Assembly: GCA_045539595.1 (NCBI GenBank)
Contig: JAZQFQ010000074.1
Location: 1,482-65,481 of the forward strand
DNA: 64,000 nucleotides
Source: Eubacteriales bacterium
GTDB taxonomy: Bacteria; Bacillota; Clostridia; Oscillospirales; CAG-272
Direction: 5' to 3'
Position 1 is the first letter of the stretch, and each line of letters starts with the position of its first letter. A model generated the notes under the pieces. The model was not told the origin of the DNA. It was given only the letters and a program-made list of their open reading frames with translations, and did not search any database. The position numbers and the translations under genes are program-made. Positions 1-64,000 of the stretch are shown piece after piece.

Positions 1-1
1 G

Positions 2-571
2 GCAGAGGAAACGGCATACACAAAATTGATGTACGGACTCCTTCTGTCCGGGCTGGCCATGCAGATGATGGGCAACTCCCGTCCCGCCTCGGGGGCGGAA
101 CACCACATATCCCATCTCATCGAGATGCATCCGGAATCCCTTGGAGTACACTCCGACGCGCTGCACGGGGAAAAAGTAGGTGTGGGAACTCTTTTGGCCA
201 TCCGGGAATATCAGGCGATCTGTCGGGATACGTCCGTCACGTTCCGGGATTATGTTCCGTACAGCGCGGATCAGATCGTATCCGTGTTCGATGAAGCCAT
301 GGCAGCGGATATCATCGCGGAAAACGCAAAAGATGCCGCCGATGGGATTACTGCCGAAAAACTTCAGGGTTGCCTGGATATAATCCGCCGCGAGATTCTT
401 GCCATGCCCGACGCGGACACACTGGAGAACGTATACAAGGCTTTGGGTGTAAAATCCGCGCTTGAGGATATTGGCGTGTCCCCGGAGGTGCTCCCTGCTC
501 TGCTGGATATTTCGCCCATGGTACGCAATCGGCTAACCTGGATGCGCCTGCGCAAATGCATTGTGAAATAA
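2..571 (+). CDS. C-terminal part of an iron-containing alcohol dehydrogenase-fold enzyme, sn-glycerol-1-phosphate dehydrogenase (AraM/EgsA)-like; the 5' end lies outside the window
   Basis: The frame is open from the window edge to the stop at 571. The translated 'SGAEHHISHLIEMH...LHGEKVGVGT' resembles the His-rich metal site of the G1PDH/glycerol dehydrogenase fold. The next gene's RBS follows immediately. Confidence 0.55.
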   Translation, partial: AEETAYTKLMYGLLLSGLAMQMMGNSRPASGAEHHISHLIEMHPESLGVHSDALHGEKVGVGTLLAIREYQAICRDTSVTFRDYVPYSADQIVSVFDEAMAADIIAENAKDAADGITAEKLQGCLDIIRREILAMPDADTLENVYKALGVKSALEDIGVSPEVLPALLDISPMVRNRLTWMRLRKCIVK

Positions 572-585
572 GGAGGAACACTCTC

Positions 586-1380
586 ATGCTGTACAACGGT
601 GAAATCATTCTGGCGGCTCATCGCGGCGATCGGAAGTGCTGTCCCGAAAACACCCTGCCCGCCTTTGCGTCCGCCATAGATTTTGGTGCGGACATGATCG
701 AAACGGATATACACATGACCCGGGACGGGCAATTGATCATCCTGCACGACCGCAACACCAAGCGCACCACCGGGTACGACGGCTGGAGCAACGAGATGAC
801 CTATGAGGAAATCCGGAAACTGGATGCGGGCGCATGGTTCAGCGAGGAATTTGCCGGCACACGGATTCCGTCCGTGGAGGAATTTATTGCACAAATCAAG
901 GACACCGATCTGCGGATCAACTGGGAATTGAAAGACTATCCCCGGGAGGTGGGCGACGATTTTGCCTTTGCGGCGGCGGATCGGCTGATTTCGATGATCG
1001 ATGAGCACAACTTGCGGGAGCGGTCCATGCTGAACTCCTTCAGCGACCGTGTACTGGAGCACATCGTCCGTCATCACGGGCATGATATCCCCATCCATGG
1101 ACAAGGCATCCACCACTGCTGCCGGTCCAACGATACCGCCTCCATTCCTCGGGAAGAATTGTACGACTGGTGCTGTCTGTATCCCGAGGAAAAAGGAAAA
1201 AGCCCCCTGGATTACCGGGAGAATTTCGATTACTGTCTGTCCCGCGGCATACTGCCCTGTGTGTGCATTGCGGACACGTACGAGTCCTACCAAAAGGCGC
1301 TGGAGATGGGCTGCAAAATGTTCACCACCAACGATATGAGGGAGTGCGACCGGATACTGAAGCAGTTGTCCGTGCGGTGA
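586..1380 (+). CDS. glycerophosphodiester phosphodiesterase (GDPD family)
   Basis: 'AAHRGDRKCCPENTLPAF...GADMIETDIHMTRDGQLIILHD' is the GDPD signature. ATG at 586 is preceded by AGGAGG at 571-576. The ORF-track start at 556 has no RBS. Confidence 0.85.
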   Translation: MLYNGEIILAAHRGDRKCCPENTLPAFASAIDFGADMIETDIHMTRDGQLIILHDRNTKRTTGYDGWSNEMTYEEIRKLDAGAWFSEEFAGTRIPSVEEFIAQIKDTDLRINWELKDYPREVGDDFAFAAADRLISMIDEHNLRERSMLNSFSDRVLEHIVRHHGHDIPIHGQGIHHCCRSNDTASIPREELYDWCCLYPEEKGKSPLDYRENFDYCLSRGILPCVCIADTYESYQKALEMGCKMFTTNDMRECDRILKQLSVR

Positions 1381-1385
1381 AATAG

Positions 1386-1414
1386 AAAAGCCAAGGCGGT
1401 GCCTTGGCTTTTTT
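1386..1414. terminator. bidirectional rho-independent terminator between the GDPD gene and the convergent XRE regulator
   Basis: Stem GCCAAGGC/GCCTTGGC (1390-1408) is flanked by an A-run on the 5' side and T6 on the 3' side. Confidence 0.7.
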
Positions 1415-1421
1415 GATGGTG

Positions 1422-2666
1422 TCAGTTGTTGGTTGCAGGAATTACATACTTCTCCATGCGGCGAATGCAATTCTTGAACCTTTCATCATCGCGAATACTG
1501 TTAAAACAGGACCATTCTTCGATATCGAGCAGCGGAATGATATCCCAAGCGGCACATTCTACGTGATGGTCGAATTCAGCATCACCATTCGGGCGATTAT
1601 ACATAAGATCCACGCCGCAAAACATTTCGTCACTTCTCATACAACGATGAAGATTCTCCGAGAAATCCTGTACGTCATCGGGATTACGCACACCGTAACG
1701 GAAAGTTTCCTGAAGTTCCGAAAGTTCGGGAGTACGATAGGTCAACACACTTCCTTCGGGCATGGAATAAACCTTCTCGGCAAGGCTGACCACCGCCTCA
1801 AGGGTATCCAATGCCTCTTCTTTTCTTCCTGCTACTGCAGCGCTTCCTGCCAGCTGATAACCGTACACCAATCTGTGTCCATACCAAAGATCCGGTTCGC
1901 CGTCTCCGATGATTACGCTGCCTTCTGTTGTGTCGGTCATCAAATTGATAAGCGCAAGAGCTCTCTTGGCAGAATCCTCGATTTTATTGTCGTTATAAAT
2001 AAAGCAGGGCGGACAACTATAGGGATAAATATCATTCAATACACCATAGATCTTATGAAGATGATCCAGCTGTTTATATTTTTTATACGCAACCCGATCA
2101 TTTTTGCTCTGCGCACGATATTTCAGGAGTGCTGCTCTGCTCATGTCTACTTCTGCTGCATAATGATTAAGAAGCTCGGGAATTGCGCTTTCCTCCTCTG
2201 ATGCAATGAGCAGCCGCACGGCCATATCCATATACACCTTTTCCGCATGAGGATGGCAGAGATACTGGCGAATCTTCTTTTGCATCTCCTCGCTGTATTC
2301 AGGGAAGCAACTGAGCGCGTAAATCAAATGAATCAGTGTTTCCGCGTCATGGGGGTACTTCCGGTGCATCTCTTTGAGGAAAGCAAGTCTTTCCTCTTTC
2401 GTGTCAAACACATCCATTCGCACCTTTTTCAAGTCACTGGCCAGATTCTGTTCTGCCGTCGCCTTTTCTACTCCCATCAACACATCCGTGGATACTTCGA
2501 AGAAAGCAGCGATTTCGGGAATCAGCTCAATATCCGGATAGGAAAGACCGGTTTCCCAACGACTGACCGACTGATAGGACACACCCAGACGTTCTGCCAG
2601 TTCCTCCTGAGTCAAGGATCTGCTTTGTCTGAGTTTTTTAATATTCTGCGAAATGTAAAGTTTCAT
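1422..2666 (-). CDS. XRE-family HTH transcriptional regulator with a long helical C-terminal domain (414 aa)
   Basis: The N-terminus 'IKKLRQSRSLTQEELAERLGVSYQSVSRWETGLSYPDIELIPEIAAFFEVSTDVLMG' is a canonical Cro/C1-type HTH. About 340 aa of C-terminal sequence are unassigned. Confidence 0.85.
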   Translation of the reverse strand: MKLYISQNIKKLRQSRSLTQEELAERLGVSYQSVSRWETGLSYPDIELIPEIAAFFEVSTDVLMGVEKATAEQNLASDLKKVRMDVFDTKEERLAFLKEMHRKYPHDAETLIHLIYALSCFPEYSEEMQKKIRQYLCHPHAEKVYMDMAVRLLIASEEESAIPELLNHYAAEVDMSRAALLKYRAQSKNDRVAYKKYKQLDHLHKIYGVLNDIYPYSCPPCFIYNDNKIEDSAKRALALINLMTDTTEGSVIIGDGEPDLWYGHRLVYGYQLAGSAAVAGRKEEALDTLEAVVSLAEKVYSMPEGSVLTYRTPELSELQETFRYGVRNPDDVQDFSENLHRCMRSDEMFCGVDLMYNRPNGDAEFDHHVECAAWDIIPLLDIEEWSCFNSIRDDERFKNCIRRMEKYVIPATNN

Positions 2667-2841
2667 AACATTTGCTCCTCATTCGTTTTATCAAGCTGCG
2701 CATCTTGTGATTCTATTATATCATGTTTTTTGGCATTGTACATATCTCGTTTCGCGAGAACCACTCAAGCAATGCGGGAATAATTGTTTTTGTTGACTTC
2801 AACCTTGTTGGATATCACTGCAACGGCAATCAGCGAAACCA

Positions 2842-2870
2842 AAAAGCCAAGGCGGTGCCTTGGCTTTTTT
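2842..2870. terminator. second copy of the same hairpin terminator, downstream of the second XRE regulator
   Basis: Sequence is identical to 1386-1414 and forms part of a 42-bp exact duplication (1386-1427 = 2842-2883). Confidence 0.7.
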
Positions 2871-2877
2871 GATGGTG

Positions 2878-4014
2878 TCAGTTTTCTTCTTTTTGGGCGA
2901 GGATTTCTGCTTTTGCGAGGATTTCGCGGTACCGTTCTTCCCCTCTCACCCGGTCAAATCCTTTCCAGTTTTTCGGCATTTTCAGGACGGTTTCCAAATA
3001 CGTATAGTGATCTGTAAACAGTGACATATAGTTGGAGTATTCCTCTTTTCCGTCCGAGAGCCGATAATTCCACTCGTTTTTCAGTGCCTTGACACCGTGG
3101 AACATCCACTCATGTCCCACATCCAGAGCTGTTCCGTCGGGAATCTCCGACCAGGCATCAAATTCCCGGTATGCTTCCTCCAGGCAGCCGTACCCTTCCT
3201 CTTTTCTATCGAGACGGAAGAGCTGATCTGCTTTATAAGTAAGCATAATTGCATAAAATCCCTGCCATGCCGGTGGGATAATTCCGTTTTCACCGAATGA
3301 ACACATCAGTTCAATGCGAAAATCTATCCAGGCTATGGACTTGATTGGATCGTGCCAATTCCCACAGTTTGACTGCATCAGATGGCAAAAATACTCAAGC
3401 TTATTTACACCTTTTCTCAAGATGCACTCATCATACTTTTCCTGTTCAAGCAATCTGTTCTCAAGTATCTCACCCCGATAAGTCTTGTAGTCATGCGCAC
3501 ACATCTTTGACCACTTTTCCCAGTCATCGTCGTTTCCAAGAGTACACATCAATTTGACTGCAGATTCACGGTAAGTTTGAACGGTACATTCTGATATGAT
3601 CTTTTCACAAAGCGAACGGAGGAGTGGGAGGTTTTCCTGTCTCTGTTCTTTGTCTGACCAATTGATTATCCAACACATTTCATGGGCAATATCATAATTT
3701 TTGGGGTATTTCGATGTGTATTCTTTTCCCAATCGGATTCGCGATTCCATATCATCATTTGGCAGTTCTTCACGAATCAGTCGGAAAAAATTTTCTATAT
3801 CTTCTTTTTGTGCGTCGCAATCATATTCGAGAAGTGTATCGATTGTAGTAGAAAATAATCCAGCAAGAATTGGAAGCTGCGAAATATCGGGCGCCGTCCT
3901 GTCACATTCCCATTGTGACACAGCATTGGCGGTAATACCGAGATATTCCGCCAGCTGTTCCTGTGTCATGTCGCGCTCACGGCGCAGCTTTTTAATAGTC
4001 GTTCCGATAGACAT
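2878..4014 (-). CDS. XRE-family HTH transcriptional regulator with a helical C-terminal domain (378 aa), paralogous in architecture to 1422..2666
   Basis: 'MSIGTTIKKLRRERDMTQEQLAEYLGITANAVSQWECDRTAPDISQLPILAGLF' forms the HTH. ATG at 4014 is preceded by GGAGG (reverse complement of 4022-4026). The longer ORF running to 4533 has no RBS and its N-terminus looks like junk. Confidence 0.85.
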   Translation of the reverse strand: MSIGTTIKKLRRERDMTQEQLAEYLGITANAVSQWECDRTAPDISQLPILAGLFSTTIDTLLEYDCDAQKEDIENFFRLIREELPNDDMESRIRLGKEYTSKYPKNYDIAHEMCWIINWSDKEQRQENLPLLRSLCEKIISECTVQTYRESAVKLMCTLGNDDDWEKWSKMCAHDYKTYRGEILENRLLEQEKYDECILRKGVNKLEYFCHLMQSNCGNWHDPIKSIAWIDFRIELMCSFGENGIIPPAWQGFYAIMLTYKADQLFRLDRKEEGYGCLEEAYREFDAWSEIPDGTALDVGHEWMFHGVKALKNEWNYRLSDGKEEYSNYMSLFTDHYTYLETVLKMPKNWKGFDRVRGEERYREILAKAEILAQKEEN

Positions 4015-4218
4015 TCCATCTACCTCCAATGTATTCAAAAGCGCTTTTGTGATTCTATTATAGCATATTTCCGGGCGGTTTCCACACAGCAAATGCACAT
4101 AGTTTATGAAGCGGTGCTGTGTTTTTGGTAGCATATACCTTAAAGTACCGCGCCCCTCTGTTCTTTTTTCTGATTTTGTGGTATAATGGGATGAGATCCA
4201 ATGACAGGAGATGCCATC

Positions 4219-4506
4219 ATGACAAAAAAGAAACGGAAGGAAGCCATCGACCGGATCCAACGCATGGAGGAGGTTTTTGACACCCTGCAGGCAGGGGCAA
4301 ACTCCGATCCTCCGATTATAGATGAGGCCCTTTTGAAAATCCTGCTGGATTATTACACAAGCGGCCAATGGCTGAAGGACTACGAATTGGATGAAAAAGG
4401 ATATCTCCCGCCGGATGTCAAGCGAGGCGTTCTGTCCGAGGACGGCGTGTACAATTTTCTGGAGAATATACATCCCCAAAATCCTGACCCCGAAATGGAA
4501 TCCTGA
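4219..4506 (+). CDS. small DUF4298-like protein
   Basis: 'YYTSGQWLKDYELDEKGYLPPDVKRGVLSEDGVYNFL' matches my recollection of DUF4298. ATG at 4219 follows AGGAGA. An extended -10 (TGTGGTATAAT) lies about 20 nt upstream. Confidence 0.6.
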   Translation: MTKKKRKEAIDRIQRMEEVFDTLQAGANSDPPIIDEALLKILLDYYTSGQWLKDYELDEKGYLPPDVKRGVLSEDGVYNFLENIHPQNPDPEMES

Positions 4507-4549
4507 TCTCCGTATCCCACCAATACGGATCACAGCAAACAGACTGCAT

Positions 4550-4588
4550 CACCCCGCCGATTTATTATAAACGGCGGGGTGTTTTCTT
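4550..4588 (+). terminator. rho-independent terminator
   Basis: 10-bp stem CACCCCGCCG/CGGCGGGGTG followed by TTTTCTT. Confidence 0.7.
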
Positions 4589-4622
4589 CCCACATTTGCC
4601 AAAATGATACATTCGCCCATCT

Positions 4623-4652
4623 GCATAACGGCGCACCCATACAGGCAATACT
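4623..4652 (+). promoter_or_regulatory. candidate forespore-type (sigma F/G) promoter for sigG
   Basis: GCATA (4623-4627), an 18-nt spacer, then CAATACT (4646-4652). This approximates the GHATR-N17/18-CATxxTA consensus and sits about 30 nt upstream of the sigG start. Confidence 0.3.
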
Positions 4653-4683
4653 GACTGTACAACTACGGTACGGGGGCGAGCAG

Positions 4684-5457
4684 ATGTATTATAACAAGGT
4701 GGAAATATGCGGTGTCAACACAGCAAAACTGGCTACTCTGACCAGTGAGGAAAAACACGATCTGCTCGTCCGGACAAAGGCCGGTGACATGGCCGCCCGC
4801 CAGAAACTGATCGACGGCAATCTGCGGCTGGTTCTGAGCATCATTCAGCGGTTCACCAATCGGCGGGAAAATCTGGACGATCTGTTTCAGGTAGGGTGCA
4901 TCGGACTAATCAAGGCAGTGGATAACTTCAATCTGGACCTGGACGTAAAGTTTTCCACCTACGCGGTGCCCATGATCATCGGCGAGGTGCGGCGGTATCT
5001 GCGGGACAACAACACGATTCGCGTCAGCCGTTCCGTGCGGGATCTGGCCTATCGGGCACTGCAGGCCCGGGAACGGCTGGCAAAAACCATGGCATCCGAG
5101 CCGACGCTGGCGCAGATCGCGGCGGAGCTGGGCGAAAAAGAAGAGAACATCGCCCAAGCCATTGAAGCGATCGTGGAGCCGGTATCCCTGTATGAGCCGG
5201 TATACAACGATGGCGGCGATTCCATCTATATCATGGATCAGATCAGCGATGCAGGTGCCTCGGATGAGGCATGGCTGGAAAACATTGCACTGAAAGAAGC
5301 GATGAAACGGCTGAGCGATAGAGAGAAAAAAATCATTCATCTGCGGTTCTTCAACGGAAAAACCCAGATGGAGATTGCGGACGAGATCGGCATATCGCAA
5401 GCGCAGGTATCCCGCTTGGAGAAGGGTGCGCTGGAGCGGATACGGAAACAGATGTAA
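4684..5457 (+). CDS. sigG: sporulation sigma factor SigG
   Basis: The sequence is near-collinear with B. subtilis SigG as I recall it: 'NKVEICGV(N/D)T(A/S)KL', 'NLRLVLS(I/V)IQRF', 'DDLFQVGCIGL', 'KFSTYAVPMIIGE(V/I)RRYLRDNN', 'GISQAQVSRLEK'. ATG is at 4684. Confidence 0.9.
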   Translation: MYYNKVEICGVNTAKLATLTSEEKHDLLVRTKAGDMAARQKLIDGNLRLVLSIIQRFTNRRENLDDLFQVGCIGLIKAVDNFNLDLDVKFSTYAVPMIIGEVRRYLRDNNTIRVSRSVRDLAYRALQARERLAKTMASEPTLAQIAAELGEKEENIAQAIEAIVEPVSLYEPVYNDGGDSIYIMDQISDAGASDEAWLENIALKEAMKRLSDREKKIIHLRFFNGKTQMEIADEIGISQAQVSRLEKGALERIRKQM

Positions 5458-5489
5458 AAAGAGGAGAACCGTAGGGTTCTCCTCTTTTA
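5456..5489. terminator. bidirectional terminator between convergent sigG and metI
   Basis: Stem AGAGGAGAACC/GGTTCTCCTCT is flanked by an A-run and a T-run. Confidence 0.65.
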
Positions 5490-5491
5490 CA

Positions 5492-6196
5492 TCATTTTTT
5501 CAGGCGCTTGTCCGAGCGAAGGGACCATTTGGTACCGATGGTCTGGAAGATTTGCACCATGAGCACCAGCAGCACCACCGCCAGAAGCATAACCAGATAC
5601 TTATAGCGATGATAGCCATAGTTGATGGCAATTTTACCTAGGCCGCCGCCGCCGAGGACACCGCTCATGGCGGAATAACCCAGGATGGTGGTCAGCGCGA
5701 TGGCCGCGTTGGAAATCAGGGACGGAACGCTTTCCGGCAGCATGACTTTCACCACGATCTGCAAGGGGGATGCGCCCATGCTCTGCGCCGCTTCAATGAT
5801 ATTGGGATCGATCTCGCGAAGGCTTCCCTCCACCAGTCGCGCCACGAAGGGGAATGCGGCAATAACCAGCGGGACGATGGATGCTACGGTTCCGACAACG
5901 GTGCCGACGATGGCACGGGTCAAGGGGAACACGAGGATCATCATGATCAGAAACGGCACGGACCGAAGCAGATTGATCAGCACATTCAGCACCTGCATCA
6001 GCCATGCGGGCAGTGGGAGAACGCCGTCCTTTTCACCGACCACGAGAAGCACGCCCAGAGGCAATCCGAGGACGATGGCAAAAAACGTGGCAAGAATGGT
6101 TACATACAACGTCTCCCATATGGCAAGAGGAAACTCCGTCACGAAAATATCGATGGCTTCCCGGATGGCCTCCGGGGAAAATGCGTTATTCAGCAT
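5492..6196 (-). CDS. metI: methionine ABC transporter permease
   Basis: Multi-pass membrane protein of MetI type. It overlaps metN by 11 nt and sits in a metN-metI-metQ arrangement. Confidence 0.88.
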   Translation of the reverse strand: MLNNAFSPEAIREAIDIFVTEFPLAIWETLYVTILATFFAIVLGLPLGVLLVVGEKDGVLPLPAWLMQVLNVLINLLRSVPFLIMMILVFPLTRAIVGTVVGTVASIVPLVIAAFPFVARLVEGSLREIDPNIIEAAQSMGASPLQIVVKVMLPESVPSLISNAAIALTTILGYSAMSGVLGGGGLGKIAINYGYHRYKYLVMLLAVVLLVLMVQIFQTIGTKWSLRSDKRLKK

Positions 6197-7199
6197 CCTG
6201 GGTCACCTCCTCTGCCCAAACGTCTTCCGCGCCGCGCAGATAGTCCACAGCGGTCTGCACGGTGGCGTCATCGGGGGAAATACCCAGCAGCATATTGCCG
6301 TACATCTTATTCCCGATGCATTTTGTGGATGCGCTGAGTATATTGGCAACGATCTGTGTATCGATGGCCATGCGGGTGATCAGGGGAGCATTGGTTGCCA
6401 CGGCCCCATTGAACACCACGCGGATACGCCGCTCATCCGAGGACACGGTCTGTCCCACGGGATCGCTGTCCGGAAACACCAGTTTCCGGGCGGCAGATGA
6501 TTTGGGACGGGAGAAAATGTCGGACACTTCCCCTTCCTCCGCCACGCGACCATCATCCAGGATCGCCACGCGATTACAGATTTCCTCCACCACGCTCATC
6601 TGATGGGTAATGATCACCACGGTGATGCCGGTTTTTTCATTTATCTCGCGGATCAATTCCAGAATGGAATGAGTGGTCTGCGGATCCAGCGCGCTGGTGG
6701 CTTCGTCGCACAGAAGCACCTTAGGATTGCTGGCCAGCGCCCGGGCGATGGCGATTCTCTGCTTCTGTCCGCCGGACAGCTGGGCAGGATAGGCATTTGC
6801 CTTATTAGGCAGCCCTACAATTTCCAACAGTTCTTTGGCTCGTTTGACGGCATCCGCTTTTTTGACACCTGCCAATTCCATGGGGAAGCAGATGTTTTTC
6901 AGGCAGGTGCGCTGCATCAGCAGATTGAATCCCTGAAAGATCATGGACACGCTCCGCCGGACTTCCCGCAGTTCCGCCGGGGTCAGCTGACCGATATCCC
7001 GGTCGTTGATGACCACGCTTCCCTCGGTGGGCCGCTCCAGCATATTGATACAGCGGACCAGGGTACTCTTTCCCGCGCCGCTCATACCGATGATGCCGTA
7101 GATATCTCCGTCGCGGATGGTCAGAGACACATCGCGAAGCGCGTCCACCACGCCGTCGGCGGTGGAAAAAGATTTGGACAGGTTTCTGATTTCGATCAT
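6186..7199 (-). CDS. metN: methionine ABC transporter ATP-binding protein
   Basis: Walker A 'GMSGAGKST', signature 'LSGGQKQR', Walker B 'LLCDEATS', and a C-terminal NIL-like domain. ATG at 7199 gives '[11 protein letters not shown]'. Confidence 0.9.
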
Positions 7200-7256
7200 A
7201 TGTACTCCGCATAGACATACGTCGGTCGCGGACACGACCGACGTATGCGGTTTGAT

Positions 7257-8108
7257 TTAGTTTTTGATAGCGTCGAGGGAGCTCTGCTGACCGCCATACA
7301 GTCCGAGAGGCTCTACATGGATGGAGGCAACGGACACGATATGGGTGCCGTTTTCCTTATTGAAGTCATCCAGATAGGGGGTGTGCTGGAAGTAGTTTGC
7401 ATCCAATTCACCGCTCTCCACCACATTGTTGGGCTGCACATAGTCGGTAAACTCCACGATCTTCAAGGTGATTCCCTTGGCCGCCAGAATCTCCTGGGCG
7501 ATCTTCAGAATCTCGGCGTGAGGGGTGGGAGAAGCGGCTACGGAGATCTCCGTACCGGACAAGGCGGCGTAATCCACGTCGGCGGCATAGCCGTCACCGG
7601 GATTCTCCACCACGCTGACAACGGCACCGGAATACTTTTCGGTGATGAAATCGGCCACTTTCTTGCTCTGCAGAGCGGCGATCAGTGCCTTGATAGCGGG
7701 ATTGTTTTCGTTGCCCTCCTTAACAGCCAGAATGTTGGCATAGGCGGAGAAGGCACCTTCAATCACGAGGGAATCTTCCACCGGATTGAGGCCGGCATCG
7801 ATGGCGTAGTTGGAGTTGATCACGGCATAATCCACATCCTGCAGGATGTTGGGCAGCTGTGCGGCTTCGATTTCACGGAACTCGATACCATAGGGATTCT
7901 CCACGATATCGCGAACGGTAGCGGTAATGCCCGCGCCCTCTTTCAGTTTTATGTAACCGGCCTGCTCCAGAAGGAGAAGGGCGCGTGCTTCATTGGTGGT
8001 ATCGCTGGGAACGGCGATGGTGATGGCATCGGAGCCGCATCCGGCGGTAAAGGCAAGAACGGACAGAGTCAGGACAGCAATCAGAATAACAGACAAAATG
8101 CGTTTCAT
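7257..8108 (-). CDS. metQ: MetQ/NlpA-family methionine-binding lipoprotein
   Basis: Signal peptide with lipobox 'FTAGC'; NlpA-type sequence; ATG at 8108 is preceded by AAGGAGA. Confidence 0.88.
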   Translation of the reverse strand: MKRILSVILIAVLTLSVLAFTAGCGSDAITIAVPSDTTNEARALLLLEQAGYIKLKEGAGITATVRDIVENPYGIEFREIEAAQLPNILQDVDYAVINSNYAIDAGLNPVEDSLVIEGAFSAYANILAVKEGNENNPAIKALIAALQSKKVADFITEKYSGAVVSVVENPGDGYAADVDYAALSGTEISVAASPTPHAEILKIAQEILAAKGITLKIVEFTDYVQPNNVVESGELDANYFQHTPYLDDFNKENGTHIVSVASIHVEPLGLYGGQQSSLDAIKN

Positions 8109-8232
8109 AATAATCTCCTTAAAACAAGTAAATGGATTTAGTGATTCAAATGGATTCATTATGGGAAACGGGCCACATTCGCTGGTTCTTTATGTTGGTA
8201 TGGGTCAGAATATACGTCATGGATTCACCTCA

Positions 8233-8263
8233 TGAAAAAAGGAAGTTCAGACGAACTTCCTTT
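8233..8263 (-). terminator. leader terminator/attenuator upstream of metQ
   Basis: On the minus strand, AAAGGAAGTTC-GTCT-GAACTTCCTTT is followed by TTTTTC. It lies about 130 nt upstream of the metQ start and about 150 nt downstream of the promoter. Confidence 0.6.
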
Positions 8264-8406
8264 ACTTAGTGATACCTATTTTCCACAGGCTTCAATGACA
8301 GCAAAGAAAGCACGCCGGGATTGCGCGAACCATATTCATACACATGGACATCATACGCATCATCATCTGGCACTTTCCTTTCCGGATTGAAAATCTGTAT
8401 ACACGT

Positions 8407-8435
8407 ATTATAGCATTGCAAATCGCCGTTGTCAA
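8407..8435 (-). promoter_or_regulatory. sigma-A consensus promoter of the met transporter operon
   Basis: Minus strand reads TTGACA (8435-8430), a 17-nt spacer, then TATAAT (8412-8407). Confidence 0.65.
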
Positions 8436-8465
8436 CAGAAAATTTGCCATATGTTGTTTTTTGTC

Positions 8466-9395
8466 TTATTCCACAAAATCAGGGGTGGACAAATACCGCT
8501 CGCCGCCGTCGGGCAAAAGCACCACGATATTCTTGCCGCGGTTTTCCTCTTCTTTAGCCAGAGCGGTGGCTGCCCACAGCGCCGCGCCGGAGGAAATCCC
8601 CACAAGGATTCCTTCCGTTTTGGTCAGGCGATGGACCGTATCCAGCGCATCGGCCTCCGTTACACGGATAATGCGGTCGTAAATGTCCGTATCCAGCGTA
8701 TCGGGCACAAATCCGGCACCGATGCCCTGCAATCCGTGGGAGCCTGCTTTTCCGCCGGACAATACCGGGGAATGGGCCGGCTCCACGGCCACTATCTGCA
8801 CAGCGGGATTCATCGTTTTCAGATACTTTCCCACGCCGGAGATCGTGCCGCCCGTACCCACACCGGCCACGAACACATCCACCTGCCCTTCGGTATCCTT
8901 CCATATCTCGGGACCGGTCGTTTTCGCGTGAGCGGCAGGATTGGCCGGATTGCCGAACTGATCGGGCAGAAACGCGCAGGGGATCTCCCGGCACAGCTGG
9001 CGTGCCTTATCTATGGCCCCCTGCATACCCCGGGAGCCGTCGGTCAGCACCAATTCCGCGCCGTAAGCCCGCATCAGGCGGCGGCGTTCCTCGGACATGG
9101 TTTCCGGCATGGTAATGATAACCCGATATCCTTTGGCGGCGGCAATGGCGGCCAGGCCGATGCCCGTATTGCCCGAGGTGGGCTCGATGATGGTGGCGCC
9201 CGGCTGCAGTTTTCCGTCCGCTTCCGCCTGGGCGATCATCTCCGCAGCGACTCTGTCCTTAGCGGAGCCGGCGGGATTGAAATATTCCAACTTTGCCAGA
9301 ATTGTGGCATGGGGACAGAACTGCTTCCCGTACTTTTGCAGTACGAGGAGCGGTGTGTTGCCAATTAAATCCGTAACAGAACGGTAAATACTCAT
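8466..9395 (-). CDS. cysK: cysteine synthase A (O-acetylserine sulfhydrylase)
   Basis: 'NPAGSAKDR' (PLP lysine), '[10 protein letters not shown]', '[10 protein letters not shown]'; 309 aa. Confidence 0.92.
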
Positions 9396-9414
9396 GGAGA
9401 CTCCATTTCAGCAA

Positions 9415-10137
9415 TCAGTTTTCCCAGTTGTGATACACTTCGCTGACGTCGTCGCAGTCTTCCAGATGCTCCAGAAGAAGGTTCATATTCTTGATATCGT
9501 CCTCACTGGTGAGAGTGACGTAGTTGCTGGGGATCTTATCCATTTCGGCGGACTCTATCTCATAGCCCAGAGCCACGAGAGCGTCACGAACGGCATACAG
9601 ATCGTCCTTCTCGGTGAGGATCTCGAAGGATTCCTCGTCAGAGGAGAAGTCGGCCGCGCCGGCTTCCAGAGCGGCTTCCATCAGTGCATCCTCATCGATG
9701 TTGTCCTCGCGGAGAATGATGATGACGCCTTTATCCTCGAACATAAAGGACACGCATCCGCTCTGGCCCAGATTTCCGCCGTACTTATCAAAGAAGTGGC
9801 GCATATCGGAGGCGGTACGGTTGCGGCTGTCGGTGGCGGTCTCCACGATAATGGCAACGCCGCTGGGGCCGTATCCCTCGTATACGATCTCTTCGTACAC
9901 AACGGCATTCGCACCGCTTGCCTTTTTGATGGCGCGGTCGATGTTATCGTTGGGAACGTTGTTGGATTTTGCTTTTGCGATCAAATCGCGCAGCTTGCTG
10001 TTGTTATTCGGATCGGGACCGCCCTCGCGTACAGCGATCGCGATCTCCTTACCGATTTTTGTAAAGATCTTACCCTTCTGGGCATCGGTCTTTGCTTTTT
10101 TATTTTTGATATTATTCCATTTGCTATGTCCAGACAT
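9415..10137 (-). CDS. yebC: YebC/PmpR-family DNA-binding regulator
   Basis: 'MSGHSKWNNIKNKKAKTDAQKGKIFTK' is the invariant family N-terminus; 240 aa. Confidence 0.92.
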   Translation of the reverse strand: MSGHSKWNNIKNKKAKTDAQKGKIFTKIGKEIAIAVREGGPDPNNNSKLRDLIAKAKSNNVPNDNIDRAIKKASGANAVVYEEIVYEGYGPSGVAIIVETATDSRNRTASDMRHFFDKYGGNLGQSGCVSFMFEDKGVIIILREDNIDEDALMEAALEAGAADFSSDEESFEILTEKDDLYAVRDALVALGYEIESAEMDKIPSNYVTLTSEDDIKNMNLLLEHLEDCDDVSEVYHNWEN

Positions 10138-10158
10138 GATGAATCCTCTTTTAAGCGA

Positions 10159-11871
10159 TTAGATTTTTTCCGGTGTCTTGATGCAGATCAGGCGCAGAGC
10201 GTTGCGCAGAACCGTACCTGCAGCCCGGGCGAAACGGACGCGGGATGCACGGACGGTTTCATCCTCAGCAGTGAGGATCGGACAATTCTGATAGAAGCGG
10301 TTAAACGCGGTACACACATCGATGACGTACCGGGTGATGATGGAAGGCTCATACTGATCCACCGCATCCAGCACCTTCTCGGGGAACTTGGACAAGGTGA
10401 CCAGCAGGGCTGCTTCTTCGGGAGCGGTGATCTTCGCCTCACCGTCCAGGGGCAGATTCCCTGCCTTCTCCAGAATGGAGCAGGTACGGGCATAGGTATA
10501 CTGGGCGTAGGGACCGGTATTGCCCTCAAAGCTCAATGCATTTTCCAATGTGAAATTGATATCCTTGATGCGGCTGTTGTACAGATAGTGGAACACGATG
10601 GCGCCCACACCGACCGCTTCCGCTACTTCTTCGCGGTTCGGCAGATCGGGGTTCTTTTCCAGCATAATCTCCTGTACTTTTTCAATGGACTGGCGGAACA
10701 GATCCTTCAGAAGCACCACATTGCCGGTACGGGTAGCCAGCTTGGCACCGCCGATGGACACCGTGCCGTACGGGACGTGAACAAGCTGATTCACCCAATC
10801 ATACCCCATCAGTTCCATCACCTTAAACCACTGGGCAAAGTGGAGAGACTGGCCGGCAGAGGTTACATAGATGCACTTATCGAAGGCAAAATTGTTCTTT
10901 CTGTATACGGCCGCCGCGATATCGCGGGAGGGATACAGGGACGCGCCGTCCCGTTTCAGAATCAGGCAGGGCGGCATATTGTACTCGGACAGATCCACAA
11001 TGGAAGCACCGTCATCCAGTTTCAGGAGGTCTTTGTCCCGCATGATCTGGATCTGGGCATCCATCTTATCGGAGAAGAAACTCTCGCCCATATAGTGATC
11101 GAACGTAATGCCGAGCTGTTTGTAGGTTACATTGTATTCGCGGAGGCTGATGTCCAAGAACCACTTCCACAGCGCAATGTTGTCGGGATCGTGTTCCTCC
11201 AGCTTCTTGAACTCGGCTCTTGCCTCATCGTTCAGAGAAGGATCCTTTTCTGCTTCCTCGTGGAATTTTACATACAACTCCACCAGGCCGTCGCAGCCCT
11301 TCTCCTCGACGATCTCCTTATTGCCCCATTTACGGAAAGCAACGATCTGCTTACCGTTCTGGGTACCCCAGTCACCGAGATGATTGATGCCGATGCAGTT
11401 GTATCCGCAGAACTGATGGAGCAGTTTCAGAGAGTGTCCGATCACGGTAGTGCCGAGATGTCCGATGTGGAACGGCTTGGACGTATTGGGGGAGGAATAG
11501 TCCAGAACCACGTTTTTGCCCACGCCCATATCGGAGGAGCCGTAGGCATCCTTCTTTTCCTCCACGGTGCTCAGAACGCTCTTTTCCAGATAGGCATCGC
11601 TCAAGTGGATATTGAGATATCCGCCCGCTACGCTGATCTTGGCGATATCGGAGGCGTCCATCTTTTCTGCAATGGCGGAGGCGATGGCAGGCGGTGCGGC
11701 ACGGAGCACCCGGCTCAATTTGAAGCAGGGGAACGCCAGATGGCCCATGGCCTCATCCGGCGGATATTCCAGCATATCCTCGATCTCGGCGGCAGTCAGT
11801 TCCGCTGTCGGCCACAATTCGTTTATGGCGCCGAGGATCGAATTGGCAATTTGTTTTTTAAAGTGTATCAT
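10159..11871 (-). CDS. argS: arginine--tRNA ligase
   Basis: 570 aa, class I HIGH motif 'PFHIGHLG', ArgRS-type N- and C-terminal domains. Confidence 0.92.
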   Translation of the reverse strand: MIHFKKQIANSILGAINELWPTAELTAAEIEDMLEYPPDEAMGHLAFPCFKLSRVLRAAPPAIASAIAEKMDASDIAKISVAGGYLNIHLSDAYLEKSVLSTVEEKKDAYGSSDMGVGKNVVLDYSSPNTSKPFHIGHLGTTVIGHSLKLLHQFCGYNCIGINHLGDWGTQNGKQIVAFRKWGNKEIVEEKGCDGLVELYVKFHEEAEKDPSLNDEARAEFKKLEEHDPDNIALWKWFLDISLREYNVTYKQLGITFDHYMGESFFSDKMDAQIQIMRDKDLLKLDDGASIVDLSEYNMPPCLILKRDGASLYPSRDIAAAVYRKNNFAFDKCIYVTSAGQSLHFAQWFKVMELMGYDWVNQLVHVPYGTVSIGGAKLATRTGNVVLLKDLFRQSIEKVQEIMLEKNPDLPNREEVAEAVGVGAIVFHYLYNSRIKDINFTLENALSFEGNTGPYAQYTYARTCSILEKAGNLPLDGEAKITAPEEAALLVTLSKFPEKVLDAVDQYEPSIITRYVIDVCTAFNRFYQNCPILTAEDETVRASRVRFARAAGTVLRNALRLICIKTPEKI

Positions 11872-11873
11872 GT

Positions 11874-13019
11874 TTACTCCTTGGAGTCACCGAGGCTCTC
11901 CAGATGCTTCGCCTGTCTGTCCAGCAGATTGTGGATACGGGTCACAGGATTCAGAAGAGAGCTGATGGACTCATCGTGATTCAATGTATCGATGATGTAA
12001 GAAACGTACTTGCACATATTTACCTGATGATACCACTTACGGGCCAGAAGCTCCGGCGGGCAGTACACCAGGTTGGTGGTGAACACTTTATCGATGATGC
12101 CCTTCTCAAACGCTTCATCGAAAATCTCCAGGCCGTTGCAGAACAAACCGAAGGTGATGAAGAGGAAGATGCGGCGGGCGCCCTTCTCTTTCAGCTGCAT
12201 GGATACATCCAGGATGGATTCACCGGAGGAGATCATATCGTCTACGACGATCACATCCTTGCCCTTGATGCTTCTGCCCAGGTATTCATGTGCCTCGATG
12301 GGGTTCTTACCGTTGATGATTACGGCGTAGTTGCGGCGCTTATAGAACATGCCGATATCCACGCCCATAACGGAGGAATAGTACATGCAGCGGGACATAG
12401 CACCCTCATCGGGGGAGATGATGGTGATCTGATCGTGGGACAAAGAAATGTCCGGATATTCGTGAACCAGTGCTTTGAGCATCTGATAGGTGGGATGCAC
12501 GTTATCAAAGCCCTTCAGCGGAATCGCGTTCTGTACACGGGGATCGTGTGCATCAAAGGTGATGATATTGGCCACACCCATATTCACCAGTTCCTGCAGA
12601 GCCAAAGCGCAGTCCAGAGATTCGCGGGCGGATCTCTTGTGCTGACGGCCCTCATACAGCATGGGCATGATGACAGAAATGCGGCGTGCCTTACCCTCGA
12701 TAGCGGCAATGACGCGCTTCAGATCCTGGAAATGGTCATCCGGGCTCATGGGAACCTGGACGCCGCGCATGTTATAGGTAACACCGTAATTGAAGCAGTC
12801 GGAGATGATATACACATCCCGTCCGCGCATGGACTGGTGAATCAGCGCCTTCGCCTCACCGGAACCGAAACGGGGGCAATCCGCATCGATCAAGTATGTA
12901 GTGGAATCGTCGCTGTCGTGATGACGCCACTCCTTCAAATATCTGTCGACCTGCTCAACAAATCCCTCGCAGCCACTCATGCCAATGACAGCCAGTTCTC
13001 CGTACAAAAGCTCTTTCAT
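11874..13019 (-). CDS. prs: ribose-phosphate pyrophosphokinase family protein (long form, 381 aa)
   Basis: PRPP-binding loop 'VIVVDDMISSGES' and Prs-like N-domain 'FGSGEAK...RGRDVYII'. Confidence 0.82.
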   Translation of the reverse strand: MKELLYGELAVIGMSGCEGFVEQVDRYLKEWRHHDSDDSTTYLIDADCPRFGSGEAKALIHQSMRGRDVYIISDCFNYGVTYNMRGVQVPMSPDDHFQDLKRVIAAIEGKARRISVIMPMLYEGRQHKRSARESLDCALALQELVNMGVANIITFDAHDPRVQNAIPLKGFDNVHPTYQMLKALVHEYPDISLSHDQITIISPDEGAMSRCMYYSSVMGVDIGMFYKRRNYAVIINGKNPIEAHEYLGRSIKGKDVIVVDDMISSGESILDVSMQLKEKGARRIFLFITFGLFCNGLEIFDEAFEKGIIDKVFTTNLVYCPPELLARKWYHQVNMCKYVSYIIDTLNHDESISSLLNPVTRIHNLLDRQAKHLESLGDSKE

Positions 13020-13337
13020 GATAAACCCCTTTATTTGTTGTTATTATATTCCAATCTGTATCTGTTCAAACACAGACAAGCCGAACAAGAAAATGAAAAA
13101 CAGCAAAAACAGGAGAATGCGTAAAACACTCTCCCGTAAAACTATATACTGCCGCCAATCTGCCCGCAGGCATAGAGATATCCCATATTTTTCATTGCAG
13201 CCATATGAATCAGCAATGCAGAAAACATGATCCAATACCCCTCTCATAATACGCTTATCGATATTATAATACATTCCGGAAAAAAAATCAATATGGCTTT
13301 TTCATAAATCGACACCATATCTGCGGTATTTTATGTA

Positions 13338-14105
13338 CTACTCTGCAAAGAATTCATCAATTCCCGCGGCAATCCCCTTGGCAATGGTCCGCCGCCATGA
13401 CTCATCCAGCATATTGGCCGCATCGGTGGGGTTGGTGACAAATCCCACTTCGATGAGGGACGAGGGAACCGGTGCTTCGCGGATCACATAATAGGCGGCA
13501 TCGTATTCCTTCTCGATCAGCCGGGTTTTCTTGGCATCGGGCAAAAGATCGTTGATCGCATCGGTGATATCCGATGCGGCGGATTTGGATTTTTTGGTAA
13601 ATTTGGTCCCGTCGGCGTAATAGACGCGGGTGCCCATGACGGACTCATCGGCTGCGTAGGAGTCGCAATGGACGGAGACATAGTAATCGATATCCGCGTT
13701 TTTGATGGAATCGATCCGCTCCGCCGGCTTGAACAGATTGTTGCCGTCGTCGATGGTACTTTTCGGGATAGTCACGCCGTCGTGCAGCATCCGGACACGA
13801 TAGCCCAGTGCCTCCAGCTCTTCCTTCAGCATGGTGGCGATGGAGAAGGTGACATCTTTCTCGCTCCAATCGCCCAGATATGCCGATGTCGTTCCCGCAT
13901 CATCAAAGCCGTGACCCGGATCCACACAGATGGTGATCCCATCATCGGGAGTCTTTGTGCTGTCCGTTGCTTTATCATCGGTATATGTATGGCCCGGATT
14001 CCGTCCGAAGCCGTCCGACACAGCCGGCACCGCTTCCTGACAGGAAGTCAGCAGGCAGCCCATCGACAAAACGACGGCGCATATATACACTGCGATTTTT
14101 CTCAC
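13338..14105 (-). CDS. N-acetylmuramoyl-L-alanine amidase (Amidase_3) lipoprotein
   Basis: Lipobox 'LLTSC'; 'CVDPGHGFDDAGT', 'VSVHCDSY' and 'EVGFVTN' are Amidase_3 zinc-site motifs. Confidence 0.85.
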   Translation of the reverse strand: MRKIAVYICAVVLSMGCLLTSCQEAVPAVSDGFGRNPGHTYTDDKATDSTKTPDDGITICVDPGHGFDDAGTTSAYLGDWSEKDVTFSIATMLKEELEALGYRVRMLHDGVTIPKSTIDDGNNLFKPAERIDSIKNADIDYYVSVHCDSYAADESVMGTRVYYADGTKFTKKSKSAASDITDAINDLLPDAKKTRLIEKEYDAAYYVIREAPVPSSLIEVGFVTNPTDAANMLDESWRRTIAKGIAAGIDEFFAE

Positions 14106-14120
14106 GCGCTCTCTCCTTGC

Positions 14121-15407
14121 TTATTCAAAATACTCGGGCAGAAACGCCTCGTCGATGACGGAGCGGACATGGCTGTATATCCACTGCAGGGTAAAGGGAG
14201 CCGGATTCTCCTTCAGGGTGGTGCCGTGTATTTCTGCCATCCCATCCGTATAATCCTCCAGCATATAGATCTGCAGACCGTCCCGATTCAGGCTGTAATG
14301 GGTGACTGTCGGTCGGAGAACGACATTCTCCAATGCACATTTTCCGCTGTCGTCCATCACCACGTCGAATGTCAGCATACCGCCGATCATATTGTTGGCA
14401 TAATACTGGGTGGAGATGAAATTTCCCAGGGAATAGGCCACAAGCGTACGGCTTCCGTCCGCATTGTCGTGCCAGACCACCGGCTGGAGGATGTGGGAGT
14501 GGTGTCCGAGAATCACGTCGGCACCGGCTTCCGCCATCACAGCAGCCATCCGTTTCTGTTCGCTTGTAACCTGGGGCTGTTCCCGTCCCCAATGGGCAGA
14601 CACGATCACAAAATCCGCCTGCTCCTTGGCCTGGGCGATCTCCGCCTTGATTTTGGCGTCGTCATCCATCAGCGGGATGATGATATTGTCCATATTCGGT
14701 GTATAGTACAGAATGGACAAGTCAAAAAAGGACAGCCAGGCGATGCGCACACCGTTTACTTCCGTGATGCGGAGATTCTTATAATCCGCCTCATCCAGAT
14801 AGACGCCCAGCTCAGTAACGCCCAGGGACTGCACATACTCTGTCGATGCCCGGGCACCGGCCACCCGCTTGTCCAGGATGTGGTTGTTGGCCAGATTGAT
14901 CACGTCGAATCCCAACTCCACCAGCGCGTCGGCTGCTTCTCGGGGGGAATTGAAGGTAGGATAGCCGGAGATGCCGTATTCCTTGCCGGCCAGGGGCGCT
15001 TCCTGATTGATGAAAGCGATATCCGCCTCGCCGATCCGCTGAGCTACGCCCTCGTACATGGGCAGAAAATCGTATTCCTTGCCGTCGGCGGCCCGATTCT
15101 TCGCATCCGTAAAGACAGCTTCGTGAATGATATTGTCGCCCACCGCCAGAACGGACACCCGTTTTTCCGCCGGAGGTGCAGGAATATCCGGCTCCGTCTG
15201 CGACGGGGTGGTAGCCGGGGCATCCGATGTATCCGGCGGGGTTGTGGCGGGATTGTCCGTATTTTCGCTCACGTCGGACTCCGTTGTATCGCGGCCGACG
15301 CCCTCATGGGGACGCAGAGACACGCACCCGCTGAAGATAAGCAGTATCGAAAGGAAAACGACCAACAAAACGGAAAGCCGTTTTGTTGCCGGGATGGATG
15401 GTTTCAT
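14121..15407 (-). CDS. CapA-family (PGA_cap metallophosphatase-like) lipoprotein
   Basis: Lipobox 'FSGC', a low-complexity T/P-rich linker, and 'VLAVGDNIIHE', 'ANNHILD', 'SAHWGRE', 'GHHSH' motifs. Confidence 0.8.
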   Translation of the reverse strand: MKPSIPATKRLSVLLVVFLSILLIFSGCVSLRPHEGVGRDTTESDVSENTDNPATTPPDTSDAPATTPSQTEPDIPAPPAEKRVSVLAVGDNIIHEAVFTDAKNRAADGKEYDFLPMYEGVAQRIGEADIAFINQEAPLAGKEYGISGYPTFNSPREAADALVELGFDVINLANNHILDKRVAGARASTEYVQSLGVTELGVYLDEADYKNLRITEVNGVRIAWLSFFDLSILYYTPNMDNIIIPLMDDDAKIKAEIAQAKEQADFVIVSAHWGREQPQVTSEQKRMAAVMAEAGADVILGHHSHILQPVVWHDNADGSRTLVAYSLGNFISTQYYANNMIGGMLTFDVVMDDSGKCALENVVLRPTVTHYSLNRDGLQIYMLEDYTDGMAEIHGTTLKENPAPFTLQWIYSHVRSVIDEAFLPEYFE

Positions 15408-15429
15408 AATGGATTGATACTTCCTCTGT

Positions 15430-16302
15430 TTATTGAATGATGGCCGTGCGCGGCATGCACATTTTCATGCTTGCAGCGGCGGCGTTGAATGCTTCTTCGT
15501 TGGTGGCAAAAACATTGTTGCTGATTTTGGTTTTTTCATTGCCTTCCAGTGCGCTCAGACCCTCAAACGTCTTCAGGTGCGGCTCCATGGTTACCACCAC
15601 TTCCCCGCTCACGGTGCGATTGAGATAGGCAAACATTTCGGGAATACCGCCCACGCCGGTGCCGGGCAGAACGATAGTGCCGCTCGCGGCGCAGTCTTTG
15701 ATATGCACATAAGTGATAAAATCCTGCAGCAACTGGAAGGACGCAGGGAACGGACGCTCGCCCACCTGAATGAAGTTGGCGGGATCAAATACGCAGCCCA
15801 GGCGGCCGGCAAAGGCAGTCAGCAACTCCAGACACCGCGCTGAGGTATCGCCGTAGATGCCCTTTTCGTTTTCATGGCAAAGCTGTACGCCATATTCGTC
15901 CGCAATATCCAGCATGGCGCCCATGCGCTCCATCACCGTATCCCGGTACACGGACACATCCGCGCACTCCTCCGGCATAAAGAAGCTGAACATACGGATC
16001 CGCTTGGCGCCAAGGCCGTCGGCGATCTCGCAGGTGCGGCGCAGTTTGTCCTTGTGCGCCTCAAAATCCTCGTCAACACGGATTTTGCCGATGGGGGAGC
16101 CGAGGGCGGAGATACCGATGCCGGCGGCATCCAGTTTCGCCTTGACCTCCAGTGTTTTTTCCTTGGTCAGATCGGAGATATTCACGCCGTCGATTCCGCG
16201 GGGCTCCATCAGGTGGATTCCGTTTGCGAGAAGTCCCTTGATCTGCTCGTCAAAATTCGGTGAATACTCGTCCGCGAATGCGCTCAAACGAAAGATAGCC
16301 AT
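15430..16302 (-). CDS. sugar phosphate isomerase/epimerase (xylose isomerase-like TIM barrel)
   Basis: 'RIRMFSFF', 'LCHENEKGIYGD', 'DPANF' and 'HIKD' are characteristic of the AP_endonuc_2 family. ATG is at 16302. Confidence 0.72.
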   Translation of the reverse strand: MAIFRLSAFADEYSPNFDEQIKGLLANGIHLMEPRGIDGVNISDLTKEKTLEVKAKLDAAGIGISALGSPIGKIRVDEDFEAHKDKLRRTCEIADGLGAKRIRMFSFFMPEECADVSVYRDTVMERMGAMLDIADEYGVQLCHENEKGIYGDTSARCLELLTAFAGRLGCVFDPANFIQVGERPFPASFQLLQDFITYVHIKDCAASGTIVLPGTGVGGIPEMFAYLNRTVSGEVVVTMEPHLKTFEGLSALEGNEKTKISNNVFATNEEAFNAAAASMKMCMPRTAIIQ

Positions 16303-16436
16303 ATACCTGTTACCGCCGAAGCGGTGCTCCTTTTTATGGATTTGCACATACGTGCAAAAATTACGGAATCAGTATAGCAGTTTAAGGGGTGGATTGCAAT
16401 CGTAAACGAAAAATTTTCGGGAGAAATTCGCAAAAA

Positions 16437-18818
16437 TTATTTCAGTTCCACCACGGTTACACCGTAGTCGCCCTCACCGTACACGCCGGCACGGAAGGAT
16501 GCCACTCGGGAATCCTTTTTCAGATTGTTCCATATAGCCGCACGCAGAGCACCTGTGCCTTTGCCGTGGATGATGGTAACGGAATGGATGGAGGCCACCT
16601 GGGCCTCGTCCAGATATTTGTCGATCATAAACCAGGCGTCGTCGCCGGTCTCGCCGCGGACGTCGATCTCCGGCTTGAAGGTGCGGTTGACCAGTGCGCG
16701 GTGCTCCTTCTGGTTGCGGCGATCCCGGCTTTCGTCCGTTTCGCCGTCACCGATGAGCCGCAGATCCTTTACATTGGCCCGGGTTTTCACCTGTCCCATG
16801 CGGATGGACACGTTGCCGTTCTTATCGGGATTATCCAGAAGCACACCGATGGTGCCCAGATTCTTATGGCGAACCCGGTCGCCCTTTACCAAATCCCGGG
16901 GCAGAACGTATTCCTCGTCCTCCTCCGCGGGCACATAGGCCGCGTTTTCGTAATCCCGCACGCGGGCGCGGATATTCTTTTTCGCCTCGGAGAGATGCTC
17001 CGCCAGTTTTTCGGAATCCCGCTGCTTCTGCAGCTTATCCAGTTGATCGTAGATATAATTGCTGGTGGCTTTGGCGCTGAGCACCATTTGCTCCGCCTGT
17101 GCCAGCATCTTCTCCGCATCCCGCTCGGCACGTCCCAGCTTGTCCGACAGTTTTCGCTCGGCTTTGTTCTTGAATTCCTCGTATTCCCGGCGAAGCTGCT
17201 CGGTCTGTGCATGCTCCGCTTCCAATTGCATACGGGTATTTTCCAGTTTTTCGATAACCGCCTCAAAATTGCGGGAACCGGCGTCCACAAAGCGGCGCGC
17301 CCGATCCACAATCCCTTTCTGCAATCCCAGTTTTTCCGAGATGGCAAAGGCGTTGGATTTGCCCGGCGTTCCGATCATCAAACGGTAGGTGGGCCGGAGT
17401 GTCTCCACATCAAACTCGCAGGAGGCGTTGACCACATTCTCCGTTTCGATGGCGTAGGCTTTCAGTTCCGCATAGTGGGTAGTGGCCGCGCAGAGCGCGC
17501 CCCTCTGACGCACTTCATCCAGGATGGCGATGGCCAAAGCCGCCCCCTCCACGGGATCGGTGCCGGCACCCAACTCATCAAACAGAATGAGGGAGCGGTC
17601 TGTCATTCTCTCCATGATGGGAACGATGCCCACCATATGGGAGGAAAAGGTGGACAAGGACTGCTCGATGCTCTGCTCATCGCCGATATCGGAGAAGATG
17701 TCATCGAACACGCAAACCACGGAATTGGCACGGGCAGGGATATGAAGTCCGGCCTGCGCCATAAGGGAAAACAGACCGATAGTCTTCAGAGTAACGGTTT
17801 TACCGCCCGTATTGGGGCCGGTGATCACCAGCATCCGGTATTTTTCACCCAGCGTCACCGTAATGGGCACCACCTTTTTGGGATCCAGAAGAGGATGGCG
17901 GGCGTCCATCAAACGCATCTCCTGCTTGTCCGACAAAATCGGCTCGGAGGCATCCATCTGGGAGGACAGGGCCGCACAGGCGAAGATAAAGGACAGATCG
18001 GTAATATTGAGATAGTTCAGCGTAACGGAATGGGAAATATCCGCGCATGCGGCGGACAATTCCGACAGGATCCGCTCGATCTCATGGGTTTCGTTGCTCT
18101 CCAGCGTGCGCAGTTCGTTATTGGCATCCACAATGGCCATGGGCTCCACAAACAAGGTGGCACCGGAGGCGGAGGTGTCGTGGATCAGGCCCTTGACCTC
18201 GCCGCGGTACTCCGCTTTGACGGGAATAACGAATCGGCCGCCGCGGGTGGTAACGATGTTCTCCTGCAGGAATTTGCTCATGGTTCCGCCGGTGGTGTAT
18301 TTCTGCAGAAGATCCTTGATCTTGCTGTTCACCGCGCGGATTTTCCGGCGGATCTCCGCCAGAGCGGGGCTGGCCTCGTCGGCGATCATATCCTCCGCGG
18401 GGATGGAGCGGAAAATCCGCTCTTCCAGCACCCGATTGGGAATCAGCCGATCAAATATCTCATCCAGCACGGTGGTGAAATTCCGCTCGCCGCGGCTGTA
18501 ATCCGAGAGAGCACGGGCACAGCGGAGCACGCCGGCGATGTCCAGCAATTCGCGCGGGCTGAGGGTGGCTCCCTTCTCTGCCCGCTCAAGCGCTGCGCCA
18601 ACGTCTTTCACACCGCCGAAGGCGGGCATGCCTTTCAGGGTGACCAACCGTTTGGCGTCCGTTGTACGGGTCAGGCGGCGGCGGATGGCATCCGGATCGT
18701 TATCCGGCATCAGCGCCGCGGCCTTTGCTTTGGCACCGTCGGTGGCAGAAAGCTGCATCAGACGGTCGCATATTTTATCAAACTCCAGGGTACGGAGTGT
18801 TTTTTTGTCAAAACTCAT
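16437..18818 (-). CDS. mutS2: endonuclease MutS2
   Basis: Walker A 'GPNTGGKTV', 'LFDELGAGTDP', and a C-terminal Smr domain 'IIHGKGTGALR'. ATG at 18818 is preceded by AAAGGAGAAAG. Confidence 0.92.
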   Translation of the reverse strand: MSFDKKTLRTLEFDKICDRLMQLSATDGAKAKAAALMPDNDPDAIRRRLTRTTDAKRLVTLKGMPAFGGVKDVGAALERAEKGATLSPRELLDIAGVLRCARALSDYSRGERNFTTVLDEIFDRLIPNRVLEERIFRSIPAEDMIADEASPALAEIRRKIRAVNSKIKDLLQKYTTGGTMSKFLQENIVTTRGGRFVIPVKAEYRGEVKGLIHDTSASGATLFVEPMAIVDANNELRTLESNETHEIERILSELSAACADISHSVTLNYLNITDLSFIFACAALSSQMDASEPILSDKQEMRLMDARHPLLDPKKVVPITVTLGEKYRMLVITGPNTGGKTVTLKTIGLFSLMAQAGLHIPARANSVVCVFDDIFSDIGDEQSIEQSLSTFSSHMVGIVPIMERMTDRSLILFDELGAGTDPVEGAALAIAILDEVRQRGALCAATTHYAELKAYAIETENVVNASCEFDVETLRPTYRLMIGTPGKSNAFAISEKLGLQKGIVDRARRFVDAGSRNFEAVIEKLENTRMQLEAEHAQTEQLRREYEEFKNKAERKLSDKLGRAERDAEKMLAQAEQMVLSAKATSNYIYDQLDKLQKQRDSEKLAEHLSEAKKNIRARVRDYENAAYVPAEEDEEYVLPRDLVKGDRVRHKNLGTIGVLLDNPDKNGNVSIRMGQVKTRANVKDLRLIGDGETDESRDRRNQKEHRALVNRTFKPEIDVRGETGDDAWFMIDKYLDEAQVASIHSVTIIHGKGTGALRAAIWNNLKKDSRVASFRAGVYGEGDYGVTVVELK

Positions 18819-18841
18819 TCTTTCTCCTTTTGGGTAGACGA

Positions 18842-19633
18842 TCACAAAAGAGATTTATAGAACTCCAGAGAATAAAATCCGTGTTCGATATGGTTCAAGA
18901 GATACTTTTCGCATACGGATGCGTACAGCTTCATCTCATCCTCCGGCAAGGTGAAGGAGAGATACCGATTGGCGGGGGAATGGATGGTATACTGCATAGC
19001 CGACAGAACGGCAGGGGTCAGCCGCAGATAGATGTGGGCGGTTCCGTCGTCGATCTTGTCCTCCGTATGACGCACATTGCGCAAACAATCCCCACACAAA
19101 ATCCGTCCGTTCATCACATCCATATAGAATATCTTATTCTCGGCGGCATTGCACACATCACACGCCGCCAGATTGGGACGGAATCCTTCAATGGAGGCAC
19201 AGCGCAGTTCAAACGCCGCCTTCACCTGGGAGAGAGCCAGCTGCTTTCTATTGGCCAGCGCATACAGGGTGTTGAGGGTGAGCTGCATCAGTTCCTCATC
19301 GCCCACGCCTTCCACCGCCATCTCTGCCGCCACATCGCACAGATAGGAGGCCAGTGCCAGTTTGTTGAGATCCAGACGGAGATCGAAAAAACTTTCGATC
19401 AGGGCACTGTCGGATATGTAGAAATACCCGTGGGATTTCCGCAGAACGAAGGAACTGTAGCAAAACAGCTGGGTGGCGGGCATATGCTTGCTTTTCAGGC
19501 TCCGCACCCCTTTGCCGGAGACGCTGATGCGTCCCATTTCCTCCGTGATCACCGTGAGAATCTTATCATACTCACCGGTCTGCGTTTCCCGCACCACCAG
19601 TCCGCGAACACGAATCTGTTCCATAAAACTCAC
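18842..19633 (-). CDS. recO: DNA repair protein RecO
   Basis: N-terminal OB region 'GLVVRETQTGEYDKILTVIT' and zinc motif 'CDVC...CGDC'. It sits in the conserved position downstream of era. Confidence 0.88.
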   Translation of the reverse strand: MSFMEQIRVRGLVVRETQTGEYDKILTVITEEMGRISVSGKGVRSLKSKHMPATQLFCYSSFVLRKSHGYFYISDSALIESFFDLRLDLNKLALASYLCDVAAEMAVEGVGDEELMQLTLNTLYALANRKQLALSQVKAAFELRCASIEGFRPNLAACDVCNAAENKIFYMDVMNGRILCGDCLRNVRHTEDKIDDGTAHIYLRLTPAVLSAMQYTIHSPANRYLSFTLPEDEMKLYASVCEKYLLNHIEHGFYSLEFYKSLL

Positions 19634-20544
19634 TCAAGATTCTTCAGATTGAAACCGAAATTGTTGAGGCTCATGTCGCTGTCGCGCCATTTTTCCTTTA
19701 CCTTCACCCACAGATTCAGATACACCTTGATGCCGAAGAATCGCTCCAGATCCTCTCTTGCGTAGGTGCCGATCTTTTTCAGGGTTTCGCCGCCCTTGCC
19801 GACGATGATGCCCTTATGGGACTGCTTCTCGCAGAAAATCTCCGCACGGATGCGGATGATATCCTCTTCTTCCTTGAACTCCTCGATCATGACGGCCGTG
19901 CCGTGGGGAATCTCATCGGACAGAAGCCGCAGAATTTTCTCACGGATGACCTCCGCCGCGATCTGCCTCTCCGGCTGATCGGTAGCGATATCCTCCGGGA
20001 AGAACCACACACCCTCATGCAGGAACTTTCTCGCTTCCTCCATGACGATTTCCACATTCTTGCCCTTTTCGGCGCAGGTGGGCACCACCGCGTCGAAATC
20101 GTGGAGAGATGCGTATTCTGCGATGGTCTGGGCCAGCTTTTCCCGATCCACCAGATCGATCTTGTTCAAGACAAGGATAGCCGGCAGCTTGCTCTGCTTC
20201 AGGTTTTCGATGATACGCTTTTCCGTCTCGCCGGCGGGATAGCCTGCCTCCGCGATCATGATAGCGGCATCCGCACCGCCCAGGGCGGAGGACACGGATT
20301 TCATCATGAAGCTGCCCAGTTTGTTCTTCGGCTTGTGGATACCGGGGGTGTCCATAAACACAAACTGATCGCATCCTTCGGTGAGAATACCGGTGATGCG
20401 GTTGCGGGTGGTCTGGGGCTTGCTGGACACGATGGCGATCTTTTCGCCCAGCATGGCGTTCATAAGGGTGGATTTGCCCACGTTGGGACGGCCCACGATG
20501 GCAATAAACGCCGTTCTTTTCTCACTCATAGATGTATATTCCAT
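19630..20544 (-). CDS. era: GTPase Era
   Basis: G1 'GRPNVGKST', G3 'DTPG', G4 'NKID', and a C-terminal KH domain. Confidence 0.92.
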   Translation of the reverse strand: MEYTSMSEKRTAFIAIVGRPNVGKSTLMNAMLGEKIAIVSSKPQTTRNRITGILTEGCDQFVFMDTPGIHKPKNKLGSFMMKSVSSALGGADAAIMIAEAGYPAGETEKRIIENLKQSKLPAILVLNKIDLVDREKLAQTIAEYASLHDFDAVVPTCAEKGKNVEIVMEEARKFLHEGVWFFPEDIATDQPERQIAAEVIREKILRLLSDEIPHGTAVMIEEFKEEEDIIRIRAEIFCEKQSHKGIIVGKGGETLKKIGTYAREDLERFFGIKVYLNLWVKVKEKWRDSDMSLNNFGFNLKNLE

Positions 20545-20546
20545 AA

Positions 20547-21026
20547 TTATTTACCTTCTGTCAATTTCAATTTTTTCATGATTTCCCGCTGGCGCTCACA
20601 CATGATCTCCTCGTCCTCCGGGGACCGTTCGTGATCATAGCCCAGCAAATGAAGCACGGAATGGACGCACAGAAAGGCCGCTTCCCGCTCGTAACTGTGA
20701 CCCAGCTCCGCCGCCTGCTCCCTCGCCCGTTCCAGGGAAAGGACGATATCGCCCAACTCCACCCGACCGTCGCCCAAAGGCTCCTCGCCCCCGTGAAAAT
20801 CATACAGCGGGAAGGACAGCACGTCCGTGGCCGCGTCCTTATCCCGATAGGTACGGTTCAACTCCCGTATGCCCTCGTTATCCACAAAGGTCAGGGAAAT
20901 CTCCGCATCGTGGGAGAATTTTTCGTGGATGAGCGTGGTCTTGATGGCCTTTTTAATCAGCAGCCGCATGGCCAGACCGACTTTGACTGCCGTCTGATCA
21001 TTGGCCCAGTAGATTTTCACGTTCAT
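20547..21026 (-). CDS. ybeY: rRNA maturation endoribonuclease YbeY
   Basis: The 'HSVLHLLGYDH' zinc motif; 159 aa. Confidence 0.92.
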   Translation of the reverse strand: MNVKIYWANDQTAVKVGLAMRLLIKKAIKTTLIHEKFSHDAEISLTFVDNEGIRELNRTYRDKDAATDVLSFPLYDFHGGEEPLGDGRVELGDIVLSLERAREQAAELGHSYEREAAFLCVHSVLHLLGYDHERSPEDEEIMCERQREIMKKLKLTEGK

Positions 21027-22075
21027 TTCTGTCCCTCTTTCCGCGCACGCGTGGCGTGAAACCGTTTTTTCTCCTCGGATTGACGCTCCGCCGTCCGCTG
21101 ACGGCGCTCCCGGTCATCCCGATCGTAGGCCATGATGATCTTCTGCACCAGGCGGTGACGAACCACGTCCCGCTCGGAGAATTCATGGACGGCAATGCCC
21201 TCGATATTCTTCAGAATACGCACTGCCGCCGCCAGGCCGCTCTTCTTGCCGTCGGGCAAGTCGGTCTGGGTCAAGTCACCGGTGACCACGATTTTGGAAC
21301 CGTTGCCCAGACGGGTCAAAAACATCTTCATCTGCTCCTGGGTGGTGTTCTGCGCCTCATCCAGAATGATAAAGGAATTGTCCAAGGTACGGCCGCGCAT
21401 ATAGGCCAGCGGGGCGATCTCGATGGTCATCTTCTCCATCAGACGGGCAACAGATTCCGCTCCCATCATCTCGTAAAGTGCATCATACAAGGGACGCAGG
21501 TAGGGATCGATTTTGCTCTGCAGATCACCGGGCAGGAAGCCCAGTTTCTCTCCCGCTTCCACCGCCGGGCGGGTCAGGATGATGCGGGAAATCTCGTGAG
21601 TACGCAGTGCTTTCACCGCCATAGCCACCGCCAAATAGGTTTTGCCCGTACCGGCCGGGCCGGTACTGATGACGATGGTATTTTTGTTTATGGCATCCAC
21701 ATACTTCTTCTGTCCCACGGTCTTAGCCTTTACCGGCTTGCCGCGGGCGGTGACGAAGAAGCAGTCGTCATCCAGCTCCGCCAGTTCGTTCTGCGCGCCG
21801 TCGCTGATCATGCGGATGACGTAATCCACGCTCTGATCGCTCAGCTCATCGCCCAGGGATGCGGCCTTCTTCATATAGGTCAGCGCATCGTGGGCCCGGG
21901 ATGCGGCCCCTTCCTCTCCTTCAATGACGATGCAGTCCCCCGCTCCGTTTTCATCGGCGCGGTTGAAGATGCGCACGCCGAAGGCTTCCTCCAGCCGGCG
22001 GGCGTGTTTGTCAAAGCTTCCGAAGATACAGCGGGTGATTTCGGAATTGGATACCAGTAATTTTTTCTGTGTCAT
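21023..22075 (-). CDS. phoH: PhoH-family ATPase
   Basis: Walker A 'GPAGTGKTYLA' and 'ILDEAQN'. ATG at 22075 gives 'MTQKKLLV'. Confidence 0.9.
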   Translation of the reverse strand: MTQKKLLVSNSEITRCIFGSFDKHARRLEEAFGVRIFNRADENGAGDCIVIEGEEGAASRAHDALTYMKKAASLGDELSDQSVDYVIRMISDGAQNELAELDDDCFFVTARGKPVKAKTVGQKKYVDAINKNTIVISTGPAGTGKTYLAVAMAVKALRTHEISRIILTRPAVEAGEKLGFLPGDLQSKIDPYLRPLYDALYEMMGAESVARLMEKMTIEIAPLAYMRGRTLDNSFIILDEAQNTTQEQMKMFLTRLGNGSKIVVTGDLTQTDLPDGKKSGLAAAVRILKNIEGIAVHEFSERDVVRHRLVQKIIMAYDRDDRERRQRTAERQSEEKKRFHATRARKEGQK

Positions 22076-22115
22076 ATATATCCTTCTGTTTTTCAGTAAG
22101 AATTTTCGGTTTTTG

Positions 22116-23303
22116 TCAGGGGACTGAAACACCGGCGGCAGCGGCGATATCCGTCACGCACACCAGATGGGCTGTGATGCGATATCCGTTCTCATCGGCG
22201 TGATGCTCACTTTCCACCGAGAGGATTTCCGCCGTGGCCAGAAGAGCGTCCAACTCTTTCCGATACTGCTGCATGGCCGCCACATAGGCTTCCGTATCGG
22301 TGAGAGATCCGGGTTCCATGTGGTATGCCTGATCGCGTTCGGTGCGGATACCGATGGGAATCGGCATGCCGCCCGGCAAAGTCAAGCAGTTCTCCGATAC
22401 TATTGTATCATAAGTTGGGTTGTCAATGCTACTCTTTCCGAAAAGTTTTATTTCTTTTCCGAAAAAAATCAACGATTTTCTCACATTTTCCTCGCCGGTG
22501 TACACCTTTTTCGCCTGATTTTTCGGAATTTCCACCATGATTTGCCGATTCACTCGCGCCAGCACGGTGCCCGATGCGTGCTCATACCGCACGCCTGCCT
22601 CCCCTACGGCAATCACGCCGCTGATCAGCAGCTCCCCCTTCCGCACCACGTCGTGGATGGCCACCGCTGCCTTTCCGCCCCGGATCTGCACCTCCACGAT
22701 CTGTCCGTCCTCGGCGGCAACGATGTTGGAAATCCCCGTGGAATTCTCCCCCGCCCTGCGGCCGCCCAGATTTTCCCGCACCTGCACACGGGCCACCGTG
22801 CCCTCCATATTGACGGAGATCCAGGCAATCTCGTCGGTGGTAAGCAGAAATTCGTTCTGGAGCACGTCGAAATCCACGAAGCGGAAAGGCGATCCCACGC
22901 CGAATCCGTAATCTGACAGCATGCGGATAATCTGTGTCTTATCCAGTTTTTCGTTTCCCGTCACGTCCACTTCCCATACCACACGGCAGGACAATGCGAT
23001 CAGTAAAGCGAACACGGCCGCGCCGATCGGAATGCCCCACCGCCGCTTGTAACGGCGCAGAAGGGCAGGCAGGCCCCGCAGATCTCCCCATTGTACGGCC
23101 ACGGCCGACGCGTCGCACAGACTGCGAAAGGTACCTACATCCCGCTCCCGGATGCGGAATGCGATGCCCCCGTCCGCCGTATTGCGCATCCGCCAATGAG
23201 CAACACCGCTTTCACGCAATCCGTTGAGCACGCCGACTGCGTGCTCCTGCGAGGCGGAAACGTCCCTGTATCCTGCTGTAATCTGCAAAAGTGTTTTCAG
23301 CAT
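22116..23303 (-). CDS. yqfD: sporulation protein YqfD
   Basis: 395 aa with a central TM segment. It holds the conserved position between yqfC and phoH, and the family resemblance is by eye. Confidence 0.82.
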   Translation of the reverse strand: MLKTLLQITAGYRDVSASQEHAVGVLNGLRESGVAHWRMRNTADGGIAFRIRERDVGTFRSLCDASAVAVQWGDLRGLPALLRRYKRRWGIPIGAAVFALLIALSCRVVWEVDVTGNEKLDKTQIIRMLSDYGFGVGSPFRFVDFDVLQNEFLLTTDEIAWISVNMEGTVARVQVRENLGGRRAGENSTGISNIVAAEDGQIVEVQIRGGKAAVAIHDVVRKGELLISGVIAVGEAGVRYEHASGTVLARVNRQIMVEIPKNQAKKVYTGEENVRKSLIFFGKEIKLFGKSSIDNPTYDTIVSENCLTLPGGMPIPIGIRTERDQAYHMEPGSLTDTEAYVAAMQQYRKELDALLATAEILSVESEHHADENGYRITAHLVCVTDIAAAAGVSVP

Positions 23304-23617
23304 ATCTCACCCTCCTGCGGCATCCGTGTGCGGACGGTGTGAATCCGTCCGCACACGGTGATCCGATCGCTCAGGAGTGATTCCATTTCCAGGCATTCTC
23401 CCTGTATCATCACATGGCCGGAGGTAACCCGAAGGAGAATCCGCTCCGTGGTGTAGTCCAGAACACTGCGGCACCCGGTCACGCTTACCTCCCGATCCCC
23501 CACAATCTGCACGGTACTGAGGGAGGTAATCCCCTCCAGCGGCACATCCAGCATCTGCCGCATCCGCTGGGTGAATCGCCCGGATGATTTTTTTCTCTTA
23601 CTCAATCTATTTTCCAC
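23297..23617 (-). CDS. yqfC: YabP/YqfC-family sporulation protein
   Basis: About 100 aa, with 'MLDVPLE...VQIVGDREVSVTGCRSVLDYT' of YqfC type. It overlaps yqfD. The start codon (GTG at 23617) is uncertain. Confidence 0.72.
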   Translation of the reverse strand: MENRLSKRKKSSGRFTQRMRQMLDVPLEGITSLSTVQIVGDREVSVTGCRSVLDYTTERILLRVTSGHVMIQGECLEMESLLSDRITVCGRIHTVRTRMPQEGEIC

Positions 23618-23706
23618 CGCCTTATCATAGATATAAATGTACCTACGGTATCTGGTTCATCATATGCCGCAGGGGATGGCATCATTACGATTTCGCGGGA
23701 GGATCT

Positions 23707-24786
23707 ATGGGGAAAAATGGACGGGATCGGTGCACTGCGCGTGCGTCATCTGTTGTGCTGCTGGCGTGCGCCCTTGTGCTTCTGGCTTATTCCGATGCGG
23801 CCGGGGAGGCGGGCTATGCCGCCTTGAAGCTGTGCGCGTCCGTAATCGTTCCCTCCCTGTTTCCGTACATGGTGATCTCTTCCCTGCTCGTTCTGAGCGG
23901 AGCTGCCACGGAAATAGGCGGATGGTTTGCCCGGCCGGTACGCTATCTCTTTCACCTGCCAGGATGCGCGGGGAGCGCGTTTCTCCTCGGCGCGTTGTGC
24001 GGCTTTCCCGTGGGGGCAAAGACCGCCTGCGAGCTACACGAAAACGGATCGCTGACGCGGCAGGAGTGTGAGAGGCTGATCGCCATCGCCAACAACACGG
24101 GGCCGTCCTTTGTGATCGAAGTGGTGGGGGCTCACCTCTGGGGAAGCCGCGGCATGGGGCTGACCATCTATCTTTCGCAGATCGCGTCGGCTGTACTGAT
24201 CGGCTGGGTCGATGCCCGCCGATCCTCCCTAGGAATGGATCACGGCCAACGGGAATCGGTATCCGCGCCCGGGCCGCAGGACCGAATGCAATGCCTGAGT
24301 CTGGCCATTTCCTCCTCCGCCCGCGCGGTGCTGTCCGTGTGCGGATTCATTGTATTTTTCGGCGTGGCATCCACTCTTGCGGAAATGCTGCTGGCACGGC
24401 TGCATCTGGGGGCCGCGGCACCGTACATCAGCGCCCTTCTGGAATTTTCCGGCGGGGCGGCACGGGCCGCGGATCTGGGCGGTGTCCGCGGCGCGTTTCT
24501 TACCGGATTTGCCGTGGGATGGTCGGGGATCTCCATCTTCGCCCAATGCAAATCCTTCACCGCGCCCCACGGCATCGGACTGCGGCACACCGCCCTGTGC
24601 AAGGGGATACAGGGGATACTCGTCGGCGCTTCGGCGGCGGTGTATGAGGCGTTTTTCTTTGTGCCGTCCGCCGTCAGCAGTACGGTGGTGCCCCTGCAGG
24701 ACATCCCGGCATCTGTTTGGGCGGCGGAAATACTGATTCTTGCCGCAATGGCCCTGTTTTTTCGGCAAAAATCCGCCATTTCCTGA
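23707..24786 (+). CDS. ylbJ: sporulation integral membrane protein YlbJ (nucleoside-recognition/Gate domain)
   Basis: Polytopic membrane protein with 'SLFPYMVISSLLV' and 'ANNTGPSF' motifs. ATG at 23707 follows GGGAGG. Confidence 0.72.
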   Translation: MGKNGRDRCTARASSVVLLACALVLLAYSDAAGEAGYAALKLCASVIVPSLFPYMVISSLLVLSGAATEIGGWFARPVRYLFHLPGCAGSAFLLGALCGFPVGAKTACELHENGSLTRQECERLIAIANNTGPSFVIEVVGAHLWGSRGMGLTIYLSQIASAVLIGWVDARRSSLGMDHGQRESVSAPGPQDRMQCLSLAISSSARAVLSVCGFIVFFGVASTLAEMLLARLHLGAAAPYISALLEFSGGAARAADLGGVRGAFLTGFAVGWSGISIFAQCKSFTAPHGIGLRHTALCKGIQGILVGASAAVYEAFFFVPSAVSSTVVPLQDIPASVWAAEILILAAMALFFRQKSAIS

Positions 24787-24856
24787 TTGAGCCCTTGATT
24801 TCCGTTTCGCAAAGTAGTATACTGGATACAGGAAGTCGGGTATGGGAGAGGTATGT

Positions 24857-25075
24857 ATGAAAAAGAAATCGCCGGAGTTGGAGAAACTGTGCAAATTCTG
24901 CGAGCGGGCATCGTCCTTGAACGATCCCGATCGGATGCTTTGCCACAAAAAGGGTGTGGTCAGCGCCGCCTATGTTTGCCGTGCCTTTCAGTACGATCCG
25001 CTGAAGCGGGATCCGGGGAAGCGAATCAAGGCGGAAATCCCCACTTTTTCCGACGCAGAGATGCCGGAAGTATAA
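24857..25075 (+). CDS. small Cys-containing hypothetical protein (72 aa)
   Basis: ATG at 24857 lies 5 nt after GGGAGAGG. 'CKFC...C...C' gives four Cys residues. A hairpin and T-run lie downstream. Confidence 0.45.
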   Translation: MKKKSPELEKLCKFCERASSLNDPDRMLCHKKGVVSAAYVCRAFQYDPLKRDPGKRIKAEIPTFSDAEMPEV

Positions 25076-25095
25076 GGAAAATCTCATAATATCTG

Positions 25096-25124
25096 TTTAC
25101 AAGCACACAAAAGTATGGTATACT
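25096..25124 (+). promoter_or_regulatory. sigma-A promoter upstream of prfB
   Basis: TTTACA (25096-25101), a 17-nt spacer, then TATACT (25119-25124) with TG at -15/-14. Confidence 0.55.
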
Positions 25125-25179
25125 GTTTTTGTGTGCTTTTCTTTTTATGGAAGATAACTTCGGCACACGGAGGTATTCA

Positions 25180-26295
25180 TTGATTATTGCATTGGAAGAA
25201 GCCAAGCTTGAATTAAATAATTTCCGGGACCAGGTCAAGGAGTTGGGCAACGCCCTCCGCATCGATTCTTTGCGGGAGCAGGCCATGACGCTGGAGGAGA
25301 AATCCCAGTCCCCCGATTTCTGGAACGACCAGGAGAAATCCACCAAATCCCTGCAGACGCTGAAGCAGCTGAAGGATAAGATCGAACGCTATGAGAATCT
25401 GTGCACTAAGCTGGACGACACGATTACGATGGCTGAATTAGCCATCGAGGAGAACGACGAATCTCTGACAGAGGAGATTCTCTCGGATGTGGCCGCCATC
25501 AAGGCGGAGGAGGAGAAGCAGCGCATTGAGATCCTGCTCAGCGGTCCTTACGACAAGAACAACGCCATCCTCTCCTTCCATCCCGGTGCGGGCGGAACGG
25601 AGGCACAGGACTGGGCCCAGATGCTGTACCGCATGTACATGCGCTGGGGCGAATCCCACGGTTACAACGTGAAGTTGGTGGACTGGCTGGAAGGCGACGA
25701 GGCGGGCATCAAATCCGCCACGCTGATTATCGAAGGCATGAACGCCTACGGATTCCTCAAGAGTGAGCACGGCGTACACCGTCTGGTGCGCGTATCCCCC
25801 TTTGACTCCTCCGGACGCCGCCATACCTCCTTCTCGTCCGTGGAGGTTATGCCCGAATTCAACGACGACGACAACTCCATCACGCTCCGCGATGAGGATT
25901 TGGAGATCACGGCTCACCGTTCCAGCGGCGCCGGCGGTCAGCACATCAACAAGACCGACTCCGCCATCCGCATCGTGCATATCCCCACCGGTATCGTGGT
26001 GGGCTGTCAGACCGAGCGTAGCCAGCTCCAGAACAAAGAAACCGCTTTGAAGATGCTGAAATCCAAGCTGATGGAGATCAAGGAGCGGGAGAAGTTGGAA
26101 CGCATCGAGGATATCCAGGGAACCAAGGTGAACATCGAGTGGGGTTCCCAGATCCGCTCTTATGTATTTATGCCCTACACCCTGGCGAAGGACACCCGTA
26201 CCGGCTATGAAATCGCCGACATCCAGGCGGTTATGGACGGGGAGATCGACGGATTCATCAACGCCTATCTGAAGAAGATGTCCGCCGCCGAATAA
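25180..26295 (+). CDS. prfB: peptide chain release factor 2, encoded in a single frame
   Basis: 'SPF' within 'RVSPFDSSGRRHTSF' and 'GGQ' within 'SGAGGQHINKTDSA'. The probable TTG start at 25180 lies 5 nt after GGAGGT. ATG at 25147 is an alternative but has no RBS. Confidence 0.88.
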   Translation: MIIALEEAKLELNNFRDQVKELGNALRIDSLREQAMTLEEKSQSPDFWNDQEKSTKSLQTLKQLKDKIERYENLCTKLDDTITMAELAIEENDESLTEEILSDVAAIKAEEEKQRIEILLSGPYDKNNAILSFHPGAGGTEAQDWAQMLYRMYMRWGESHGYNVKLVDWLEGDEAGIKSATLIIEGMNAYGFLKSEHGVHRLVRVSPFDSSGRRHTSFSSVEVMPEFNDDDNSITLRDEDLEITAHRSSGAGGQHINKTDSAIRIVHIPTGIVVGCQTERSQLQNKETALKMLKSKLMEIKEREKLERIEDIQGTKVNIEWGSQIRSYVFMPYTLAKDTRTGYEIADIQAVMDGEIDGFINAYLKKMSAAE

Positions 26296-26316
26296 TTCTC
26301 ACAGGAGGCGATTTCC

Positions 26317-27087
26317 ATGATCAAAGAAACGTCCCGGCAAGTCGCCTCAACGGTTTTTGAGGGGATGACTTCCCTGTCCGCTGTTATCGAATCTGCTCTG
26401 TCGGGCAAGAACGACCGGCGGATCACGGAAGTGCTGTTTGACAAAAGCAAGGCGCAATCCAAGGCGAAGGAGATCGCCTACCTGCGCCGGATGGCCGAAA
26501 AACTGGATTTTACGGTGACGGAAGCCGATGCCTCGGAGATTGACGCTCTGGCCACGGGCAATTCCCACGGAGGCATCATTGCACGGTGCACGGAGCGGAC
26601 GATTCCCACGCTGACGTCGGAATCCCTGCCCGAGGCGGGATTTGTTACGATGATTGAGGGGATTGAGGATCCCTACAATTTCGGATATGCCCTGCGCTCC
26701 ATCTACGCCGCAGGTGCCGATGCCGTGATTCTCACGCCGCGCAATTGGATGAGTGCCGCCGGTGTGGTGTGCCGTTCTTCCGCCGGGGCGTCGGAGTTGC
26801 TTCCCCTGTTTGTGAGCGAACCGGCCGATGCCGTACATATAGCGAAATCCGCCGGATACAAAGTGGTCTGTGCCGGCATCCGGGATTCCGTATCCGCCTT
26901 TGACGCGGATCTCACCCGACCGATCTTTTTGATCGTGGGCGGCGAAAAGCGAGGCATTTCCCGTGCCGTGCTGGATCTGGCCGATGAAGTGGTACGCCTG
27001 GACTACGGACGCCCTTTTCGCGGATCTCTGTCCGCCGCGTCCGCCGCATCCATATTGGCATATGAGGTGCTGCGGCAAAATCGATAA
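26317..27087 (+). CDS. SpoU/TrmH-family RNA 2'-O-methyltransferase (RlmB-like)
   Basis: 'IEDPYNFGYALRS', 'LIVGGEKRGIS' and a C-terminal knot motif 'SLSAASAASILAYE'. RBS is GGAGG. Confidence 0.85.
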   Translation: MIKETSRQVASTVFEGMTSLSAVIESALSGKNDRRITEVLFDKSKAQSKAKEIAYLRRMAEKLDFTVTEADASEIDALATGNSHGGIIARCTERTIPTLTSESLPEAGFVTMIEGIEDPYNFGYALRSIYAAGADAVILTPRNWMSAAGVVCRSSAGASELLPLFVSEPADAVHIAKSAGYKVVCAGIRDSVSAFDADLTRPIFLIVGGEKRGISRAVLDLADEVVRLDYGRPFRGSLSAASAASILAYEVLRQNR

Positions 27088-27091
27088 AAAT

Positions 27092-27124
27092 AACCGGTCG
27101 CTCGTTTGAGCGGCCGGTTTTGTT
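27092..27124. terminator. bidirectional terminator
   Basis: 12-bp stem AACCGGTCGCTC/GAGCGGCCGGTT with flanking A and T runs, between convergent genes. Confidence 0.6.
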
Positions 27125-27126
27125 AT

Positions 27127-27537
27127 TCACTTATTGAACCCATACATTTCAGACGCAAGGCTTTTGTCTCTGGTATAATATGCGCTGTTGAAGTAAATGT
27201 ACAACGTATCGGGATCATTGGCAAGCAGCCATGCCGGTTCCATTTGAGCGTCTTTGTACGGAACTCCTTCTTGATTGACAAAAACCACATACACCTCACC
27301 CTTAACAAATCCTTCGTCATGATCATCCGACAACGGAGCCTGATCCATCAAATAATAATCCACGCCATGGTATGTGATATGATCGTACAACAAATACTGC
27401 CTTACTATACTGTACGGGAGGATTTCCGCCATAATGTCGGGGCGAATAAGCGTAATTCCTGGTATTCCGACCAGCAGAACAACACACAAAATAATCGCAA
27501 CGATCACGATGTTTCTTCTCGCAGGGGATTTTTTCAT
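27127..27537 (-). CDS. hypothetical membrane-anchored protein (136 aa)
   Basis: N-terminal TM 'IVIVAIILCVVLLVGIPGI'. AT-richer than its flanks. No family recognised. Confidence 0.55.
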   Translation of the reverse strand: MKKSPARRNIVIVAIILCVVLLVGIPGITLIRPDIMAEILPYSIVRQYLLYDHITYHGVDYYLMDQAPLSDDHDEGFVKGEVYVVFVNQEGVPYKDAQMEPAWLLANDPDTLYIYFNSAYYTRDKSLASEMYGFNK

Positions 27538-27599
27538 ACGGATTCACCTCGATAAAAATGTTCTGTACTGTCAGTATACCATACAAATATCTACTTAGC

Positions 27600-27870
27600 A
27601 ATACATCAAGGCTTCTCCTTGAGGAGAAGCTGTCACCGTAAGTGACTAATGAGGTGTTACTGGGTACAAACTGTGTTATTTTTTCCACCTCATCCGTCAC
27701 GGCGATGCCGTGCCACCTTCCCCTCAAGGGGAAGGCTTGAGTTAGGCAGTTACCACATCGGTGGTAGTAGGGCAATTACCGCAAGTGACGGATCATTCAA
27801 CGAACCTATAGGCTCAGCGTGTGAAATGCCCCAAGGGGACAATCGCAAGCCACCGGCACGGCTGGGGTTA
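27600..27870. other. highly structured non-coding segment (candidate ncRNA or leader; class not identified)
   Basis: Several perfect local hairpins: GCTTCTCC/GGAGAAGC, GTCAC/GTGAC, ATGAGGTG/CACCTCAT, CACGGC/GCCGTG, CCTTCCCC/GGGGAAGG, TACCAC/GTGGTA. There is also a 9-bp long-range pair, ATCCGTCAC (27692) with GTGACGGAT (27785). I see no credible ORF. Confidence 0.25.
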
Positions 27871-27876
27871 TTTTAC

Positions 27877-27905
27877 TTGCAAATGGGTGCGGGATGTGGT
27901 AAAAT
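27877..27905 (+). promoter_or_regulatory. sigma-A promoter for 27986..28756
   Basis: TTGCAA, a 17-nt spacer, then TAAAAT with an upstream TG. Confidence 0.5.
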
Positions 27906-27985
27906 GAGAGTGTAAGTGTATACCTCGCTCTATGAGCATGAGTCGACACATCAATTCCAGTTAACACAAATGACAGTTTAGGAGA

Positions 27986-28756
27986 ATGAGTATGAAGAAT
28001 GCCAAATATGTTTTGCTGCCGCTATTGGTTGCTCTTATCGTTTCCTTGTCTGTTTTGGATGTATTGGCTGCCGGCACAGGCCTGGTTATGGAGGAATTTC
28101 CTCAGGAAAAGCTGGAGCATGCGATAAAAGTCACCAATTTGTCTCTTCTGTTAACTGAGCCGCAGAGAACTTCCATTGACTGTTTTGATGTAAGGGAAGA
28201 TCACACACTTGCAGTGGGATATTCGGTAGTCTTCCCCGATCTTTGGCACGCAGTCATATGTGTGTATTCGCCGGACGGTGTATTCCAATACGGATACGAA
28301 TTTTTCACATCCGGAGCATACAAAGTTGAGTGGGCAGAAGATAATTTGCTCATATACAAAGTGCGAGGTGATTCTGCATATGAGGTTACGCCAAAAGGAG
28401 AAATCGTTTCGGTAACTACAATCGCCTCCACCGAGGAAAACCGGGAGTATTGGCGTAAATCCGTAGAATCCCGCAAGAGAACCGTAGGAGATACAATATA
28501 TCGTCTCAAAAATGATATGGGACCTGTATTGAATTTCTTGGCATCTTCCTATTCTCAAGTGGTTCGTATAGACAGCGATGGGGAAACGGTATATCTCATA
28601 GATAACAGCTCACAGCAATTGGTAAAATACATAATTGGCATTACTCTAATCTTACTTTTTTGGACAATTGTCATAACTGGTCTTATAGTAGAGCTTTTGA
28701 AAGGACGCAAAAAGTATCTTTCCGAACAGCAAAAAAACGAGTGTTCGAACTCATAA
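27986..28756 (+). CDS. hypothetical secreted/membrane protein (256 aa)
   Basis: N-terminal signal/TM and a C-terminal TM 'YIIGITLILLFWTIVITGLIV'. RBS is AGGAGA. AT-richer than the core genome. Confidence 0.6.
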   Translation: MSMKNAKYVLLPLLVALIVSLSVLDVLAAGTGLVMEEFPQEKLEHAIKVTNLSLLLTEPQRTSIDCFDVREDHTLAVGYSVVFPDLWHAVICVYSPDGVFQYGYEFFTSGAYKVEWAEDNLLIYKVRGDSAYEVTPKGEIVSVTTIASTEENREYWRKSVESRKRTVGDTIYRLKNDMGPVLNFLASSYSQVVRIDSDGETVYLIDNSSQQLVKYIIGITLILLFWTIVITGLIVELLKGRKKYLSEQQKNECSNS

Positions 28757-28783
28757 AAAATAACATTTTGGGTTCCACACACT

Positions 28784-28813
28784 AAAAGGCTGTCGCAAAA
28801 GCGACAGCCTTTT
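28784..28813. terminator. bidirectional terminator
   Basis: AAAAGGCTGTCGC-AAAA-GCGACAGCCTTTT. Confidence 0.75.
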
Positions 28814-28824
28814 AGTTTCACTTA

Positions 28825-30489
28825 TCAGCCAAGGGTGCAGCCAGCGTTGAACTGGATCTTGCCCTGGTAGTTCTTGATCATACCGGTTACGGTAATGGTA
28901 TCGCCAACCTTCAGATCGGCCGCACCTTCGCCCTTCAGGCGGAAGCACTGAATCGGCTGCTCGGCGTTATCGGCAACCTGGATGGTCACGGTAATGTTGC
29001 CGTACTGCTCGCTCCACTCGGTATCGATGGAAGTGATCACACCGGTGAGAGTTGCAGTGTAAGGCAGGGATGCGCCGTCCGTCAGAGCGTAAGCGGCGGC
29101 TACGATCTCCTGCGGATCCTCAGGTGCTACGGGAGCGGGTGCTTCGCCGGCGGCGGTTGCTTCCAGCACGCAGCCTGCATCGAATTCGTATGTACCCTTG
29201 TAGTTCTTCAGCTTACCGGTTGCGGTGATGGTATCGCCAATCTTCAGAGCCTCAGCGCCCTCGCCCTTCAGGCGGTAGCACTGGATCTTATAGTCCTCAA
29301 GACCGGCCACAACGATGGTAACGGTGATGTTCTTATAGTCTGCGCTGTAGGGAGTGTCGATGGATACGATGGTACCGGTGATGGTCTTCTCAGCATCCTG
29401 GGACTCCTGATCCTGCAGTTTGTATGCGGACAGAGCGTTCTTTACGCTGTGGTACATATCGTTGGGAACGAGCCGACAGCCTGCGTCGAACTCGATGGTG
29501 CCCTTGTAGTTCTTGATCTTACCGGCCACGGTGATCACGTCACCGGCCTTCAGATCCTTGGCACCGTCGCCAGTCAGGCGGTATGCCATAACGATCTTGT
29601 CCTCAACCTGCATATTCACGGTGATGTTGCCGTACTGATCGCTCCAAGCGGTGGTGATCTCGGTAACGGTACCGGTCATAACAGCGGGATATGCCAGAGC
29701 ATCGCCCTCGCCCAGGTTGAAGGCAGCCTTAACGAGTGCCTTCTGGTCTACAACTTCGGACTTAGCAACGAGAACGCAGCCTGCATCGAATTCGATGGTG
29801 CCCTTGTAGTTCTTGATCAGGCCCTCAACGGTGATCTCATCGCCAACAGCGAGAGTGTCAGCACCCTCACCGGCCAGGCGGTAGCACATGATGGGCTTGT
29901 CTTCCTTGCCGGCAACGGCAATGGTAACGGTGATGTTCTTATAATCGGCGCTCCAGGGAGTGTCGATGTTCACGATCTTACCGAACAGGCGGAAGGTGTT
30001 CTCGTTCTTCTCGCCGTCAGCCAGAGCGTAACCCATATCCACGATCTGCGCATAGGTCAGGCCATCTACGTTCAGGCCTGCGGGCAGGATGTGATTCCAG
30101 GAGTGGGTAGCGGTGTTTCCGTTTTCATCGGTGATGGTTGCGGTCAGGACGTAGGGAGTATCGGCCTCAGCGCCCTCATTTACGTTTACGGTAACCAGGC
30201 CGTCCTCAGCAACCTCGATCTTAACGAGATCCTCGGACACGTCGGTGGTCCAAACAACGGTGTACACGGTATCGCCAACGGGAACCTTACCAACGCGCTG
30301 GAAGTCCTTGGCGGTGTTTTCAGCCGCTTTCTTATAAGCGGTCTTTACGTATGCGATCGCATTGTCCAGGCCGTTTTCAGCGGGCTCGACTACATCGGGG
30401 GTATCGTTGGGAGTGGTGGTTTCGTTGCAGCCTGCAAATACACACACGCTCATTGCCAGAAGCAAGAGGCAAGCAATCAATCGTTTCAT
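28825..30489 (-). CDS. lipoprotein with four tandem OB-fold-like repeats of about 95 aa
   Basis: Lipobox 'FAGC'. Four repeats end in 'GD.IT(V/A).G.(I/L)KNY(K/Q)G(T/K)(I/Y)(E/Q)F(D/N)AGC' and are preceded by 'Y.NITVT(I/M)'. It is the last gene of the ABC/nuclease operon. Confidence 0.8.
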   Translation of the reverse strand: MKRLIACLLLLAMSVCVFAGCNETTTPNDTPDVVEPAENGLDNAIAYVKTAYKKAAENTAKDFQRVGKVPVGDTVYTVVWTTDVSEDLVKIEVAEDGLVTVNVNEGAEADTPYVLTATITDENGNTATHSWNHILPAGLNVDGLTYAQIVDMGYALADGEKNENTFRLFGKIVNIDTPWSADYKNITVTIAVAGKEDKPIMCYRLAGEGADTLAVGDEITVEGLIKNYKGTIEFDAGCVLVAKSEVVDQKALVKAAFNLGEGDALAYPAVMTGTVTEITTAWSDQYGNITVNMQVEDKIVMAYRLTGDGAKDLKAGDVITVAGKIKNYKGTIEFDAGCRLVPNDMYHSVKNALSAYKLQDQESQDAEKTITGTIVSIDTPYSADYKNITVTIVVAGLEDYKIQCYRLKGEGAEALKIGDTITATGKLKNYKGTYEFDAGCVLEATAAGEAPAPVAPEDPQEIVAAAYALTDGASLPYTATLTGVITSIDTEWSEQYGNITVTIQVADNAEQPIQCFRLKGEGAADLKVGDTITVTGMIKNYQGKIQFNAGCTLG

Positions 30490-30507
30490 GATAAACTCCT
30501 TCTGATT

Positions 30508-31851
30508 TTAATTTATAATGGTGATATTATCCATGGAAAATACTTTGATCTGATAGGTGCCGTCAAAGGTATCCACGATACCCTTCACGTCGATGGTTTT
30601 ACCCAGATAGGCGTCTGCGGTGATGAGGGAGCCGTCCTCACCGCGGAATACGATGGTACGGACACTGACCGTAACGCCGTCCGCTTCGCAGGTGAGCGTC
30701 ATGGCACCGTAGGAGGAGCTGTCCTCATTCTCCGTGGTATACACGTGTTTGACGGTGAGATTCTTCATCTCCACCGATGTGCCCAGAGCCATCTCTGCGT
30801 AGGGGGCTTCGGTGATGGATTCCTCCCGCTCCACGCTGATTTTTCCGTTTACAAACGTATCGGGAGCGGTCAGCACGTAGGCAGGTGTATGGCCGTCACT
30901 GAGTTTCTGGATATTGCCGGGATCCTTCGGCTTGGTCTGACGGTAATTCAGTCCGGACACCTGATAGCTGTTGCCGGCTTCGTAGTACTGCACCGTACCG
31001 ACGATGCGCACTTCGTTGCCGACGGTCAGCACATCCAGACCGCCGCCGTTCAGGCCATGGCCGTAATAGATATACATACCGTAAAACATATCCGTTTCGG
31101 CATCGTAATCCTCCACATAGACACCCTGGGTGCCGCTGTTGGTGGTGACGATTCCGTTGAAGGCCACTTTGATGCCGTTGTACTCGGCGATGTTGGTGCG
31201 GAGCTCCTTGAGGGTCAGCTCCACGGCTTCGCCGTAGTAGAAATCGGGATCCTTTTGGCCGGAGTAGATATTGTATCCGTGCTCCTTCGCCTGCCGGTTG
31301 GCGGCAACGGCCGCCTCGCCGTAGATTCCGCTGGCGGCGGAGTTGGGCAACGCCAGACCGTTTTGCAGAATCTCGATATTCAGATTGCGGTAGTCCGGTG
31401 AGTCGGCGGTTTTGTACCACACCCACACCAGATACCGGGATCCGGTGGAATCGGGATTCCACGTACTGTTCTCCGACTCGATGATGATCGAGGTGGCGGA
31501 GGACAGTTGTTCTCTTGTGAACTGGGCGGCTTTCTTGCCGTATTCCTCAATTTTGCCGGTGGATTCCGGGGTGTTGATGGCAAGGTATCTTCCCTTCAGC
31601 ACACCGGATTCCATCACATCTTCGGGAACGTAAAAGTGGGTGGTATCCCCATCCACATAGGATTTCACCGTTACCTCCAGCTTGGCGGTGGAGGTGGTCA
31701 TATCCAGTTTGACGGAGGACGCGTAGTCCCGCTCCTCGGTTTGGGCGGAGAAATCCGGATTCGCCGGCACATCCGGCCCACAGCCGGAAAGGCATCCGAC
31801 GAGCAGGCACGCACTCAGTGCAAGGATCCAGCTTCTTTTAGCAGTTGCCAT
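30508..31851 (-). CDS. secreted thermonuclease (SNase-like) lipoprotein with C-terminal OB-fold-like modules
   Basis: Lipobox 'LVGCLSGC'. 'DGDTTHFYV', 'RYLAINTPES' and 'GSRYLVWVW' are staphylococcal-nuclease-like. ATG is at 31851. Confidence 0.78.
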   Translation of the reverse strand: MATAKRSWILALSACLLVGCLSGCGPDVPANPDFSAQTEERDYASSVKLDMTTSTAKLEVTVKSYVDGDTTHFYVPEDVMESGVLKGRYLAINTPESTGKIEEYGKKAAQFTREQLSSATSIIIESENSTWNPDSTGSRYLVWVWYKTADSPDYRNLNIEILQNGLALPNSAASGIYGEAAVAANRQAKEHGYNIYSGQKDPDFYYGEAVELTLKELRTNIAEYNGIKVAFNGIVTTNSGTQGVYVEDYDAETDMFYGMYIYYGHGLNGGGLDVLTVGNEVRIVGTVQYYEAGNSYQVSGLNYRQTKPKDPGNIQKLSDGHTPAYVLTAPDTFVNGKISVEREESITEAPYAEMALGTSVEMKNLTVKHVYTTENEDSSSYGAMTLTCEADGVTVSVRTIVFRGEDGSLITADAYLGKTIDVKGIVDTFDGTYQIKVFSMDNITIIN

Positions 31852-31864
31852 AAATCGATTCAGA

Positions 31865-33289
31865 TCAGCTGTTGTATTCGCACTCTTCCACAGCGGCCTC
31901 AAAGGCAGCCTTGATCTGTGCATCCAGATCGGCACCGGTCATAGTCAGGCACTTGGTCAGAAGCGCACCAACCTGATCGCGGGCTGCGGAGGAACCGTTG
32001 AATGCGGGGGAGGTGTAGTAAGCATCCGCCTGCTCCAGACAAACCTTGGCAGACAGAGCGGCGATGTAGTTACCGCCGTTTGCCTTGGACAGGAAGTCAG
32101 CATAGCCTTCGTTCTCGGAAACGGATTTAATAACCGGAACGTAACCGGAAGCCATAGCAAATTCAGCCTGGAAGTCCACGTTGGTGGTCAGGTACTTGAC
32201 AAACAGCCAGGATGCGATTACTTCCTGAGGATTATCCTTCTTGAAGATACATACGCTGGGACCCTGGGAGATAACTTTCTTGTTCTCTGCATCCACCTGA
32301 GGAACGGTAGCGATGCCCACATCGAAGGGATAGGATCCGTCGGAGTTGGCTGCGGGGCGCTGATAGGTAGCACCGGCGGAAGAACCGATAGACATATAGC
32401 TCTCCAGGCCGTTGGTAGAGGTGAACAGACCGGAGGTGTATGCGCCATACAGAGTCTGGGTGGTCAGGTATCCCTTGGCATACCAATCATTGAAACGCTT
32501 GATGAATTCATGGTTCTGCTCGTTATCAAACAGGAAATGGTCACCGGTGGCGCTGGTATAGGGAGACTTATACTGCTCGCACATGGTGATAAACCAGTTG
32601 GACTCGGAGTCATAGCCGAGAGGAATGGATTCGGGGTCGATCTCCTTGATCTTGGCACAAACGGCCTCCATCTCATCCCATGTGGTGGGAACGCTCAGAT
32701 TGTGCGCATCAAAGAAGGTCTTGTTATAGTACAGTACCTCGGTGGACTTGGAGAAAGGCATGGTGTACATCAGGCCATCGCCAAAGCTGGTACCTTCGGT
32801 GTAGTAACCTTCGATGAAGTTGTCCTTCTGCTCGGCGGTCAGACCGATGATCTCGGTGGTGCCGTCAGCATGGGTAACGGTCAGCTGGCTCTCGATCAGA
32901 TCGTCCAGCGTAGCCACGGCGTCTGCCAAATTGTACAGAGCCACGTGATCGGGATAGCAGTACGCGATGTTGGGCTGGCCGCCGACGGTGATTTCGGTCA
33001 CGATGGTGTCACGGACATCATCATAGCCGCCGCCGTTGACACTCTGCACATCGATATTGGGGAACATTGCCTCAAATTCGGCGATGTATGCCTCAAGAAC
33101 GGTGGCCAGATTGGAGCCCATGGTGTTCATAAAGGTAATGGTAATAGGAGTTTCTGCGTCAAAACCGGTTTCCGGAACCTTGAAATTGACCTCGCCTTTG
33201 GTACCGGGAGTGGTGTTGCCGTTGCACGCTGCCAGCATAGTCATAGCCATGGCAACAAACAAAAGCATTGCGACAATTCTCTTCAACAT
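31865..33289 (-). CDS. ABC transporter extracellular solute-binding lipoprotein (family 1, CUT1-type)
   Basis: Lipobox 'LAAC'. About 470 aa with SBP_bac_1-like composition. ATG is at 33289. Confidence 0.85.
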   Translation of the reverse strand: MLKRIVAMLLFVAMAMTMLAACNGNTTPGTKGEVNFKVPETGFDAETPITITFMNTMGSNLATVLEAYIAEFEAMFPNIDVQSVNGGGYDDVRDTIVTEITVGGQPNIAYCYPDHVALYNLADAVATLDDLIESQLTVTHADGTTEIIGLTAEQKDNFIEGYYTEGTSFGDGLMYTMPFSKSTEVLYYNKTFFDAHNLSVPTTWDEMEAVCAKIKEIDPESIPLGYDSESNWFITMCEQYKSPYTSATGDHFLFDNEQNHEFIKRFNDWYAKGYLTTQTLYGAYTSGLFTSTNGLESYMSIGSSAGATYQRPAANSDGSYPFDVGIATVPQVDAENKKVISQGPSVCIFKKDNPQEVIASWLFVKYLTTNVDFQAEFAMASGYVPVIKSVSENEGYADFLSKANGGNYIAALSAKVCLEQADAYYTSPAFNGSSAARDQVGALLTKCLTMTGADLDAQIKAAFEAAVEECEYNS

Positions 33290-33352
33290 AAGTGGAATTT
33301 CCTTTCTGACTTTATATTGTTTTATGTTACAGGCAGATTGCACCGCTGCCTA

Positions 33353-34261
33353 TTAACCTTTGATACCGCTGCGGCTGACGCCGGCCATGATGTATTTCCT
33401 AAGGAAAATAAACACCAGAAACAGCGGGGCGGACACGATGGCCACGGCGGCCATCTGCACGGGATAATTGACATCACCGGTGGTATCGGTGAAGGCATTG
33501 CGCAGACCGTTTGTGATCATACTGTGGGCGGCATCGTTGGCCACCAGCCGCGGCCACATGTACGAGTTCCACGCGCCCATCATTTTCAGGATGGTGATGG
33601 AGATCAGCGTGGGCAGGGACAGGGGCACCATGACCTTCCACAGGTATTTGAAATCCGTGGTTCCATCCACCTTGGCGGCCAGATACAACTCATTGGGAAT
33701 CTGCATGAAGTTCTGCCGCAAGAGGAATATGTAGAACACACTGACCAAAAACGGAACGATCAATACCGTATAGGTATTCCGCCAGCCGAACTCGGTGACC
33801 GTGACGAAGTTGGTGATGGTAAACAGCTCACCGGGGATCATCATCGTGGCAAGCAGTCCGGAAAACAGAAGTTCCTTGCCCTTGAACTCCAGACGGGCAA
33901 AGGCGAAAGCGGACAGCACCGTGATGATCAAAGAAAGCAGCGTAGAGGAAACACCGACGATCATGGTGTTCAGAAACAGTCTGCCCAGGCTGGCCGTGGT
34001 AAATGCATCGGCGTAGTTGGAGAACATGATCGTCCGGGGGAAGAATGTGGGCTGGCTCAGTCGGTACTCGTCCAATGTTTTCAGGGAGGAGATAATCATC
34101 CAATAAAAGGGGAACAGCACCACAATAGCCATGGCGATCAGGAACGCATACACCAGAATGCGCACGGCGATCTGGGTAACACGCTGGGTGGAGGTAGTTT
34201 TCTGCAGATCTCTTTCCTGCATCACTGTCATAGTTTTCGTAGACATACAGCACCTCCTCAA
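33353..34261 (-). CDS. carbohydrate-type ABC transporter permease (MalG/UgpE-like)
   Basis: Six TM segments with an EAA-like loop 'LYLAAKVDGTTDFKYLWKVMVPL'. The exact start is uncertain (M1 or M6). Confidence 0.85.
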   Translation of the reverse strand: MRRCCMSTKTMTVMQERDLQKTTSTQRVTQIAVRILVYAFLIAMAIVVLFPFYWMIISSLKTLDEYRLSQPTFFPRTIMFSNYADAFTTASLGRLFLNTMIVGVSSTLLSLIITVLSAFAFARLEFKGKELLFSGLLATMMIPGELFTITNFVTVTEFGWRNTYTVLIVPFLVSVFYIFLLRQNFMQIPNELYLAAKVDGTTDFKYLWKVMVPLSLPTLISITILKMMGAWNSYMWPRLVANDAAHSMITNGLRNAFTDTTGDVNYPVQMAAVAIVSAPLFLVFIFLRKYIMAGVSRSGIKG

Positions 34262-35202
34262 TAATGCACGCGCTTCTTGCTCACCCAGTTATTCACCAGG
34301 GTAACCGCAAGAATGATGAGGAACAGAATCAATGCCGCGGCACTGGCGCGGCCCTGACTGTTGCTCTCCAGCGCATCGTAAATAAATCCGACCATGGTAT
34401 TCAGACGTCCTGCGTCATCCGGGGGGCCCATCAGCTCGCCGAAGATACCGACGATGCTGGTATACTCTTTGAATCCGCCGATGAAGCCGGTAATGATAAC
34501 ATACGCCAGCATGGGGGAAAGCAGCGGCACCGTAATATGCGTAAACACACGGCGGCGGGGCGTGCTGTCCACCTTGGCGGCATCGTAATACTGACGGTTA
34601 ATGCTCTGCAGACCGCCCAGAAGCACGAGGATCTTGAACGGCAGAGCATTCCAGACAATATACACCACCATAACGAACATATTGGCGGTATAGGTAGAAC
34701 CGTAATTGATCCAGTTCACATGCTCCCCACCGAAGAACTCAATGACGTTATTGATGATACCGGCGGTGACGATGATCTCATTCTCCGTGCCGTAAAAGCT
34801 GCCGACGATGTTGAACATAGCGGCGAACACCATACCGATGGCGATGGAGTTGGTTACATACGGCAAAAAGAAGATCGTCTGCAAAAGCTTCTGCAGAGGC
34901 TTGATGGAATTGAGTGCCACGGCGATCAGCAGGGCCAGAATGGTGGAGATCGGCACGGTGGTCACACAAAGCAGAATCGTATTTTTCAGACACTGCAGGA
35001 AGCGCTTGTATTCCAGGACCTTCACAAAGTTGCCGATACCGAATGTAAATGTGACGCCGCGGGCGGCTTCCAGGCTTTTATAATTCTCCAGGAAGGCCAT
35101 GCGGACCGTGTTGAAGATAGGCCAGACTGTGAACACCAGCAGCAAAACGATCGCCGGCGATAAGTACAGCCATGCTTTCCACTGTTGCTTGTTGTCTACC
35201 AT
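34258..35202 (-). CDS. carbohydrate-type ABC transporter permease (MalF/UgpA-like)
   Basis: EAA loop 'YYDAAKVDSTPRRRVFTHITVPLL'. It overlaps the next permease by 4 nt. Confidence 0.88.
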   Translation of the reverse strand: MVDNKQQWKAWLYLSPAIVLLLVFTVWPIFNTVRMAFLENYKSLEAARGVTFTFGIGNFVKVLEYKRFLQCLKNTILLCVTTVPISTILALLIAVALNSIKPLQKLLQTIFFLPYVTNSIAIGMVFAAMFNIVGSFYGTENEIIVTAGIINNVIEFFGGEHVNWINYGSTYTANMFVMVVYIVWNALPFKILVLLGGLQSINRQYYDAAKVDSTPRRRVFTHITVPLLSPMLAYVIITGFIGGFKEYTSIVGIFGELMGPPDDAGRLNTMVGFIYDALESNSQGRASAAALILFLIILAVTLVNNWVSKKRVHY

Positions 35203-35203
35203 A

Positions 35204-36307
35204 TTACTTCACCTCATAGCGAATCCGTTCTTCTGTTTCCTTGTGGAAGAGGAAGAACTTATGAGGTTTCACGGAATAGCGTACTACGGGGTTGGACGTA
35301 TCCACCTTGTTATCGGAATTGATGATGGAGCGGATGACGGGGCTGATGGCGGCCTCATTCGTGGACACAATGCTGGCATCGCGGCCCATGATTTCCACGT
35401 TGCTCAGCTTGCAGTGGAGAGGACCGTTTTCGTCCAGAATGAATCCCTCGGGACGGATGCCGATGTACACATCCTGATCCTCCACGCCGGTGATCTCCAG
35501 AACGGAATCCTCGCCGATGTAGACCTTGCCGTCCGAAACCTTGCCTTCCAGCACGTTGATCGGCGGAGTACCAAGGAATTTGGCAACAAACAGATTGACC
35601 GGATCGTCGTATACATCCTGGGGCTTGCCGATCTGCTGTACTACGCCCAGTTTCATCACCACGATCATATCGGAGATGGACATAGCCTCCTCCTGGTCGT
35701 GGGTAACAAACACGGTAGTGATACCGGTTTCCTTCTGGATGCGGCGGATTTCCTCACGGGTTTGCAGGCGCAGACGGGCATCCAGATTGGACAGAGGCTC
35801 ATCCAGAAGAAGGACGCGGGGCATCTTGACCAGGGCACGGGCGATGGCCACACGCTGCTGCTGACCGCCGGACAGCTCGTTGGGCTTGCGCTCCAGCAGA
35901 TCGTCGATCTGCACCAGTTTGGCGGCGGTATGGGCTCTTTCCAGCATCTCGTCCTTGCTCAGTTTATCCTTCCCTTTCAGATTCTGCAAGGGAAACAGGA
36001 TATTCTGCTTGACGGTCATATGGGGATACAGAGCATAGTTCTGGAACACCAGACCGATGCCACGGTTCTCCGTAGACAGCTCCGTGACATCATCGTCACC
36101 GAAAAAGATTTTGCCGGAGGTAGGTTTCTGCAGGCCGCTGATCATGTACAGCGTGGTACTCTTACCGCAGCCGGAGGGGCCCAGCAGGCCGATCAGTTTG
36201 CCGTCGGGGATCTCAAAGGTGAAATCGTTGACGGCGACCACTTCTTTTCCTGCCTTCTTGTCGCGGCTGGGGAAGATTTTTGTCAGATTTTGCAGAACAA
36301 CTTTCAT
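35204..36307 (-). CDS. ABC transporter ATP-binding protein (MalK/UgpC/MsmX-type)
   Basis: 'GPSGCGKST', 'LSGGQQQR', 'LLLDEPLSNLD', and a C-terminal TOBE-like domain. Confidence 0.92.
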   Translation of the reverse strand: MKVVLQNLTKIFPSRDKKAGKEVVAVNDFTFEIPDGKLIGLLGPSGCGKSTTLYMISGLQKPTSGKIFFGDDDVTELSTENRGIGLVFQNYALYPHMTVKQNILFPLQNLKGKDKLSKDEMLERAHTAAKLVQIDDLLERKPNELSGGQQQRVAIARALVKMPRVLLLDEPLSNLDARLRLQTREEIRRIQKETGITTVFVTHDQEEAMSISDMIVVMKLGVVQQIGKPQDVYDDPVNLFVAKFLGTPPINVLEGKVSDGKVYIGEDSVLEITGVEDQDVYIGIRPEGFILDENGPLHCKLSNVEIMGRDASIVSTNEAAISPVIRSIINSDNKVDTSNPVVRYSVKPHKFFLFHKETEERIRYEVK

Positions 36308-36348
36308 ACAAATTCCCTTCCTGATATAGTTTTTTGCTTATTTATCTG

Positions 36349-37110
36349 TTAATACGCCTGTCGGGCGGATTGCTCGGCGGCAATTTTTTTCTTATATGCA
36401 ATCAAATCCTCGGTGGTGGCAAAGATCTTCTGGCTGGCGAAATCCACCACGGCGGTGCCTGCCAGCAAATCATGGATGGCCGAGTGGGCACGGGTGACAA
36501 GAGGCACGATGGCATGTACCAGCAAAAACACCAGCAGAATCAGCGTTCCCGTGGAGCCCATGGCACCGAAAAAGATCATCATGGCGATGTAGACGGGGAT
36601 CATGGTTTCGATGGTAAATTTGCCCAGAATGGCGCGAACAAACAGCTGCATGGTATTGACCCGGACGCAATCGGTACGCATCAGACAAAGGCCGAAGATC
36701 TTTTTGCCCAGTGTTTGTCCGTTTCCGAAGAAAAGCGGGACAACAAATTCCAAAGCCAGAACGGCAAGCAGCAGCCCGAGTGTGGTAATCACCAGGCTGA
36801 GATTCATCACCATATTATAAGTATAAACGGCTTCCTCGTCGGCGGCCAGGGCGGCATAAGCGGCGTCGTACTGTGCCCGTTCCGCCTCACTCATGGCATC
36901 GTATTCTTCCCGTGGGATATTGAACACCACGCCGTATTCCGTTTCGTGGCGGGCATAGAGGGCATCCAGTTTTTCGCTGTAGCCGTCGTATCCCAAAGCG
37001 GCGGAAAGAAGGAATCCAAAGGCGACCGCCAAAACCATCACCAGAATGGAATCAAACATCCAAGAGGCAATCCGCTTCCACAAGCTTGCCTTCTGCAGGT
37101 CCAGATCCAT
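36349..37110 (-). CDS. RDD-family membrane protein
   Basis: 'WKRIASWMFDSILV' and 'GQTLGKKIFGLCLMRTD' are RDD-like. ATG at 37110 lies 8 nt after GGGAGG. Confidence 0.72.
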   Translation of the reverse strand: MDLDLQKASLWKRIASWMFDSILVMVLAVAFGFLLSAALGYDGYSEKLDALYARHETEYGVVFNIPREEYDAMSEAERAQYDAAYAALAADEEAVYTYNMVMNLSLVITTLGLLLAVLALEFVVPLFFGNGQTLGKKIFGLCLMRTDCVRVNTMQLFVRAILGKFTIETMIPVYIAMMIFFGAMGSTGTLILLVFLLVHAIVPLVTRAHSAIHDLLAGTAVVDFASQKIFATTEDLIAYKKKIAAEQSARQAY

Positions 37111-37326
37111 GTCGATTTCCTCCCGGTTTCCCAATTAATAAACGGATATACATTATTCTAACATACATCCCATAGAATTTCCACACCATTTGAATAATTC
37201 CGACAGTAAACTTTTTCTTGGATGTGTGAAATGATGCAAAATGCGTGAACAGCCATTGTAATCATTACATGATACAACATTTGACACAAAAAATCAATGG
37301 ATTTTGTAATAATTATTAAAAATTCA

Positions 37327-37357
37327 GCAAAAAAGCACAGAAACTCCTGTGCTTTTC
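37327..37357 (-). terminator. terminator downstream of the DeoR-family gene
   Basis: Stem AGCACAG/CTGTGCT with flanking A and T runs. Confidence 0.55.
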
Positions 37358-37377
37358 TATGCAGTTGTATGGACAAA

Positions 37378-38106
37378 TCAATCCCTGCCCTGCAAAGAGG
37401 GCGGTAATTCTTTTTCGCACAAAATGCCGTCCACCGCATTGGCGGTGCACAGATTGTACATATACTGCCGTCCGATTTTATTGGACGTGCAAAGAAAAAC
37501 TTTCTTTTTGGCATGCTGCATCATAATGCGTCGGAGCTGGGATTCCTCCATGGAGGAGTCGGTCAGCTGTCCATCCTCCGTGATGCCCCGGCAAGAGAAA
37601 AAGAAGATATCCGCATTGAAGTTCCGCACGAAATTTTCCGCGTGCGCGCCAACAAAGGCAATGGAATTCTCCAGAAGCAATCCGCCGGTGGACAAGGATC
37701 GGATCTTCAATTCCGCCAGTTTCAGGGAGGTTTTGGGGCTGTTGGTGATGACGGTCAGATCGGAAAAGGAAGCCAGATAGGGCGTCAGGTAGGACACGGT
37801 AGAGGAAGCATCCAGAAAGATGATCTGTCCGTCGCGGATCTGCTTGACCGCCATGCGGGCGATGGCGTCCTTGGCCCGGCGGTTCTCATGCTCACGCAAG
37901 GCAAAAGGCACCTCCCGGTTGATCATATCGCTGAGCACCGCGCCGCCGAAGGTCCGGCGGATCTTTCCCTGCTCCTGCAATGCGGCCAGATCCCGGCGGA
38001 TGGTAGGCTCGCTCACATACAGCGCCTGGGCCAGATAATGGACGCTGGCACTGCTCCGTTTTTCCAGAATATCTATAATTTTGTTGTGTCGTTCCCGGAA
38101 ATACAT
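37378..38106 (-). CDS. DeoR/GlpR-family transcriptional regulator
   Basis: N-terminal wHTH 'RHNKIIDILEKRSSASVHYLAQALYVSEPTIRRDL' and a C-terminal sugar-phosphate sensor domain. Confidence 0.88.
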   Translation of the reverse strand: MYFRERHNKIIDILEKRSSASVHYLAQALYVSEPTIRRDLAALQEQGKIRRTFGGAVLSDMINREVPFALREHENRRAKDAIARMAVKQIRDGQIIFLDASSTVSYLTPYLASFSDLTVITNSPKTSLKLAELKIRSLSTGGLLLENSIAFVGAHAENFVRNFNADIFFFSCRGITEDGQLTDSSMEESQLRRIMMQHAKKKVFLCTSNKIGRQYMYNLCTANAVDGILCEKELPPSLQGRD

Positions 38107-38259
38107 ATTCCCTCCGTGATCAATTGTGATCGATTATGAGTAAAATATACCACGAACTTGATCGTTTGTCAATATATTTGTACAGTATCGCAATCACCGT
38201 GATCATTTGTTATAATGATAATACCCCCTGAAAATCTATTATACATAAGGAATGAGACT

Positions 38260-39264
38260 ATGGATACTGCAAAGACCATGCGCGCGGCGGTTCTGCACGC
38301 TGTAGGCGATCTTCGCTATGAAGAAGTTGCCTTCCCGACCGTTGCCGAAGACGAAGTACTTGTTAAAGTGAAAAACTGCGGAATCTGCGGCAGTGACGTA
38401 GGTCGTGTTCTTGCTCACGGCACCTACCACTTCCCCACCATCCCCGGTCACGAATTCTCCGGTGAAGTTGTTTTCGACGCGGAAAACAAGCTGACCGGCA
38501 AGAGAGTGGCTGTATTCCCGCTGCTCCCCTGCTTCACTTGCGAAAACTGCAAGGAAGAGCGTTATGCCAACTGCACCAACTACAACTACTACGGCTCCCG
38601 CTGTGACGGTGGTTACGCCGAGTACATCGCTGTAAAGCGCTTCAACCTGGTTGAATTGCCCGATGGCGTTTCCTATGAGGAAGGCGCTATGTGCGAGCCT
38701 ACGGCCGTTGGTCTGCATGCCATCAAGAAGCTGGGCGTTAAGAAGGGTGACGCGGTTCTGATCACCGGCGCCGGCCCCATCGGTCTGATCGCAGCACAGT
38801 GGGCGAAGTCCTACGGTGCAGAAAAGATCTACTTCATCGACAACGATCCCACCAAGATTGAGTACCTGAAGAAGCTGGGCTACGAACTGTACGATAACCA
38901 GCCCATCAACTGTGCTCTGGAAGGCACCGGCGCATCTGTGCCGCTGGCTATGGTAATCGAGGCTCTGCCCGCAGGCGCAAAGGCTGTTCTGATGGGTAAC
39001 CCCGCCCGCGACATCGCTCTGCCCGCCAAGACTTACCAGGCTATCCTCCGCAAGGAACTGCACTTTGAGGGCACCTGGAACTCCTCCTACGCTGCAAACG
39101 CAAACGACTGGAGAGACGCTATGAGTGCTGTTGCGGAAGGCAAGATCTCCCTGAAGCCCCTGATCACCCATCACGTAGCTCTGAAGGATGCCCTTTCCGC
39201 TATCCAGATGATGAATGATCGTACTGAATTCTATTGTAAGGTGATGATTGACAATGAACGGTAA
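38260..39264 (+). CDS. zinc-dependent polyol/alcohol dehydrogenase (MDR family; sorbitol or galactitol-1-P dehydrogenase-like)
   Basis: 'CGICGSDV', 'GHEFSGEV', structural-zinc Cys cluster 'CFTCENCKEERYANC', and 'GAGPIGL'. Confidence 0.86.
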   Translation: MDTAKTMRAAVLHAVGDLRYEEVAFPTVAEDEVLVKVKNCGICGSDVGRVLAHGTYHFPTIPGHEFSGEVVFDAENKLTGKRVAVFPLLPCFTCENCKEERYANCTNYNYYGSRCDGGYAEYIAVKRFNLVELPDGVSYEEGAMCEPTAVGLHAIKKLGVKKGDAVLITGAGPIGLIAAQWAKSYGAEKIYFIDNDPTKIEYLKKLGYELYDNQPINCALEGTGASVPLAMVIEALPAGAKAVLMGNPARDIALPAKTYQAILRKELHFEGTWNSSYAANANDWRDAMSAVAEGKISLKPLITHHVALKDALSAIQMMNDRTEFYCKVMIDNER

Positions 39265-39916
39265 AATTGCTCCTTCTATGATGTGTGCAGACATTCTTCG
39301 TCTGCAGCCTGTCCTCGAAACCTTCGAGAAGACCGGCATTGAGTACCTCCACATTGATATTATGGACGGTACTTTCGTACCCAACTACACCCTCGGCACC
39401 GACTACTGCCGCAATCTGAAGAAGGTTTCGAAGATTCCTCTGGACATCCACCTGATGATCGTGGAGCCTGAGAGAAAGCTGGATTGGTTTGAGTTCGGCG
39501 AGGGCGACTACGTATCCGTACACGTAGAAAGCACCCGTCATCTGCAGAGAACTCTGGCCGCTATCCGCCGCCGCGGTGCGAAGCCCATGGTTGCTCTGAA
39601 TCCCGCTACTCCTCTTTGCACCATTGAGGACGTGCTGGACGATATCGACGCAGTTCTGATTATGACGGTGAACCCCGGTTACGCCGGCCAGAAGCTGGTT
39701 CCCGCTACTCTGGACAAGATCCGCCGTCTGAGAAAGATGCTGGACGAAACCGGCCATCAGCACGTGGAAATCGAAGTGGACGGTAACGTAAACTTCCCCA
39801 ACGCGATCAAGATGCGTGACGCAGGTGCCAACATCTACGTGGCAGGCTCCTCCAGCGTGTTCGATCCTACCCTCACCCTTGAGGAAGGTATCGCCAAACT
39901 CCGCGAGAACATTTAA
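39254..39916 (+). CDS. ribulose-phosphate 3-epimerase family protein (allulose-6-P 3-epimerase-like)
   Basis: 'PSMMCAD', 'LHIDIMDGTFVPN' and 'MTVNPGYAGQK'. It overlaps the ADH stop. Confidence 0.85.
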   Translation: MNGKIAPSMMCADILRLQPVLETFEKTGIEYLHIDIMDGTFVPNYTLGTDYCRNLKKVSKIPLDIHLMIVEPERKLDWFEFGEGDYVSVHVESTRHLQRTLAAIRRRGAKPMVALNPATPLCTIEDVLDDIDAVLIMTVNPGYAGQKLVPATLDKIRRLRKMLDETGHQHVEIEVDGNVNFPNAIKMRDAGANIYVAGSSSVFDPTLTLEEGIAKLRENI

Positions 39917-39963
39917 TCACTGCAAAAGAATCGCCCGGATGCCATCGCATCCGGGCGATATTT

Positions 39964-40923
39964 TTATGGAAGATATCCGCTGTCCAGCACTTCCCGCACC
40001 AGATCGGATGCAGATTTCAGCGGGGCCTCCGGCATCCCCTCCGTATCGGGGTAAAGCCACATAGCGTTCGCATACCGGCGGAACCAGGTCAGCTGTCGAC
40101 GGGCATAACGGCGGGTGGCACACTTGATCTCCTCCGCCACCACGGCCAGGGTACTCTCCCCTGCCAGGTACGGCAGAAACTCTTTATACCCGATGGCCTG
40201 GGCGGCGATGGATTTCTCCCGCAAAAGCCCCGCTTCGTACAACGCGCGGACCTCCGCTTCCAGCCCCTGCTCCATCATGATGTCCACACGCATCTCAATC
40301 CGGCGGTGGAGAATGGTTCTGTCGTGATAATCCAAAGCGAGAATCCGGGCGTCATAGGCCGCCTCCGGCGAAAGGGATCGCTTATCCCACTCGGTTTTCG
40401 TCACGCCGGTCAACTGATATATCTCCAGCGCGCGGATCACCCGTCGCACATTATTGGGATGGATGGCTTCCGCCGCCGTTGGATCCACCTCCGCCAGGCG
40501 GGCGTGCAAGGCCTCATTTCCGTTCCGGGCAGCAAAATCCGCCAAATCCCGGCGCAATATATCGGACTTTTCCACCTGAGCAAAGGAGGAAACATACAGA
40601 AGCGAATCCAGATACAATCCCGTACCGCCGCACAGAATGGGCGTTTTGCCTCGGGCGGTGATGTCCGCGATGCACGCGGCCGCCCGTTCCCGGTAATCGG
40701 CTACGGAGAACTCCTCATCGGGGGACTGAAATCCGATCAGATGATGGGGAATTCCCTCCATCTCCTCCACAGTAGGGGCGGCGGTGCCGATCCGCATACC
40801 GCGATAGATCTGCATGGAGTCGCAGGACACGATCTCCCCGTCCAACTCATTTGCCAAACGGATGGAAAGAGCCGTTTTTCCCGACGCGGTGGGTCCCACT
40901 ACGGCCAGTATCTTTTCTTTCAC
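39964..40923 (-). CDS. miaA: tRNA dimethylallyltransferase
   Basis: 'VVGPTASGKTALS' and 'DSMQIYRGMRIGTA'. GTG at 40923 lies 7 nt after GGAGG. Confidence 0.9.
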   Translation of the reverse strand: MKEKILAVVGPTASGKTALSIRLANELDGEIVSCDSMQIYRGMRIGTAAPTVEEMEGIPHHLIGFQSPDEEFSVADYRERAAACIADITARGKTPILCGGTGLYLDSLLYVSSFAQVEKSDILRRDLADFAARNGNEALHARLAEVDPTAAEAIHPNNVRRVIRALEIYQLTGVTKTEWDKRSLSPEAAYDARILALDYHDRTILHRRIEMRVDIMMEQGLEAEVRALYEAGLLREKSIAAQAIGYKEFLPYLAGESTLAVVAEEIKCATRRYARRQLTWFRRYANAMWLYPDTEGMPEAPLKSASDLVREVLDSGYLP

Positions 40924-40974
40924 GCGCGCACCTCCTTCGAAACAAATAGTACACAATTATTTTGCATATTGTTG

Positions 40975-41003
40975 TAGACAATGGGGAAATTATCTGCTAT
41001 ACT
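40975..41003 (+). promoter_or_regulatory. candidate sigma-A promoter for 41027..41608
   Basis: TAGACA, a 17-nt spacer, then TATACT. Confidence 0.4.
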
Positions 41004-41026
41004 GTCCATATAATTCTGTGAATAGT

Positions 41027-41608
41027 ATGGACGAAAACATGAAATACGTCTACGTTTTCCTAACGCGCACCGGTACCAAAGTGGCCAATATTATCGGTAT
41101 GGTTACCGGCGACCGGTTTGCACATGCCTCCATTTCCCTGGATCGGGAACTGACACAAATGTACAGCTTCGGACGCCGCCGCGTCCGCAATCCATTATAT
41201 GGCGGATTTATTAAAGAAAATATTCACCGCGGTATCTTTGCCCTGTTCGGGGATTGCCAATCTGTACTGTACCGCCTTCCCGTGACGGATGAATCCTATG
41301 CCATCATGGAAAACACGCTGCGGATCATGCACAGCCGGAAATTCGAATATCGATACAATTTTGTCGGGTTGTTCTCCTGCGCCTTCGGCGTCCCCACCAA
41401 CACCCGCACCCACTTTACCTGCTCCCAGTTCGTCTCCTGGCTGCTGGAATACAGCGGCGCTGTTACTCTTCCGAAAAACATGGGGCTGATGAAGCCGGAC
41501 GATCTCACCCGCCTGCCGGGTGCGGAATTGGTCTACGAGGGATGCATCGCCGGCGCAGACACTCTGACCAAAACGCCGCTGCTTCCCTTCGGGGCCCGGG
41601 CTCTGTAA
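41027..41608 (+). CDS. hypothetical protein (about 190 aa)
   Basis: Coding-like composition. The 'FAHASISLD ... HFTCSQFVSWLL' pattern faintly resembles permuted papain/NlpC-like enzymes, which is speculative. The start could be 41027 or 41039. Confidence 0.55.
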   Translation: MDENMKYVYVFLTRTGTKVANIIGMVTGDRFAHASISLDRELTQMYSFGRRRVRNPLYGGFIKENIHRGIFALFGDCQSVLYRLPVTDESYAIMENTLRIMHSRKFEYRYNFVGLFSCAFGVPTNTRTHFTCSQFVSWLLEYSGAVTLPKNMGLMKPDDLTRLPGAELVYEGCIAGADTLTKTPLLPFGARAL

Positions 41609-41610
41609 TT

Positions 41611-42276
41611 TCAGCGGATGAATTCCGGCGGAACGGCAATGCCTGACCCGCCCAGGGCGCGGACCTGGCTGACCAATGCATCCATACCGCCGACAGGTTC
41701 CCGCGGCACATCAAACCAAATACGGCATCGATCGGATTCCTCGGGGATCCGATCGTTTTCGTAGAGGGCAATCTCCCGTCCGTACAGGCACACCGCCCGG
41801 GCCCCGGCTGCCATCATCTCCGACGCCACCGGCACATGGGATACAAAGCCTACCGCACTGCACCGGGGATAGCCTGCAGTTACCACGCCGATCTGCTTCA
41901 CGCTGTCTGACCCGAATAGGAAACGCGGATCCAATGCGGTGCGCTGGATCACAAAAGAATCGGGACGGAAGCCGCGATAGTGAAGAATCAGCGGAAGATT
42001 CCCCTGATATCCGGTCAAGACCTGCTCCAGCGTAAGCACGCGGCGACTGCACAGCTGCATCAGCGCATCGATTTCACGGAAAGTAAGCTCATCTACGCGC
42101 TCGTCGCACTGGCATATCTGGGCCATGGAGGAATCACGGAAAACAACGGGAATGTTATCCTTGGATACGCGCACGCGGCAGATGATCGCATCCGCGCCGC
42201 CTTTGGCCTGATCGTGAAGCGCATCCAGCGGATCTGTCATGCCGCCGTAGTAGGAATAGTATGTAATCAGTTTCAC
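41611..42276 (-). CDS. GDPD-like protein with altered catalytic positions
   Basis: 'GADAIICRVRVSKDNIPVVFRD' aligns with the GDPD core 'GAD.iE.DV..TkDg.pVv.HD', but Arg replaces the His and I see no N-terminal HRG motif. GTG at 42276 lies 6 nt after GGAGGG. Confidence 0.45.
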   Translation of the reverse strand: MKLITYYSYYGGMTDPLDALHDQAKGGADAIICRVRVSKDNIPVVFRDSSMAQICQCDERVDELTFREIDALMQLCSRRVLTLEQVLTGYQGNLPLILHYRGFRPDSFVIQRTALDPRFLFGSDSVKQIGVVTAGYPRCSAVGFVSHVPVASEMMAAGARAVCLYGREIALYENDRIPEESDRCRIWFDVPREPVGGMDALVSQVRALGGSGIAVPPEFIR

Positions 42277-42387
42277 CGTGTTCCCTCCCCCTCGAAATTC
42301 TGCACACAAACTCTACATATGATACCATATTTTCTTCTGTTTGTAAAGAATGTCGAAAACATATTTTTAAAAAATACAAAAAAACTA

Positions 42388-42416
42388 TTGACACAGCGAT
42401 TTTCTTGTGATATAAT
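42388..42416 (+). promoter_or_regulatory. consensus sigma-A promoter for the tRNA pair
   Basis: TTGACA (42388-42393), a 17-nt spacer, then TATAAT (42411-42416). Confidence 0.7.
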
Positions 42417-42461
42417 AATCAGGCTCAGGGACAAATGGTGATTACGGTCAGTCGGTCATAT

Positions 42462-42550
42462 GCCGGAATGGCGGAATTGGCAGACGCCCGGGACTTAAAA
42501 TCCTGTGCGATGAAAATCGCGTACCGGTTCGAGCCCGGTTTCCGGCACCA
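42462..42550 (+). tRNA. tRNA-Leu (anticodon UAA), CCA encoded
   Basis: Acceptor stem GCCGGAA/TTCCGGC, anticodon loop CTTAAAA, long variable arm, and T-arm ACCGG-TTCGAGC-CCGGT. Confidence 0.9.
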
Positions 42551-42567
42551 CTTTCCTTTTATAATAT

Positions 42568-42648
<81 letters not shown>

Positions 42649-42649
42649 C

Positions 42650-42686
42650 AAGCCTTGGAATCATTCGGATTCTAAGGCTTTTTTCG
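42650..42686 (+). terminator. terminator just inside the island, downstream of the reconstituted tRNA
   Basis: AAGCCTT-G-GAATC...GATTC-T-AAGGCTT followed by TTTTT. Confidence 0.55.
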
Positions 42687-42751
42687 TGCTTTTCTCCATT
42701 CGGATGTAGTGGGATCTATTGAGTGTAAATCTCATCTAACCATAGAAATTT

Positions 42752-42832
42752 CGTCGGCGAAATGTCGGCGAAAGCGATTTTGGTGCCTACTCTTCCCTCT
42801 TTGCCGTCGGCTTAACCCGTCGGCTCGTCGGC
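42752..42832 (+). repeat. cluster of five (C/T)GTCGGC motifs near attL (candidate arm-type recombinase sites)
   Basis: CGTCGGCGAAATGTCGGCGAAA (42752-42773) is identical to 61724-61745. Further CGTCGGC copies lie at 42805, 42818 and 42826. Confidence 0.4.
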
Positions 42833-42899
42833 AGGAGCGACTAAGAAATAGACAGAAAGAGGAACCCATCCCCAAGATGAGTCCCTTTTGTTTTGCGCT

Positions 42900-43286
42900 T
42901 TATACGATGTAGAATCCGGCGAACAAAGCGTTATCTGCTTCATCCTGCGTGATGCTTTCGGGAATAGCAAAAAACTCCTTATAGTGTTCCATGTCCTTCG
43001 CAGATAGTGAGCACAGGTTTCCCTCATTATCCTGCCCTGTCACGTAGAATACACCGCACAAGACATCACTCCATAAACGCCGGTTAGGTTCCAACCCAAT
43101 AAGCTTTCCTTCCTCATTGCACAAGATACAGACTTCATCACTAAGCGATATTATCTCGATTAACCCACGATAATCCGCTCCTATGGATACTGCTGCCTGT
43201 AGCGACTCGAGGCTGTTATCCAACCTAACGATCCTCGGTTCCCTGCCCGGCTCAACCATCAACACTTCAATTACTTGCTGTTTCAT
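42900..43286 (-). CDS. DUF3846 domain protein
   Basis: 'VLMVEPGREPRIVRLDNSLESLQAAV...CILCNEEGKLIGLEPNR...GVFYVTG' matches DUF3846 as I recall it. ATG at 43286 follows GGAGG. Confidence 0.72.
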   Translation of the reverse strand: MKQQVIEVLMVEPGREPRIVRLDNSLESLQAAVSIGADYRGLIEIISLSDEVCILCNEEGKLIGLEPNRRLWSDVLCGVFYVTGQDNEGNLCSLSAKDMEHYKEFFAIPESITQDEADNALFAGFYIV

Positions 43287-43409
43287 TCTAAACCTCCATA
43301 ACAAAAAATATCCGATAGCAGTACATTACCGCTATCGGACTGAATTAATAATATATGTCTTTTGCGTCTAAAAACACAGTATTAGGCCCTTGCACACTCA
43401 GCTACAGAC

Positions 43410-44390
43410 TTAAAAACCAGGGATAGGACTTAAGTTATACTTCATGATCATATCAAAGACTATTCTCTTCACAGTGCTGTGGTACGGATGGCACTTATCC
43501 TGTGCCCAGCCAAATATAATCTGAAACATCCAACTGTCCCCCAACTCTTCCACTTGATCGTAAAGTTCGTATGCGCTGAGGACCTGTTGGAACAACTTCC
43601 AAAGACACTCTTCTGTATTTGTCGGATGTATGGCTTTATAGATGGCATAATTCAGCGGTGCATTGAGTATATCATCAAAGTCAAGATAGAAATGGTTGTC
43701 CACATTGTATTTCATCAAATGGTATACAGAATTTAACTGATCGGAGGAAGAACTGAGGTCAATGTCATACTTCAGCTGAAAGGCCTTGCACACATGATTG
43801 TAATCCATCCACTGCTTATACGACCAACTTACAGCCTCTGGCAACAGTTTACATATTGATGTCTTAAAATCGTCCAGAAACTGCATACGGCCAGCTATAT
43901 ACCTCGGATTCAGAAAATCGAAATCCCTTTCTCGATTATGCTTGGGTAAGCTGGTAATCGTTTTGCCTTGCAGCAGGCGTTCTATACCCCAAGCATGCTG
44001 AAAATCCCAATATACATTCAACTGATGGGCTCTTTGAGTTGCATAATGGTATGCCCGTGCAAATTCTTTTGTCATTATCCACTGATTAAACGCCTCGTTG
44101 TCGTTAAGCAAAGCTTCCTCAATGGCTTGCAGCAAAACATTCACCTTTTTCGATCTTACAGCACCGATCTCACCGTAAAATATGTGGATAAGAGGATTGA
44201 ACAAAAAGACACTCCCGTACTTTTTGGTGTTCTTCTGCCAAATATCAAGGAGTACATTCCAGCGTTTAGTTTTACGCTGAACGATAGAGATATAATCCAC
44301 CGGTGGATCGACAGTACACACCTGCATGGTCAAATCGAAGAGCTTCTTAAATCTAATGGTGGAAGGATTTACCGAACGTTTTGTAGCCAT
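43410..44390 (-). CDS. hypothetical protein (326 aa), translationally coupled to the integrase
   Basis: ATG at 44390 follows GGAGGG and lies 1 nt after the integrase stop. No family recognised. Confidence 0.68.
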   Translation of the reverse strand: MATKRSVNPSTIRFKKLFDLTMQVCTVDPPVDYISIVQRKTKRWNVLLDIWQKNTKKYGSVFLFNPLIHIFYGEIGAVRSKKVNVLLQAIEEALLNDNEAFNQWIMTKEFARAYHYATQRAHQLNVYWDFQHAWGIERLLQGKTITSLPKHNRERDFDFLNPRYIAGRMQFLDDFKTSICKLLPEAVSWSYKQWMDYNHVCKAFQLKYDIDLSSSSDQLNSVYHLMKYNVDNHFYLDFDDILNAPLNYAIYKAIHPTNTEECLWKLFQQVLSAYELYDQVEELGDSWMFQIIFGWAQDKCHPYHSTVKRIVFDMIMKYNLSPIPGF

Positions 44391-44391
44391 A

Positions 44392-45540
44392 TCAACATCC
44401 CTCCTTTCCGCTGAAAAGAATCTCATCGATTCTGTCCCCGGCATCCTTCTGCATCTTAGTAGTACAATGGGCGTAAATATCCATCGTCGTGCTGATATTG
44501 GAATGGCCCATGCGATCCTGCACAGCCTTCATGGACACGCCACTCTCGATCAGTGCTGTAGCATGACTATGACGCAAATCGTGAAAACGGATATGTTCCA
44601 AATTGTGTGCATCAGTGAAACGCTGCCACTTGCATTTCCATGCCTGAGGATGATACGGTTTACCGTTCCACTGACGAATTACATAACCATCATCGTGGAA
44701 TAGAGATCCGTACTCCTCTTTGTCTGCTAAGTAACGCTCGTATTCCGCCAGCATCTGTTCCTTCATGCGCTCACCAAAGGTGATGTCTCTGATACTTGAT
44801 TCAGTCTTTGGTCTTTTCTCCACAACCTTACCATCCGCATACACACGATTGCGATGAATATGCATTACCTTATTCTCCAGGTCGATGTCGTCCCAGCGGA
44901 GAGCAAGCAATTCACCACGTCTGAGGCCTGACATCGATTCAAGGAGCAACGGGAAATACATATCCGTGTACTTAGCTGCTTCCAGCATAGCATTGATTTC
45001 CTCAGCCGTGTATATGTTATATCGAATCTTCTCTCGCTTAGGTAGCACAGTACCCTCGCAGGGATTATCGTTGATCATTCTCAGCGTCTTTGCTTTCTTC
45101 AGTGCGGCGTTAAGATTCATATACACGTTGCGGATGGTTTTGGCAGATAACCCATCCGCTTGCAGTTTATTGATCCAGCTTTGAATATGACTGTTCTGCA
45201 ATACCCTTAGCGGAATCTTGCCCAAAATGGGATCCAGATAGCGCTGTATCTGGCCCTCGTAATTGCTGGCCGTAGTAACGGATAAGTTCGTGCAGTACAG
45301 GGTCAGCCATTGATACATCCACGAAGATAATTGCATCGCGGATGTATTGACTACATAGTTGCCGCCGCTCACTGCCGCTACCAGGCGATCCTTCTCTGCT
45401 TCCGCCTGCCGTCTTGTTCCTTTGAATGTCTTGTATTCTCTGACACGTTCCCCGGTGATAGGGTCAGTACCACCTTCGATCGTGATCTGATATACGATGC
45501 CGTTCTTGGTTTTTCTTTCTCTTACATTACCTGATGCCAT
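44392..45540 (-). CDS. tyrosine-type site-specific integrase
   Basis: N-terminal AP2-like/SAM-like domains and a catalytic region 'RRGELLALRW', 'HDLRHSHAT', 'GHSNISTTMDIYAH'. Confidence 0.92.
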   Translation of the reverse strand: MASGNVRERKTKNGIVYQITIEGGTDPITGERVREYKTFKGTRRQAEAEKDRLVAAVSGGNYVVNTSAMQLSSWMYQWLTLYCTNLSVTTASNYEGQIQRYLDPILGKIPLRVLQNSHIQSWINKLQADGLSAKTIRNVYMNLNAALKKAKTLRMINDNPCEGTVLPKREKIRYNIYTAEEINAMLEAAKYTDMYFPLLLESMSGLRRGELLALRWDDIDLENKVMHIHRNRVYADGKVVEKRPKTESSIRDITFGERMKEQMLAEYERYLADKEEYGSLFHDDGYVIRQWNGKPYHPQAWKCKWQRFTDAHNLEHIRFHDLRHSHATALIESGVSMKAVQDRMGHSNISTTMDIYAHCTTKMQKDAGDRIDEILFSGKEGC

Positions 45541-45543
45541 TTC

Positions 45544-45783
45544 TTATTTCCTCCTTAGTTTTACGGTGTTACGTACATTACCGTTATTATATATATTCTT
45601 TCCGCTCGACTTAACGGTCTGCGGATTATCTGCTGACACGAATGCGTTAAAGACCGTTTCAGCTACCCTGTACTGCCGTCCTATGCGGATATATGCTATG
45701 CCGCTGTTCTTGATGAATTCAAGCGCCGTATCATACGATACTTGAAGAAGATCAGCAATGTCGTAAGGTGTAAGTGTTTTCAT
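45544..45783 (-). CDS. excisionase-family HTH (HTH_17-like) DNA-binding protein
   Basis: 79 aa, 'LTPYDIADLLQVSYDTALEFIKNSGIAYIRIGRQYRV'. It lies directly upstream of the integrase on the same strand. Confidence 0.7.
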   Translation of the reverse strand: MKTLTPYDIADLLQVSYDTALEFIKNSGIAYIRIGRQYRVAETVFNAFVSADNPQTVKSSGKNIYNNGNVRNTVKLRRK

Positions 45784-45868
45784 ACTAGTACCTCGATTAC
45801 TTGTTAATAATCACACCTCCTTCTTCTCTCGTAAAAAGTTAGAGAGTAGAAGGAGATGTTTCTGAGTT

Positions 45869-46891
45869 TTACTTTCTCATTGATACTGTAAATACTCTAC
45901 GTTTTGCTTCCTTCAGCACCTCATCGTCTCCATGATAGTCAGAATACCATGCGTATACTTGGGCAAAAAGCCAACTGTTTTCAATAGTGCTGTATTCGAA
46001 AACGTCAACCGGATGTATAAGCTTACCTTTTTGTATAGCATATAGTTCTTCGTTGCCGGTCTGCATTTCTGCCGCTTCTGTAGCACAAAGGAACATTTTG
46101 ATCATTTTATCCTCGGTGTCTTCAGGCCAAATTACCTTTGCCAAAGACATGGGCAATCTTGTTATGTTACTTGCGAACCAAGCCTCGTCTCGGTCAGATA
46201 GCGACTTATCCCTGGTGTGATTCATCAAAAGAAGTAAGATCCTACTGTATTCCACATAGTCATTACTATAGTCAATGCCGTATAGCTTAATAATCTCATC
46301 GTAAATATGTCTTTCATTATACCAATATGACTCATCCCATGATCCAGCGACAGGGATAATCGTTTTAATAGCCGATTCGTACTCGTGGATCGCGTTCTTG
46401 TAGTTTATGCATTCTGACAAGTATTTCGCCTTAGAGTACCGAATCTTCCATAGCATCTTATCCCACAGATAATGGTAATGCTCGATTGAGCGTCGATAGT
46501 CATCAGCATCTTCTATCCAAGGTGAGGTATCATTTCCTACTGCTTTCATCGCAGTTGTACATGCATCATAATCATCCCAAGCTGCAAAGGCATCTCCATC
46601 CATTAGAAGCTCCTCTACAACAATCCGAATAATTTCTTCATACTCTGGCTCACATATATCTGAGGGAATCCCCCACATGATACGATGTATTGCATCCAAG
46701 AAAATGCCTTCAGAGCCAAATTCGGAATACATTTCCCACACATCTGCCAGTTCAAGCCACGCATTACCATTCACAGAGAATGTTCCTTCGGGGAATTTAT
46801 TCAAATTCAGCACAGCAAGTGTAAGGGCATATAACTTAGCAAAATTTGCATCGTTCTTTACGTAGATATTAAAATTTCTGTTATTTTCCAT
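45869..46891 (-). CDS. hypothetical protein (340 aa)
   Basis: Long ORF with a hairpin terminator downstream. No family recognised. Confidence 0.65.
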   Translation of the reverse strand: MENNRNFNIYVKNDANFAKLYALTLAVLNLNKFPEGTFSVNGNAWLELADVWEMYSEFGSEGIFLDAIHRIMWGIPSDICEPEYEEIIRIVVEELLMDGDAFAAWDDYDACTTAMKAVGNDTSPWIEDADDYRRSIEHYHYLWDKMLWKIRYSKAKYLSECINYKNAIHEYESAIKTIIPVAGSWDESYWYNERHIYDEIIKLYGIDYSNDYVEYSRILLLLMNHTRDKSLSDRDEAWFASNITRLPMSLAKVIWPEDTEDKMIKMFLCATEAAEMQTGNEELYAIQKGKLIHPVDVFEYSTIENSWLFAQVYAWYSDYHGDDEVLKEAKRRVFTVSMRK

Positions 46892-47181
46892 AGATAAAAA
46901 TCTCCTTTATGTTTGATTTACCAAAAATTATTAGTATTCCTCTTCACCGAAAAGTACTTTGGAACAGGGAATCTGCAGGGAAAGTCCTGGTTGAAGAATC
47001 GTAAAGTGATCCTTATAACTTTCCAAGAAATTCCCTTTCTCCCTCCAAACTTCATATGGTTCCCAGAAAAACCGCAAAATGAATGCAATATTTTTTGTGA
47101 TGGGTACACCAAAATGGAGGGAGACGGGGAATCTCATTATAGCGACTAAAGATTCTCTGCACTAATCGGTTGTAAATTTCC

Positions 47182-48906
47182 CTACTGTAGGAAACGCACT
47201 ACGATTACGGCCACTGATTTATCGGCCTTAGTAATCTGTCTCTTGCGGTAGTTTTTATTGGCCTCATAGTCTAGATATCCTGCCGCCTTGAACTTTTTGA
47301 GAATCAATCCAGGATTGTTAAATTTGAGTTCTCTCATGATTTTGGGGAATTCGGTGGCAATAATATTTACCTCCATCCCGCCGCCATCAAGATGTTCGAT
47401 CTTACCCAGACAGGGTGCGCTACTTGACCATACGGAAGAACCATTTGTAATGAAGCGGCCAATATTCGCATTTACAAATCCTCTGAGTGCGTTGTAAGCA
47501 CGAAGTCCAATATCGGTATTAGCATCTGTGTTTACCTGTTGTTCGACAAGGAAGCCAATAATATCTTGCTTTGAAAACTCGATTTCAAGAGCATCCTCTG
47601 CGATATCGGCAACAGTCAGAAGAATCGCCCCAAACTCGGCCAACCGACGAATCGTTTTTGACTGACACCCGCCAGCACTAAGTGCGTTGGAGTATTCGGT
47701 CAAATTCTTTTCACGCAGGTTTGCTACAGCATGGTAAGTCATATTTTCAACGATGTACTGAGTAAATTTTGCACCTGCATGGCCATAGTTTTCATAACAG
47801 CCAGCAACAATCGCATCTGCCTGTTTTGAACTATCCGTAAACTCTGCACTGATTTCACAGACACGGACATTCAAACCTGAGTTTTGATTGTCAGCTTTTT
47901 CGAGCAACGACTCTTCACCAACAGAGAGGATATTCGTTCTGATAACGTTTGTCTTTTGCATCTCGGTTGGACTCAGCATACGGTCTTTGTCGGCACCGTC
48001 AGACAGAGTATAGATCGTTGATGTCAATCGATCAGTGGTTTCAACTTTTGACAGCTCGTCGTACACCATAAGTGTTCCATCCAAGCCATCGAGCTTACCA
48101 ATCAAAGCGTTTGACGTCCCTTTCCAAGACGAAAGCAATGATCGTAACGGGTTTCCATCCGGGCCACAGTATCTCGCGGTTTCAGCTGGATTAGGGCAAC
48201 CTATTACAGATGTTGCTGCAATAGCTGATGTCGTCTTTCCAGAACCGCTGTCACCCATGAAGTGAAAGATCAGATTTCTCGCACCCCATTCACAGGATAT
48301 TATTGGGCTCAGACCAATCAGTACAGCAATTTCAAGAGCAGGTCTTCCGATAATCCATTTGACCACCATGGATTTCCATGCCTCGTATGTACCTTTACGA
48401 CCTATATCATACGCTCCAACATAATCAGCACTCTCATTATCTCTCGAACTGCTGATTAGGCCAGGGCCCTTGAAGAACATGCGTTCCTTATCGGTGCCAA
48501 CATTCTCGATAAGCCAGCCTGTTCGGTGAAAGCACATGCCTTTTTCAGCTGAATCTTCTGACACTCTGAGGCAATTCATCAATGTATTGAGGCTAGAGTC
48601 ATAGACATCCGCATTACACTTGAGAAGAAGAGCCTGTACCTCTTTCTTTCTGCTCAAGAGTTCTCGAGACATATTCACAGTTTCTCTCGTTCCCTCCAAC
48701 GTATCAAAACCGATTGTAAGAATGGGAGAGCCTCCGTCAATGTCTTTTGAAACTCGATCAATTGCAACACGGCGACCGTATCCAACGAATTCAAACTCGT
48801 CTTCATCTTCCCCGGGTTCATAGCGACCGTACTGTTCGACGCCATCTACGATTCCATAGCCATACGAGGCATAAATGCTTTTGGATTTCTTTTTCTTTGC
48901 CATCAT
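47182..48906 (-). CDS. DUF927-type P-loop NTPase (phage/plasmid helicase-like replication protein)
   Basis: Walker A 'GDSGSGKTT' and Walker B-like 'LMVYDELSKV'. The N-terminal region is typical of DUF927 proteins. Confidence 0.78.
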   Translation of the reverse strand: MMAKKKKSKSIYASYGYGIVDGVEQYGRYEPGEDEDEFEFVGYGRRVAIDRVSKDIDGGSPILTIGFDTLEGTRETVNMSRELLSRKKEVQALLLKCNADVYDSSLNTLMNCLRVSEDSAEKGMCFHRTGWLIENVGTDKERMFFKGPGLISSSRDNESADYVGAYDIGRKGTYEAWKSMVVKWIIGRPALEIAVLIGLSPIISCEWGARNLIFHFMGDSGSGKTTSAIAATSVIGCPNPAETARYCGPDGNPLRSLLSSWKGTSNALIGKLDGLDGTLMVYDELSKVETTDRLTSTIYTLSDGADKDRMLSPTEMQKTNVIRTNILSVGEESLLEKADNQNSGLNVRVCEISAEFTDSSKQADAIVAGCYENYGHAGAKFTQYIVENMTYHAVANLREKNLTEYSNALSAGGCQSKTIRRLAEFGAILLTVADIAEDALEIEFSKQDIIGFLVEQQVNTDANTDIGLRAYNALRGFVNANIGRFITNGSSVWSSSAPCLGKIEHLDGGGMEVNIIATEFPKIMRELKFNNPGLILKKFKAAGYLDYEANKNYRKRQITKADKSVAVIVVRFLQ

Positions 48907-49030
48907 TTTGTCCTTTCTTTGATCCATGTACCACACAGCGTACGGAGAGCTGTGGACACAACGTATTTACTTTCCAATGAACATTCTGCGAGCGCTCACG
49001 GGGCCAGAGCCCCCTAATTACTCGTTGCCT

Positions 49031-49573
49031 TCAACCGCTACCAAGGGCCTCGAGAATATCATCCGAAGCCTTCACATGCACCTTGCCGTCATCACTGATG
49101 TTCGTAATTGCAAAGCCATCGCGCTGACGTATCTGCTCCATGCAGCATATAGCCTCGCGCTTTAACTTTCTTGGCACACCATAATCTCGATGATTGGCGA
49201 CCATCTCGCAAAATACGGGCATCAGGCGGCTTCCAGTATCAGGGTACTGCTTCGCCAAATCAATCAGTCCACGAAGGCCTTTTTTGAAATAACCTTCATT
49301 GACCTTGTCTTCTCTCAGTGCTGGGTTCCAGCCCAAATCGAGTGCCTTGTGTGCCGCATTATGCTTATAGTCACCTTCGTTCGAAAAACATATTGTATAC
49401 GCGATTTCGTTGAGGTTTCCCGCACACAGCGCCACAGTAAGCAAGTCGACATCATGAATGATATCGGCAAGCATAATGCTTGCAACTGCAGATGCCTTTT
49501 CACCTAAGCCTTTAATCATGTTTACCATTCTACTTACCATATCTTCCCCAGATGCCCAGCATCGTGTGCACAC
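49031..49573 (-). CDS. hypothetical protein (about 170-180 aa)
   Basis: ORF immediately upstream of the DUF927 gene on the same strand. The start is uncertain. No family recognised. Confidence 0.55.
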   Translation of the reverse strand: MCTRCWASGEDMVSRMVNMIKGLGEKASAVASIMLADIIHDVDLLTVALCAGNLNEIAYTICFSNEGDYKHNAAHKALDLGWNPALREDKVNEGYFKKGLRGLIDLAKQYPDTGSRLMPVFCEMVANHRDYGVPRKLKREAICCMEQIRQRDGFAITNISDDGKVHVKASDDILEALGSG

Positions 49574-49811
49574 CGTACAGATGCATCTGAGGGAAGCCTT
49601 TCTTATATTATTTTGTATCGCAAGAATGCAACCACGGAAACGGCTAGCATCTTACCGGTTAGGTGTCAGCCTTTGCAAGCAGGATTCACTAAGCCGTCGC
49701 CTAATGTTTCTATCTCGCTTGCATCACCAAGATTACCCTTGCAAATACATCTTAGCATACTCAAACGGGTCTGTAAACATCCACAATTATATCTATTTTA
49801 TACTTATAACC

Positions 49812-49840
49812 TTGACAAATTATCAAATTATACTTATAAT
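49812..49840 (+). promoter_or_regulatory. consensus sigma-A promoter in the AT-rich divergent region
   Basis: TTGACA (49812-49817), a 17-nt spacer, then TATAAT (49835-49840). It is overlapped by the repeated 12-mers TTATACTTATAA (49798, 49828). Confidence 0.6.
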
Positions 49841-49924
49841 ATACTTAAAACAGGATTTTTAATATAAACCAATGAATCTTGGTTATGTGGCTTTAATTCA
49901 AATAATGAAAAGAGGGTATCACTT

Positions 49925-50839
49925 ATGCCTAGAGTTCCAAAGCTACGCACAGACGTATATAATTTTCTTCTAAACTACTTTAGAGATAGGTATCAAAACA
50001 GCCAGGCCCTGCAGATTAGAGAAACTAACAAAAACGATATCAAATTTCCTACTATCAAGTCTATCATAGAGTTTGTAGAAAAAAGCGACCGGTATGTTGT
50101 CAAGAAAAAAGGAGAAAAATCCAAGACAACCTACAATGTGGATCAATCCATCCTATCACCAGATACTATAAGAAAAGCAATAGAAAAATTAATATCAGAT
50201 GGAAAAATCCGCAAAATAGATGGATCATACGAGTATGTCCCTCACATGGACAGATCACTAGAGTATCACCCTACCCTAAAATTCTCGGAGAAGATAGATA
50301 TTTCTATAGGCTATCCTGATGAATTTATGGTGCTCACAGTAGATCCGGCTCATATTATAGGTGTTACTAACTATTTAAAAGCTCTTTTTTACAAAGGGGA
50401 TATCATTTTTATTCCGATTGCGGACAAAATCTTGTGCATAAGTATATATCCAAAAAATGTGCTGTTTACTATGCCAGGTGAGGAGAGCAATGAGTTTGAG
50501 CCCATTAATATGGATCTGCGCGGCAGAATACTAAATGCACTTAAACATTTCAACTGCCATCTCCCGGACTTCCCTTATGGTCAAAAATATGAATATGAAT
50601 ATTATCTTCGACATGATTCCAAAACATTAAACTTGTTTAAGAAACGATTTGCCACTAAGATAGCCACAACAAATGAAGAAACTATAGATAAAACCACAAA
50701 GAAAAGCATAAATTCATACCGTTTAATTTCTGACATACTAGATGCTCAATATGAAACCGAGCATGAGATGGAAGAAGAAACAAAAACAGTTAATACCAAA
50801 GCCAACCAAGAGGCCTATACCTCTGGCGCCATAGAGTAG
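49925..50839 (+). CDS. hypothetical protein (304 aa), very AT-rich
   Basis: ORF with an upstream GAGGG. It is Lys/Ile/Tyr-rich. The segment 'IRKAIEKLISDGKIRKIDGSYEY' is wHTH-like, which is speculative. Confidence 0.65.
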   Translation: MPRVPKLRTDVYNFLLNYFRDRYQNSQALQIRETNKNDIKFPTIKSIIEFVEKSDRYVVKKKGEKSKTTYNVDQSILSPDTIRKAIEKLISDGKIRKIDGSYEYVPHMDRSLEYHPTLKFSEKIDISIGYPDEFMVLTVDPAHIIGVTNYLKALFYKGDIIFIPIADKILCISIYPKNVLFTMPGEESNEFEPINMDLRGRILNALKHFNCHLPDFPYGQKYEYEYYLRHDSKTLNLFKKRFATKIATTNEETIDKTTKKSINSYRLISDILDAQYETEHEMEEETKTVNTKANQEAYTSGAIE

Positions 50840-50930
50840 CCCCGCAATCTTGCTGCATTCATATATATATAATAATTACGACCCATAGAGCCAAGAGCCC
50901 TATGGGTCAATTTATTTATGGAGGTAGTAC

Positions 50931-51275
50931 ATGCTATACAGATTCAGCACCACCCGCGAAATCCACGAATCAGCCTCACGCTTCCAGGCGGAAGTAGTAA
51001 CTGCGCTGTTAACTAGTACAGCGGCCATTGAACGTGAATATGCTTCTGACCGAGATTGCCGGGAAACGGGTGGTTACTCTATCGTGGTAGAAACCACAGA
51101 GGATCTTTCGGCCTTACGTGAGATTGTAAACATTGACACGCATCCCTGCGAATGGGCAACGCGATTAGGAGCGTCAGGGTTTGTTTCCGCGCTCTACGTG
51201 ATTAACAACAATCTCACAATTATGCTCTGCATTCCGGAATGCATCGCCCCGCCGATCATAATGGATGAACTATAA
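50931..51275 (+). CDS. hypothetical protein (114 aa)
   Basis: ATG lies 7 nt after GGAGG. No family recognised. Confidence 0.55.
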   Translation: MLYRFSTTREIHESASRFQAEVVTALLTSTAAIEREYASDRDCRETGGYSIVVETTEDLSALREIVNIDTHPCEWATRLGASGFVSALYVINNNLTIMLCIPECIAPPIIMDEL

Positions 51276-51306
51276 TGCCAATTTATATAATGAAAGGAAC
51301 ACCACT

Positions 51307-51891
51307 ATGAAGACCATCGAAACCACCCTTACCACCACCGCTTTTTTCTCGGAGGATGGTAGTCGCAAATACCTAATTAAGAAAAGTTGGGATTTAACCA
51401 AACCTTCGCTCACAATTGTGCTGCTTGCTCCCAGCACAACCTCGGGAATCGCACTAGACAATACTACGCAGCGAACCATAGGAAATGCAGATCGGCTTGG
51501 ATTCGGTTCTGTAAGCATTGTCAACCTATTTTCCAGCATGGATGAATTAACAAGCGCCTCTGCTGTGGATGAAGACCCTGAAAATATGAAAATGATCGTT
51601 GCTGAGGCAAAGAAATGTGACGTTTTGGTATATGCCCCCGGAAATGGTAAGGCCAAGAACCCGGTTTTCCAAGCACGTGCAGCACAAGTACTAAAGCATC
51701 TGAAACCCTTTGAGAAGAAAATGAAGTGCCTTTCCAACGAGGACGGCTCCATCAGGCTGCGGCATCCACTCTACCCCGCTGTTCGTACCTGGTATCTTAG
51801 TGACACCACGGTCGATGAGGCAATGCAGACGATAACCGATGCCCAAATGCCTCCCAAACCAATTGGCAGACCAAGGAAAACGCAACAATGA
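51307..51891 (+). CDS. DUF1643 domain protein
   Basis: 'RKYLIKKSWDLTKPSLTIVLLAPS', 'VNLFS', 'VLVYAPGNG' and 'LRHPLY' fit the DUF1643 pattern as I recall it. ATG at 51307 follows GAAAGGA. Confidence 0.68.
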   Translation: MKTIETTLTTTAFFSEDGSRKYLIKKSWDLTKPSLTIVLLAPSTTSGIALDNTTQRTIGNADRLGFGSVSIVNLFSSMDELTSASAVDEDPENMKMIVAEAKKCDVLVYAPGNGKAKNPVFQARAAQVLKHLKPFEKKMKCLSNEDGSIRLRHPLYPAVRTWYLSDTTVDEAMQTITDAQMPPKPIGRPRKTQQ

Positions 51892-51987
51892 CAAAAGCTC
51901 CCTGCCTCACGCTGTGTGGGGCGGGGAGCCTTTATTGGCGGGATCATAGAAAATGGAGGATTTGTATGATCCTCGCTTTCCTGTCAC

Positions 51988-52401
51988 CTAGATGTTAATG
52001 GGCGACACATCCATACTGTCAATCTCCTTTATCAGCTGCTCACTCCAATTACGGAGGGTTTCAGAATCATCATAGAATTCAGGATCAAAAAACAGCATCA
52101 TGTATTTCATCATCTGATCTTCAGTGAGTGAGATAGGATGCGTGTCCTTATCGACTGCAACGACGTAGAACACACCTGATATAATCTCCCCTTGTACCAT
52201 CCTGTTAGCATCGAGTCCCGCAAAGAATGCATCAGGAGCGTACAGGATGTAGACATCCTTTCCTATTTTTTTGGCAACAGCACGCAGTTCTTCATCAGCA
52301 CCAATGCTTACTGCCCGGTTAAAAGCATCCACACTTGCTTCAACCGTAGTGATGCTCGGCGTATGCATAGGTGCGACCGCTAAACACTTTATTTGTCTCA
52401 T
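51988..52401 (-). CDS. DUF3846 domain protein (second copy in the island)
   Basis: 'CLAVAPMHTPSITTVEASVDAFNRAV ... GVFYVVAVD' parallels 42900..43286. ATG at 52401 follows GAGGT. Confidence 0.68.
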   Translation of the reverse strand: MRQIKCLAVAPMHTPSITTVEASVDAFNRAVSIGADEELRAVAKKIGKDVYILYAPDAFFAGLDANRMVQGEIISGVFYVVAVDKDTHPISLTEDQMMKYMMLFFDPEFYDDSETLRNWSEQLIKEIDSMDVSPINI

Positions 52402-52409
52402 ATCATACC

Positions 52410-52613
52410 TCACTCCAGGGGAAGATACGCCCTGCCAGGATCCGCCAGTAACCTTTCAAACGCTTCCCTATCGGTATATATGCGTCCACCTATGATCTTC
52501 GTCTTGTCAGGTAAGTAGCGTTTCAAAAGCCACCGTATTCTCTTCTTGCTCAGCGGAAGATACATCTGATATATATCATCTACACTGATAAATCTTCTCT
52601 TTGCTTGGGTCAT
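52410..52613 (-). CDS. small HTH_17-like DNA-binding protein (67 aa)
   Basis: 'ISVDDIYQMYLPLSKKRIRWLLKRYL...IGGRIYTDREAFERLL' is an excisionase-like pattern. Confidence 0.5.
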   Translation of the reverse strand: MTQAKRRFISVDDIYQMYLPLSKKRIRWLLKRYLPDKTKIIGGRIYTDREAFERLLADPGRAYLPLE

Positions 52614-52930
52614 CTCATTCTACCTCCTTTATGTTTGCTAACAGGCGTTTTGGATTCTTCACTCTCATAAGTTCTGCCGTCAAATAGTCTGAATATCGTT
52701 ACAGATTTCCCGTACTCTTTTAATTCCGGGAGTTTTGCAAGCTCCCTTCCAAGCAAAACGGACTCGCTGTGTGTCAGCAAGTCCGTCGAAAAGTAATCTT
52801 TATATACCCTAGGATTCTTATTTGGCACGGCCTTATTGATCGTATCAATAATTAACTGCTCGTATATGCGAAGGTCGACGCCCCTATGCTTCGATTCCGC
52901 CAGACGGCACTTTCGTCTTTGGTTTGCCAT
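52610..52930 (-). CDS. hypothetical protein (106 aa)
   Basis: ORF overlapping the next gene by 4 nt. No family recognised. Confidence 0.5.
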   Translation of the reverse strand: MANQRRKCRLAESKHRGVDLRIYEQLIIDTINKAVPNKNPRVYKDYFSTDLLTHSESVLLGRELAKLPELKEYGKSVTIFRLFDGRTYESEESKTPVSKHKGGRMR

Positions 52931-53020
52931 AACCGGCTCCTTTACAAATAATTTCAGCTACGGCCAACTGTGGTCAACCGTAGCTGATTAATTATTTGTT
53001 GAGTTGGAGGGTAGCGGTCA

Positions 53021-54502
53021 CTATAGTTGCTTTTTCAACTCTTGAAAACTCTCCAAAGCACTCTGCAAATTCTCGATAATGTCATCAGCAAGAACATCGG
53101 GATCGGGGAGATTATCAAGATCAGCGAGTGACTTGTCTTTAATCCAAAAAATATCAAGACTTGTCTTATCGCGCTTCAAAATTTCATCAACACTAAACTT
53201 ACGCCAACGTCCATCGGGATTTTCTTCCGACCACGTTTCCTTGCGCTCATGGCGATTTTCGGGATTGTAGCAGGCGATAAAATCTTGTAAATCGGCATCA
53301 CTCATCGGGTGCTGCTTAAGCGTAAAGTGAATATTGGTTCGGAAGTCATAAATCCAAATTTCCTTGGTCTGCCTATCGGGACTTGCAGGCTTTTTATCAA
53401 AGAATATAACGTTAGCCTTTACGCCTGGCTTATAAAAGATACCAGTAGGCAGACGAAGAATTGTATGCAGATCGGTAGTCTGCAACAGCTTTTGACGAAC
53501 AGTTTCACCCGCGCCACCCTCGAAAAGAACGTTGTCGGGAACGACGACTGCTGCCTTGCCCGTTGCTTTCATAATCGTATTGATGTGCTGAACAAAGTTA
53601 AGCTGTTTGTTGGAACTTGTCGTCCAGAAATCCTGACGGTTATATACGAGCTCTTCTTCCTCTTCCTCGCCTTCCTCATTGGTCATCGTGATGGATGATT
53701 TCTTGCCGAAAGGTGGGTTGGTGAGCACGTAATCCACGCGATAACCGGGATCGGTCAAAAGTGAGTCACCTTGCATAACAGGAATGTTACCGTAAATATC
53801 GCCGATATTGTGGAGGTAAAGGTTCATCAAAGCCATCTTGAAGGTGGTTTTAACAAGCTCGTTACCATAGAAGGTTTCGTTTTTGAGAAATTCCTTCTGT
53901 TCTCTATCCAAAGTGTAGTTATCGGGGTTAGTTAAGAACTCTTGTGCAGCAAGGAAGAAACCGCCGGAACCGCAGCAGGGATCAGCGATTGTTTTTCCGG
54001 GTTCGGGGCGCAGACACTCCACCATTGCGCGAATCAAAGGACGGGGCGTGAAATACTGACCTGCGCCACTCTTGATATCTTCCGCGTTCTTTTGGAGCAA
54101 TCCTTCGTAGATTTCGCCCTTTACGTCGGAGGACATCGAAACCCATTTCTCTTTGTCGATCATCTGTACAATACGGAAAAGAATTGCCGCATTGCTGATT
54201 TTATTGCTTGCCTGTGAGAAGATCTGACCGAGAATACCGCCCTCATTTGCAAGCTTTTCAAGCGTTTTCTTGTACTGTTCTTCAAGCTCTGCTCCTTTGA
54301 GCGTATTCATATCCGACCACGTATATCCCTCGGGAATGCCGGTGATCTTCTTATAAGGCGGCTTGGAATACTCATCCGACATCTTCAAAAAGATGAGATA
54401 TGTAAGCTGTTCAAGATAATCTCCGTAGGATACACCATCATCGCGAAGCGGCGCACACATCCCCCACACTTTAGAGATTATTGTTGTTGATTGTTCTGAC
54501 AT
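53021..54502 (-). CDS. hsdM: type I restriction-modification system, DNA methyltransferase subunit
   Basis: HsdM N-domain 'YLEQLTYLIFLKM', SAM motif 'DPCCGSGGF', and catalytic 'NPPFG'. ATG at 54502 follows AAGGAGAA. Confidence 0.93.
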   Translation of the reverse strand: MSEQSTTIISKVWGMCAPLRDDGVSYGDYLEQLTYLIFLKMSDEYSKPPYKKITGIPEGYTWSDMNTLKGAELEEQYKKTLEKLANEGGILGQIFSQASNKISNAAILFRIVQMIDKEKWVSMSSDVKGEIYEGLLQKNAEDIKSGAGQYFTPRPLIRAMVECLRPEPGKTIADPCCGSGGFFLAAQEFLTNPDNYTLDREQKEFLKNETFYGNELVKTTFKMALMNLYLHNIGDIYGNIPVMQGDSLLTDPGYRVDYVLTNPPFGKKSSITMTNEEGEEEEEELVYNRQDFWTTSSNKQLNFVQHINTIMKATGKAAVVVPDNVLFEGGAGETVRQKLLQTTDLHTILRLPTGIFYKPGVKANVIFFDKKPASPDRQTKEIWIYDFRTNIHFTLKQHPMSDADLQDFIACYNPENRHERKETWSEENPDGRWRKFSVDEILKRDKTSLDIFWIKDKSLADLDNLPDPDVLADDIIENLQSALESFQELKKQL

Positions 54503-54513
54503 TGTTTTTCTCC

Positions 54514-55536
54514 TTATCGAATGGGTACCTTTGAAATGCTTACCTTTGTGTCGCTTAAACCGTTGCTGCTCAAAAACCACTGTAGTTCTTTTCGGTTTTG
54601 CACACACGTCGGTCCTAATATTATTTCTGGAATAACACCAGATCCCCAAATACTGTCAAGACAGAGATTATGATAACTTCTGATTCCAGCATTTGACATC
54701 ATAAAATGCTTTTCTCTGATTTGAAGGATATCTACAAGATTGTTAAATGCATCTTCATAATCGGTGAGCTTAGCTGTCTCCAAGTCATTTGCCATTGACT
54801 TGATCAATTTTTTCGTTTCCAAAATGGATTCAGTTTCAAAATAGAGTCTAACTTCATCTTCATCGATAAAACTGTTGTTTTTCACAAACTTCATGATATT
54901 TTGATATACAGCTGCCATATACACAAATCCGCCTCTATCAATAACTTTGATAGGGTCAATCTGGGGATGATCCTTGGTTGATTTTGTGAGTGTATTTATA
55001 TAATCGACAGTTTTGTTCCTAATAGTGTGCGTTAATGCATCTGATGTATAGAGCGTTTCAGCTATATCAAATAAGCTCATTCCGAAGATGTAGTTATTTG
55101 TTCTCCAATACAATACATCTAATGCAGCAACATTAAATCCGATGCAAACTCCGGAACAATTTGCTGCGTATCTATCCCAGTGAGTGAGATTGTCCCTTTT
55201 TTTTGATAAACATAGTGCATACGGAGTATGCCTTGATTTACATTCCTTCTCAAATCTCTTTTTGTTTTCATCAATATTGCTAATCAGCCGTTTAAAGCAA
55301 CGTTTCGTATTTTCATCCTTTTCATTCTCGTAAACAAACGTAAAATCTGATATAAACCTTTCAAAATTGTATGACAACTCCTTGCTGTCATTTGATGAAC
55401 GTAGGCTGGTCATTCGAAATGTTTTACTATTAACAATATTAAATAATGTTTCCAAAGAGGTATAATGATAGTAAACTCGAGGTGAAACATTTTCAATTTG
55501 ACTGAAGTAGTCTATTTTGTTTTCTCTTTTATTCAT
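54514..55536 (-). CDS. DUF2971 family protein embedded between hsdS and hsdM
   Basis: 'YYHYTSLETLFNIVNSKTFRMTSLRSSNDSKE' is the DUF2971 N-terminal signature as I recall it. ATG at 55536 follows GGGAGAG and overlaps the hsdS 3' end by 8 nt. Confidence 0.72.
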   Translation of the reverse strand: MNKRENKIDYFSQIENVSPRVYYHYTSLETLFNIVNSKTFRMTSLRSSNDSKELSYNFERFISDFTFVYENEKDENTKRCFKRLISNIDENKKRFEKECKSRHTPYALCLSKKRDNLTHWDRYAANCSGVCIGFNVAALDVLYWRTNNYIFGMSLFDIAETLYTSDALTHTIRNKTVDYINTLTKSTKDHPQIDPIKVIDRGGFVYMAAVYQNIMKFVKNNSFIDEDEVRLYFETESILETKKLIKSMANDLETAKLTDYEDAFNNLVDILQIREKHFMMSNAGIRSYHNLCLDSIWGSGVIPEIILGPTCVQNRKELQWFLSSNGLSDTKVSISKVPIR

Positions 55537-56677
55537 TCAACAACTCTCCCTCAAATGCTCTTTTCAAAATGCTCTGTCGCATAGCTTCGGCTTGTTGCAA
55601 AGCGGTGTCAACTGTTTCTTCGATACTGTCACAAACAGATAAGCGAGATTCTATTATACCCAGCACTGCGTCTGCTTCTTCATCGGAAACTACAGGAACT
55701 CTCGAATCGCGTATGTCATCCAGCCCGAGTCCGAGCTTTCCTGCTCCTCGCTTGTTTTTCAACAGATCTTTTTGTCCCCAATCGCTTCGCAAGTACCAAG
55801 CCATAAACTTTCCTTGTGCCGAATTCTTAAATCTCACAACAGCAATATGCTGATTTATATAGGCTTCACCGATATTATTAGGTACAAGTCCTATACTACC
55901 AAGATCTGCCGTAATAGAGACTAAAACATCATTTGGCTGTAATTTAGAACGCAAACCTTCTGCTTTGTCCGGCAAATCAACATATTGAGTATCGCTAAAA
56001 TCAATATCAATAGAATCTCTCGTCAAATTCCCAATACGAATAAATTTAGCTCCCTGAGGTGCATAGTATTTCGCCCATCCTCGTGATCCACTTGTTACCA
56101 ATGTTGACATTTCTCGTATAGGTGAAAGCTTTTTACATCTTTCAAAAGCCTCTTTTAGTACTGCCTGACGATACACCGAAAGCTGTTGCTTTGTCTTTTT
56201 CAGCGTTTCAACGCCGTTGTCAAGTTCGGAGAAAAGTTCTTCGATTTTTGCGACAACGCGTTTTTGCTCTTCAAGCGAAGGAACAACAAGCTTTTGTTGG
56301 TTCAATATATTAGCATCAAGGTGGGGAGTACCCGTACCTTTCTTTTTTGTATTCAGCAATGCATACTTACCCTGCAAAAAATAATACAAGTATTCTTGCG
56401 ACATACCGTCCGCTGATATAATTGCTAATGTTGACCCAACATACCCATCAATAGCTTTTCCAACAAACCCAGATCGAGAACCGTCGCAGACAATCAGTAT
56501 ATCTCCAGCTTTGCAGGGCAAACATTTCTCGCCATCTGTGTACATTTTGACATTGCCGGTTTCAAAAGCCTCAATATCCACATAAGGCATATATCCATCT
56601 TGAGGCTTATCCGTTTGTCGTAATGGTTTTTTGCCTTTTTTTATGTGTGATATAGTGCCAAATTCAATAAGATTCAT
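55529..56677 (-). CDS. hsdS: type I restriction-modification system, specificity subunit
   Basis: Two TRD-like halves are separated and followed by conserved helices: 'LEEQKRVVAKIEELFSELD', and 'AVLGIIESRLSVCD...ALQQAEAMRQSILKRAFEGEL'. Confidence 0.88.
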   Translation of the reverse strand: MNLIEFGTISHIKKGKKPLRQTDKPQDGYMPYVDIEAFETGNVKMYTDGEKCLPCKAGDILIVCDGSRSGFVGKAIDGYVGSTLAIISADGMSQEYLYYFLQGKYALLNTKKKGTGTPHLDANILNQQKLVVPSLEEQKRVVAKIEELFSELDNGVETLKKTKQQLSVYRQAVLKEAFERCKKLSPIREMSTLVTSGSRGWAKYYAPQGAKFIRIGNLTRDSIDIDFSDTQYVDLPDKAEGLRSKLQPNDVLVSITADLGSIGLVPNNIGEAYINQHIAVVRFKNSAQGKFMAWYLRSDWGQKDLLKNKRGAGKLGLGLDDIRDSRVPVVSDEEADAVLGIIESRLSVCDSIEETVDTALQQAEAMRQSILKRAFEGELLNE

Positions 56678-56694
56678 ACGCACGTGACCTTTAT

Positions 56695-57117
56695 CTATAT
56701 TATGGTTCTTCTTCCGGTATTTCCAATGGCGGCAATAGCTTCACGATTAGCAATATCCGCTTTTCTCTTCTTCTCGTTGTCATAATTTCCGCGTGATTGA
56801 CAATGCGGACAAGTAAATGTTCCGTCGTTGTGACAGTTTATCTGTATCAGCAACTGCTGGCTATCCCAACAATGAGAGCAATAGTATAAATTTTTTGTGT
56901 CACCTTCTATGGTAACAACGGGTTCTTCATGACGAATAACCTTTTCGGAAATATCTTTTGATTTTCTTAAAGCGGCGTTTTCTTCACGCAAACGTGCTAC
57001 CTCCGCTTGTAAATCCAGTGCCTGTGCACTTAAATCAAGCAACTGACGATATAATTCCACATTATCTGCTTTTTGCGCTACACTTATAGCATCTTTAAAC
57101 GCATCATAAAAACTCAT
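56695..57117 (-). CDS. coiled-coil plus zinc-ribbon protein (140 aa), function unknown
   Basis: Heptad-like 'LLDLSAQALDLQAEVARLREENAALRK' followed by 'CSHCW ... CPHC'. ATG at 57117 follows GAGGAA. Confidence 0.68.
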   Translation of the reverse strand: MSFYDAFKDAISVAQKADNVELYRQLLDLSAQALDLQAEVARLREENAALRKSKDISEKVIRHEEPVVTIEGDTKNLYYCSHCWDSQQLLIQINCHNDGTFTCPHCQSRGNYDNEKKRKADIANREAIAAIGNTGRRTII

Positions 57118-57120
57118 TTA

Positions 57121-58074
57121 TCATTCCTCATCTTTCTCTACGGCATTGTTTTTTAACTCAATAATATGATTTATTTCATATGCCAATTGAACCAGCATAT
57201 CTATGGTAAGAATTGCTTTAAGCGAGTGTTCTTTTGTTCCAAAATTTAGTTGATCGCCATGACATATTTTATTTCTAAGAGGCTGGGTCTCCCATCGTTT
57301 TTTAGAGTCAGAGGAACATAGGATTTCTTTTTGGAGATAGTCTGCCATCGCTTCCCAAAATAGTTGTCCGCTTTCTGTCATTGCTGTCATTTGTAGCAAT
57401 TTGCCTTTTTCCTTATCAACATCTTCAAGCGCAATTTTAAAATAATCTGCTATGATTCCTTTTTCTTCGTCATCCAATTCCAAACCGTTCTTCTTTGCTA
57501 AACAAACAATATCAGAGGCAACACCATATATTTGACACATTAGTATTGATGTTGATGCGTAGTAATAGGCATTATCGTGCATTAATATTGCTTCGGACAA
57601 AACCACTTTTCGTTCCTCGCAAATTACAGGACAGTTATTCCAATCGTTCTCAATTGTAGTTAAAAAATCCTTCGTACAATAGTTAAATATAATGTCTTTT
57701 GCTTTTTCTGCATCCTTCTCATCAGTGCATGCATTCAAAATGCTCTGCCTTAAATTGTCATCGTCAATCAAAAAAATGGGCCATTTTAACTGTTGCAACA
57801 AATTAATATATTTGATTGGAATTATAACTTCGCTAAATTCTTGAATAAGTGGCTTAAAATCGATGGCTTTGATGGTTTCCGCAATCCTATTTCCAATATT
57901 GATAGCAGATTGCATGGCATCGCTATAATATGTGGAAATAACGACTGAGCTTAATTTTTGCATAGCCATTGATAATGCTTGCAATTGGGAAGAGTACGAT
58001 GTTTTAGAGATTTTTTCAAGAGCTTGTGTTGAAAGTTTTATTGATTCTAATTCGCTATCTTTTTTATTATCCAT
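57121..58074 (-). CDS. unknown 317-aa protein with a C-terminal Rx4H (HEPN-like) motif
   Basis: Its ATG directly abuts the hsdR stop (TAAATG). 'PLRNKICHGDQ' lies about 50 aa from the C-terminus within predicted helical sequence. The domain assignment is tentative. Confidence 0.65.
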   Translation of the reverse strand: MDNKKDSELESIKLSTQALEKISKTSYSSQLQALSMAMQKLSSVVISTYYSDAMQSAINIGNRIAETIKAIDFKPLIQEFSEVIIPIKYINLLQQLKWPIFLIDDDNLRQSILNACTDEKDAEKAKDIIFNYCTKDFLTTIENDWNNCPVICEERKVVLSEAILMHDNAYYYASTSILMCQIYGVASDIVCLAKKNGLELDDEEKGIIADYFKIALEDVDKEKGKLLQMTAMTESGQLFWEAMADYLQKEILCSSDSKKRWETQPLRNKICHGDQLNFGTKEHSLKAILTIDMLVQLAYEINHIIELKNNAVEKDEE

Positions 58075-60813
58075 TTACGCTACCAATTCTACATTCATTT
58101 CCATCAAAATCGCTTCATACTTGTCTCCGAACACCTCATAGAACCGTCCGAGACCACCTTTGCGATCAAAAGGATTAAGGTCAAGGTCGCTCGTTTCAAT
58201 GCTCAAAGATACGGCAATGTGGTCTTTGACAAGACGAAGCCACTCCATCTGTTCGTCCGTGAAATGTACCGCACCCGCATTGCGACGGAGCGTCCATTGC
58301 ATAAAGTTATAGTTCACTCTGTCTGCAAAGGGCGCAAGATTTTCAGTATATCCCATTTCAAAACGAATGATGGATATAAGGTCGGACAATTGTGCCATCG
58401 TACCACGCTTTACTCTTTCGGGTTTCTTAATGGCATAACAGTCCCACAGACGCTCCACGGTGATGCCCTTGGCTTTCAGCTTGTCGTATAGAGCCTTCAA
58501 TCCATCAATCGCCATCGGGCGGTCTTTATATTTTTGATCGTAGATGATACGCAGGGCGATAATTTCATCTCTGTTCTCGTCAATAAACTGACGGAAAGAA
58601 GATATAACACGGTCGGCATTTTCCTCTTGCTGTGAATCAAATCCGGCAAACAGAACTTCGTCAAGATTTACGTTGTCAATAATCTGCTCGTGACTGCGGC
58701 GCACATTCTCAATGTAATCGCGCACATCGGGATTTTGAAAAGGAGCAACTGCCTCAATCGCCAATGCAGTCTTTGCTTCGGCAATTTGCTCGTCAGTAGG
58801 TTCTGCGGTTGCAAACTGCTCCCGTGCCTTGGTGAGAATTGCATCCTCATCAAAGGCATTCAAAAGCTTCTCAGCGATCTGACCTGCGCTATCGCCGACT
58901 TTTTCTGCAAACTCTTTTTTTTCGCTCGGAGTCATCTGACTATTCAAACGAATAACACGGTTTGCAAGAGAGGTGAGCGTGTCCTCACTCTTATCACCAA
59001 GAGCAACGTTCATCATAAGTTCTCTCATACTGACAGACGGCTTGCGCTCGAGTGTACGGGTATCAGATTTCTTGGATTTCGTAACGCCTACAGCATCCAC
59101 TATAACAAAATGGTCTTTGTTATCGGTTGCGGAGGGTGTGACCTTTTGGAGATCGTCCTTGGAGAGTGTTCTCGTTCCACGACCTTTCATCTGCTCAAAA
59201 TAGTTCTTGCTACGCACGTCACGCATAAAGATCAAGCACTCAATGGGCTTAACGTCTGTACCCGTTGCAATCATATCAACGGTAACAGCAATGCGGGGAT
59301 AGTAGTCGTTGCGGAAAGAACTTAACACGCTCTCGGGATTATCTGCGGAATAAGTAATCTTTTTGCAAAACTCGTTGCCCTCACCAAATTCCTCACGAAC
59401 GATTTGAATGATATCATCTGCGTGGCTATCGGTTTTAGCGAAGATCAGAGTTTTCGGCACTTCTTTACGACGAGGGAACAAGGATGTAAACATATTTTCC
59501 TTGAACGTGCGAATCACAGTGCGGATTTGGCTTGGATTTACAATATCACGGTCAAGTTGAGAAGGAGTATAGTCCACATCCTCGTCCAGCTGTTTCCAAC
59601 GCTTTTCACGAGACAGACGGCTACGCACCTCTATCATTTGCTTCATAATATGCGTTGTGTTTTTGCCTATATTGGTTTCAATGAGGAAGATATCCTCGCC
59701 TACATTTACACCGTCAATAATTGCTTGTTCACGGGGATATTCGCTAACCACGTTCTCATTGAAAAACGCAAATGTACGCTTATCGGGCGTTGCAGTCAGA
59801 CCGATAATAAAGGAGTCAAAATATTCAAGCACCTGATTCCACACGTTATAAATGGAACGGTGGCACTCGTCAACGATGATGCAGTCAAAGAACTCCGGCG
59901 GATATTTCTCGTTGTAAACCACCTCTTTAGGTGCTTTAGAGTCTGCCGTTACAAACTCATTGAACGAGGTTTCCTCGGCGGATTCATCGAGTTCGTCACC
60001 TTTGAGGATAGAATACATTCTCTGAATGGTGCTGATGCAGATCTGCACACCATCGGGGATATATGAGGATTTGAGTCTATGTACACCATAAATCTGTGAG
60101 AAGGGGCGTTGATCATCTGTAGGCTTATAAGCCAAGAATTCACGCTCTGCCTGCTCGCCTAGGCCTTTTGTATCAACCAGGAAAAGAATACGGTTCATTT
60201 TGCCGTATTTCAAAAGTCGGTATGCCGCAGTGATAGCAGTAAACGTCTTTCCGGCACCCGTTGCCATCTGCACTAATGCTTTGGGGCGATTATCGGCAAA
60301 GGATTTATCAAGATTTTCGATAGCGGCAATCTGACACTTACGGAATCCCGAAGGATCGAACTTCGGAAAGCTCTTCATATTGTTCCGAACCGTATCTACC
60401 TGCTTCAAAAGAGCGTTCAGTGTTTCGGGACGATGAAAGGAAAATACCGTTCTTGAACGATATTTAATATCATTATAATCGGTAAAGCGAGTGAGTTTGT
60501 CCGTCGCTTCGTATGCAAAGCGAATGCGGTAAATGCTTTTGATCCACTTGAACGTGCTGTTCGCATAGCGAGAAGACTGCCCCTCGACGGCAGTAATATT
60601 CTCACCAGCTTCGTTTTTCTTCGCCTCGATTATACCTACGTGCACCCCTTCTATGAAAAGAGCATAATCCACAGGGCCGGTACTCGTGGGAAATTCTCTA
60701 ATGGCAACACCAAGTGAAGCCGACAGATTTAAAGCTTTGACATCTTGGATTACCCATCCAGAATCCACTAATTTTCTGTCAATTGTTAATCGAGATTTTT
60801 GCTCAGGCGTCAT
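58075..60813 (-). CDS. hsdR: type I restriction enzyme, R subunit (912 aa)
   Basis: N-terminal PD-(D/E)xK 'VDYALF...GIIEAKK', SF2 motif I 'TGAGKTF', motif II 'VDECHRS', and a C-terminal helical domain. Confidence 0.93.
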   Translation of the reverse strand: MTPEQKSRLTIDRKLVDSGWVIQDVKALNLSASLGVAIREFPTSTGPVDYALFIEGVHVGIIEAKKNEAGENITAVEGQSSRYANSTFKWIKSIYRIRFAYEATDKLTRFTDYNDIKYRSRTVFSFHRPETLNALLKQVDTVRNNMKSFPKFDPSGFRKCQIAAIENLDKSFADNRPKALVQMATGAGKTFTAITAAYRLLKYGKMNRILFLVDTKGLGEQAEREFLAYKPTDDQRPFSQIYGVHRLKSSYIPDGVQICISTIQRMYSILKGDELDESAEETSFNEFVTADSKAPKEVVYNEKYPPEFFDCIIVDECHRSIYNVWNQVLEYFDSFIIGLTATPDKRTFAFFNENVVSEYPREQAIIDGVNVGEDIFLIETNIGKNTTHIMKQMIEVRSRLSREKRWKQLDEDVDYTPSQLDRDIVNPSQIRTVIRTFKENMFTSLFPRRKEVPKTLIFAKTDSHADDIIQIVREEFGEGNEFCKKITYSADNPESVLSSFRNDYYPRIAVTVDMIATGTDVKPIECLIFMRDVRSKNYFEQMKGRGTRTLSKDDLQKVTPSATDNKDHFVIVDAVGVTKSKKSDTRTLERKPSVSMRELMMNVALGDKSEDTLTSLANRVIRLNSQMTPSEKKEFAEKVGDSAGQIAEKLLNAFDEDAILTKAREQFATAEPTDEQIAEAKTALAIEAVAPFQNPDVRDYIENVRRSHEQIIDNVNLDEVLFAGFDSQQEENADRVISSFRQFIDENRDEIIALRIIYDQKYKDRPMAIDGLKALYDKLKAKGITVERLWDCYAIKKPERVKRGTMAQLSDLISIIRFEMGYTENLAPFADRVNYNFMQWTLRRNAGAVHFTDEQMEWLRLVKDHIAVSLSIETSDLDLNPFDRKGGLGRFYEVFGDKYEAILMEMNVELVA

Positions 60814-60895
60814 ATCTTTTCTCCTAGTTGTAGTTTTAGTAGCAGGTCAACACCTTATTCGCACTTGGATTTCCGAAACAATTTTTAACAAATAG

Positions 60896-61114
60896 TTATG
60901 TTGTTCCATTCTCTTCCGGAACAAATTCCATAATATCATCCACACCGCAATTAAGTGCACCGCAAATCTTACCAAGTATCTCCACGGTAACATTCTCGCC
61001 TTTACTCATTTTGGTAATGGTATAATTGCTAATATCTGCTACTTTTGCAAGGTCTTTTTTCTTCATATCAAGATCAATCAAAAGCTTCCAAAGCTTTTTA
61101 TAACTCACAGCCAT
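60896..61114 (-). CDS. small XRE-family HTH regulator (72 aa) upstream of hsdR
   Basis: 'LLIDLDMKKKDLAKVADISNYTITKMSKGENVTVEILGKICGALNCGVDDIMEF'. ATG at 61114 follows GAGGTG. Confidence 0.78.
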   Translation of the reverse strand: MAVSYKKLWKLLIDLDMKKKDLAKVADISNYTITKMSKGENVTVEILGKICGALNCGVDDIMEFVPEENGTT

Positions 61115-61282
61115 AACGCACCTCATACTACTCATTTTCACAATGCTGTTTTTATAACTTAATTGTACCATGGACAACAGTCAAAAATCAATACAAATCG
61201 AGGCTTCTCTAAATTAATTTTAGCGATTGCAATCCAGCCGTGGGGCAAAAAAAGCGCACAGTACTGATAGGGCCCCCTATTA

Positions 61283-61564
61283 TCATTCGATAATAGGGGG
61301 ATACACTACGGATTCAACCACTATCCTTGCGGCGAGTTTGAAGCCATATTCAAAGGCCTGTCTCTCATAGAGAGAGCATAGTTCCCACACAACATCCTCA
61401 TACTTCTCAAATATGATCTTCTGCTCTTCTGTAAGACAATCTATCAGCTTTTCCCTATTACGTTCCACCAGATCAATCAACTTTTTTTGCTCAGTTGTTT
61501 CTGGCGTTATGCGTTCCATCGGAACAACATTTCCATACCAAAGCTCTTCAATTATACTCCTCAT
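61283..61564 (-). CDS. hypothetical small protein (93 aa)
   Basis: ATG follows AGGAGA. Helical, Glu/Lys-rich sequence. No confident family assignment. Confidence 0.55.
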   Translation of the reverse strand: MRSIIEELWYGNVVPMERITPETTEQKKLIDLVERNREKLIDCLTEEQKIIFEKYEDVVWELCSLYERQAFEYGFKLAARIVVESVVYPPIIE

Positions 61565-61723
61565 ATTAAATTTCTCCTATAAACAAAAATTCTCGATAAC
61601 CGCAATGTTATCGAGTGCTATTCATTGTTGTGAGATTTCCCACACCGGCTCTGTCAAGGCCATCGTCGCCATCCCGGATTCGATGCCAAAACGGAAAATT
61701 AAGAATCACCGCTTTCGGCCGTC

Positions 61724-61745
61724 CGTCGGCGAAATGTCGGCGAAA
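61724..61745 (+). repeat. 22-bp repeat near attR, identical to 42752-42773
   Basis: CGTCGGCGAAATGTCGGCGAAA in the same orientation as the left-end copy. Confidence 0.4.
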
Positions 61746-61806
61746 ACGACGCCAAAAAAGCCTGATGAAATCGCTTGGTTCGCCATCCTGTGGCCAAAAT
61801 AATCTC

Positions 61807-61855
61807 CTCATAACCCGGAGGTCGTGAGGTTCAAATCCCACCCCCGCAACCAAAC
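61807..61855 (+). repeat. attR: displaced 3' part of tRNA-fMet (49-bp direct repeat)
   Basis: Exact identity with 42600-42648. No tRNA 5' half lies upstream of it. Confidence 0.85.
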
Positions 61856-61857
61856 AA

Positions 61858-61892
61858 AAGAAACAGACCCTATTGGGTCTGTTTTCTTTTGT
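61858..61892 (+). terminator. terminator following attR (probably the original tRNA operon terminator)
   Basis: AAACAGACCC-TATT-GGGTCTGTTT followed by TCTTTT. Confidence 0.6.
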
Positions 61893-62059
61893 TCAGCTGA
61901 GATTTGATCTATCTCCACGACCTCCGGAGGAGGGAGTGGGTAAGCAAGTGAAAACGATTGAGTATCGTTTTCACGCCGCGATACCCCATAAAGCAAGGAG
62001 TATGGCAAGCCGAGTACATCGAGGCGAAGGCAGACGACTATGCGACTGGGGAGGGCCTT

Positions 62060-62081
62060 TCAAATCCCACCCCCGCAACCA
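62060..62081 (+). repeat. third, partial copy (22 bp) of the tRNA-fMet 3' end
   Basis: TCAAATCCCACCCCCGCAACCA is identical to 42624-42645 and 61831-61852. Confidence 0.5.
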
Positions 62082-62424
62082 TCTTTTTTGGTCTGACTTG
62101 CCAATTAGTGCGACCAAAAAAATATCGCACGAAAAACCCGAGGTTTTCTCGGGTTTTCTTCGTTTTTCTCCTGTTTTTAGCTTTTCTCAAAATTCGAAAA
62201 ATAGTCAAAATAAAAAGATATCATTTGCCAAAAACGACTGATCGGAGGGATTTGAACTACCGCCTCAATATTTTGTACACTAAACAACCATAGAATTAGA
62301 TTCAACTTTTCTCTAATATTAAGAATCGGTCTTTACTTCGGTTGTTGACTCTCTGCATAGTTTCGTGTATACTTTATACATAAGAACCGGTTCTCAATAT
62401 TTCAGAATAACTTGAGGTGATTCT

Positions 62425-63303
62425 ATGAATACATTTGATAAAGATTTTTTCAGAGAACAATTAACAACCTTGCGTAAGGAACACAATTTTACTCAATCCG
62501 AACTGTCCACAAAACTCGGAATCTCTGATAAAACGTATTCCCGCTGGGAGACGGGTGACGGAGAACCGGATATGGCTTCACTGTCCATGTTATCGGATAT
62601 CTATGGAATTTCTCCGGCAGTGTTTTTTGGAAGACCTACAGAGAACACTGTTATTGACACACAGCTCGATGGATTGGCTTCTGATGAAATGATACAGAAA
62701 GCATTTGAACTTCAATTTCAGGTTATCCGAGGACTTGCAAAACGGGCGTTTGATCAGAAATGGTGGAAATCCCCTCAACCGGATATTCAGCCTCCGCCAA
62801 ATCGCGTGAATACAACGGATCATTCTATAACTGCCTATGCGGATAATCAAGTATATTCCATGATGTTTAATGGAAGTGATGCCAATATTGCCCTCTCTCT
62901 TTTGCCCAATGCGGATAAATACGCATGGATGACAAGTCGTCGAGAGGAGCTGTCTGAGTATTTGACGTTGCTTGGGGATTCCGATATGGTTCAGTGCCTG
63001 CCCTGGCTGATGTCGGACGAATGCCGTGACTATTTCACGGTAGACTATCTTGCAAAAAACACGGGTATCTCCACAGAGAAAGCCGCCGAACTGATGGAAC
63101 GGGCCGTCCAGCACCATATTGTCAGAAGTACGATCACGCATATAGGCAAAAAAGAAACGGTTCTATATTTTTTCGAAGCAGACCATATGCTTACCGCTAT
63201 CATGACGCTTGCATATCTCAGTCTGCCTGCTCGTGAACAAAACGGACATATTTATTTCGGATGTCCTGCATGTCTGAACATTGACCGGGAGGAAACAAAA
63301 TGA
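62425..63303 (+). CDS. XRE-family HTH regulator with a C-terminal domain of unknown function (292 aa)
   Basis: 'LRKEHNFTQSELSTKLGISDKTYSRWETGDGEPDMASLSMLSDIYGISPAVFFG'. RBS is GAGGTG. Confidence 0.78.
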   Translation: MNTFDKDFFREQLTTLRKEHNFTQSELSTKLGISDKTYSRWETGDGEPDMASLSMLSDIYGISPAVFFGRPTENTVIDTQLDGLASDEMIQKAFELQFQVIRGLAKRAFDQKWWKSPQPDIQPPPNRVNTTDHSITAYADNQVYSMMFNGSDANIALSLLPNADKYAWMTSRREELSEYLTLLGDSDMVQCLPWLMSDECRDYFTVDYLAKNTGISTEKAAELMERAVQHHIVRSTITHIGKKETVLYFFEADHMLTAIMTLAYLSLPAREQNGHIYFGCPACLNIDREETK

Positions 63304-64000
63304 AACTGTCAGAATCAATCCGTCATTTCCGCACGATGCGAAATTTGACACAAGAACAGCTTGCCAATGCAATCTCCATCAGTCCGCAGGCCATCTCAAA
63401 GTGGGAACGTGGAGAAAGTATGCCCGACGCGTCACTTATTCCTGTGCTGGCAGACGCGCTGGATGTTTCACTGGATCGGCTGTACGGTCGTGAAAAGTAT
63501 ACACTTGAGGATTTAATGACCGCAATTCCCGCCTATCTGCAAACACTGCCGAAAGAGGAAAGAATGAACGGAATACGAACCGTCTCTTTGATTGCGGATA
63601 TACTGGGAAAGAATTCCTTTCATAAAGACAGCAGCAGAAGCATGTGGGAAAATTGGATACTCGATGGATCCAAAGATTTCGCTTCTATACTGAACACCGC
63701 AGAAACCGGCTTCACCATCGCTTCACTCCGACAGGAATTGCCTTTCTGGGCGGTATTCTGTGAGCCGGAAGAAGGCTGGGGGGCTGTATTGAAGCCGGAA
63801 GAACGGTATCGTGAAGTGTTTTCCGTATTGGCAGATCAGCCGGCATTGAATACATTGTTTTCTCTGTTTCATCTGCCACATGACTTTTCTTTCGATGAAT
63901 CTTATGCTGCCGAACAGTTTGGCCTTGACGACCCGGAAGAAACATTGAAAAAACTACAGAAACTCCGCACTGTATCTTCTCAGGATATTTCCATTGACGG
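63300..64000 (+). CDS. XRE-family HTH regulator, 3' end outside the window
   Basis: ATG at 63300 overlaps the previous stop (ATGA). 'IRHFRTMRNLTQEQLANAISISPQAISKWERGESMPDASLIPVLADALDVSLDRLYG'. The frame stays open to the window edge. Confidence 0.78.
   Translation, partial: MKLSESIRHFRTMRNLTQEQLANAISISPQAISKWERGESMPDASLIPVLADALDVSLDRLYGREKYTLEDLMTAIPAYLQTLPKEERMNGIRTVSLIADILGKNSFHKDSSRSMWENWILDGSKDFASILNTAETGFTIASLRQELPFWAVFCEPEEGWGAVLKPEERYREVFSVLADQPALNTLFSLFHLPHDFSFDESYAAEQFGLDDPEETLKKLQKLRTVSSQDISID

Follow-up and report, generated by a model that had tools for sequence, protein, structure and literature searches.

Several systems have been described in which genes are inserted between the subunits of a type I restriction-modification (R-M) enzyme, and inter-subunit embedding can be regarded as an established pattern. 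One of the closest is found in enteropathogenic E. coli E2348/69, namely the RptR-RMS-DarTG (RRDM) island, a functionally tested unit made of RptR, a type I RMS, an embedded DarTG2 and an M48 peptidase; its authors describe the position between the hsd genes as a hotspot at which defence systems recombine (PMC12255303). PrrC, RloC and the Campylobacter rloA/rloB genes also lie between type I hsd genes, and PrrC is almost exclusively R-M embedded (bioRxiv 10.1101/2024.01.29.577857). In the same guilt-by-embedding study, Payne et al. proposed a defence function for uncharacterised genes that lie within type I R-M or BREX loci and confirmed it for several of them, while more than half of the embedded genes are still unassigned; one of their systems, HEC-08, combines HEPN DUF3644 and zinc-ribbon-like domains in one polypeptide. 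For the single proteins, the relevant precedents are Aristaios, a lactococcal DUF2971 single-gene abortive-infection protein that has been experimentally validated (PMC11381338) and disturbs phage transcription (PMC13064643), and the C6orf70/DUF4209 family of the HEPN superfamily, which is predicted to be active, carries an Rx4-6H motif and has bacterial members in R-M related operons (Anantharaman et al. 2013, PMC3710099).

The window analysed here, a 64,000-nt stretch of a contig from a Eubacteriales bacterium, contains a locus of this kind. All its genes are on the minus strand, in the order HTH controller, hsdR, orf317, orf140, hsdS, DUF2971 gene and hsdM, followed by a terminator (Table 1), and they would constitute a single transcription unit carried by a 19.2-kb integrative island at tRNA-Met. 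The reading that we favour, with a probability of about 0.6, is that this is one island-borne unit with two insertion slots, in which three independent inserts represent additional and mechanistically distinct layers of putative anti-phage defence that would ride on the transcription of the operon. As in the RRDM island, we find a horizontally acquired unit of seven ORFs, a small HTH regulator 5' of the type I R-M genes (HTH_26 here, RptR there, likened by description) and an ADP-ribosyltransferase-type system between hsd genes. In contrast to it, there is a single DUF2971 gene between hsdS and hsdM, without a DarG-like antitoxin, two more unrelated genes are found between hsdR and hsdS, and an M48 peptidase is absent from the operon; the related loci belong to Clostridia/Eubacteriales and Fibrobacter MAGs, whereas RRDM is from Gammaproteobacteria. 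The architectural novelty implied in a preliminary description of this DNA was too strong, since the guilt-by-embedding approach is published and the RRDM island has been functionally tested.

Table 1. Features of the operon and its host island (positions in the window).
Feature	Position	Strand	Basis
attL, left boundary, 52-nt direct repeat over tRNA-Met 3' end	42600-42651	+	Repeat family D1
Tyrosine integrase of the island	44392-45540	-	Phage_integrase 3.7e-29, Phage_int_SAM_3 2.7e-12
DUF927 + Cch-HTH protein of the island	47182-48936	-	DUF927 4.7e-30, HTH_56 1e-15
Intrinsic terminator closing the operon	52987-52954	-	15-bp stem, 7 G-C pairs, then T-rich tail
hsdM, type I methyltransferase subunit, 493 aa	53021-54502	-	N6_Mtase 9.4e-69 and HsdM_N; PADLOC MTase_I 9.6e-188
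DUF2971 protein, 340 aa, slot B cargo, predicted DarT-like ADP-ribosyltransferase	54514-55536	-	PF11185
hsdS, specificity subunit, two target-recognition domains	55529-56683 (GTG) or 55529-56677 (ATG)	-	Methylase_S 1.5e-21, two stretches; PADLOC Specificity_I 2e-49
orf140, slot A cargo 2, coiled coil and C4 zinc ribbon (C80, C83, C103, C106)	56695-57117	-	Homologues, AF2
orf317, slot A cargo 1, all-alpha, predicted HEPN-like RNase	57121-58074	-	R267-x4-H272-G273 motif
hsdR, restriction/translocase subunit, 912 aa, EcoEI-type C-terminal domain	58075-60813	-	ResIII 5e-37, EcoEI_R_C 2e-37; PADLOC REase_I 3e-47
XRE/HTH_26 small protein, 72 aa from GAGG-preceded ATG, 5' of hsdR	60896-61114	-	HTH_26 8.6e-18
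Promoter-like site ahead of the HTH gene (putative): TTGATT, 18-nt spacer, TG-extended TACAAT	61191-61162	-	Consensus scan only
attR, right boundary, second 52-nt repeat copy, 98% identity	61807-61858	+	Repeat family D1

The island is flanked by 52-nt repeats of the 3' end of the tRNA-Met gene (42568-42645), and the GC content falls from ~55% to ~43% from attL onward. An additional 23-nt copy of the repeat is present at 62059-62081. The DUF927 protein presumably has a replication (primase/helicase-like) role, as assumed for DUF927/Cch proteins in general. This tRNA-Met-integrated element around the whole unit had been overlooked in the preliminary description, which also lacked the seventh gene, the HTH_26 regulator. 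The latter is likely the transcriptional controller of the operon, and a small HTH homologue is found immediately 5' of hsdR in the related loci L002 and L099/L100 as well. Further upstream, an inverted repeat with a T-run (~61300-61245) was read as the terminator of the preceding gene, and the terminator of the operon itself sits 34 nt past the hsdM stop codon.

The order, strand and coordinates previously given for the six ORFs from hsdR to hsdM were all reproduced, as was every one of the tight junctions when read from the sequence. The hsdR stop and the orf317 start abut (TAAATG, 58077-58072), orf317 and orf140 are separated by 3 nt (TGA, TAA, ATG), and the gap between orf140 and hsdS is 11 or 17 nt depending on which of the two candidate hsdS starts is taken. 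Downstream, hsdS and the DUF2971 gene overlap by 8 nt, and 11 nt that include a GGAG separate the latter from hsdM, whose longest ORF reaches 54649 but whose ATG with the GGAG ribosome-binding site is at 54502. Pfam-type matches upheld the domain assignments of HsdR, HsdS, HsdM and the DUF2971 protein and, according to these matches, the R, S and M genes code for an intact type I R-M enzyme with an EcoEI-type HsdR C-terminus.

Comparison with the closest relatives, L001 and L011, whose HsdR and HsdM proteins are 94-95% and 97% identical to those of the window, delimits the inserts. DNA homology to L001 (HsdR 94% and HsdM 97% identical at the amino-acid level) extends over 60814-56963, breaks, and resumes over 54496-53028, while homology to L011 ends precisely with the hsdR stop codon at 58075 and is broken again at 55542 and 54513. 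Judged from these breaks, the backbone accommodates cargo at two precisely defined slots, slot A running from the hsdR stop to the hsdS start and slot B from the hsdS stop to the hsdM ribosome-binding site, through which unrelated gene cassettes are exchanged. Slot B is occupied by a 678-aa AAA_21/AAA_15 ATPase in L011, by 461-aa and 276-aa proteins in L001, by a 189-aa PycTM-like membrane protein in L002, by 239-253-aa proteins in L004-L006, by 191-aa and 233-aa proteins in Pusillibacter pMM59_01 and by a divergent DUF2971 gene in L009/L010, and it is empty in L099. Because close R-M backbones hold other genes, or none, at both slots, the three inserts are, as far as comparative sequence can tell, separable cargo, neither subunits of the enzyme nor a pair, which agrees with the earlier proposal that they are dispensable for the type I enzyme. 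Moreover, at least eight independent loci of Clostridia and Fibrobacter share the layout hsdR, orf317-like gene, (0-1 gene), hsdS, (0-2 genes), hsdM, so the six-gene arrangement is beyond chance. Relatives of the inserts were also found in unrelated genomes, where they lie within defence loci that include type I R-M and BREX, the recurrence that the preliminary description had suggested looking for, and the inserts behave like embedded cargo of the kind repeatedly proven to be anti-phage.

The free exchange of cassettes at the slots would also be expected if the inserts were selfish hitch-hikers, either addiction modules or decaying cargo of no current benefit to the host, and some relatives are indeed truncated or fused (P0116 and P0118 end before the Rx4H motif of the orf317 family). 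We consider this very improbable, as the three inserts are full length when compared with their families and have lost none of the invariant residues, their ribosome-binding sites and overlaps are intact, and anti-phage activity has been proven for one member of the DUF2971 family.

In the case of the slot B gene, the edges of the cassette coincide with the homology breaks at 55542 and 54496/54513. Its product matches PF11185 (3.1e-9, 38.5 bits for a cut-off of 22), phrog_1762 (3e-22) and, over approximately residues 61-159 only, the PADLOC candidate PDC-S31 (3.2e-7), which comes from a set of candidates found nested within BREX, DISARM or type I R-M loci. The protein keeps an invariant Y123 (motif II tyrosine) and E226-x-E228 (motif III ExE), two features that fit the description of the family in PMC12522546, although its identity to other DUF2971 proteins is only ~18-27%. 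These data show that it belongs to the Aristaios/PDC-S31 family, the likeness to Aristaios being drawn through the PF11185 domain with its predicted ADP-ribosyltransferase fold; the earlier statement that none of the inserts matches a characterised system was wrong for this gene. Like Aristaios (316 aa), it is a single gene, but Aristaios is plasmid-borne and stand-alone whereas the gene described here is operon-embedded. We propose that it is a DarT-related, NAD+-dependent ADP-ribosyltransferase that would abort infection by modifying a nucleic acid or a protein.

The first insert of slot A, orf317, had no match in Pfam, NCBIfam or PADLOC (v2.0.0 models, among which orf140 had none either). 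The family to which it belongs has no name and comprises at least 850 clusters; the only invariant columns of its alignment (A3; 50 members, 19-30% identical to orf317) are R267, H272 and G273, and an R-[N/H]-x3-H-G motif is kept in every member checked. Its AF2 model is all-alpha (mean pLDDT 82), with the motif in a loop of lower confidence (pLDDT 62-70), and among BFVD structures it best matches a phage DUF4209 protein (probability 1.00, E 8.1e-3, TM 0.46/0.53). No PDB entry reached significance in a Foldseek search (best E 1.4), the top non-significant matches including AbiV, Csm6 and an archaeal HEPN homologue, and HMMER searches with ~90 family members at lenient thresholds (E up to 10) recovered no Pfam HEPN family, including PF13910. 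The HEPN call is therefore based on the short motif and this one predicted-structure match, which is also the single link to DUF4209. According to this, orf317 most likely codes for a HEPN-type RNase, of a fold that sequence and model support weakly, and it could remain latent and cut RNA once phage infection is sensed. Against a role in defence, about half of the contexts seen for the family lack an adjoining recognisable defence gene.

As the start of orf317 is translationally coupled to hsdR, the protein may be restrained by the R-M complex or respond to its failure, like PrrC. In its strict form, this would make orf317 a guard in the style of PrrC and RloC, which the type I enzyme would physically bind and keep silent, and which would be set free as an RNase only if a phage anti-restriction protein disables that enzyme. 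The R-M enzyme and orf317 would then be one two-layer machine instead of independent modules. Besides the TAAATG junction, members of the family lie directly 3' of an EcoEI-type hsdR in at least eight distinct loci, the gap of 0-11 nt is kept in all embedded homologues, and all the R-M loci that embed them form one EcoEI_R_C-type clade with HsdR proteins 69-95% identical; the resemblance of the Rx4H motif to the Rx4-6H-type motif of the PrrC and RloC nuclease domains and the almost exclusive embedding of PrrC point in the same direction. However, orf317 lacks both the ABC-ATPase domain that PrrC and RloC possess and any P-loop domain, it has no PADLOC PrrC match, and close R-M backbones without orf317 exist. 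Furthermore, unlike PrrC, the family is also found outside R-M loci, standing alone, fused to an HTH, on viral contigs, or beside a helicase/STAND protein (in one arrangement after a WYL regulator and a 1568-aa helicase/nSTAND3 protein). We therefore hold the guard function to be unlikely and retain independent modules as the better explanation.

The second gene of slot A, orf140, has 459 homologues. In the family alignment (A2) the cysteines are invariant and the mean column identity is 67%, unusually high conservation for a defence gene. The AF2 model of orf140 consists of a long helix and the zinc ribbon, and a fold search with the protein gave no informative match. The 3-nt gap to orf317, and the adjacency of both genes also in L001, L011/L012 and L029, could suggest that they form a two-gene system, a toxin with its antitoxin or sensor, as an analogue of HEC-08 whose HEPN-like part and zinc ribbon come from separable genes instead of one polypeptide. 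This we find quite unlikely, because either gene is found far more often in the absence of the other than with it, contrary to the previous treatment of both as a unit: L002, L004, L005/L006, L098 and L099 embed an orf317-like gene but no orf140, 8 of the 32 informative clusters have orf140 after hsdR and no orf317, BREX, AbiH and other contexts likewise contain orf140 but not orf317, and the orf140 family is far more conserved than that of orf317.

The conservation of orf140 would suit defence and a regulatory or housekeeping-like function equally well. One alternative is that orf140, and possibly orf317, is no defence effector but an accessory or regulatory factor of modification-based systems, involved for example in assembly, expression or restriction alleviation; being on an integrative island, the operon would benefit from such a control during establishment in a new host. 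The protein is small, lacks an enzymatic domain and is encoded within ~15 nt 3' of hsdR or of a PglX-type methyltransferase in many loci, but many R-M backbones of the same clade manage without it (L002, L004, L099), no DNA-binding HTH or match to a known controller protein was found in it, and it also appears beside AbiH/RhuM, AAA_21 ATPases or a serine recombinase, with no methyltransferase nearby. An accessory factor is thus improbable in our opinion, and we prefer to consider orf140 as a third independent insert, speculatively an adaptor, sensor or regulator that would form dimers, bind nucleic acid or protein and serve modification-based immunity (type I R-M and BREX). Its genomic context is clear: the gene is located immediately after an EcoEI-type hsdR in 8 of 35 clusters (90% identity), with one gene between in 3 of the 35, and among the remaining clusters it follows a PglX-type methyltransferase in BREX loci (in L044, PglZ comes next on the downstream side), belongs to other type I and IIG-like R-M loci, lies beside AAA_21 ATPases or occurs in the order AbiH, orf140, RhuM.

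The six minus-strand genes listed in the preliminary description, and every junction between them, were borne out by the ORF listing and by reading the minus strand itself. The orf317 start immediately follows the hsdR stop (TAAATG), orf317 and orf140 are separated by 3 nt (TGA, TAA, ATG), orf140 lies 11 nt from a GTG or 17 nt from an ATG of hsdS, hsdS and the DUF2971 gene share an 8-nt overlap, and an 11-nt gap containing GGAG precedes the hsdM ATG. HsdR matched ResIII (5e-37), Helicase_C (8.7e-7), EcoEI_R_C (2e-37) and, weakly, HSDR_N (2.2e-4) in Pfam, as well as REase_I in PADLOC (3e-47); HsdM matched N6_Mtase (9.4e-69) and HsdM_N (2.6e-10) in Pfam and MTase_I in PADLOC (9.6e-188), and HsdS presents Methylase_S in two stretches (Pfam) and Specificity_I (PADLOC, 2e-49). 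According to these domain searches, the restriction-modification (R-M) part is predicted to be an intact type I system. HsdR stays under the NCBIfam EcoAI/FtnUII equivalog cut-offs (NF046051, 178.7 bits vs 550; PRK11448, 360 vs 729), and because these are missed and the EcoEI_R_C domain alone is shared, we name it after its EcoEI-type C-terminal domain and do not assign it to family IB.

We have also found a seventh gene, overlooked previously, directly on the promoter side of hsdR. It encodes an HTH_26 protein (8.6e-18) and is preceded by a GAGG ribosome-binding site of its own and by a promoter-like site. As a terminator with a 15-bp stem follows hsdM, we treat the whole as a seven-gene unit running from ∼61.19 kb to 52.95 kb. 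The same small HTH gene is located upstream of hsdR in the related loci L002 and L099/L100. Regulators of the RptR type are small HTH proteins encoded directly upstream of type I R-M genes, with TAGCTA-type promoter repeats (PMC12255303); the HTH_26 protein agrees with RptR in position and size and is possibly the counterpart of that repressor of type I R-M islands.

Coordinates of the features in the window and in related loci
Sequence	Feature	Position	Remarks
Window	52-nt direct repeats (tRNA-Met 3' end)	42600-42651; 61807-61858	island bounds
Window	26-nt repeat	42752-42777; 61724-61749	just within both island ends
Window	Tyrosine integrase	44392-45540	inside island
Window	DUF1643 protein	51265-51891	4e-23
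Window	DUF3846 protein	51988-52413	3.7e-6
Window	Terminator	52987-52954	3' of hsdM
Window	hsdM ATG	54502	minus strand
Window	Homology break, hsdM start	54496/54513	
Window	Homology break, hsdS stop	55542	
Window	Homology break, hsdR stop	58075	
Window	hsdR/orf317 junction	58077-58072	minus strand
Window	HTH_26 gene	60896-61114	minus strand
Window	Promoter-like site	61191-61162	
Window	Third tRNA-Met repeat copy	62059-62081	23 nt
L001	461-aa + 276-aa gene pair	6183-8402	in the DUF2971 slot
L004	239-253-aa family	11930-12649	hsdS-hsdM slot
L005	239-253-aa family	3740-4501	hsdS-hsdM slot
L006	239-253-aa family	12873-13634	hsdS-hsdM slot
L009	GmrSD-type gene	9693-12233	directly after hsdM
L010	GmrSD-type gene	7196-9736	directly after hsdM
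L044	orf140 homologue + ∼100-aa gene	369-5504 (region)	after PglX-type methyltransferase ORF
L045	orf140 homologue + ∼100-aa gene	3330-9455 (region)	after PglX-type methyltransferase ORF
L052	orf140 homologue + ∼100-aa gene	7-3327 (region)	after PglX-type methyltransferase ORF
L105	Distant orf317 relative	19-1449	viral contig

The whole operon is enclosed in a 19.2-kb island bounded by direct repeats of the tRNA-Met 3' end, which encodes a tyrosine integrase and a DUF927/Cch-HTH protein and at which the GC content falls from ∼55% to ∼43%; an Rfam scan of the window returned two tRNAs and nothing else. The third, shorter repeat copy, 229 nt further on, suggests the remnant of a second, tandem integration, and the separate 26-nt repeat may be an arm-type site of the integrase. 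Next to the R-M operon, on its downstream side, the island also encodes the DUF1643 and DUF3846 proteins.

Relatives of orf317 were taken from GTDB genomes, one RefSeq plasmid and metagenome contigs. Their loci have the same backbone as the window (HsdR 69-95% and HsdM 80-98% identical), and it is the genes between the subunits that vary, in a slot A between the hsdR stop and the hsdS start and a slot B between the hsdS stop and the hsdM ribosome-binding site. That the inserts could themselves be R-M subunits is ruled out by this exchange of cassettes among near-identical backbones, because DNA homology breaks exactly at the hsd start and stop codons.

Cargo of the two slots in the window and in related loci
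Locus	Slot A	Slot B
Window	orf317 + orf140	DUF2971 (340 aa)
L001	orf317 + orf140 homologues	461-aa + 276-aa proteins
L011	orf317 + orf140 homologues	678-aa AAA_21/AAA_15 ATPase
L002	orf317-like only	189-aa membrane protein (PycTM-like, 2.7e-5)
L099	orf317-like only	empty
L004	orf317-like only	239-aa protein
L005/L006	orf317-like + 313-aa gene	253-aa protein
L098 (Pusillibacter pMM59_01)	orf317-like + 262-aa gene	191-aa + 233-aa proteins
L009/L010	orf140 homologue only	divergent DUF2971 (358 aa)

It was with PrrC and the Campylobacter rlo genes that extra genes within hsd operons became known, and the principle has been systematised as guilt-by-embedding (bioRxiv 10.1101/2024.01.29.577857). The closest characterised locus is the RRDM island of EPEC, whose anti-phage activity is proven (PMC12255303); its type I R-M genes are accompanied by a small HTH repressor and carry, embedded among them, a toxin-antitoxin pair of the ADP-ribosyltransferase type. 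The present locus is of the same kind, but has another cargo and gene order and comes from another phylum. Judged from its sequence, the locus is a real, intact and mobile composite defence locus of predicted function. It leaves current concepts unchanged and represents a clean natural case of a defence hotspot in a type I R-M operon, with nucleotide-exact edges, which supplies concrete, testable candidates.

Several other occupants of slot B were observed. The gene pair of L001, whose HsdM is 97% identical to that of the window, encodes 461-aa and 276-aa proteins that matched no family, the latter beginning with a CxxC motif. The 239-253-aa proteins of Clostridiales and Fibrobacter loci form a family without a match in Pfam or PADLOC and have an N-terminal motif, (C)HVAFLDILGFKN, that loosely resembles nucleotidyl-cyclase/GGDEF-type motifs; they are a further embedded candidate. 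In L009 and L010, with the layout hsdR, orf140, hsdS, DUF2971 gene, hsdM, the defence stack is lengthened by an 846-aa GmrSD-type (type IV restriction) gene directly after hsdM.

The preliminary description had stated that none of the three inserts matches a characterised system, and this fails for the DUF2971 gene. Its product scores over the Pfam PF11185 gathering threshold (38.5 bits vs 22, E 3.1e-9), and also matched phrog_1762 and, with partial coverage, four PADLOC PDC-S31 models (3.2e-7 to 2.2e-4), the PDC candidates being genes that lie within BREX, DISARM and type I R-M loci (bioRxiv 10.1101/2024.01.29.577857). The PADLOC search that had been proposed for the island named this insert and left orf317 and orf140 unmatched. 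A family analysis has grouped DUF2971 beside DarT and AbiGi and describes a tyrosine conserved in motif II and an ExE in motif III (PMC12522546); in a small alignment of four proteins, Y123 and E226-x-E228 are invariant, and the motif I H24 is present in the protein of the window. The family includes Aristaios, a 316-aa DUF2971 protein of a lactococcal plasmid that is a confirmed single-gene abortive infection system with an ADP-ribosyltransferase fold (PMC11381338) and affects phage transcription (PMC13064643). All these data place the DUF2971 insert in a validated defence family. With it, ADP-ribosyltransferase defence of the Aristaios type would reach loci that have their closest relatives in Clostridia/Eubacteriales MAGs and human-gut metagenome contigs. 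A tblastn search for Aristaios (pUCCL641_199) in the PLSDB plasmids (E up to 1e-3) gave no Lactococcus match; either the plasmid is absent from PLSDB or the proteins are too divergent.

The orf317 family comprises at least 850 clusters at 50% identity (E up to 1e-3) and is unnamed in Pfam, NCBIfam and PADLOC v2.0.0; its Pusillibacter homologue is annotated in RefSeq as 'hypothetical protein', and the same holds for the plasmid entries matched by tblastn. An alignment of 50 members, 19-30% identical to orf317, has no invariant columns other than R267, H272 and G273, which in orf317 form the motif R267-N-K-I-C-H272-G273, and every member examined has R-[N/H]-x3-H-G followed by Q-x-N-[F/Y]-G-T-x-E-H-S-L-K. 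HEPN RNases are characterized by an Rx4-6H signature, in which the arginine is commonly followed by a polar residue (N, H or D), and by an all-alpha core of four up-down helices, the last of which has the motif close to its start; their sites are usually built at the interface of a dimer. A motif of this type is present in all orf317-family members examined, and the AF2 model of orf317 (pLDDT 82) is all-alpha with the motif in a loop ahead of the final long helix (281-316). A Foldseek search of this model against the PDB gave nothing significant (best E 1.4), with Csm6, the HEPN protein 1wol and AbiV among the top matches, and one good match was obtained in BFVD, a phage 'DUF4209 domain-containing protein' (E 8.1e-3, probability 1.00, TM 0.46/0.53). 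DUF4209 corresponds to the C6orf70 HEPN family, reported from R-M related operons (PMC3710099). At the sequence level, none of the orf317-family members matched a Pfam HEPN family (including PF13910, PF12358 and PF13643) at E up to 1-10, and scans of 30 + 50 members, seven isolated C-terminal domains and viral and distant homologues, as well as a database search started from the L105 phage homologue, gave no bridge to DUF4209/HEPN. Taking these data together, we put the probability that orf317 is an HEPN-like RNase at about one half.

Further searches with orf317 and orf140 were uninformative: Pfam, NCBIfam, PADLOC and PHROG scans gave only sub-threshold noise or PHROGs with no function assigned, tblastn against annotated phage genomes gave no match, none of 10 clusters whose source names were looked up carries a name, and profiles of two orf317-family alignments (A1 and A3) matched only low-complexity helical proteins among PDB sequences, via the N-terminal region. 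In the anticodon nucleases PrrC and RloC, an ABC-type ATPase domain at the N-terminus is joined to the nuclease domain. Orf317 shares with them embedding and motif and nothing else, as its model is purely helical and no P-loop or AAA domain was matched in Pfam, PADLOC or NCBIfam; membership in this group was therefore rejected.

At least eight distinct loci place an orf317-family gene 0-11 nt after an EcoEI-type hsdR. Other contexts are stand-alone HTH fusions, isolated genes, a helicase/tubulin element and two viral contigs, and one relative comes after a WYL regulator and a 1568-aa helicase/nSTAND3 protein. On the viral contig L105, a distant relative lies beside ORFs that by look only resemble phage structural genes; its C-terminus contains RNMVLHG and its N-terminus consists of tandem ∼30-40-aa repeats (RSVQYG...ASALEAFRSKDLAxALEASKA). 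The homologous proteins P0116 and P0118 (alignment A1) both end before the Rx4H motif. In P0118, a complete HaeIII-type endonuclease (PF09556, 1.8e-140) is fused to an orf317-like N-terminal half that ends before the Rx4H motif. We dropped it as an informative fusion on account of this truncation, and it is probably either a fusion produced by gene calling or a remnant adjoining a type II system.

The orf140 family has at least 459 database matches (clusters at 90% identity), is likewise unnamed in Pfam, NCBIfam and PADLOC v2.0.0, and is strikingly conserved (mean column identity 67% in alignment A2), its invariant residues including Y4, K8, Q15, A17-D18-N19 and L22-Y23 in the N-terminal segment and C80, C83, C103 and C106. 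The model consists of a long helix, a zinc ribbon and a C-terminal helix, and its Foldseek matches in the PDB are generic zinc-ribbon ribosomal proteins only, with E above 0.9 and no informative neighbour. A DksA/TraR-like reading is suggested by the coiled coil, the CxxC-x19-CxxC arrangement and the C-terminal helix; we rejected it, as neither Pfam zf-dskA_traR nor a DksA fold was matched. We favour, with low confidence, a role as adaptor, sensor or regulator.

The genomic context of orf140 was analyzed in 80 metagenome loci (35 clusters at 90% identity). In eight clusters the gene lies ∼15 nt after an EcoEI-type hsdR without orf317, in three it follows such an hsdR with one intervening gene, 21 are located elsewhere, and three have too little upstream sequence to be classed. 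Among those located elsewhere, orf140 homologues follow a PglX-type methyltransferase in BREX loci (L044 also has PglZ downstream), and others occur with another type I system, with an HSDR_N_2 + N6_Mtase enzyme that has an AAA_21 ATPase, beside a second AAA_21 ATPase, and in the order AbiH, orf140, RhuM; one homologue adjoins a weak HipA_C-like protein (E 2.9e-4, under the Pfam cut-off).

Orf317 and orf140 occur together in four distinct loci besides the window, and they could be regarded as a toxin-antitoxin or defence pair. This was rejected, as consistent co-occurrence is absent: orf317 occurs without orf140 in at least five embedded loci, and orf140 without orf317 in the eight clusters directly after hsdR and the 21 other ones. 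Because its contexts outside orf317 include BREX, AbiH and AAA_21 loci, orf140 is a module of its own that is linked to defence loci, and orf317 is not its obligate companion. The recurrence in defence loci of unrelated genomes that had been proposed as a check was in fact observed, homologues of the inserts being found within type I R-M, BREX and other immune loci. Orf317 and orf140 thus belong to two sizeable families without a name, one with an R-x4-H-G motif and one with a coiled coil and a zinc ribbon, both recurring in immune loci, and are good but unproven defence candidates; if phage protection were shown, one RNase-type and one non-enzymatic component would be added to the immune repertoire, and orf140 could reveal a function common to type I R-M and BREX. 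It is also conceivable, although we consider it rather unlikely, that orf140 founds a conserved accessory factor of both systems (e.g., a zinc-ribbon sensor of phage anti-restriction, or an activity tuner) and that orf317 represents a new HEPN RNase family kept latent by EcoEI-type R-M, as is PrrC. In that case the operon would work as one integrated immune machine with three tiers and not as a set of co-transcribed independent genes.

Finally, in several BREX loci with an orf140 homologue and a ∼100-aa gene after the PglX-type methyltransferase ORF (L044, L045 and L052), we observed a separate downstream ORF starting MGRLISEKYAAWQAECE..., which may be a detached piece of the methyltransferase; PglX would then be split or switchable, with the cargo lying between its parts.
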